20,000 nt of DNA, from IMG/VR virus record IMGVR_UViG_3300035395_000183. One strand, 5' to 3'. The position numbers and the translations under genes were made by a program. The stretch comes from an uncultured virus (IMG/VR IMGVR_UViG_3300035395_000183) (lineage: Duplodnaviria; Heunggongvirae; Uroviricota; Caudoviricetes). Of the stretch, positions 1-20,000 are shown piece after piece. The notes under the pieces are model-generated. The model did not search any database. It was not told the origin of the DNA and saw nothing but the letters and a program-made list of their open reading frames with translations. Numbering within the stretch: position 1 is the stretch's first letter; every line of letters starts with the position of its first letter.

Positions 1-222
1 CATATAATTTCTTATTCTTAAATCTTCATAGATATAATTTAAAAATTCATCATCCGTTTCTCAATCTCCAGCTGTTGTAGTTGGAAACATATAACTTGGA
101 ATCCCTATTGTTAATTTATATCCTGGATTTAATTTTTCGACTTGTAATCAACCATTATAGCAAGCTTTATATAAGCTCATTATGTAATCACGTATCGCTT
201 GCTCTAATTCTGTTTCTGTCAT
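1..222 (-). CDS. Hypothetical phage protein, 5' part only (runs off the window); TGA=Trp
   Basis: ATG at 222 overlaps the terminase TAA (TAATG). Reads MTETELEQAIRDYIMSLYKACYNG[W]LQVEKLNPGYKLTIGIPSYMFPTTTAGD[W]ETDDEFLNYIYEDLRIRNYM with in-frame TGA at 148-150 and 61-63 and no TAA/TAG. Confidence 0.8.
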
Positions 223-2420
223 TATTTAGGTTCTTTTAATGCGTTATAAGTTGCTCATTCTTCTTGTGAAAATTTTCTATAATGAGGTGTATTTTCCCAA
301 AATTCAGATTTAGGTTCATTATTAATTCATGTTTCATCCCTATTTTTTCTAGTCATATCATTTTTCTCTTCTCTTGTTTGCGGAATTACTCCATAATGTT
401 TGTATCCCTTATTATCAGTTCATCATCCAATATCTTGGAATTTTTTACCTTGTGGTTCTCTTGCTTCTGGTTTTTTAACTGATAATTCCTCATCTGCTAA
501 TTCACACATTCCCATAGCTGCAACAATATCAAATTTCTTTTTGTCTTCATCAGAGTAGTTTAGTAATTGATCTAATATTTCTCTAAACGATATTGTATAA
601 CAATAATCTAAACAAAAATCATAGATTAATTCTCTATAATGTTCAATTACTTTAACAGTAGCAGGAGTACCATACATATTTGAATTACCTTTTGAAATAT
701 CAGGCATAGTTGCTCTTGGACGTTTCATTAATAAAGATAAATATTTATGATCTCTAAAATAAGTAGTAATAGTAGTTCTTGTAGATTCTAAGACAGCTTT
801 CGCATAATAATAAGTAAGTAGTTTTGCTGCATTTTCATAAGCTTCTCTAGGGTCTCTAGGTCTGTCTTTATACATTGCAACATATTTTGGATCTTGTAAT
901 CCTAAAATTCTTTTCTTAATAACAATACAAAATTCTGAAGATACAGTTTCATTTGCTTTTTTAGATTGTGCAGAGTCTGTTGCTCCAATATCAATTGAGT
1001 CAATTCCTCCAACATATAAATTGTTATAATCCGTGCCTTCTTCAGACATTATAGGATGTTCTGCTATTAATATATTTCCATCAGGATCTTCACGTCATTT
1101 TACTTTTCCATTCCTCATTTTAGTATTTTCATCAATTGCTCATGTTAAAAATCCAGCTTTAGGTAATGGAATATCTTTATAAATATCAATATGTGCTAAT
1201 TGTTCTGCTATTTCCTCGACCGGAAATAAATTGTCTGAATGTTGAATTAAAGCCTCTTCAATTGTAAAACAATATTCAGATTTATATTCTAATAAATCTT
1301 TTGGTTCATCAATTAATTTTGATCGTTCTTTTAAATAATATTCTTTAGCTTTTCCAACATTACATCATCCTCGACTATCAATAAGCTCATAAACAATTCT
1401 ATAAGCAGGAATAAATAATCCAGAGATAATATATTTTCCATCTTGAGTAAAATTATGTCTAACAGGTAAAATATTATATGCTTGTGGATTTAAGGTCATT
1501 TTCTTTAATCCTTGCATTGAACTTGCTTTAGAGGAACCTCCAGTTCCAAAAGCAATACGTCGTCCAACTCTTTTACCTCCAAGTACAGAAATTAAAGCTT
1601 CGCCTTTAACTCATTTCTTTAATAAAACTGTATCCGCACCTGCTTCTTCGTAGATTAAAATTTGAGTTCTATCTCCCCTAAGTTTATCAACTTCATCGCA
1701 AACAAGTCCTTCAACTTCTGAACGATGTCCTGATTCACTTCCATCTTTATCTTTTTTAGATGCTCTTTTATGTGTAGCCGTATTTATATTCATGCGAACT
1801 CTTCGCAAAGCTCCTTCTGTGTTTTCATTTAATCAATCCATTTGTAACCAAATCTTACTAAGAGTTGGAGTTAAATGGTTTTTTGAAAAAGCAGAAACAA
1901 CAGATCTAAAGTTTGGAATAGTTGTATATGGTCTTACTATAAATGAAGAAGCCATTTCAGAAAATCCAATACCACGAGATTTTAATACAGATGTATCTTT
2001 CTTTAATTTTTCACACATTTCCAAATAATGAAAATATTCATATTGAAAAACTAAAAATTCTGGAAATCCATAAGTTTGATTTATAGTCTCAAAATCCGAA
2101 GATTTAAGATTATAGAAATTAAGAAAGAAATAATTATCTCCTGTTATTCTATATCCATTTACAGTATATCCATTATTACATCTATCAATTCTTTCTCTTC
2201 ATCAATCTACATGAGTCTTTGAACCTATAGGAATAGACGATGGACTATATCGGCCTGTTTTTAATTTATTAAGAGCGTCTTCTCTAAATCAATTTGGATT
2301 AAAATCTAATCCTTGAGTATCATTTATTGGTCTAAACCCAGTTAATTCAAAAGATTGTTCAATATCAAAATACTCAATAGGTTGTCCCAAAGGAACATCT
2401 CAAGTAAAAGTATTAGCCAT
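222..2420 (-). CDS. terL: Terminase large subunit (crAss-like), 732 aa when TGA=Trp
   Basis: Track ORFs 1833..2024, 1611..1808 and 423..1049 share one frame and are separated only by TGA. Open from ATG 2420 to TAA 222-224. Motifs: Walker A-like LKSRGIGFSE, Walker B ILIYEEAG, coupling motif IAFGTGG, RNase H-like nuclease YVGGIDSID and KFDIVAAMG. 13 TGA and 2 TGG. Confidence 0.95.
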
Positions 2421-2422
2421 AA

Positions 2423-2998
2423 TTAATCAAATATTCCAAGTTCAGTATTTCCTCTAAGCGTACTTTCAGTTTGCATTCCTTTTTTAACTTGATATTCTAA
2501 CTCTTTAAGAGTTGAGATTAAATCTCTACAACCTTTAATTTCTGCAATTAAATCTTTGCTTTTAAAAATAGGTTTGCCACTAATGGGATCTCTTTCTTGT
2601 AAATCTACATGGTCCAAATAAAATATTTGTTTCTCAACTGCTCCCATTGCAGATTTTAATAATCTTAAATCAAGGGACGAGTTTTGTAGTGAATCATATT
2701 TTTTACAAGCTGCACGAAATAATGGGTCATCAAATTCTGCTTGTGTTAAACGAGAATCTTTTAATGCTTCATTATGTTTATCTTGTTCCGAAAATTGGAA
2801 ATAAGGACTAGCTCAATCAAAGAATAAATATATATATTTTAATTCTCTAAAAGCTCTAAGTTTTTGTTTTCCAGTTTTATCAGTAGAAGTTTTATTTCTA
2901 TCTAAACTTAATAATGCATCAAATTCTTCAACTAATAAAAGTCCTTCTTCATCTAAAGATATATTACCATTAACATTATCATATACAAATCATTTCAT
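2423..2998 (-). CDS. Phage protein immediately upstream of terL (possible small terminase or packaging-associated), 191 aa with TGA=Trp
   Basis: Track ORF 2423..2647 extends in frame to ATG 2998 (MK[W]FVYDNVNG...YIYLFFD[W]ASPYFQFSEQ...). TGA at 2990-2992 and 2813-2815. Fits between neighbours with 2-bp gaps. Function inferred from position only. Confidence 0.75.
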
Positions 2999-3000
2999 AT

Positions 3001-3582
3001 TTATTTCTTTTTCTTTAATTTACCGCCACATTTACAAGAACAAGTTTCCATAACTTTTCCTCCTGCGGCTTTAGTAAGAATCATATCGCATCCACAAGAA
3101 CATTTCTTTTTCTTTTTAGTAGTTCCACCTTTAGCTTTAGTGATAACTGGATTTGATGCAGACTCTGCAACTGTTTCTTTCTTTGTAATTGGTGCTGCTT
3201 TCTTAACTAAATTTAATTTCTTAAGTTTAGCACCTTTAGCTGCAAATTGCGCACTATCTAAAGAATTAGTTTTATGATCTGCAATGTATTGAGTTTGATA
3301 AGCTTCTAATTGAGCTAAATTTTCTTCAGATAATTGTTTATATTGTTCAACAGCTTTATTAACAGTGTCGTCATCTACTGAAATTGTAGAACTTCATTCT
3401 TCTCCTGGTATGGTATCTTTAAATTTACCATACTTTTCAGGATTTATTTCTTGCGATACTAAGAAGACAAAGAAAGGAAGTAATTCTTTCTTTTTATCTT
3501 CTGTAATACTTCCACCTATTTGGAATGATTTTAATTTATCATATCCATAAGGATTTTTAAGTTTATTTAATTCTTGTATCAT
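3001..3582 (-). CDS. Lys-rich protein with repeated xxGG motifs and a Cys-rich C-terminus, 193 aa with TGA=Trp
   Basis: Track ORF 3394..3582 continues through TGA 3394-3396 to TAA 3001-3003. The C-terminus reads KAKGGTTKKKKKCSCGCDMILTKAAGGKVMETCSCKCGGKLKKKK. Confidence 0.8.
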
Positions 3583-3584
3583 AA

Positions 3585-3809
3585 TTATAATTTCTGTAAA
3601 TCTTTAGTATTATATAAAGCTTCCTGTAGTTGTCCTTGTGTTGTAAATCATCGACATAAAATTCCTTGAAAAAAATCTCCTCGTAATGATTCTGTCTTAA
3701 TTGATTTAGTTACTTTTTTAACTACAATCATTATAGGTTTATTTGGTATATCTTGTCTAATGGTTACTACATCACCAGGAAGAAAAAATTGTTTTAATTC
3801 ATTTTCCAT
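3585..3809 (-). CDS. YodC/DUF2158-like small protein, 74 aa with TGA=Trp (absent from the ORF track)
   Basis: MENELKQFFLPGDVVTIRQDIPNKPIMIVVKK...GILCR[W]FTTQGQLQEALYNTKDLQKL. The F-x-x-GDVV...P-x-M-x-V...C-x-W-F pattern resembles DUF2158, and the motif Trp is the TGA at 3648-3650. Confidence 0.7.
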
Positions 3810-3810
3810 A

Positions 3811-4350
3811 TTATTCCATTTTAAAACGTGCTTTTAATCCTTCATTAATTACTGCTATTATAGATGGCTCTACTGTAACTTTATATCCTTGCTGCATAAA
3901 TGGAAGAGGATATACTGTACGTGTATCATAGAATACATCGTCGCCATTTTTTATATATTTTACTTCAGGTCCAACTTCTATAACTTGTGCACATCCAACA
4001 AAGACATCCAATTTATCTTTTTCACCTGAATCAGGATTATTAAAATCTCCTGTATATTCTACTATAATTTTTCCCTCCATTACTTTTCTGTAAGGATTTA
4101 AAGCATAAGGTAAAATAATTATCTTTCCTCCCATTGGAATTAGTTCCAAGCGTTCTAGTTTTTCATCAAGTTCTTTTTGTTTCTTCTCTTGTGCTAATAA
4201 AAATAATTTATTAGCTTCTTCAAGTTCTTTCTGCTCTCTTAATTTTTGAGCATCTCTTAGTATTTGATTCTCTGGTAGAAAAATATCCTCGTTGGCTCCT
4301 ATTCTATTAGCCATATAAAATTTCCCTGTTTGTTCTTCTTTTAAACTCAT
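3811..4350 (-). CDS. GroES/Cpn10-like co-chaperonin with an N-terminal helical extension
   Basis: LIPMGGKIIILP...AQVIEVGPEVKYIKNGDDVFY matches the Cpn10 pattern (P-x-x-x-x-V-I-I ... V-x-x-VG ... K-x-GD-x-V-x-Y). Contains no Trp codons. Confidence 0.75.
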   Translation of the reverse strand: MSLKEEQTGKFYMANRIGANEDIFLPENQILRDAQKLREQKELEEANKLFLLAQEKKQKELDEKLERLELIPMGGKIIILPYALNPYRKVMEGKIIVEYTGDFNNPDSGEKDKLDVFVGCAQVIEVGPEVKYIKNGDDVFYDTRTVYPLPFMQQGYKVTVEPSIIAVINEGLKARFKME

Positions 4351-4377
4351 AATTCATTATCATTTTTTAATTAATAT

Positions 4378-4650
4378 TTACCACTTTCCTAGTGGACATT
4401 CTGTATCTTCTACTCTTGTTTTTGATCCTAACACGCAGCCACATCCATGTCTAAAACCTGGTTTAGCTGTTTTTGAGATTTCATTTGTTGCTGGATTTAG
4501 ATATAATGTTGAATTACATACTTCTCCAAATATTTTATCTTTTTTTAACAATTTACATTTATGACAAATGGCTATTCTTTCTTTATACAATTCTTCGTCT
4601 TTATTTAAAAGATTTTTGTATGTGCCATTAATTATTTGACTGATAGACAT
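4378..4650 (-). CDS. Small Cys-rich (probably Zn-binding) phage protein, 90 aa
   Basis: Likely start ATG 4650 (MSISQIING). Contains ERIAICHKC...C...GCGCVLGSKTR...CPLGKW; TAA at 4378-4380. Confidence 0.75.
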   Translation of the reverse strand: MSISQIINGTYKNLLNKDEELYKERIAICHKCKLLKKDKIFGEVCNSTLYLNPATNEISKTAKPGFRHGCGCVLGSKTRVEDTECPLGKW

Positions 4651-5345
4651 AATATAACTCCTCCTAATATTCCTCCTCCTAACCAATAAGGCCAACGACC
4701 TGCTCGTTTTTGAGATTTGTTTAATTGTTGTATTAATTTCTCATTGGATTGTTTATATATCGTTATAGCATCTTCATTTAGTTTTACAATATCTTTACAG
4801 TTTTCGGATACTTCTTTAAAAATATCAATTTCTAACTGTTGTTTATGTATAATTACTTCATCAATTTTATAAAGGTCTTTATATTTATATAGACTATTTA
4901 CTTTAAGTCTTAATTTAATTACTCCTTCTTTAGTAAATTGATATTTAATAAGTGTGTCATTTTGAGTATCTTTAATAATTGCCCATGTTGGCATTTGTTC
5001 TGTTAAAGAGTCAATTGCTTTTGCGTGGTCTGCTGCACTAGCATCCTTAATTATATTATCTTTTTTAGTTGTTTCAATATAAACAATTTCTTTTGTGCCT
5101 TTAACTTCTTTTATTTCTTTCTCAAGACTATCTACTTGTGATAATAAAATTGTATTTACTATATTAATAGAATCAACTTTTGCTTCATACTTAGCAGCTA
5201 TCATTTGGTGTTCTACAATATTACTATGTTTATAATCATTTACTCATTTAATAGCCATTCAATAAAATGCTGCCACTACTATCAAACTAGTAATAGCAAT
5301 TCCTACTCTAAAAAATAATTTTTTCTCTTGATTGCTTAAATTCAT
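4632..5345 (-). CDS. Membrane protein: N-terminal TM, long helical/coiled-coil middle, C-terminal TM (spanin-like candidate), 237 aa with TGA=Trp
   Basis: Track ORF 4632..5204 extends through TGA 5244-5246 and 5259-5261 to ATG 5345, adding MNLSNQEKKLFFRVGIAITSLIVVAAFY[W]MAIK[W]VND. The C-terminus is WPYWLGGGILGGVILCLSVK. Spanin role is inference. Confidence 0.65.
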
Positions 5346-6234
5346 TGTGTTCAATTTGTTGTTTATGAAAAGTTAGCATTCTTTCTACTTCAGTTTTTAA
5401 ATACTCACATTCATAAGTTGCATTATTTCCATCATGATCATAATGTAATAAAATAAGCGCTTTAATATTGAATCTAGGATCAATCTTTTGAATCATCCAT
5501 GCGTAAGTAGATAACTGTATGCTATAATGCCAAAAATTAGTATCTTGTATATTGTTAAGAGGATACTTCATCATAGAATGTTTTTTAGTTTTTCTATCGA
5601 AATATGCTTTCATATCAATCTTTTTATTAGTTTTATAGTCTAGAATGTATACATCAAATCCATCTATGATAACTAAATCAGCTTGTCCTGCCAATCTAAG
5701 TTTTCCATCAGGTGATATTCTAGATAAAAGTAATTCAGGATATATTCCACGTCCTGGTTCTATTTTATTTGAAGTCTTGGTAGAAAATGAACCACCTAAA
5801 CCTAAATGTTGTAATTCTTTTGTTTTACCAGCAAGATGTTCTAACTCATGCTGTCTATGAATTGCAGTTCCTCTAATACAAGAAGCTTCTCGCTTTTCTC
5901 GTCAGTCCTCAAGGATTTCCTGCTTCCTTGTAGAAAAGGCGTCTAAAGCAACGCCTGTTCTATCAAGGTAAGTTTGGTTGAATTGTTTAAAATTTAACAA
6001 ATCGGGTTTTACACTTTTAAAATTATCTTCACCTATTAAACTTTCTAATGCTTTATAGGAAGACCAAAAATCTTCATCAAATACAGTAAACTGATGAATA
6101 AGAGTTGTAACCGAAATGCAGGATTGATTAGATTCTTTAACCCAGTATTTATGGAGTTCATCATTATATTTAACTACTTCATTTTCTTTATCTACTAGGA
6201 GTTGATCATAATCAATTACATTTGTCACCATCAT
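5308..6234 (-). CDS. PD-(D/E)xK superfamily (exo)nuclease, about 308 aa with TGA=Trp
   Basis: Track ORFs 5902..6234 and 5308..5694 are in one frame and joined by a single TGA (5902-5904). Motifs: SVTTLI, [W]REKREASCIRGTAIH, LAGQADLV, ILDYKT, YSIQLSTYA. Ends at TAG 5308-5310. Confidence 0.9.
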
Positions 6235-6959
6235 TTAAATTTTTTCTTTTCTTTTTCTCTTTCATCTATCTCATCATAATTGATCATTGAACCAATTCTT
6301 TGTGCTGCCCTACTTACTAATGGTAAAATTGCTGGATATTCTAAAATATTATAGGATGATCGGGTTGTTACAATAGCTAAAAATCCAATGGCTTCGTCAA
6401 CACCCTGAATTGAATAGAATAAAACACTTTCAATATCTGCTCGTTCCATTACTTGTTCCAATACTCTGCAATCTGGGGGTATTGGCCCAGTGCGGTCAAT
6501 AAAAATGAATCCATCTCTTTCTAACCTTGTTAAAAATGGAGCCACCATTGCAGTATTTAAACGTTCATGTCTTTGACTCATTAAAGGTAATCCTGGAGTT
6601 GCAACTTCATTAGTTGCAGTCATAAACAAAAATGGAAGTCCTACGAGATTTGTAGTTCCGTTAGAAAACTCAAAAATAATTGCTCTATTAGCTTTTGTTT
6701 CTTCAGCTAAATTACTAAGTATTTCCTGCACTTCTTCAGTAAATTGTTTTCTAAGTCTGTTACCATGTTTATGATTAGCTTTTTCTTCTTCTTCTTTTTC
6801 AGAAAACTTTCTATCAATAATTTTACTTAATACATTCTTAGAAGATAATAAGTAAGCCCCAGCCAGAAGTGGGATCGAACTAACTGATACAAAGGCAAAT
6901 GCCGCTCAATATCCATGATTAACAATAATATAAGTTATTAATTTTAATACATCTGCCAT
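6216..6959 (-). CDS. N-terminally membrane-anchored protein with a probable GAF-like domain; T4-T-type holin candidate, 247 aa with TGA=Trp
   Basis: Track ORF 6231..6731 extends to ATG 6959 via TGA 6906-6908 (MADVLKLITYIIVNHGY[W]AAFAFVSVSSIPLLAGAYLLS, hydrophobic). Soluble part has ANRAIIFEF...ESVLFYSI...AIGFLAIV (GAF-like strand pattern). The 3' end is 6231 if the TGA stops, or 6216 if it is read through. Confidence 0.6.
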
Positions 6960-7002
6960 ACTGATTTAAACTTTTTAATTTTAGGTTTGTTTTAAATTTT
7001 TA

Positions 7003-7010
7003 CAAAGGTA
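7003..7010 (-). promoter_or_regulatory. Bacteroidota-type -7 promoter box for the recoded gene block
   Basis: Minus strand reads TACCTTTG (consensus TAnnTTTG), about 44 bp upstream of ATG 6959 in an AT-rich intergenic region. Confidence 0.55.
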
Positions 7011-7133
7011 TTTATAAATTTTGGAATAAAACACAATTTTTATAAAATATCTTAATTTTTAAATTCATTATTAATTATATTTGCTAAATTATTATACATT
7101 TGAATTGGGAAGTAAAATACCAATTCTTTATAA

Positions 7134-7820
7134 CTAAATGTTATTACTTCTTAATTTTGCTAATATCTTTGGAATAATAGGATTTCTTACACAGTCTTCG
7201 TCTGTAAATTCTATAGTTCCAATTAAGTCTGAATCTGAAAATATTTCTAAAACAGTTGCTAAACATGATTCGGTTTTATGTTTCCTATCTATTTGCTCAG
7301 TATCACCTAAGAAAATATATTTGGAGTTTTCTCCGATTCTTGTCATTATTGTTTTAAACGTATGGTTATCTATATTTTGTGCTTCGTCAATAATTACTAT
7401 TGAATTATCAATAGATAATCCTCTTATAAAAGCTAACGGTAATATCTCTATCATTTTCTTATTAAGCAAATCTTTTGATGAATCTGGTCCGCAGATTTTA
7501 TCTATATTCCACATGTAGGACATTACGAACGGTTCCATTTTTTGTTCCATTCCTCCTTTAAGAAATCCTATCTCTTCACCAGGAATAGGAGTTACAGATT
7601 TTACTAATATTACTTTTCTATACACTTGTCCTAATAAAGACAGCGCTGTAGCTAAAGTTACATATGTTTTACCTGTACCTGCTGGTCCTGTTGCAACCAC
7701 TATCTCTTGTTCTTCAATCATATCTATTAACTCTTGTTGTTTCGCACTCTTAGCTCTAAAGTTGTAAACTAGTCTTGAGTGCTGCTCTGGTAATCTTGGT
7801 CTGTCTTTCTTGTTTCCCAT
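7134..7820 (-). CDS. phoH: PhoH-family ATPase
   Basis: Motifs ATGPAGTGKT, EEIGFLKG, PLAFIRGLS, IIDEAQN, TRIGENSK, LGDTEQID and DCVRNPI. Its single Trp is TGG; stop is TAG. Confidence 0.95.
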   Translation of the reverse strand: MGNKKDRPRLPEQHSRLVYNFRAKSAKQQELIDMIEEQEIVVATGPAGTGKTYVTLATALSLLGQVYRKVILVKSVTPIPGEEIGFLKGGMEQKMEPFVMSYMWNIDKICGPDSSKDLLNKKMIEILPLAFIRGLSIDNSIVIIDEAQNIDNHTFKTIMTRIGENSKYIFLGDTEQIDRKHKTESCLATVLEIFSDSDLIGTIEFTDEDCVRNPIIPKILAKLRSNNI

Positions 7821-7875
7821 AAATTATTATTAACATTATGTTTTGGTATTATAATTAATACCTTTAATCAAATGG

Positions 7876-7905
7876 AAAAACCCACTACAATACTGCGTGG
7901 GTTTC
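7876..7905 (-). terminator. Probable intrinsic terminator or hairpin upstream of phoH
   Basis: Minus strand GAAACCCACGCAGTATTGTAGTGGGTTTTT: AAACCCAC/GTGGGTTT stem ending in a T5 run. Confidence 0.45.
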
Positions 7906-7981
7906 ATAGTTGGCTAATGTGAGATTGTGCCTCGATATAAATAAGATAATATCCTTGTTGTCACATGCCGCGTACAATAAG

Positions 7982-8161
7982 TTACCATTTTGGCTCTAGT
8001 CTTTTTGTGTTTTTGACGACATCACCCGCTAGATCTGGTGCAAATTCTTTTAAAGTATCTTTAATAAATTGTTTTGAAGGATTGCCTAATTGTAATTGAA
8101 TTCCTCTATAAGTTAATCCATCTTTTCTAAAGTCTACTATTTTTTGTTGTAATTCTGTCAT
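7982..8161 (-). CDS. Small helix-turn-helix-like protein, 59 aa (below track cutoff)
   Basis: MTELQQKIVDFRKDGLTYRGIQLQLGNPSKQFIKDTLKEFAPDLAGDVVKNTKRLEPKW. The ATG overlaps the TAA of the upstream gene (TAATG); G-L-T-Y-x-x-I-x-x-x-L-G is an HTH pattern. Confidence 0.7.
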   Translation of the reverse strand: MTELQQKIVDFRKDGLTYRGIQLQLGNPSKQFIKDTLKEFAPDLAGDVVKNTKRLEPKW

Positions 8162-8352
8162 TACTCAAATATTTTTTTATAATCCATTAAATCAATTAAT
8201 GTTATAAGACGATGTGAAATGCGAGTTATTTTATAATAATCTCTGCCATCCATAATAAAATCGTTATGGTTTACATAATTTAAAAGTATTCCATTTAATT
8301 CATGAGATAATTCCAATATCTCACCTTCTATTTCCCTAATTGTTTTCTTCAT
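8161..8352 (-). CDS. Hypothetical protein, about 63 aa
   Basis: Track ORF 8161..8388. The start is ambiguous because an (ATTTTC)n repeat supplies several in-frame ATGs; MKKTIRE at 8352 is taken as the minimal start. Confidence 0.55.
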   Translation of the reverse strand: MKKTIREIEGEILELSHELNGILLNYVNHNDFIMDGRDYYKITRISHRLITLIDLMDYKKIFE

Positions 8353-8386
8353 TTTCATTTTCATTTTTATTTTCATTTTCATTTTC
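8351..8386. repeat. Hexanucleotide tandem repeat (ATTTTC)x6
   Basis: ATTTTC ATTTTC ATTTTT ATTTTC ATTTTC ATTTTC, just 3' of the tRNA. Confidence 0.9.
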
Positions 8387-8392
8387 ACTTTG

Positions 8393-8464
8393 CCGGCTCT
8401 GAAGGACTCGAACCCTCACCTATTAGTTTTGAAGACTAATGTGCTGCCATTACACTAAGAACCG
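8393..8464 (-). tRNA. Opal (UGA)-decoding tRNA, anticodon UCA, probably tRNA-Trp
   Basis: CGGTTCT TA GTGT AATGGCA GCAC A TTAGT CT-TCA-AA ACTAA TAGGT GAGGG TTCGAGT CCTTC AGAGCCG G. All four stems pair, the variable loop is short, the discriminator is G73, and CCA is not encoded. Anticodon at 8432-8430. Confidence 0.95.
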
Positions 8465-8472
8465 TGGTATTT

Positions 8473-8507
8473 ATTTTATTTTATTTTATTTTATTTTATT
8501 TTATTTT
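8473..8507. repeat. Pentanucleotide tandem repeat (ATTTT)x7
   Basis: Seven ATTTT units just 5' of the tRNA; the repeat contains the TAA of gene 8491..8703. Confidence 0.9.
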
Positions 8508-8703
8508 CTATTTCTAATAAAACTATTTCTAACAGTTCTTTATCCATAAATGCAGTCTTGTAATACTCTCCAGGTGTATTTATTCTTGGAGTATTAAAAA
8601 TCTCGACTCCGTCTGTAAAAAATCTAATAGTCCATATATCTTTAATCCATTCATTGTCAAATTCTCCGGTTTTATATCCGAATTTCTCTAATATTTTTTC
8701 CAT
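8491..8703 (-). CDS. Hypothetical protein, 70 aa
   Basis: Track ORF with ATG start, downstream of a TAnnTTTG box; both Trp codons are TGG. Confidence 0.75.
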   Translation of the reverse strand: MEKILEKFGYKTGEFDNEWIKDIWTIRFFTDGVEIFNTPRINTPGEYYKTAFMDKELLEIVLLEIENKIK

Positions 8704-8726
8704 AATTCATTTATATTTTGATGTTA

Positions 8727-8734
8727 CAAAGATA
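8727..8734 (-). promoter_or_regulatory. Bacteroidota-type -7 promoter box, likely driving the 8703 gene and tRNA(UCA) transcript
   Basis: Minus strand TATCTTTG about 24 bp upstream of ATG 8703, in a divergent AT-rich intergenic region. Confidence 0.6.
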
Positions 8735-8917
8735 AGAAGATTTTTTGTACAAAAATTATACTTTATAAAAATACATTGATTTTAATTTTCTAATAACTTT
8801 TAATATTAAAATCTTAGTTTTAAAATAAAAATTATTTAATATTTCTACTTTATATATTATTTAATAAAGTAATTTAATTTTTAATGTAGATATATAATTT
8901 TTTCTAAAAACTTATTA

Positions 8918-8925
8918 TACCTTTG
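8918..8925 (+). promoter_or_regulatory. Bacteroidota-type -7 promoter box for the LysM gene
   Basis: TACCTTTG 35 bp upstream of ATG 8961. Confidence 0.6.
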
Positions 8926-8960
8926 TATCTAATTATAAATAGTAACAATTAAAAAGAATT

Positions 8961-9776
8961 ATGAAATACAAAATTAAGAAAGCAGTTGATGGATCATTAT
9001 TAAGTAGAATAAATGCTTTAATACCTCCACAACAAATGGTAAGAAACATTATAGAGGATATTCCAGATACTTATATTCCAATAGATTATGGAAAAAAAGC
9101 TGGAGAATTAATAGCACAAAATACACCTGTACAAACTTCAACAAAATATACAATTAATAAAGGAGATACTTTAAGTGCAATTGCTGCTAAACATAAAACT
9201 ACTGTTGCTGAATTAGCAAAAGCTAATGGATTGAGTGGAGATCAAATTAATCATATTGTTACAGGTAAACAATTGATTCTTCCGGGAAATGCAAATAATA
9301 TAGAAACTAAAAAATCCGTTTCAAAAAAGCAACCTATAATTAAAAAAGAAAGTAATAAAACTACTTCTAATAATATGTCTCCAGAACAATTTAAATTCAA
9401 ATCTGCCCCACAAACTCTTCCAAATTTTACGCCATTTTTAGGCGATAAAAATGCAGGATTATATTTATCTAATTATAAAGAAGATTCTGTAAATCCAAAT
9501 AATCCATTTGTAATATCAGGCCCAACGATAGTTGCTAAAAATAATTCTAATAAAGTGATTAATCCAAAAAATCCTATCGTAATAGAAGGTCCAACTATAA
9601 CTCCAAAAAAATCAGTAGTTAATCCTAATAACCCTGTTATTACTGAAGGACCAACTATTTATGGTAAACGTCCTTCAGTTATTAATCCAAAAAATCCAGT
9701 AGTATTAAAAGGACCTATCATAACTGCTAAAAAGACTATTAAAAAGAAACCGTCAGGAGGAGGAAATTCTTGGTAA
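8961..9776 (+). CDS. LysM-domain protein with four C-terminal ~20-aa repeats
   Basis: LysM: YTINKGDTLSAIAAKHKTTVAELAKANGLSGDQINHIVTGKQLILP. Repeats follow NP(K/N)NP-x-(V/I)-x-x-GP-x-I-x-x-K, four copies. Confidence 0.9.
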   Translation: MKYKIKKAVDGSLLSRINALIPPQQMVRNIIEDIPDTYIPIDYGKKAGELIAQNTPVQTSTKYTINKGDTLSAIAAKHKTTVAELAKANGLSGDQINHIVTGKQLILPGNANNIETKKSVSKKQPIIKKESNKTTSNNMSPEQFKFKSAPQTLPNFTPFLGDKNAGLYLSNYKEDSVNPNNPFVISGPTIVAKNNSNKVINPKNPIVIEGPTITPKKSVVNPNNPVITEGPTIYGKRPSVINPKNPVVLKGPIITAKKTIKKKPSGGGNSW

Positions 9777-9832
9777 TATGAGATATATTTTAAAATATCA
9801 GAAACCTGTTAAAAAAGGAAAGTAATTAAATG

Positions 9833-9874
9833 AAAATAGCCCCGATTCTTAATTGAATTTCGGGGCTATTTTTT
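9833..9874. terminator. Bidirectional intrinsic terminator between convergent genes
   Basis: AAAATAGCCCCGA ... TCGGGGCTATTTT(TT) is a perfect 13-bp inverted repeat between the LysM gene (+) and gene 9876 (-). Confidence 0.85.
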
Positions 9875-9875
9875 T

Positions 9876-10136
9876 CTAAAAAGTTATTCTCCAAGGTTGT
9901 GTATAAGGATTTGTTAAAGGTTCACTTATAGGTGTATTCCAAGGATTACTCCACGGATTGTTCGTATCATAATGTTTTCTAAGACAAGGAATACTAACTG
10001 TTTGGATTTCTACTTTTGGAACTATAGTCCAAGTTTCATCAATTCCTAATATTTCTAAAGTATCTTTTAATTTCTGTACATTTACTTCCTCATGTAATGT
10101 AACTACTTTCTTTTCAGTATCTATTGTTAGTGTCAT
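9876..10136 (-). CDS. Hypothetical protein with Pro/Trp-rich C-terminus
   Basis: Track ORF, coupled to the thioredoxin stop (TAATG); four Trp codons, all TGG. Confidence 0.75.
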   Translation of the reverse strand: MTLTIDTEKKVVTLHEEVNVQKLKDTLEILGIDETWTIVPKVEIQTVSIPCLRKHYDTNNPWSNPWNTPISEPLTNPYTQPWRITF

Positions 10137-10402
10137 TATTTATACTTATTTAAAATTTCCATAATTCGATTCTTGGATACTCCTCCAACAATTTTATCTA
10201 CTTGTATATCATCTTTAAATATAATAAGAGTTGGAATACTATAAATAGTATGTTGAGCTACTAACTCTTCATTCTTGTCATCTTCTATATCTATTTTTTC
10301 AATAGAAATATGACTATTCTCCATATCTATTTCTTCTAAGATTGGAGCCAACTGTTTACAGGGTCTACACCAATCAGCATAGAAATCAACTACTTTAATC
10401 AT
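10136..10402 (-). CDS. trxA: Thioredoxin
   Basis: VVDFYADWCRPCKQLAP active site, IYSIPTLIIFKD cis-Pro loop, 88 aa. Confidence 0.93.
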   Translation of the reverse strand: MIKVVDFYADWCRPCKQLAPILEEIDMENSHISIEKIDIEDDKNEELVAQHTIYSIPTLIIFKDDIQVDKIVGGVSKNRIMEILNKYK

Positions 10403-10405
10403 GAA

Positions 10406-10729
10406 TTAAATGTTTGCAAATATTAATAAATCTTTAAAATCTTCTACTGAATCAATTTCAAAAGCATATGCTTTTTCTTGTCCTTCTCGTTTAATTTGAA
10501 CTAAATTTGGTTTAGTCAAGTCTAACATAACATCATAATTCATTTCAAATTCATCTTCAAATGTTTTTGTGTAAACTACAATAGCAGTTTTCTCTACAGC
10601 TTTTATAAATCCAAAGGCATTCATAACCTGTTCCTTCAAGATTTGTTTGCTAATAATCTCTTTATTGATTCTATCTAAGACTGCTGTTAAAGCACCTTTC
10701 TCATGTACTAATGTTTCTAATTCTGTCAT
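10406..10729 (-). CDS. Hypothetical protein
   Basis: Track ORF 10406..10765; ATG 10729 (MTELETL) preferred because it avoids overlap with the upstream gene. Confidence 0.7.
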   Translation of the reverse strand: MTELETLVHEKGALTAVLDRINKEIISKQILKEQVMNAFGFIKAVEKTAIVVYTKTFEDEFEMNYDVMLDLTKPNLVQIKREGQEKAYAFEIDSVEDFKDLLIFANI

Positions 10730-10742
10730 TTGTTTAATTGTT

Positions 10743-11489
10743 TTATAATTCAATTTCTTCATCATCCATTGTTGCTAAATCAATAGAAGTTGCTTTTAAA
10801 TATTTCTTTACCATCTCTAATTCATATTTCATCTTATTAATTTCCATTTGCTGTTGAGCAATTATGATATCATGTTGTTCTATTTTGCATAATACAAACT
10901 GTCCGAATTTTGGTAAATTAAATTCTAAAGCTTCAGTAGGATTACCATCATTATCTGATGTAAGTCTTTTACTTATAAAGTTACTATCAATCAACTCGGA
11001 TACTCGTCTATAAATAGTAGATTCGGATATTCCTGTTTTTTCGGATAACTCTTTATCTGAATAAGTTGTTTTAGCAACTCCTGTATCTTTATCTACAAAT
11101 AAATGTTTTTGAACTGCTATCATAAATGCTTTTTGCTGTGTTGTTAAATCTTTATTCTTTAAAAATTCATAATCATACATTTCAAATTTCTCTGATTTAG
11201 TATTGAATTTATAAGCATTACATTTTCCGACTTTAGTTTTATTTATATCTCCACAATCCTCTAATCTTTTAATGGCATTTACAACTCCTTGATTTGACAT
11301 TTCACAATCTTTTGCTAATCTAGCAATACTCACTATTGCCATTTTAGTTTGACTGTTCATAAATTTCTTGATTTGAGCATAGACATTCAAATCATTATAT
11401 TCTTTTCTTGTTGTTCTTCCATCTTGTTTAAAATTTGGAGTACTAACAGAATTTGGTACTTGTATATGTTGTTTGCTACTATGTTCCAT
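10743..11489 (-). CDS. Tandem winged-helix DNA-binding protein, putative replication initiator
   Basis: Likely start MEHSSKQHIQVPN (ATG 11489). Two wHTH units (SIARLAKDCEMSNQGVVNAIKRLEDCGDI and SDKELSEKTGISESTIYRRVSELIDSNFI) and a C-terminal coiled coil; adjacent to iteron-like repeats. Confidence 0.75.
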   Translation of the reverse strand: MEHSSKQHIQVPNSVSTPNFKQDGRTTRKEYNDLNVYAQIKKFMNSQTKMAIVSIARLAKDCEMSNQGVVNAIKRLEDCGDINKTKVGKCNAYKFNTKSEKFEMYDYEFLKNKDLTTQQKAFMIAVQKHLFVDKDTGVAKTTYSDKELSEKTGISESTIYRRVSELIDSNFISKRLTSDNDGNPTEALEFNLPKFGQFVLCKIEQHDIIIAQQQMEINKMKYELEMVKKYLKATSIDLATMDDEEIEL

Positions 11490-11507
11490 TTGATAAAATT
11501 TGAATAA

Positions 11508-11515
11508 CAAAGATA
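11508..11515 (-). promoter_or_regulatory. Bacteroidota-type -7 promoter box for the wHTH gene
   Basis: Minus strand TATCTTTG about 19 bp upstream of ATG 11489. Confidence 0.6.
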
Positions 11516-11594
11516 CACAAAATTGTTCAAACAAATTGTATATGATATGTTAAAAAATGTTAAATTATAAAATTCGAGACTGAGGTGTATCTAC

Positions 11595-11670
11595 GTCAAA
11601 TTTAGTATGATTTTTGTCAAAATTAGTGGAAGCCCAAGTCAGATTTAGTATGATTTTCGTCAAATTTAGT
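11595..11670. repeat. Four iteron-like direct repeats GTCAAATTTAGT (putative origin or operator array)
   Basis: GTCAAATTTAGT 11595, GTCAAAATTAGT 11616, GTCAGATTTAGT 11638, GTCAAATTTAGT 11659; spacing 21/22/21 bp. Confidence 0.85.
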
Positions 11671-11937
11671 GACATACTATACTTAATATATACTTAATCT
11701 TTTACTATACATAATGCTGTCAATGGGCTAGCGCGACTTTCATAATATCCAATTTATAAAATAAGGTATTACAAAGGTGTTTCTGAAAAAAATTTTAAAA
11801 ATTTTTGAAAAATTTTTTGGGAAAAATTTTTGTTTTTATGTTATAAATGTGAGTCCTGTTTCCTTTGTTCCCTCCAGCCTTAAGGGGCGAGAAAGGCACA
11901 AAGTTTTTCAGACTTCAAACCAATAAAAAACAAAAAA

Positions 11938-12534
11938 ATGGCAACATCTGACAAAATTAAAGTTAACAAAATCGAAGATTTGAGCGCATTACGCGCAAAG
12001 GTAGGCGAAGCCAATGGGCTCAGCGAAGATAAAATCGCTGAAAAGGTAGCAAACGCCGCAACCGAATTTAATTCTGTTCCTGAAGAGGGCACTTTTGACC
12101 ATATCGGGGAAAAGGAATACAAACTAAAAGATGAAAACGGGATAGAAATTACTCGTTATTCTATTGGTTATTATTTAGGCAAGGACGAAAAAACAGCTTT
12201 GCACGTTAGCGAAAATACAATATTCGCACAAACCGTTACCGACGAACCTGTAAAGGTTAAATCAGTAAAGAACGCTGGCAAATATATGCTGAAACAAACA
12301 AGAATAAGTGAGTCGTTGTACTCTGAAAACAGCCAAGACAAGCGTTTATTTGCCCTTAAAGGAAAATCATTCAAAACAGTTAAATTTCCTGGCAAAGCAT
12401 TGAAAAAGTACGAAGCCGATAAAATGTTTGCACCTGCCGAATTAACCATTGCAGAAGCAAAGGAAAAGCTATTGGCTAATACCGAACCGAAAACTTACCA
12501 CGTTTTCACATTGGTAACACCACCTGCCAAATAA
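11938..12534 (+). CDS. Hypothetical protein, first gene of the plus-strand arm
   Basis: 198-aa ORF with an A-rich leader (AATAAAAAACAAAAAAATG), followed by a terminator. Confidence 0.85.
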   Translation: MATSDKIKVNKIEDLSALRAKVGEANGLSEDKIAEKVANAATEFNSVPEEGTFDHIGEKEYKLKDENGIEITRYSIGYYLGKDEKTALHVSENTIFAQTVTDEPVKVKSVKNAGKYMLKQTRISESLYSENSQDKRLFALKGKSFKTVKFPGKALKKYEADKMFAPAELTIAEAKEKLLANTEPKTYHVFTLVTPPAK

Positions 12535-12542
12535 TTGAATTG

Positions 12543-12576
12543 AAAGGGAAGATAGCAATATCTTCCTTTTCTTTTT
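12543..12576 (+). terminator. Intrinsic terminator
   Basis: AAAGGGAAGATA GCAA TATCTTCCTTT followed by TCTTTTT. Confidence 0.8.
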
Positions 12577-12604
12577 CAAACCAAATAGTATATTCATAAG
12601 TACT

Positions 12605-12829
12605 ATGCAAAATATAACTAAGGAATTGAATCGAGACTTAATTTATACATTTGTAGGAAGATTTACAGATGAAAATAGTTTCATAACAGATGATGATAAA
12701 ATTATTGATTGCTTAGCATATAGGCATCATAGATTTTATATGAACAAGAAATTATCAGCTATCAACATACAGTATATTTATTGTGGTATTAATGATTGGG
12801 TAATTTTTCAATGTGTATTAATGGAGTAG
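12605..12829 (+). CDS. Hypothetical protein
   Basis: 74-aa track ORF, ATG to TAG. Confidence 0.55.
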   Translation: MQNITKELNRDLIYTFVGRFTDENSFITDDDKIIDCLAYRHHRFYMNKKLSAINIQYIYCGINDWVIFQCVLME

Positions 12830-13233
12830 AATTACAATGAAAGAAAAGTATATTAAGATTGAGTATTGCACTCCTTTGTAGTTTCTGCTCCATTTGTTAT
12901 TAGGAGATGATTTTCATTGCTGGTTATTAAAAAATTATTGAAGTGTAATGGTGAGATAATCAGAGGAACCCATCAACACACACTCCGCAAAATATCACAC
13001 TTTTCATCTTTTCAAATCACATCTCTAAAAATACATTATATATCTGAGAACATTAATGTATATTTTTTGAGATAACAACACCTAATAGCTTACCACTTGA
13101 GTTAGTGGCTAAATGACTCATCCAACATATCACTTTACAATACGTAAGTATTTGTAAGAGTGTGCTTTCGATGCAAAATATGAACAAACCTAAAGCTTGA
13201 TACACAACAAGCTATCAAAATGTGTATACAACA

Positions 13234-13536
13234 ATGCCTATTACATCCGAAATTAAAAACTCAAGTGCAAACAGGTTAGCTCGTCGTGGTCATGGTATCA
13301 CAGGCTTGAGCTTAGAATTACAATTGGTTCATTTGCAAAACCTTGCAATGCTTCGCGATGAAGTATTAGCTTATCTGAAATCAGAAGCAGATCTTACAAC
13401 TGCTACAATACCAATGCAAAAAACATTGGCTTTCTTGGATTTTGTAGTTCAGCAAGATTTTGAATCACCAATTGCCGATAACCTTTGGAATTATGACTCT
13501 GAAGAAAGACTATCAACAGCACCATCAAAGTATTAA
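13234..13536 (+). CDS. Hypothetical protein
   Basis: Track ORF 13222..13536; ATG 13234 (MPITSEIK) preferred over GTG 13222. Confidence 0.7.
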   Translation: MPITSEIKNSSANRLARRGHGITGLSLELQLVHLQNLAMLRDEVLAYLKSEADLTTATIPMQKTLAFLDFVVQQDFESPIADNLWNYDSEERLSTAPSKY

Positions 13537-13555
13537 TCTCCAAAAAACAAAACCA

Positions 13556-13738
13556 ATGAAAAACTTCATCAATCAAGTATTGCCGGTAATGACTCCGGAA
13601 CAATTAGGAAAAGGATTAGAGCAGGTTATTGCTCTGGGTGATGCTAAAAGCCAACAACTGGCTAAGGAAGATCCTATTCAGGAGTATGCTGATAATCATC
13701 TTGATCCATTGTGGCATATTGCCAACGAAATTAATTAA
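13556..13738 (+). CDS. Hypothetical protein, 60 aa
   Basis: 3' part of track ORF 13460..13738; ATG 13556 is preceded by A-rich AAAAAACAAAACCA. Confidence 0.65.
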   Translation: MKNFINQVLPVMTPEQLGKGLEQVIALGDAKSQQLAKEDPIQEYADNHLDPLWHIANEIN

Positions 13739-13745
13739 TGATCTA

Positions 13746-13791
13746 GGTTCACCCAATATACACTAGTAATAGTGGTGAGGGTGAATCTTTT
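13746..13791 (+). terminator. Terminator-like hairpin
   Basis: GGTTCACCC ... CACTA GTAA TAGTG ... GGGTGAATC TTTTT directly after the stop at 13738. Confidence 0.5.
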
Positions 13792-13794
13792 ATT

Positions 13795-14378
13795 AAAACC
13801 CATTCTATTCCTCTAAGCTAGAGCTTATCCGAATGAGGTGGAGTCCGTTGAGAAGGATATACGGATTTATTGGGTTATTTAAAATGTAATAATGATTCAA
13901 AAATAACTGTCACAGCCCAGGATTGAGCAGGTTAAGTCTGTAGGGTTTGAATCATTGTTACAAATTAATGATATTGGCGATTGGGATTTCCGGAGCACCA
14001 AAGCTTCGGATGCGTGGCTTATTTTTATGATTGAGTCTGTAAGTCTAAGACTTTAAAAATACACATGTTTGATTGTCTAAATCCTATATGGCAAAAGTGT
14101 GAAAAGATTTTCCGAATACTAATCAGCATAGCAGATTTAGTTGCATAATATCGTGATGCAATGAAGACGTAATAAAGGGTATGAGGTTAGCCGTCTCAAA
14201 GAGTATATTACGAGGAAAGTTTATTGGTTTGTCAAAAAATCAATCGGTAATGGTGGGACACTATGGAGCCGCTTCAAAGAAGCAACACTGTTATTGTAAA
14301 GTTGTACCAAACTCAGGCTTTATGAAATGAATGAATAGGCAGTCAAGGGAGTAATCCTTTGATTGCCTTATTTGTTCG
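13795..14378 (+). ncRNA. Putative structured non-coding RNA region
   Basis: No track ORF over about 720 bp. 17-bp stem TGTAATAATGATTCAAA (13885-13901) / TTTGAATCATTGTTACA (13945-13961) around a GC-richer core. AACCCA/TGGGTT-closed multi-stem at about 13796-13876. Ends in the long hairpin AGGCAGTCAAGGGA GTAA TCCTTTGATTGCCT. Confidence 0.45.
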
Positions 14379-14462
14379 ACTCTACTAGAAGAGTATAAAC
14401 ATTGTTAAGTCTAGTGCGTTGATATAATAATATCAGGTCAAACCTATAAAAACCTAGAAATA

Positions 14463-14750
14463 ATGAACGTTACATTAAAACAAGCTTTTTCTATCTTAGA
14501 TGGTAGATTGACTACAGATATGGATGATGTATATTCCATGTTGAGTTACATTTTTGGTGTTAATCTTTTTACTCATGAATTGCCAAGTGCAATGAAAGCA
14601 TTACAAGAAACTAATCCAAAATGGTTTCAAGAAGGTAAAGATCTCATTGATGGTATTAAAAAAGCCAACAATACAAATGATTTTGTTCAACTTATGAAAA
14701 TTATTGATGAACAATTTTCAGATCGTCAAATTATTTTACAAAAGATTTAA
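14463..14750 (+). CDS. Hypothetical protein
   Basis: 95-aa track ORF; leader AAAAACCTAGAAATAATG. Confidence 0.8.
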   Translation: MNVTLKQAFSILDGRLTTDMDDVYSMLSYIFGVNLFTHELPSAMKALQETNPKWFQEGKDLIDGIKKANNTNDFVQLMKIIDEQFSDRQIILQKI

Positions 14751-14771
14751 ACCTTCAAAAACCTAGAAACA

Positions 14772-15011
14772 ATGTGCAAGCATAAAAAATTTCAAGAGTA
14801 TTTTAATACTCGATTTGAACAAGTAAAGCCTGACTTAACTGAAGAACAGGTTGCAGAAATATCCGATTTCAACTTACCAGCTGAAGAGCTGCGTGAAGAA
14901 CTGTGTGAAATCATCGAAAGAGATGGATATTCTCTTACGTTGGACTATTTAGTTGGATTGTGTAATCAGTTCACAATCACAACAGTGATAATTAATCCTC
15001 AAATGAATTAG
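14772..15011 (+). CDS. Hypothetical protein
   Basis: 79-aa track ORF; leader AAAAACCTAGAAACAATG. Confidence 0.75.
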   Translation: MCKHKKFQEYFNTRFEQVKPDLTEEQVAEISDFNLPAEELREELCEIIERDGYSLTLDYLVGLCNQFTITTVIINPQMN

Positions 15012-15013
15012 TA

Positions 15014-15211
15014 ATGGCACACGATCTCAAATTAGTAACAAAAGAAAGGAAAAGTAGAATGTTTGAGTTCACTTATCCTGGACCACTGACAGAACAAGAA
15101 GCCTGCGAAATACAAATGCAGTTAGGGTATCATCCTGCTGGATATGGCTTTTATGGCTTTAAATCTACTCCTCTCTTAACCCAATGGTCATGTGGGGATT
15201 CATGTGATTAA
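15014..15211 (+). CDS. Hypothetical protein
   Basis: 65-aa track ORF starting 2 bp after the upstream stop; LGYHPAGYGF...WSCGDSCD. Confidence 0.75.
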   Translation: MAHDLKLVTKERKSRMFEFTYPGPLTEQEACEIQMQLGYHPAGYGFYGFKSTPLLTQWSCGDSCD

Positions 15212-15287
15212 AGAATCTAGGTTTCTCCTAATGTGTAAGCAAAGGGAGATTCCTTAAATGTTAAACCAATCCCTAAAAACAAATAAA

Positions 15288-15677
15288 ATGAGTGCAACAT
15301 CACATCGTGTCCTTAGTTTAACTCCCTTCGTGGTTGAGTTCATAAACGGAACATCAAGTATTGTGATTCCGTTTCAAGTTGCTTTAACAGTACGTGAGAT
15401 TGAAGAACAATATGACTTCATTGTCTTTACAAAGACGGTAATAGAGCTTAAAAAGTTCACTGTAGACATTCATGTTTATAAAAACAGTGAAACTACATTT
15501 ACAACTGATTCGTTCAGTGATGCCTTAAGAATACAACAAGGTGCATCTGCAATAGCTCAATTAATGGGTTGGACTAGGCATTCAAGTTGTGAAGAAGAAA
15601 TCTCACATTTTGACAGCGTGTTTGATTTGTACAACGAAGGCGCAATAATTGTTAAACGGATTTATCCTAATTCTTAA
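15288..15677 (+). CDS. Hypothetical protein
   Basis: Track ORF 15258..15677; ATG 15288 is preceded by A-rich CTAAAAACAAATAAA. Confidence 0.7.
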   Translation: MSATSHRVLSLTPFVVEFINGTSSIVIPFQVALTVREIEEQYDFIVFTKTVIELKKFTVDIHVYKNSETTFTTDSFSDALRIQQGASAIAQLMGWTRHSSCEEEISHFDSVFDLYNEGAIIVKRIYPNS

Positions 15678-15682
15678 TAATT

Positions 15683-16042
15683 ATGGATAACATTGATAGA
15701 ACTGTCACCTTGGGTATTGCTGTTATAGTGTTAACTCTTATTATATTAGGTTATGTGGGTTCTTGTAATAAAAATAAAGATTCACAATACTTTAATTACA
15801 AAGTTGTACTTATTGAAAAAGGTGGCTACTCTGAACGTGATGGAAAGTTTTCTAATAACGGAAAATATTTTCTTGTTCAAAGTGTAGCTGATACAACATT
15901 GTATACAGAGTTAACAGGATATAATTATAACGCACTCGCAGAAAACAATGGCAGTGCATTATACTGGTCTAAACAACCAGGAGACACGTTATTTTTTAAA
16001 TACATCCGAAAGGATCGATTTTGGCGAAAGATTGCCAAATAA
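15683..16042 (+). CDS. Membrane-anchored protein or probable lipoprotein
   Basis: Hydrophobic VTLGIAVIVLTLIILGY followed by VGSC (lipobox-like). Confidence 0.7.
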   Translation: MDNIDRTVTLGIAVIVLTLIILGYVGSCNKNKDSQYFNYKVVLIEKGGYSERDGKFSNNGKYFLVQSVADTTLYTELTGYNYNALAENNGSALYWSKQPGDTLFFKYIRKDRFWRKIAK

Positions 16043-16075
16043 AAATTTCCGATAATTCTTTGCTACCGGAAAAAG

Positions 16076-16150
16076 AGTTCTTTACGTCTCAGTTGGTAGA
16101 GCGGACCCATTCAGCGGGTCGAGGCACGGGTTCGAGTCCCGTAGGAACTC
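16076..16150 (+). tRNA. Atypical tRNA-like gene with UCA anticodon (second potential UGA decoder, or degenerate tRNA)
   Basis: AGTTCTT TA CGTCTC AGTTGGTA GAGCG GACCC AT-TCA-GC GGGTC GAGGC ACGGG TTCGAGT CCCGT AGGAACT C. Acceptor, anticodon and T stems pair; the D-arm has extra nucleotides. Anticodon at 16111-16113. Confidence 0.7.
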
Positions 16151-16234
16151 CATTAAATCATCAGTGTTCTTCTTTGAATAACGTTAACAAGGTTAGGTAG
16201 AGACTAATTATGTGATGATTTTTCGTATTTTCTG

Positions 16235-16399
16235 TAGGCTGTGAAAGCCGCCATTTCTATGCTAGCGATAGATAGGTGATGCCAGGAAAATGATTCAATA
16301 AAAGTAATAAATTTATTGAATCTGCCGGTTAACGGCTAAAGCCAGAGGGGCTACTGGACCAAAGTGTCGGTGGTAAACAATGTCCCTAAAATAGCCTAC
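16235..16399 (+). ncRNA. Putative structured RNA downstream of the tRNA-like gene
   Basis: Closing stem GTAGGCT/AGCCTAC. Internal hairpins GATTCAATAAA/TTTATTGAATC, GCCG GTTAA CGGC, CCAG..CTGG and CTA GCGA TAG. No track ORF. Confidence 0.45.
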
Positions 16400-16460
16400 T
16401 GAAGAATCGGAAGCATAAGGTAACTTGCTAGACGAGGAAAAACTATTAAGGAAGCTATTT

Positions 16461-16503
16461 AAAGCACAAGAGATTCGAAGTCTTTTTTCTCTTGTGCTTT
16501 TTT
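16461..16503 (+). terminator. Intrinsic terminator
   Basis: AAAGCACAAGAGA ... TCTCTTGTGCTTT TTT, a 13-bp perfect stem. Confidence 0.75.
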
Positions 16504-16530
16504 ACTTTGTAACCAATTAAACCTAGTTAT

Positions 16531-16698
16531 ATGAAAGATTGCTCAATTGTTGGAATAATACTAGCAATAGTTCTTTTATTCCTTGCTTGTTTACCTTTTA
16601 TAATTGCTTATTATAAGCAGTTTAAGGTTAAGCAAAAAGAAAAGAAATACGCTGAAGTTCACAGATTGTTGAATAAACCAACCTCTATGTATGATTAA
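16531..16698 (+). CDS. Small single-TM membrane protein, 55 aa (below track cutoff)
   Basis: MKDCSIVGIILAIVLLFLACLPFIIAYYKQFKVKQKEKKYAEVHRLLNKPTSMYD; overlaps the next start by 8 bp. Confidence 0.7.
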   Translation: MKDCSIVGIILAIVLLFLACLPFIIAYYKQFKVKQKEKKYAEVHRLLNKPTSMYD

Positions 16699-17068
16699 AC
16701 ATTTGTATGAAACAACTACTTTTGTTCCTTATTCATTAACAGATAGATTGATTATCTACAAAATGATTAAAAAACAATTAGATAGTATGGCTGTAGATCA
16801 GAATGGATACATTGGATTTTGTCGTTTATTGGCTAATGCCCAAGTTAAATTCGCTGCAATGGAAGCAGTTGGGATACAAAGGCAGTTAGATCAATGGGAT
16901 TTGATTGATTTTCCAGAGCTTAAAGCATATCGTCCTGCACGGTTTGTTACCAGTTATGGTACTCCAGGTGGTGTATTTTGGTATGCTCTCAATGAAGAGG
17001 GAAATAATCGACGTCAAATAATCATTAATGCAGTAATTGCTCAAGTAAGAAAGGAGTTGTATGGATAA
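16691..17068 (+). CDS. Hypothetical protein
   Basis: 125-aa track ORF with short overlaps to both neighbours. Confidence 0.8.
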   Translation: MIKHLYETTTFVPYSLTDRLIIYKMIKKQLDSMAVDQNGYIGFCRLLANAQVKFAAMEAVGIQRQLDQWDLIDFPELKAYRPARFVTSYGTPGGVFWYALNEEGNNRRQIIINAVIAQVRKELYG

Positions 17069-17483
17069 ATATACAGCGACTGAAGAACAATTGCCAACAA
17101 CAACTAAAGATAAACGTATTATCGTTGTTGGTAAACCATCTGAAGAAATAATGGCTAATGTTGTGGCACTTGCAAAAGCTCATGACATTGAAATTATTGT
17201 GCGTGAAGTTGGAGAAGATGGTAAATCTTTTGCTTATGCAGAAGGTTTTAATCCAAATCCACCTGCTGTAACATTACCATACAGTCTTAATCCTTATCTA
17301 TCAATATCAAAGGAATTAAGTGAACTTCCAATCTTAAGTGATTATCTACCTAACCCAACGAGTAAGCAATCAAAGTATGCAAGAGTGGCAACTCAAGCAG
17401 AACTTGATGCTCCGAAAGTTGGACGTAACGAATTATGTCATTGTGGTTCAAATCTTAAATTTAAAAAATGTCATGGAAAATAA
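17061..17483 (+). CDS. SEC-C motif (SecA C-terminal Zn-binding) protein
   Basis: C-terminal PKVGRNELCHCGSNLKFKKCHGK matches the SEC-C consensus GRNxxCxCGSxxKxKxCHG. Confidence 0.88.
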   Translation: MDKYTATEEQLPTTTKDKRIIVVGKPSEEIMANVVALAKAHDIEIIVREVGEDGKSFAYAEGFNPNPPAVTLPYSLNPYLSISKELSELPILSDYLPNPTSKQSKYARVATQAELDAPKVGRNELCHCGSNLKFKKCHGK

Positions 17484-17835
17484 TTTAGAAGCTTTTGTAA
17501 AATTAAAGCAAGACTATGAAATCATAGCAGAGGAACTTGAATCACAATATGACCTATTTATTGGTGCTCTTTCTTTTTTAAAAAAAAGGACAGGATTTGG
17601 ATCTACTCAATCGTGTACTTTATGTGTTGCTGCAGAAATATTTCAACGCAAAACTAAGTGTATTCGCTACTGCAAATACTGCATGTGGGACATTAATTCT
17701 GGAGAAGCCATTGCACCTTGTGTTACAAACAACTATTCTGAAATCTATAGTTGTATGTCAACACATCAGTTAGCAAATTTATTAAGAAAACGTGTTGTTA
17801 TGATGGAAAAACAAATAAGAATTTCTCAGGGGTGA
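17473..17835 (+). CDS. Cys-rich hypothetical protein ending at TGA
   Basis: Likely start ATG 17473 (MENNLEAF). Contains CTLC, CIRYCKYC and further Cys. TGA at 17833-17835; readthrough would extend to TAG 17872-17874. Confidence 0.7.
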   Translation: MENNLEAFVKLKQDYEIIAEELESQYDLFIGALSFLKKRTGFGSTQSCTLCVAAEIFQRKTKCIRYCKYCMWDINSGEAIAPCVTNNYSEIYSCMSTHQLANLLRKRVVMMEKQIRISQG

Positions 17836-17862
17836 GGATTAGTGAGGCAAAAAATCCTATAT

Positions 17863-18590
17863 TTGTCCGTTTAGTAGGTAAACCCGTAAAGACTTGGGTA
17901 AACGGAACATAACTTCAAATTGAACCAAGGGAACTACGCAACGTTCCTCATACTTCGATTACCATTAGTATGCTACATAGTACGGGTTAGTTGGCTCCAA
18001 GAAGTTATAACAGAAGGAGAGCTGTTATAACATATCTAAAGGAGGAAGTTAAAATATTTAAAATAAAACCATATAGGATAATACATAAACTGTATGTAGT
18101 TGGTAATGAGATGAGACAAACCTAAAGATATCGAGAATTTGAATTGCTCGATTATTCACTTTAGAAAGGTTATTCATATCTATCAATGAGGTTAACGAAG
18201 TCCTTTGAATTGTAATAGATATCGCAAAACAGTGAAGACATAATAAACTGTTTACAATTCATAAAAATCTATTGTAATAGTAGATGTGTTGTTCCCTTGA
18301 GAAAGGAATGCTGGAAAAGAAATAGAGATATAATCTGTTACCTGTAAAGGAGTAACACCACAGCATAGTAATATGTAGTCTCTACAACACAATGAGTCTC
18401 AAGCAAGATGATTAATATTAGTACCTACCAAGTCGAATCTGGTTCCAAATTGGTATTAATCATTGCGACCCTAAGTTTCTTATTATAACATATAATCTCT
18501 AATACCATGTAGGTGAAAAACCTCTTGCGCAAAGATAATAATGGTAGAGAATTATCATATAATTCTTGAGAAATAAGAAACGGGTGCTAA
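17863..18590 (+). ncRNA. Putative large structured non-coding RNA(s) including a pseudoknotted domain
   Basis: About 730 bp with no track ORF and a near-continuous chain of inverted repeats: TCCGTTTA/TAAACGGA, ATAACTTC/GAAGTTAT, TATAACAG/CTGTTATA, AAACAGT/ACTGTTT, TGTGTTGT/ACAACACA, ATGATTAATA/TATTAATCAT, GTTTCTTATT/AATAAGAAAC. Confidence 0.55.
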
Positions 18591-18611
18591 AATCTAAAAC
18601 AAAAGAAAACA

Positions 18612-18872
18612 ATGAAAAAGGTATTACAGCGGTATTACACTACACAAAAATCCGATATTGGATGGATGTCAAATTTTGAATTTGTACAAGATACAACCAC
18701 AGGAGAGATATCTATCATGGTACAATTAATGTGTATTGATGGAGTCGAACGTGTGCGAGAGTATTCAATTGAAGACTTTGATATGACATGGGGTGTAAAT
18801 CTTTTCGAGATTGATTTAACTCTTTTCCTTTCTTTGGCAGTTGCAGGATTATTACCAGCTAAATACCTGTAG
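18612..18872 (+). CDS. Hypothetical protein
   Basis: 86-aa track ORF with an A-rich leader. Confidence 0.75.
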   Translation: MKKVLQRYYTTQKSDIGWMSNFEFVQDTTTGEISIMVQLMCIDGVERVREYSIEDFDMTWGVNLFEIDLTLFLSLAVAGLLPAKYL

Positions 18873-18873
18873 T

Positions 18874-19068
18874 ATGCAAACAATAACAACATTTACAGAC
18901 CAGCGAAACTTTGATGAATACTGCGACTTAATAGCAGGTGCAAGTAGTATTTACTTTTCCTTAGATGGTAGTTATCATCCTATTGATTGGAGTAAAGAAT
19001 TTGTTGAAGTAATAACCCGTGAAAGATCCATAATTTTAGAACGTAAATTCAAAACAAAAACAAAATGA
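18874..19068 (+). CDS. Hypothetical protein ending at TGA in an ATGA overlap
   Basis: ATG 18874 (MQTITTF) lies 1 bp after the upstream stop; TGA 19066-19068 overlaps ATG 19065 of the next gene. Confidence 0.7.
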   Translation: MQTITTFTDQRNFDEYCDLIAGASSIYFSLDGSYHPIDWSKEFVEVITRERSIILERKFKTKTK

Positions 19069-19550
19069 AATACAAATCTGAAAACAAAGTTTTATTTTGG
19101 GTAATTATTAGTCTTATGTTAGCAATGTTCTTAATCTTGGGAACAAGCTGTCAAAAAGAACAGAATGAGAACCAAAAGTTAATAGGAAGATGGCAAGGAA
19201 CTATTGAATATCATATTAGTGGTATCTATGGAAGTCCTGATGCCGTTCGTAAATTTTCTGTACATGAGGTTGATTACCTTCATGTAATCTGGGCTGATTC
19301 CCCCTTTGTAGATGGTTACACATTTATGCTAAATGGAGAATATAACATTGACAACATAACTATTCCATCAGAAACATGGTGTAATGGTGTTCATATTAAA
19401 CAGGAATTAGTTTTCTGTGGACATGGACATTATTACAGTGATGATTCTCTTGTTGAGTCAGGTATTGTGTATTACAAAAGAAATGCCAGTGATGGATTTG
19501 AAATATCCGAATCTGGAACTTGGAGTGCAAAGTTTAAGAAACAAAAATAA
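19065..19550 (+). CDS. Lipoprotein, possibly a lipocalin-like beta-barrel
   Basis: Signal peptide with LGTSC lipobox, then QKEQNENQKLIGRWQG (LxGxW motif); beta-rich. Confidence 0.8.
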   Translation: MKYKSENKVLFWVIISLMLAMFLILGTSCQKEQNENQKLIGRWQGTIEYHISGIYGSPDAVRKFSVHEVDYLHVIWADSPFVDGYTFMLNGEYNIDNITIPSETWCNGVHIKQELVFCGHGHYYSDDSLVESGIVYYKRNASDGFEISESGTWSAKFKKQK

Positions 19551-19579
19551 TTACAATCAAATCCTAAAAACAAAAACAA

Positions 19580-19915
19580 ATGAAAAAACTACTAATTCTC
19601 ATCCTCACCATAGTAACCTTTTCTATGGTTTCATGTATTGCCCCAACTGATGATCAAAAATCAGAGATTGTTAATCAGTATCTTGCTCAATCAGGTCTAT
19701 TTGAATGTACAGTTGTGTTATTAAAAGAACCTACTTATCAAGACACTTCTCGTTTTATTTCGCAGAAATTCTATGTTTTGGCACGAGATGTATATGGTGC
19801 TCAAAGGTTATTTGATGATCAATTTTCAGATCAATTAGGTACACTTAATGGAGCTGAAACTTATTGGGTTGAAATTCCTATTTCCGGTATTGCATCATAC
19901 CCTTATTCTGAATAG
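19580..19915 (+). CDS. Lipoprotein
   Basis: MKKLLILILTIVTFSMVSC signal peptide II pattern. Confidence 0.8.
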   Translation: MKKLLILILTIVTFSMVSCIAPTDDQKSEIVNQYLAQSGLFECTVVLLKEPTYQDTSRFISQKFYVLARDVYGAQRLFDDQFSDQLGTLNGAETYWVEIPISGIASYPYSE

Positions 19916-19917
19916 CG

Positions 19918-20000
19918 ATGAAAAGTCCATACTCGAAATTTAAACGGTGGAGAATCTATCATGAACTGTTAGAGATAATCCAATCAATACCTCCTTTACA
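19918..20000 (+). CDS. Hypothetical protein, 5' part only
   Basis: ATG 2 bp after the previous stop; MKSPYSKFKRWRIYHELLEIIQSIPPL is open to the window end. Confidence 0.6.
   Translation, partial: MKSPYSKFKRWRIYHELLEIIQSIPPL

Follow-up and report, generated by a model that had tools for sequence, protein, structure and literature searches.

Late genes in which TGA is read as Trp, together with a suppressor tRNA encoded by the phage, have been described by Yutin in 2021 (PMC7886860), in the Zeta/Lera paper of 2025 (PMC12386605) and in the Borges preprint of 2021 (bioRxiv 10.1101/2021.08.26.457843), which gives a code-switch model. These three sources agree with the remark in the initial annotation that stop reassignment was already described in crAss-like phages.

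A 20,000-nucleotide stretch of DNA from an uncultured virus (IMG/VR record IMGVR_UViG_3300035395_000183), called the window below, was compared with these systems. By their profile matches, its TerL (phrog_6681) and the portal protein of the related locus L002 (phrog_6547) are of the crAss type. By tblastn, TerL matched 115 phage records, mostly of crAss-like and Bacteroidota phages. Its identity to any record of the phage collection was at most 44.6%, and it was 42–47% identical to the TerL of 160–177 kb contigs. No record of that collection matched the window by megablast. The window and the related locus L002 cover 20 kb + 10 kb, and the records are 16–25% complete (CheckV).

Reading of the late block under table 4

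Under table 11, the ORF fragments at positions 1–6959 were separated only by TGA. Under table 4, the minus strand of this region was read as ten abutting ORFs (Table 1), as the initial annotation had proposed. The coding frame of the ten ORFs held 25 TGA, 0 TAA and 0 TAG in 2343 codons, whereas TAA and TAG codons numbered 173 and 209 in the two remaining frames of that strand; this difference is more than chance. All nine complete ORFs ended in TAA or TAG. The ORF at 1–222 is cut at the window edge, and its full form lies at 8875–9222 of L002, a 99.8%-identical locus, where it ends in TAA. Together these observations confirmed that the in-frame TGA block on the minus strand of 1–6959 is real. 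The earlier count of 23 TGA codons in eight genes was slightly off: there are 25 in eight genes, or 23 in seven genes without the cut ORF.

Table 1. Recoded ORFs, the first TGA-free gene and the two UCA tRNA genes of the window
Feature	Position	Strand	In-frame TGA	Remarks
115-aa late ORF, 5' part	1..222	-	2	TGA at 61 and 148; directly downstream of terL
Terminase large subunit (terL), 732 aa	222..2420	-	13	2 TGG; phrog_6681, E 5.7e-63
191-aa ORF, no assigned function	2423..2998	-	2	Homologues in 27/29 loci
193-aa ORF, no assigned function	3001..3582	-	1	Lys/Cys-rich tail
74-aa ORF	3585..3809	-	1	Contains ...LCRWF...
179-aa ORF	3811..4350	-	0	Table 4 ORF; no Trp codons
105-aa Cys-rich ORF	4378..4695	-	0	phrog_13558; weak DUF6171
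240-aa ORF	4632..5354	-	2	3 TGG; hydrophobic helices N- and C-terminal
PD-(D/E)XK nuclease, 308 aa	5308..6234	-	1	4 TGG; phrog_298, E 6e-18; PF12705, E 2e-5
247-aa membrane-anchored ORF	6216..6959	-	3	TGA at 6906, 6231 and 6225
PhoH-like ATPase	7134..7820	-	0	PF02562, E 2.4e-58; TAG stop
tRNA, anticodon UCA, Trp-like	8393..8464	-		ARAGORN; Rfam tRNA, 63.3 bits
Atypical tRNA, anticodon UCA	16076..16150	+		ARAGORN; Rfam, 37.9 bits (gathering score 29)

The effect of the code on ORF cover was investigated with ORFs of 80 aa or more, a comparison of tables 4 and 11 that had been suggested earlier. For 1–6959, cover was 0.425 with table 11 and rose to 0.927 with table 4. At 6960–11937 it was 0.635 under both tables, and at 11938–20000 it increased from 0.489 to 0.596 under table 4. 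Two new table 4 frames tested in this last region, 14073–14351 and 18061–18366, had no family match and lie within stretches that fold like structured RNA. The block continued beyond the window edge in L002. The next nine ORFs downstream held 18 more TGA codons, all had TAA stops, and the portal protein (phrog_6547) was among them with 4 TGA. The base after TGA showed no clear bias (A13, T8, G7, C3; n = 31). The first Trp codon was TGA in seven of the eight TGA-bearing ORFs, which is not unusual for the codon mix (hand-calculated, about 0.2). The GC content was low, at 0.23–0.36.

The 13 TGA positions previously listed for terL (2400, 2289, 2202, 2199, 1833, 1611, 1365, 1140, 1095, 423, 420, 327 and 255) were exact. 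The phrog_6681 match of TerL covered residues 42–663 and spanned 8 of the 13. The codon contexts that had been named, 'CR*F' in the ORF at 3585–3809, 'ED*REKREASCIRGTAIH' in the nuclease and the end of a transmembrane helix, were also found in the translations, the last of them in the ORFs at 4632–5354 and 6216–6959. The 'DUF2158-like' label of the ORF at 3585–3809 was not sustained, with no Pfam match even at E up to 5. Family profile searches gave no match for the ORF at 1–222. In the ORF at 4632–5354, which was present in only two loci (same phage), both TGA codons lie at the end of the first helix. The ORF at 6216–6959 is the first TGA-bearing gene after the TGA-free genes. Its TGA codons at 6231 and 6225 stand 5 and 3 codons ahead of its TAA, and TGA 6231 overlaps the nuclease ATG as ATGA. 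This TGA may equally serve as a working stop.

Codons at TGA columns and identity of the letters

Codons at the TGA columns were tallied from the DNA of 27 related phage loci, since the codes assumed by gene callers cannot bias such a tally. A protein homologue search gave many full-length TerL relatives; these were left out of the Trp tally because the callers may already read TGA as W. The 403 cells aligned to TGA codons, which are sequences and not independent events, several loci being near-duplicates, comprised TGG 97, TGA 102, Tyr 75, Phe 44, Cys 2 and Gly 0. In non-Trp columns, TGG made up 89 of 32653 cells and Gly codons 2014 (6.2%). The enrichment of TGG at TGA columns was strong (Fisher P 2e-137), and the zero for Gly departed from the background (binomial P 1e-11). 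TGG was found in at least one relative at 18 of the 25 TGA columns. The seven columns without such support comprised three with no aligned relative and four with relatives but no TGG. Conversely, the window's TGG columns showed TGA in relatives in 25 of 109 cells.

Single genes gave the same pattern. Twelve of the 13 terL columns were TGG in at least one relative. Column 62 of the ORF at 2423–2998 was TGG in 14 relatives. Of the 19 relatives aligned at the TGA column of the ORF at 3585–3809, 16 had TGG and 3 had TGA. The nuclease column had TGG in 6 relatives, Tyr in 8 and TGA in 2. The ORF at 4378–4695 has a single TGG, which was TGA in 8 relatives. MT835470.1 is the nearest relative with a TGA-free TerL, and its residues at 12 aligned TGA columns were W4, Y4, F3 and V1. 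Close relatives use TGA, TAG or neither. The tally of TGG, TGA and aromatic residues, the zero for Gly and the TGG columns with TGA indicated that TGA encodes Trp. The initial annotation had inferred Trp and proposed this comparison, and its assignment for the late block is supported by the aligned codons.

Sequencing error had been named as a condition that could undo this reading, and the same letters were searched for elsewhere. Locus L001 was 100% identical over 1–12058 and L002 99.8% identical over 1–9102, both with all 25 TGA kept; G001 contains the whole window. In runs X3 and X4 of a separate study, 22 of the 25 TGA lay within zero-difference contig pieces, and none of the letter differences listed fell on a TGA. 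The nuclease gene also had eight strain variants in run X4. Every one of them was on a third codon position, the phase being counted manually from position 6234, where the gene starts. The identical letters in three other assemblies and in the contigs of the separate study indicate that the TGA codons are not sequencing errors.

TGA-free region and the UCA tRNA genes

The region 7134–20000 contains 23 ORFs: a thioredoxin, a replication initiator, a LysM protein, 19 small ORFs and PhoH, with which the TGA-free genes upstream of the recoded block begin. They hold 27 TGG and no TGA, and the TGA/TGG ratio of 25/11 in the late block differed from 0/27 in these early ORFs (Fisher P 5e-9), although table 11 was used to call these ORFs, which in itself accounts for part of the absence of internal TGA. 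The independent part of the argument is in the ends and the lack of fusions. TAA or TAG was the stop in 22 of the 23 ORFs, the one with a TGA stop being 17338–17835, and no two ORFs fused when TGA was read as sense. The replication and accessory ORFs of this region are readable by the standard code.

The LysM protein (8961–9776) has no TGA and was the sole wall-related gene seen; no recoded lysis cassette was recognisable in the window. A 'lysis gate' is therefore unsupported in the window. No release factor or Trp-tRNA synthetase gene was found in the window. A scan of 6500–12200 for sigma-70 promoters and terminators gave no more than in shuffles. The motif TANNTTTG, a Bacteroidota -7 box, occurred 38 times against 34 expected.

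The tRNA at 8393–8464 lies on the same strand as the first TGA-bearing gene, about 1.4 kb upstream of it. It has a regular cloverleaf with the loop CUUCAAA, discriminator G, a 7-pair acceptor stem and a short variable loop without a long extra arm. Among the phage-database matches listed, the annotated features were all tRNA-Trp, with a best identity of 82.5% (E 5e-8). ARAGORN labelled both UCA tRNAs of the window 'SeC', by anticodon. Neither tRNA matched E. coli genomes by blastn, and no ribozyme was found beside either one (Rfam, E up to 0.5).

The tRNA at 16076–16150 lies within a plus-strand module and was identical in three further assemblies. It has a weak D arm with extra bases, a G after the anticodon and, in the minimum-energy fold, an 8-pair acceptor helix. 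The C at the discriminator position can form a pair with a G encoded at -1, so that the acceptor end resembles that of tRNA-His, for which G-1:C73 is the defining pair in bacteria. In a blastn search against phages, the weak matches were of mixed kind, to Asp, Lys, Val, Ile, Phe, Ala and Asn tRNAs (best E 4e-3). Neither this search nor pairwise comparison with 48 other distinct tRNAs, from the relatives and from the window phage itself, gave a clear isotype or a Trp-like nearest neighbour. An exact search in viral contigs found nothing. A degenerate anticodon-arm pattern gave one match in genome contigs, rejected as a chance match that is not a tRNA, and in metagenome contigs only two contigs, both 100% identical to the window. 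No diverged homologue was thus found in viral, genome or metagenome contigs, and the neighbour proteins at 15683–16039 and 16691–17065 had no relatives in viral contigs. The score of 37.9 bits and the poor D arm suggest that this tRNA may be weakly active or dead.

Proposed decoding and comparison with known systems

Four other explanations of these results were weighed. If the host itself used code 4, the phage would follow its host with no code switch. The absence of clear TGA stops (none in the 9 complete late ORFs and a single doubtful case among the 23 others) and the low GC content are consistent with this, but the contrast in TGA and TGG use between 7134–20000 and the late block is not. 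The phage also has its own UCA tRNAs, and the use of TGA, TAG or neither among close relatives fits a trait borne by the phage. Where a TerL relative has a named host, that host is Bacteroides, Flavobacterium or Azobacteroides; these use the standard code, and a code-4 host is very unlikely. It is hardly credible that TGA encodes glycine or selenocysteine. Table 25 exists in some uncultured bacteria, and the ARAGORN label 'SeC' was given to both tRNAs; the 403 cells at TGA columns nevertheless held no Gly, for which the background is 6.2%, and code 25 was rejected. Selenocysteine decoding was likewise rejected, with Cys in 2 of 403 cells and no tRNA-Sec shape (a long extra arm and 8+5 acceptor/T helices) in 8393–8464, an ordinary short-arm tRNA. 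The 25 sites, moreover, lie in unrelated proteins.

Sequencing or assembly errors, or decayed pseudogenes, could explain the fragmented look under table 11 and only that. The lack of TAA and TAG in 2343 codons, the identical letters in L001, L002, G001 and the second-study contigs, the alternation of TGA with TGG at the same columns in relatives and the third-position nuclease variants leave next to no probability for this explanation. The two non-homologous UCA tRNAs raise a further alternative, in which TGA is ambiguous: the Trp-like tRNA would act beside the tRNA at 16076–16150, which would either be charged with a residue other than Trp, UGA being read two ways, or mainly force read-through of host TGA stops, as a weapon distinct from the tRNA used for the phage's own genes. 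The anticodon common to two different tRNA genes, the C discriminator, the 8-pair acceptor helix, the G after the anticodon and the lack of a Trp-like nearest neighbour point in this direction. Host read-through is discussed as a possible use of suppressors in Yutin 2021 (PMC7886860). With His in 0 of 403 cells at TGA columns, and a tRNA of low score and poor D arm, this alternative is considered unlikely.

The explanation held with high confidence is that the window belongs to an uncultured crAss-like phage in which late-gene TGA means Trp and is decoded by a phage Trp-type tRNA with UCA for CCA. The host presumably follows the standard code, and when the phage enters it could translate the replication and accessory genes, which lack TGA. 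The tRNA at 8393–8464, once transcribed and charged by the host Trp-tRNA synthetase, would compete for UGA codons with release factor 2. Full-length TerL, portal protein and products of the remaining TGA-bearing frames could then be made. Before decoding by the tRNA, these frames would yield truncated products only, so that the code change could be a translational gate on the late genes, which is offered as a proposal. The model published by Yutin, in the Zeta/Lera paper and in the Borges preprint fits these observations, and the timing proposed here is taken from the literature.

The codon meaning and the anticodon change are the same as in cellular code 4 of Mycoplasma and Spiroplasma, with tRNA-Trp(UCA). 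In those cells code 4 is used genome-wide and release factor 2 is absent, whereas in the window the TGA codons occur in a single gene block and the tRNA belongs to the virus. The code-4 Agate, Jade and Sapphire phages, as presented in the Borges preprint, are similar: the replication genes are compatible with the standard code, a suppressor tRNA lies in a TGA-free stretch ahead of a recoded late module, GC content is low and few genes stop at TGA. They belong to another phage lineage than the window phage, and unlike them, the window has no release factor or Trp-tRNA synthetase gene and no recognisable recoded lysis cassette, the LysM protein being TGA-free.

The likeness is to TGA-recoded crAss-like phages, notably Zeta, as described in PMC7886860 and PMC12386605. 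As in that group, TGA interrupts TerL, which becomes whole under table 4; the TGA codons cluster in structural and packaging genes; the phage encodes a tRNA with anticodon TCA; relatives have Trp at the corresponding sites; and close relatives switch among TGA, TAG and the standard code. The differences from the group as there described are the distance of TerL from every record of the phage collection (identity at most 44.6%), the two UCA tRNA genes, one of them atypical, and the source, since the run labels X1–X5 are of a microbial mat and not of gut. Table 11 on the late half gives fragments, with TerL, portal and nuclease missed or truncated, and table 4 is required to annotate the recoded block. 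The window adds a clean microbial-mat case (labels X1–X5), with the decoder tRNA beside the recoded late block, to a model hitherto described mostly from gut viromes, and no principle is changed. The second, atypical UCA tRNA is the one element that could lead somewhere new. The kind of recoding is already described for crAss-like phages, and the window is a further case of it.

Reading frames of the late gene block

Under the standard code (table 11), the minus strand of 1–6959 was read as a chain of fragments. When TGA was read as Trp (table 4), the same strand gave ten abutting ORFs. A script counted 25 in-frame TGA codons in eight of the ten late ORFs. The initial annotation had given 23 TGA codons in eight genes; the number of genes was retained and the total was revised, since 23 is reached only without the ORF cut by the window edge, and the genes are then seven. 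Its 13 terL positions were identical to those of the script count. All nine complete late ORFs ended in TAA or TAG, and the stop of the cut ORF was TAA in L002, a viral locus of the same phage (99.8% DNA identity). The coding frame (2343 codons) contained 25 TGA and no TAA or TAG; the two other frames of the same strand contained 173 and 209 TAA and TAG codons. Coding density, which the initial annotation had named as a check, favored table 4: ORFs of at least 80 aa covered 0.927 of 1–6959, versus 0.425 under table 11. The cover of 6960–11937 was 0.635 under either code.

Features of the window, by position
Feature	Position	Strand	In-frame TGA
Late ORF, cut by window edge	1–222	−	2
Late ORF, terL	222–2420	−	13
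Late ORF	2423–2998	−	2
Late ORF	3001–3582	−	1
Late ORF	3585–3809	−	1
Late ORF	3811–4350	−	0
Late ORF	4378–4695	−	0
Late ORF	4632–5354	−	2
Late ORF, nuclease	5308–6234	−	1
Late ORF, first of block	6216–6959	−	3
ATGA overlap	6225–6234	−	
TA(C/T)CTTTG box	7003–7010	−	
Small ORF	7982–8161		
ORF next to Trp-like tRNA	8161–8388	−	
tRNA(UCA), Trp-like	8393–8464	−	
TA(C/T)CTTTG box	8727–8734	−	
TA(C/T)CTTTG box	8918–8925	+	
Replication-initiator gene	10743–11534	−	
Near-repeats	11590–11680		
ORF-poor stretch	13739–14378	+	
Extra table-4 frame	14073–14351		
Pistol ribozyme	14379–14442	+	
ORF, DUF7736	14463–14750		
tRNA(UCA), atypical	16076–16150	+	
ORF-poor stretch	17876–18611	+	
Extra table-4 frame	18061–18366		

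The terL product was identified as the terminase large subunit (phrog_6681, E 5.7e-63, residues 42–663), and the match spanned 8 TGA codons. The nuclease belonged to the PD-(D/E)XK type (phrog_298, PF12705). No informative family was obtained for the eight remaining late ORFs, and Pfam searching with E as high as 5 did not return the earlier label "DUF2158-like" for 3585–3809. The TGA in the ATGA overlap, codon 243 of the first gene of the block, has three bases in common with the start codon of the nuclease gene; a TAA stands five codons beyond it. This TGA could be usable as a stop before the tRNA arrives.

TerL was searched by tblastn against 50,697 phage records. A total of 115 matched, each below 60% identity and mostly from crAss-like/Bacteroidota phages; the closest was MT835470.1 (44.6%). 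IMG/VR relatives of TerL (42–47% identity) were located on contigs of 160–177 kb. The nine ORFs downstream of terL in L002, a portal protein with 4 TGA among them, carried 18 further TGA codons, and all nine ended in TAA. The recoded block therefore extends past the left edge of the window.

The region 7134–20000 contained 23 early ORFs, including PhoH, a LysM protein, thioredoxin and a replication initiator. TAA or TAG ended 22 of the 23, and table 4 did not fuse any two of them. The late ORFs had 25 TGA and 11 TGG versus 0 and 27 in the early ORFs, which were defined under table 11 (Fisher P 5e-9). A gate specific to lysis genes was not seen in the window, because the LysM protein had no TGA.

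Amino acid at the TGA codons

Sequencing error would be an alternative source of the TGA codons. L001, a second viral locus of the same phage, was 100% identical over 1–12058, and L002 was 99.8% identical over 1–9102; all 25 TGA were kept in both. The whole window was contained in genome record G001. In contigs of a separate study (runs X3 and X4), the zero-difference pieces among those listed spanned 22 of the 25 TGA, and no differing letter fell at any TGA among the differences listed. A strain variant in X4 (5452–5539) differed at eight sites, each of which fell on the third base of a nuclease codon (phase assigned by hand). The identical letters in L001, L002, G001 and the separate-study contigs show that the TGA codons are not sequencing errors.

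The initial annotation had assigned Trp, with Gly as the alternative. The codon tally was done on DNA, because database proteins may stem from table-4 gene calls. The ten proteins were compared by tblastn with 29 viral loci, and the subject codon was read at each Trp column; exclusion of L001 and L002 left 27 loci in the tally. The TGA columns of the window gave 403 aligned cells: TGA in 102, TGG in 97, Tyr in 75, Phe in 44, Val in 21, Pro in 19, Ala in 13, Ile in 11, Leu in 8, Ser in 7, Cys in 2, and Lys, Thr, Glu and a gap in 1 each. The cells are sequences, several from near-duplicate loci, and are not independent events. At non-Trp columns of the window, TGG occupied 89 and Gly codons 2014 of 32,653 cells. 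The enrichment of TGG at TGA columns had a Fisher P of 2e-137, with cells not independent. Gly and His were found in none of the 403 cells; for Gly, the binomial P was 1e-11, again with non-independent cells, which argues against the Gly reading.

The assignment of Trp was borne out by TGG in at least one relative at 18 of the 25 columns. Relatives aligned without TGG at four columns, and three (TerL 722; codons 32 and 37 of 4632–5354) had no aligned relative. At the TGG columns of the window, relatives had TGA in 25 of 109 cells; thus, TGA and TGG interchange. The TGA-free TerL of MT835470.1 had W at 4, Y at 4, F at 3 and V at 1 of 12 aligned TGA columns. Two remote standard-code TerLs (26% identity) agreed at the most conserved column only. 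The TerL relatives were not uniform in code: two IMG/VR loci (L025, L026) and two annotated crAss phages (L066, cr52_1; L067, cr125_1) had 11–17 in-frame TAG and no TGA. L008 and MT835470.1 had neither in frame.

UCA tRNAs, a pistol ribozyme and possible structured RNAs

ARAGORN and Rfam detected two tRNA genes in the window, each with anticodon UCA. The first (63.3 bits) had a regular cloverleaf, with G as discriminator and CUUCAAA as the loop. All annotated features under its best phage-collection matches listed were tRNA-Trp (top 82.5% identity, E 5e-8). It shares its strand with the recoded block, whose first gene lies about 1.4 kb downstream; PhoH is one of three TGA-free ORFs that separate the two. 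The adjacent ORF starts 4 bases after this tRNA, with opening residues MKMKMKIKMKMKMKK; the small ORF that follows had a weak HTH match (PF25787, E 0.008).

In the second tRNA (37.9 bits), the D arm was weak and contained extra bases, and the anticodon was followed by G. The discriminator base is C and can form a pair with the G encoded at −1, which we take to be a tRNA-His-like end. No isotype was obtained from phage-collection matches or pairwise tRNA comparison, and no diverged homologue was found in the viral, genome or metagenome contigs searched. In loci of genome records G003–G006, one relative's tRNA(UCA) had a long extra arm resembling an additional anticodon hairpin that bears CCA; the tRNA of another relative had a long variable arm, and one relative also encoded an ordinary tRNA-Trp(CCA).

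The pistol self-cleaving ribozyme (RF02679, 38.8 bits versus a gathering score of 34.5) lies 20 bases ahead of the DUF7736 ORF; the second tRNA follows about 1.6 kb downstream. The ORF cover of 11938–20000 rose from 0.489 to 0.596 under table 4. The two extra table-4 frames had no family match, and both fall within stretches that fold like structured RNA. These ORF-poor stretches had far more stable folds than their shuffled versions, with z −7.15 and −4.16 in order of position (20 shuffles each), and Rfam gave no match with E allowed up to 0.5. At its end, directly before the ribozyme, the first stretch has a strong hairpin and U tract. The folding predictions suggest that both may be large structured phage RNAs.

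Near-repeats ...ATTTAGTATGATTTT(T/C)GTCAAA(A/T)TTAGTG... fall in a 400-base gap between the replication-initiator gene and the plus-strand module, and resemble origin iterons. Both GC content and gene strand switch in this gap, and the junction was borne out by contig L001. The three TA(C/T)CTTTG boxes lie 24–44 bases upstream of gene starts on the correct strand, and one precedes the first TGA-bearing gene. They resemble the Bacteroidota −7 promoter box. No enrichment of this type of motif was found window-wide (38 found versus 34 expected).

Recoding model and known phages

In the published model, which is the best supported, a Trp-type phage suppressor tRNA would cause UGA to be read as Trp. 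Full-length late proteins would be impossible until the suppressor tRNA was present. For this model, we infer the charging of the tRNA, the timing and the code of the host. The TGA-to-Trp reading of the late block is well supported as correct, and is of an already known type. Yutin et al. 2021 (PMC7886860) describe 243 crAss-like phages that read TAG as Gln or TGA as Trp, in which mostly late genes are recoded, with suppressor tRNAs and code switching over short phylogenetic distances. The Zeta/Lera paper (PMC12386605) describes a TGA-broken TerL, 41 TGA-bearing ORFs and a tRNA-SUP-TCA. The code-switch model comes from the Borges preprint (bioRxiv 10.1101/2021.08.26.457843). Two features are distinctive here: the runs that contain the phage are labelled microbial mat, and the phage has a second, atypical UCA tRNA.

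Follow-up and report, generated by a model that had tools for sequence, protein, structure and literature searches.

From its sequence, we conclude that a tRNA gene on the rightward arm of a TGA-recoding phage combines the body and both end marks of a tRNA-His with the anticodon of an opal suppressor (Table 1). Our best reading, which we put forward tentatively, is that this is a real gene of the tRNA-His type with the anticodon UCA, that is, a His-type opal suppressor that would be expressed from the early arm and aimed at termination in the host rather than at the Trp codons of the phage.

The gene lies in the window, the whole 20,000-nucleotide stretch of DNA that was analysed, which forms part of a roughly 200-kb phage from microbial mats and matches the first 20 kb of an IMG/VR record of 29.5 kb (G001) at 99.9% identity. 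A complete relative (G002) measures 213 kb and has 25 tRNA genes, and the public runs with this phage are microbial-mat metagenomes, all of them DNA. The leftward arm holds, in order, a replication initiator (10743-11534), thioredoxin, a tRNA, phoH, and then the TGA-recoded genes, with five further genes containing TGA besides the terminase in the late block. Each of the 12 informative TGA sites in the terminase falls opposite W, or opposite W/F/Y, in an alignment with 23 homologues, and relatives carry TGA or TGG at these sites. The near-identical 45-kb sequence G005 has 91 TGA sites in 33 ORFs with homologues; 77 of these sites are alignable, and their 208 aligned codons include 148 TGA or TGG, 24 TAT, TTC, or TTT, and one CAT (His), with no Gly codons beyond noise. 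On the evidence of these alignments, TGA in the late genes is read as Trp. Searches of G002, G001, and G005, that is, of one relative and fragments, found no gene for TrpRS (PF00579), an RF-1 domain (PF00472), or HisRS (PF13393). One homologue of the terminase (P0041, 1045 aa) contains intein/homing-endonuclease domains (PF05204, PF05203, and PF14528), and another, 87% identical (P0002), is encoded on a 96-kb contig.

The rightward arm (11.9-20 kb), which is presumably early, carries small genes of unknown function, a Pistol self-cleaving ribozyme, and the tRNA described here. Its confident genes stop at TAA or TAG and have no TGA inside, so that the gene does lie, as the preliminary description had stated, on an arm that needs no recoding. 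The Pistol match (14379-14442, + strand; 38.8 bits, Rfam cut-off 34.5) is located just upstream of an ORF with a DUF7736 domain (14463-14750), and G002 also has a Pistol ribozyme (58909-58970, equivalent to L048:18909-18970, + strand; 41.6 bits). In the divergent intergenic region between the two arms, positions 11595-11671 hold two 34-nt direct repeats that are 91% alike and 43 nt apart; a 39-nt match to this region occurs twice in G002, and the repeats could be iterons or promoters.

The regular suppressor on the leftward arm (8393-8464), which is of the Trp type, follows genes free of TGA and directly precedes phoH and the block that contains TGA. The placement of a suppressor after TGA-free genes and ahead of a recoded block is a published arrangement (Borges et al., bioRxiv 10.1101/2021.08.26.457843; here and below, published work is cited for those parts of each source that were available). 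Among 13 related phoH loci, 10 have a UCA tRNA on the phoH strand and 3 do not, two of the latter having short flanks. In five aligned phoH-linked UCA tRNAs the anticodon loop and G73 are invariant, and compensatory double changes are seen at 11 of the 16 predicted pairs; all seven phoH-linked suppressor sequences compared have G73 and the loop CUUCAAA. One relative encodes an unusually built phoH-linked UCA suppressor (L010:3564-3655, + strand) of 92 nt, with a long variable arm whose loop contains CCA, and the terminase of this relative still has TGA at Trp sites.

Table 1. Features of the window (positions counted from its first nucleotide) that bear on the two tRNA(UCA) genes.
Feature	Position	Strand	Basis or detail
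Late/structural block needing TGA as Trp (predicted)	222-6959	-	ORFs under code 11 versus code 4
Terminase large subunit, 732 aa, 13 in-frame TGA	222-2420	-	PHROG match, 5.7e-63
Regular opal suppressor tRNA(UCA), G73, loop CUUCAAA	8393-8464	-	Rfam, 63.3 bits
Hairpin between stop of ORF 15683-16042 and second tRNA	16046-16072	+	terminator-like scan (- strand); same stem in + strand fold
Genomic G at -1, which can pair with C73 to give an 8-bp tRNA-His-type acceptor end	16075	+	sequence; His covariance model
Second tRNA(UCA)	16076-16150	+	ARAGORN; Rfam RF00005
Acceptor stem	16076-16082/16143-16149	+	7 bp including one G.U
Extra bases either side of G10	C16085, T16087	+	sequence
D loop	16091-16098	+	sequence
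Anticodon stem GACCC/GGGTC	16104-16108/16116-16120	+	5 Watson-Crick bp
Anticodon loop ATTCAGC, 7 nt	16109-16115	+	A32, G37 (16114), C38
Anticodon TCA	16111-16113	+	after U33
Variable loop	16121-16125	+	5 nt
T arm ACGGG/TTCGAGT/CCCGT	16126-16142	+	T stem of 5 Watson-Crick bp
Discriminator C73	16150	+	sequence
3' trailer beginning C-A, CCA not encoded	16151-16152	+	as behind other tRNAs of the phage group
Structured non-coding RNA, ~350 nt, directly behind second tRNA	16152-16503	+	fold
13-bp hairpin followed by T run, to 16503	16461-16473/16488-16500	+	sequence; fold

The second tRNA was called by ARAGORN at 16076-16151 with the anticodon tca, and RF00005 matched it at 16076-16150 with 37.9 bits (gathering score 29; E 6.8e-5 for the window). 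This alignment is full length, covering model positions 1-71 of 71, and has two inserted nucleotides after A9 and a single non-standard pair in the D stem. The two calls indicate that the gene is more than a chance resemblance, in agreement with the preliminary description, and each of the features that the description had listed (T arm, anticodon stem, TCA-containing loop, acceptor stem, A32, G37, C38, extra D-stem bases, C73, and G-1) is present in the sequence. Its Rfam score is the lowest of any full cloverleaf seen in the phage group, with the regular suppressor scoring 63.3 bits and the ordinary class I tRNAs of G002 scoring 45-72 bits. Pairing is complete in the acceptor (7 of 7), anticodon (5 of 5), and T (5 of 5) stems and reaches three to five pairs in the D stem, and the bases that make tertiary contacts are intact (U8, A14, G15:C48, G18, G19, U33, T54, T55, C56, and A58). 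A cloverleaf with an 8-bp acceptor including G-1:C73 and a 5-bp D stem with a bulged U has a predicted energy of -27.3 kcal/mol, while in the minimum free energy structure (-27.5 kcal/mol) the 5' D strand (GUCUC) pairs with the variable loop instead. The folding energy is unremarkable (z -1.9; 9 of 200 shuffles equally good). GC content is 57% versus 33-36% in the surrounding region. Identity to the regular suppressor is 55%, so the gene is not a duplicate of it but, as had been proposed, a separately derived UCA tRNA. The first base after the discriminator is C in all 25 tRNAs of G002 and in both tRNAs of the window (8392 and 16151), usually followed by A, which supports C16150 as the discriminator; none of these tRNAs encodes a full CCA.

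One genome per GTDB species was scanned for tRNAs sharing the 3' part of the D arm and the T arm of the second tRNA, which gave a sample of at least 120 loci holding 121 such tRNAs, and all counts from this sample are among the matches listed. Among these matches, at least 27 are tRNA-His, and C73, G37, and G-1 are each present in all 27. C73 and G37 each occur in 0 of the 94 other tRNAs among the matches listed, and G-1 occurs in 10 of the 94: in 8 of at least 87 tRNA-Gly, in 2 of at least 5 tRNA-Thr, and in neither tRNA-Lys nor tRNA-Ile (at least 1 of each). Thus the G37 that had been recorded as atypical is indeed there but is not atypical, being a further mark of tRNA-His, and the His-like acceptor end reported alongside it (G16075:C16150) follows the pattern of 27 of 27 tRNA-His among the matches listed. 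In AT-rich G002, G-1 is found in 1 of 25 tRNAs, its tRNA-His (86900-86973), and C73 in 0 of 25; that tRNA-His has A73 behind its genomic G-1, unlike the 27 of 27 tRNA-His with C73 among the GTDB matches listed. Bacterial tRNA-His identity comprises an encoded G-1 that pairs with position 73, which is present in the second tRNA, the discriminator C73, also present, and the anticodon GUG, in place of which the second tRNA has UCA. The gene is therefore His-like in its body and ends, and it is not a tRNA-His gene.

Two home-made covariance models, a rough stand-in for isotype models with training sets picked from the GTDB sample for likeness to the second tRNA (17 distinct bacterial tRNA-His; 31 tRNA-Gly, UCC and CCC), rank the tRNAs of G002 correctly, its tRNA-His scoring 74.7 bits with the His model versus 60.0 with the Gly model, and its tRNA-Gly 40.9 versus 65.7. 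The second tRNA scores 48.2 bits with the His model, to which it aligns end to end (16075-16150) with G-1:C73 used, versus 45.9 bits with the Gly model. This lead of 2.3 bits arises despite three anticodon mismatches to GUG, compared with one to UCC. Twelve tRNAs of G002 exceed 40 bits with one model or the other, and the His model gives the higher score for only two of them, His (+14.7) and Pro (+0.6). The comparison supports a putative His identity by a small margin that does not settle the matter. Pairwise identity to the 25 tRNAs of G002 is 47-72%, and no parent stands out.

Two other classes were considered and rejected. Selenocysteine tRNA was judged by the gathering score of RF01852, a model with an 8/5 branch, a 6-bp D stem, and a long variable arm; the second tRNA scores 17.9 bits against a cut-off of 47, below the cross-score of the regular suppressor (28.7), and its variable loop has 5 nt, so that the 'SeC' label given by ARAGORN reflects the anticodon only. 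A Trp-type suppressor would have G73 and the loop CUUCAAA, whereas the second tRNA has C73 and AUUCAGC and lies 8.3 kb from the usual place beside phoH, on the other strand. The missing G73 bears out the earlier suggestion that the gene lacks Trp identity.

G001 and two JGI metagenome contigs (L059 and L060) carry the second tRNA in identical form. The window and these three sequences are 99.9-100% identical, with the JGI contigs at 99.97-100% to the window. No second tRNA was found in the equivalent arm of more distant relatives with ARAGORN, or with Rfam on G002-G006 and six loci; in two of these arms (L012:1532-2586; L015:6317-6352, - strand), Rfam found DUF805b RNA motifs (RF02914, 37-51 bits). 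Pattern searches of IMG/VR gave no homologue with stems fixed and loops free, with the loop fixed and stems free, or with UCA and G37 combined with the D and T motifs. Such patterns have low recall, a control with A37 having returned only 14 loci, 7 of them called UCA by ARAGORN. A strict pattern had no match in GTDB genomes. By blastn, positions 15000-18000 have no homologue among GenBank phages, the tRNA alone gives generic tRNA matches only (136 records; best 77.8% identity, E 0.06), and a search of E. coli genomes found no homologue. The genes flanking the tRNA have no counterpart in G002. ORF 15683-16042 matched nothing in IMG/VR and only two near-identical contigs in JGI metagenomes, and ORF 14463-14750 matched nothing in IMG/VR.

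A contig from a variant strain (run X5, depth 4) spans 15823-16161 and with it the whole tRNA, with seven substitutions and four gap letters. Beyond 16161 it no longer matches, the sequence behind the tRNA having been replaced and the tRNA kept. Both X5 contigs that cross position 37 (16114) read T there, although a difference in the spanning contig may be an error at its depth of 4; conservation of the loop, as checked in this one variant contig, would not extend to the G of position 37. High-depth contigs from three runs match only 16088-16142, with nine differences, two gaps, another acceptor stem, and U73; they represent a tRNA of some abundant organism and are not copies of the second tRNA.

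If the second tRNA is a His-type opal suppressor, RNase P would leave G-1 in place because it is paired with C73, the host would add CCA, and host HisRS would charge the tRNA with His, since this enzyme recognises chiefly G-1 and C73, with the anticodon counting for little. The tRNA would then read UGA, probably weakly, given A32/C38, a base other than A at position 37, and the distortion of the D stem. Because TGA in the phage means Trp and is served by the regular suppressor, the likely targets would be host UGA stop codons during the early phase; host termination would also be the sensible target because His at Trp codons would harm the phage. Host UGA stops may be read through, or RF2 may be lost by way of its UGA-dependent frameshift site; in both cases termination at UGA would already be weaker when translation of the recoded late genes begins. 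Early genes would be immune because they contain no TGA, and it speaks for the His reading that the phage's own early genes, the confident ones ending in TAA or TAG, would go unharmed.

Several observations weigh against full function. The minimum free energy structure favours the alternative pairing of the D strand, the general tRNA score is low, and the D stem has an insertion. In A32/C38 and in G37 after A36, the second tRNA differs from all the Trp-type suppressors seen here, the gene is missing from all more distant relatives with a readable equivalent arm, and the variant strain has T37 (depth 4). Since bacterial TrmD requires G36-G37 and MiaA requires A37, the second tRNA would stay unmodified at position 37. 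Against the His reading itself, a tRNA still active in the late phase would harm late proteins by placing His at conserved Trp positions, and A73 in the tRNA-His of G002 weighs against charging with His, as the rules of the host HisRS may differ. The charged G-1 tRNAs reported in PMC5389517, moreover, showed no decoding in E. coli.

Many of the same observations would fit a relic, a once-used tRNA gene, either a copy of a phage tRNA-His or an early make-shift suppressor, that is now decaying, uncharged or unused, and without effect on decoding. We consider this rather unlikely, although it accounts for the lowest Rfam score among the full cloverleaves of the phage group, the 2-nt D-stem insertion, the confinement of the gene to one strain cluster (window, G001, L059, and L060) with absence from relatives, and the pyrimidine at position 37 of the variant contig. 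A pyrimidine at this position is almost never found in working tRNAs. A relic would also agree with one study of phage tRNA-UCA, in which 9 of 31 were low-confidence predictions and 11 of 31 showed near-background activity in E. coli extract (PMC12636597). A decaying gene, however, is hard to reconcile with four stems that are all still paired and tertiary-contact bases that are intact, with 57% GC in a region of 33-36% GC, and with retention of the tRNA in a variant strain that has other sequence immediately downstream. In addition, exactly UCA in a UGA-recoding phage has a probability of 1 in 64 by chance.

The surroundings of the gene raise another alternative. The region behind the tRNA folds far more stably than expected (16152-16512: -104.6 kcal/mol, z -4.9, none of 100 shuffles reaching this stability), and the hairpin and T run that end at 16503 are probably the terminator of a transcript comprising the tRNA and this RNA, which we infer to form one transcription unit; the hairpin in front of the tRNA may mark the end of the upstream transcript. 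The downstream RNA (16152-16503) gave only noise in Rfam at E<=10 and nothing in IMG/VR, and a 55-aa hydrophobic ORF starts beyond it at 16531. The tRNA could accordingly be a tRNA-like module that does not decode, either an entry site for RNase P/RNase Z by which the ~350-nt RNA is released or stabilised, or a HisRS-charged tRNA that the ribosome does not use (a sink or signal). This is unlikely in our estimate. It has on its side the structured RNA and terminator directly behind the tRNA, with the hairpin in front, the Pistol ribozyme on the same arm, which indicates that RNA processing elements are in use there, the variation at position 37, and dispersed tRNA-like elements of G002 that are incapable of decoding. 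Two such elements lie outside the tRNA array, have similar 5' halves, and are not called by ARAGORN, one without an anticodon arm (63692-63750, + strand; 35.3 bits) and one with an 18-nt anticodon loop (53952-54037, + strand; 47.5 bits). Charged but non-translating G-1 tRNAs have also been reported (PMC5389517). A processing signal, however, needs no anticodon arm, yet here there is a perfect 5-bp stem, U33, and precisely UCA, and the downstream RNA has no relatives by which a link could show. Other unusual RNA genes of G002 are a tmRNA in this TGA-recoded relative (68160-68568, equivalent to L049:8160-8568, + strand; Rfam 107.3 bits, cut-off 47) and a run of four long odd tRNAs at 82862-83211, namely a 90-nt Tyr(ata), one that is uncallable, an 82-nt tRNA-Trp(CCA) with an extra arm, and Leu(tag).

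Bacterial Gly identity resides in U73, G1-C72, C2-G71, and G3-C70 (PMC9976931). A derivative of tRNA-Gly(UCC) that arose by a change of C36 to A and inserts Gly at UGA, or else a second Trp-accepting isoacceptor, is very improbable: tRNA-Gly makes up 87 of the 121 tRNAs with the same D and T arms among the matches listed, UCC is a single change from UCA, the Gly model gives 45.9 bits, and the second tRNA has an A1-U72 pair and A9, but only its D and T arms fit tRNA-Gly, its C73, A1-U72, G2-C71, U3-A70, and G37 contrasting with the U73, G1-C72, and A37 of 87 of 87 tRNA-Gly among the matches listed, while every Trp-type suppressor seen here has G73 and the TGA sites of the phage never align with Gly codons beyond noise. 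A1-U72 and A9 are Trp identity elements in bacteria.

The His-type suppressor reading can be extended to a code switch carried out by two tRNAs, in which an early His-type suppressor, charged independently of its anticodon and made together with a structured RNA, would attack UGA termination in the host, and the separate Trp-type suppressor would then decode the TGA of the phage. The attack would combine stop read-through with starvation for RF2 through the UGA-dependent frameshift. We regard this larger scheme as doubtful. The two-stage or antagonistic control system that the preliminary description had envisaged is not supported, no homologue having been found outside near-identical strains. 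The question at stake is how recoded phages impose a new meaning of a stop codon in a host with the standard code. If the scheme were true, the gene would be the first natural His-accepting suppressor of a stop codon, and the pair the first in which two suppressors of one codon have separate tasks. A suppressor in a tRNA-His frame, if charged mainly via its acceptor end, would separate the ending of UGA termination from the insertion of the right amino acid. The object is clonable, at ~80 nt or at 450 nt with the companion RNA, and for genetic-code engineers it would be a natural scaffold for UGA suppression. Even as a decaying gene, it would record how such phages try out tRNA bodies.

Among known systems, the closest are the Trp-type opal suppressors of phages (Borges et al., 10.1101/2021.08.26.457843; PMC12636597), which share with the second tRNA a phage-borne UCA anticodon where late genes use TGA as a sense codon. 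No phage aminoacyl-tRNA synthetase or release factor was found in the relatives searched here. All 13 of the 13 phage opal suppressors tested insert Trp (PMC12636597). Unlike the known Trp-type suppressors, the second tRNA has C73, G-1, G37, A32/C38, and a D-stem insertion, and it lies on the non-recoded arm in addition to a regular Trp-type suppressor. With bacterial tRNA-His it shares the 8-bp acceptor end with G-1:C73, G37, and the sequence of the D and T arms, and its A49-U65 pair also occurs in 8 of 27 tRNA-His among the GTDB matches listed. It differs from bacterial tRNA-His in having UCA instead of GUG, A1-U72 versus G1-C72 (27 of 27 among the matches listed), A32/C38 versus U32/U38, another variable loop, and two extra bases at G10. 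In bacteria, G-1 and C73 are the main determinants of His identity and the anticodon GUG is a lesser one, transplantation of G-1:C73 gives a tRNA-Ala minihelix His acceptance, and histidine identity in E. coli has been studied using a tRNA-His suppressor (PMC9976931).

Acidobacterial irregular G-1 tRNAs with a Thr (GGU) anticodon are likewise deviant in structure and likewise join a His-type 5' end to a foreign anticodon; they are charged by E. coli HisRS and show no decoding in E. coli (Mukai et al., PMC5389517). Some of these have 8/4 structures, and they occur in tRNA polycistrons near toxin-antitoxin genes (PMC5389517), whereas the gene described here stands alone, has a stop anticodon, and belongs to a recoded phage. 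The yeast mitochondrial tRNA-Thr(UAG), which derives from tRNA-His, offers an earlier example of codon reassignment by a tRNA-His body that took on a new anticodon; it differs in belonging to an organelle, in reassigning a sense codon, in its 8-nt loop, and in having switched its identity to Thr (PMC3113583).

Surplus suppressors are likewise known, with three tRNA-Sup-CTA in phAss-1 (PMC10607447) and a UCA plus an unused CUA suppressor in Lera (PMC12386605), and the idea that they harm or weaken the host has already been published (PMC10607447, PMC12386605). As in phAss-1 and Lera, the phage described here has more than one suppressor gene per genome, one of them not needed for its own codons. 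According to the available parts of these reports, the extra genes of phAss-1 and Lera serve another stop codon or are copies of one type, whereas here the stop codon is the same and the identity sets differ. A tRNA of the His type with a stop anticodon in a recoded phage was the subject of no report found in the open-access literature searched. To our knowledge, published recoded phages insert only Trp at UGA and Gln, rarely Ala, at UAG. Published recoding relies on a host TrpRS or GlnRS that tolerates a changed anticodon. What appears to be new here, as judged from the two genes, is the presence in one lineage of two tRNAs for the same codon, UGA, with different identity sets, the function of the second being putative.
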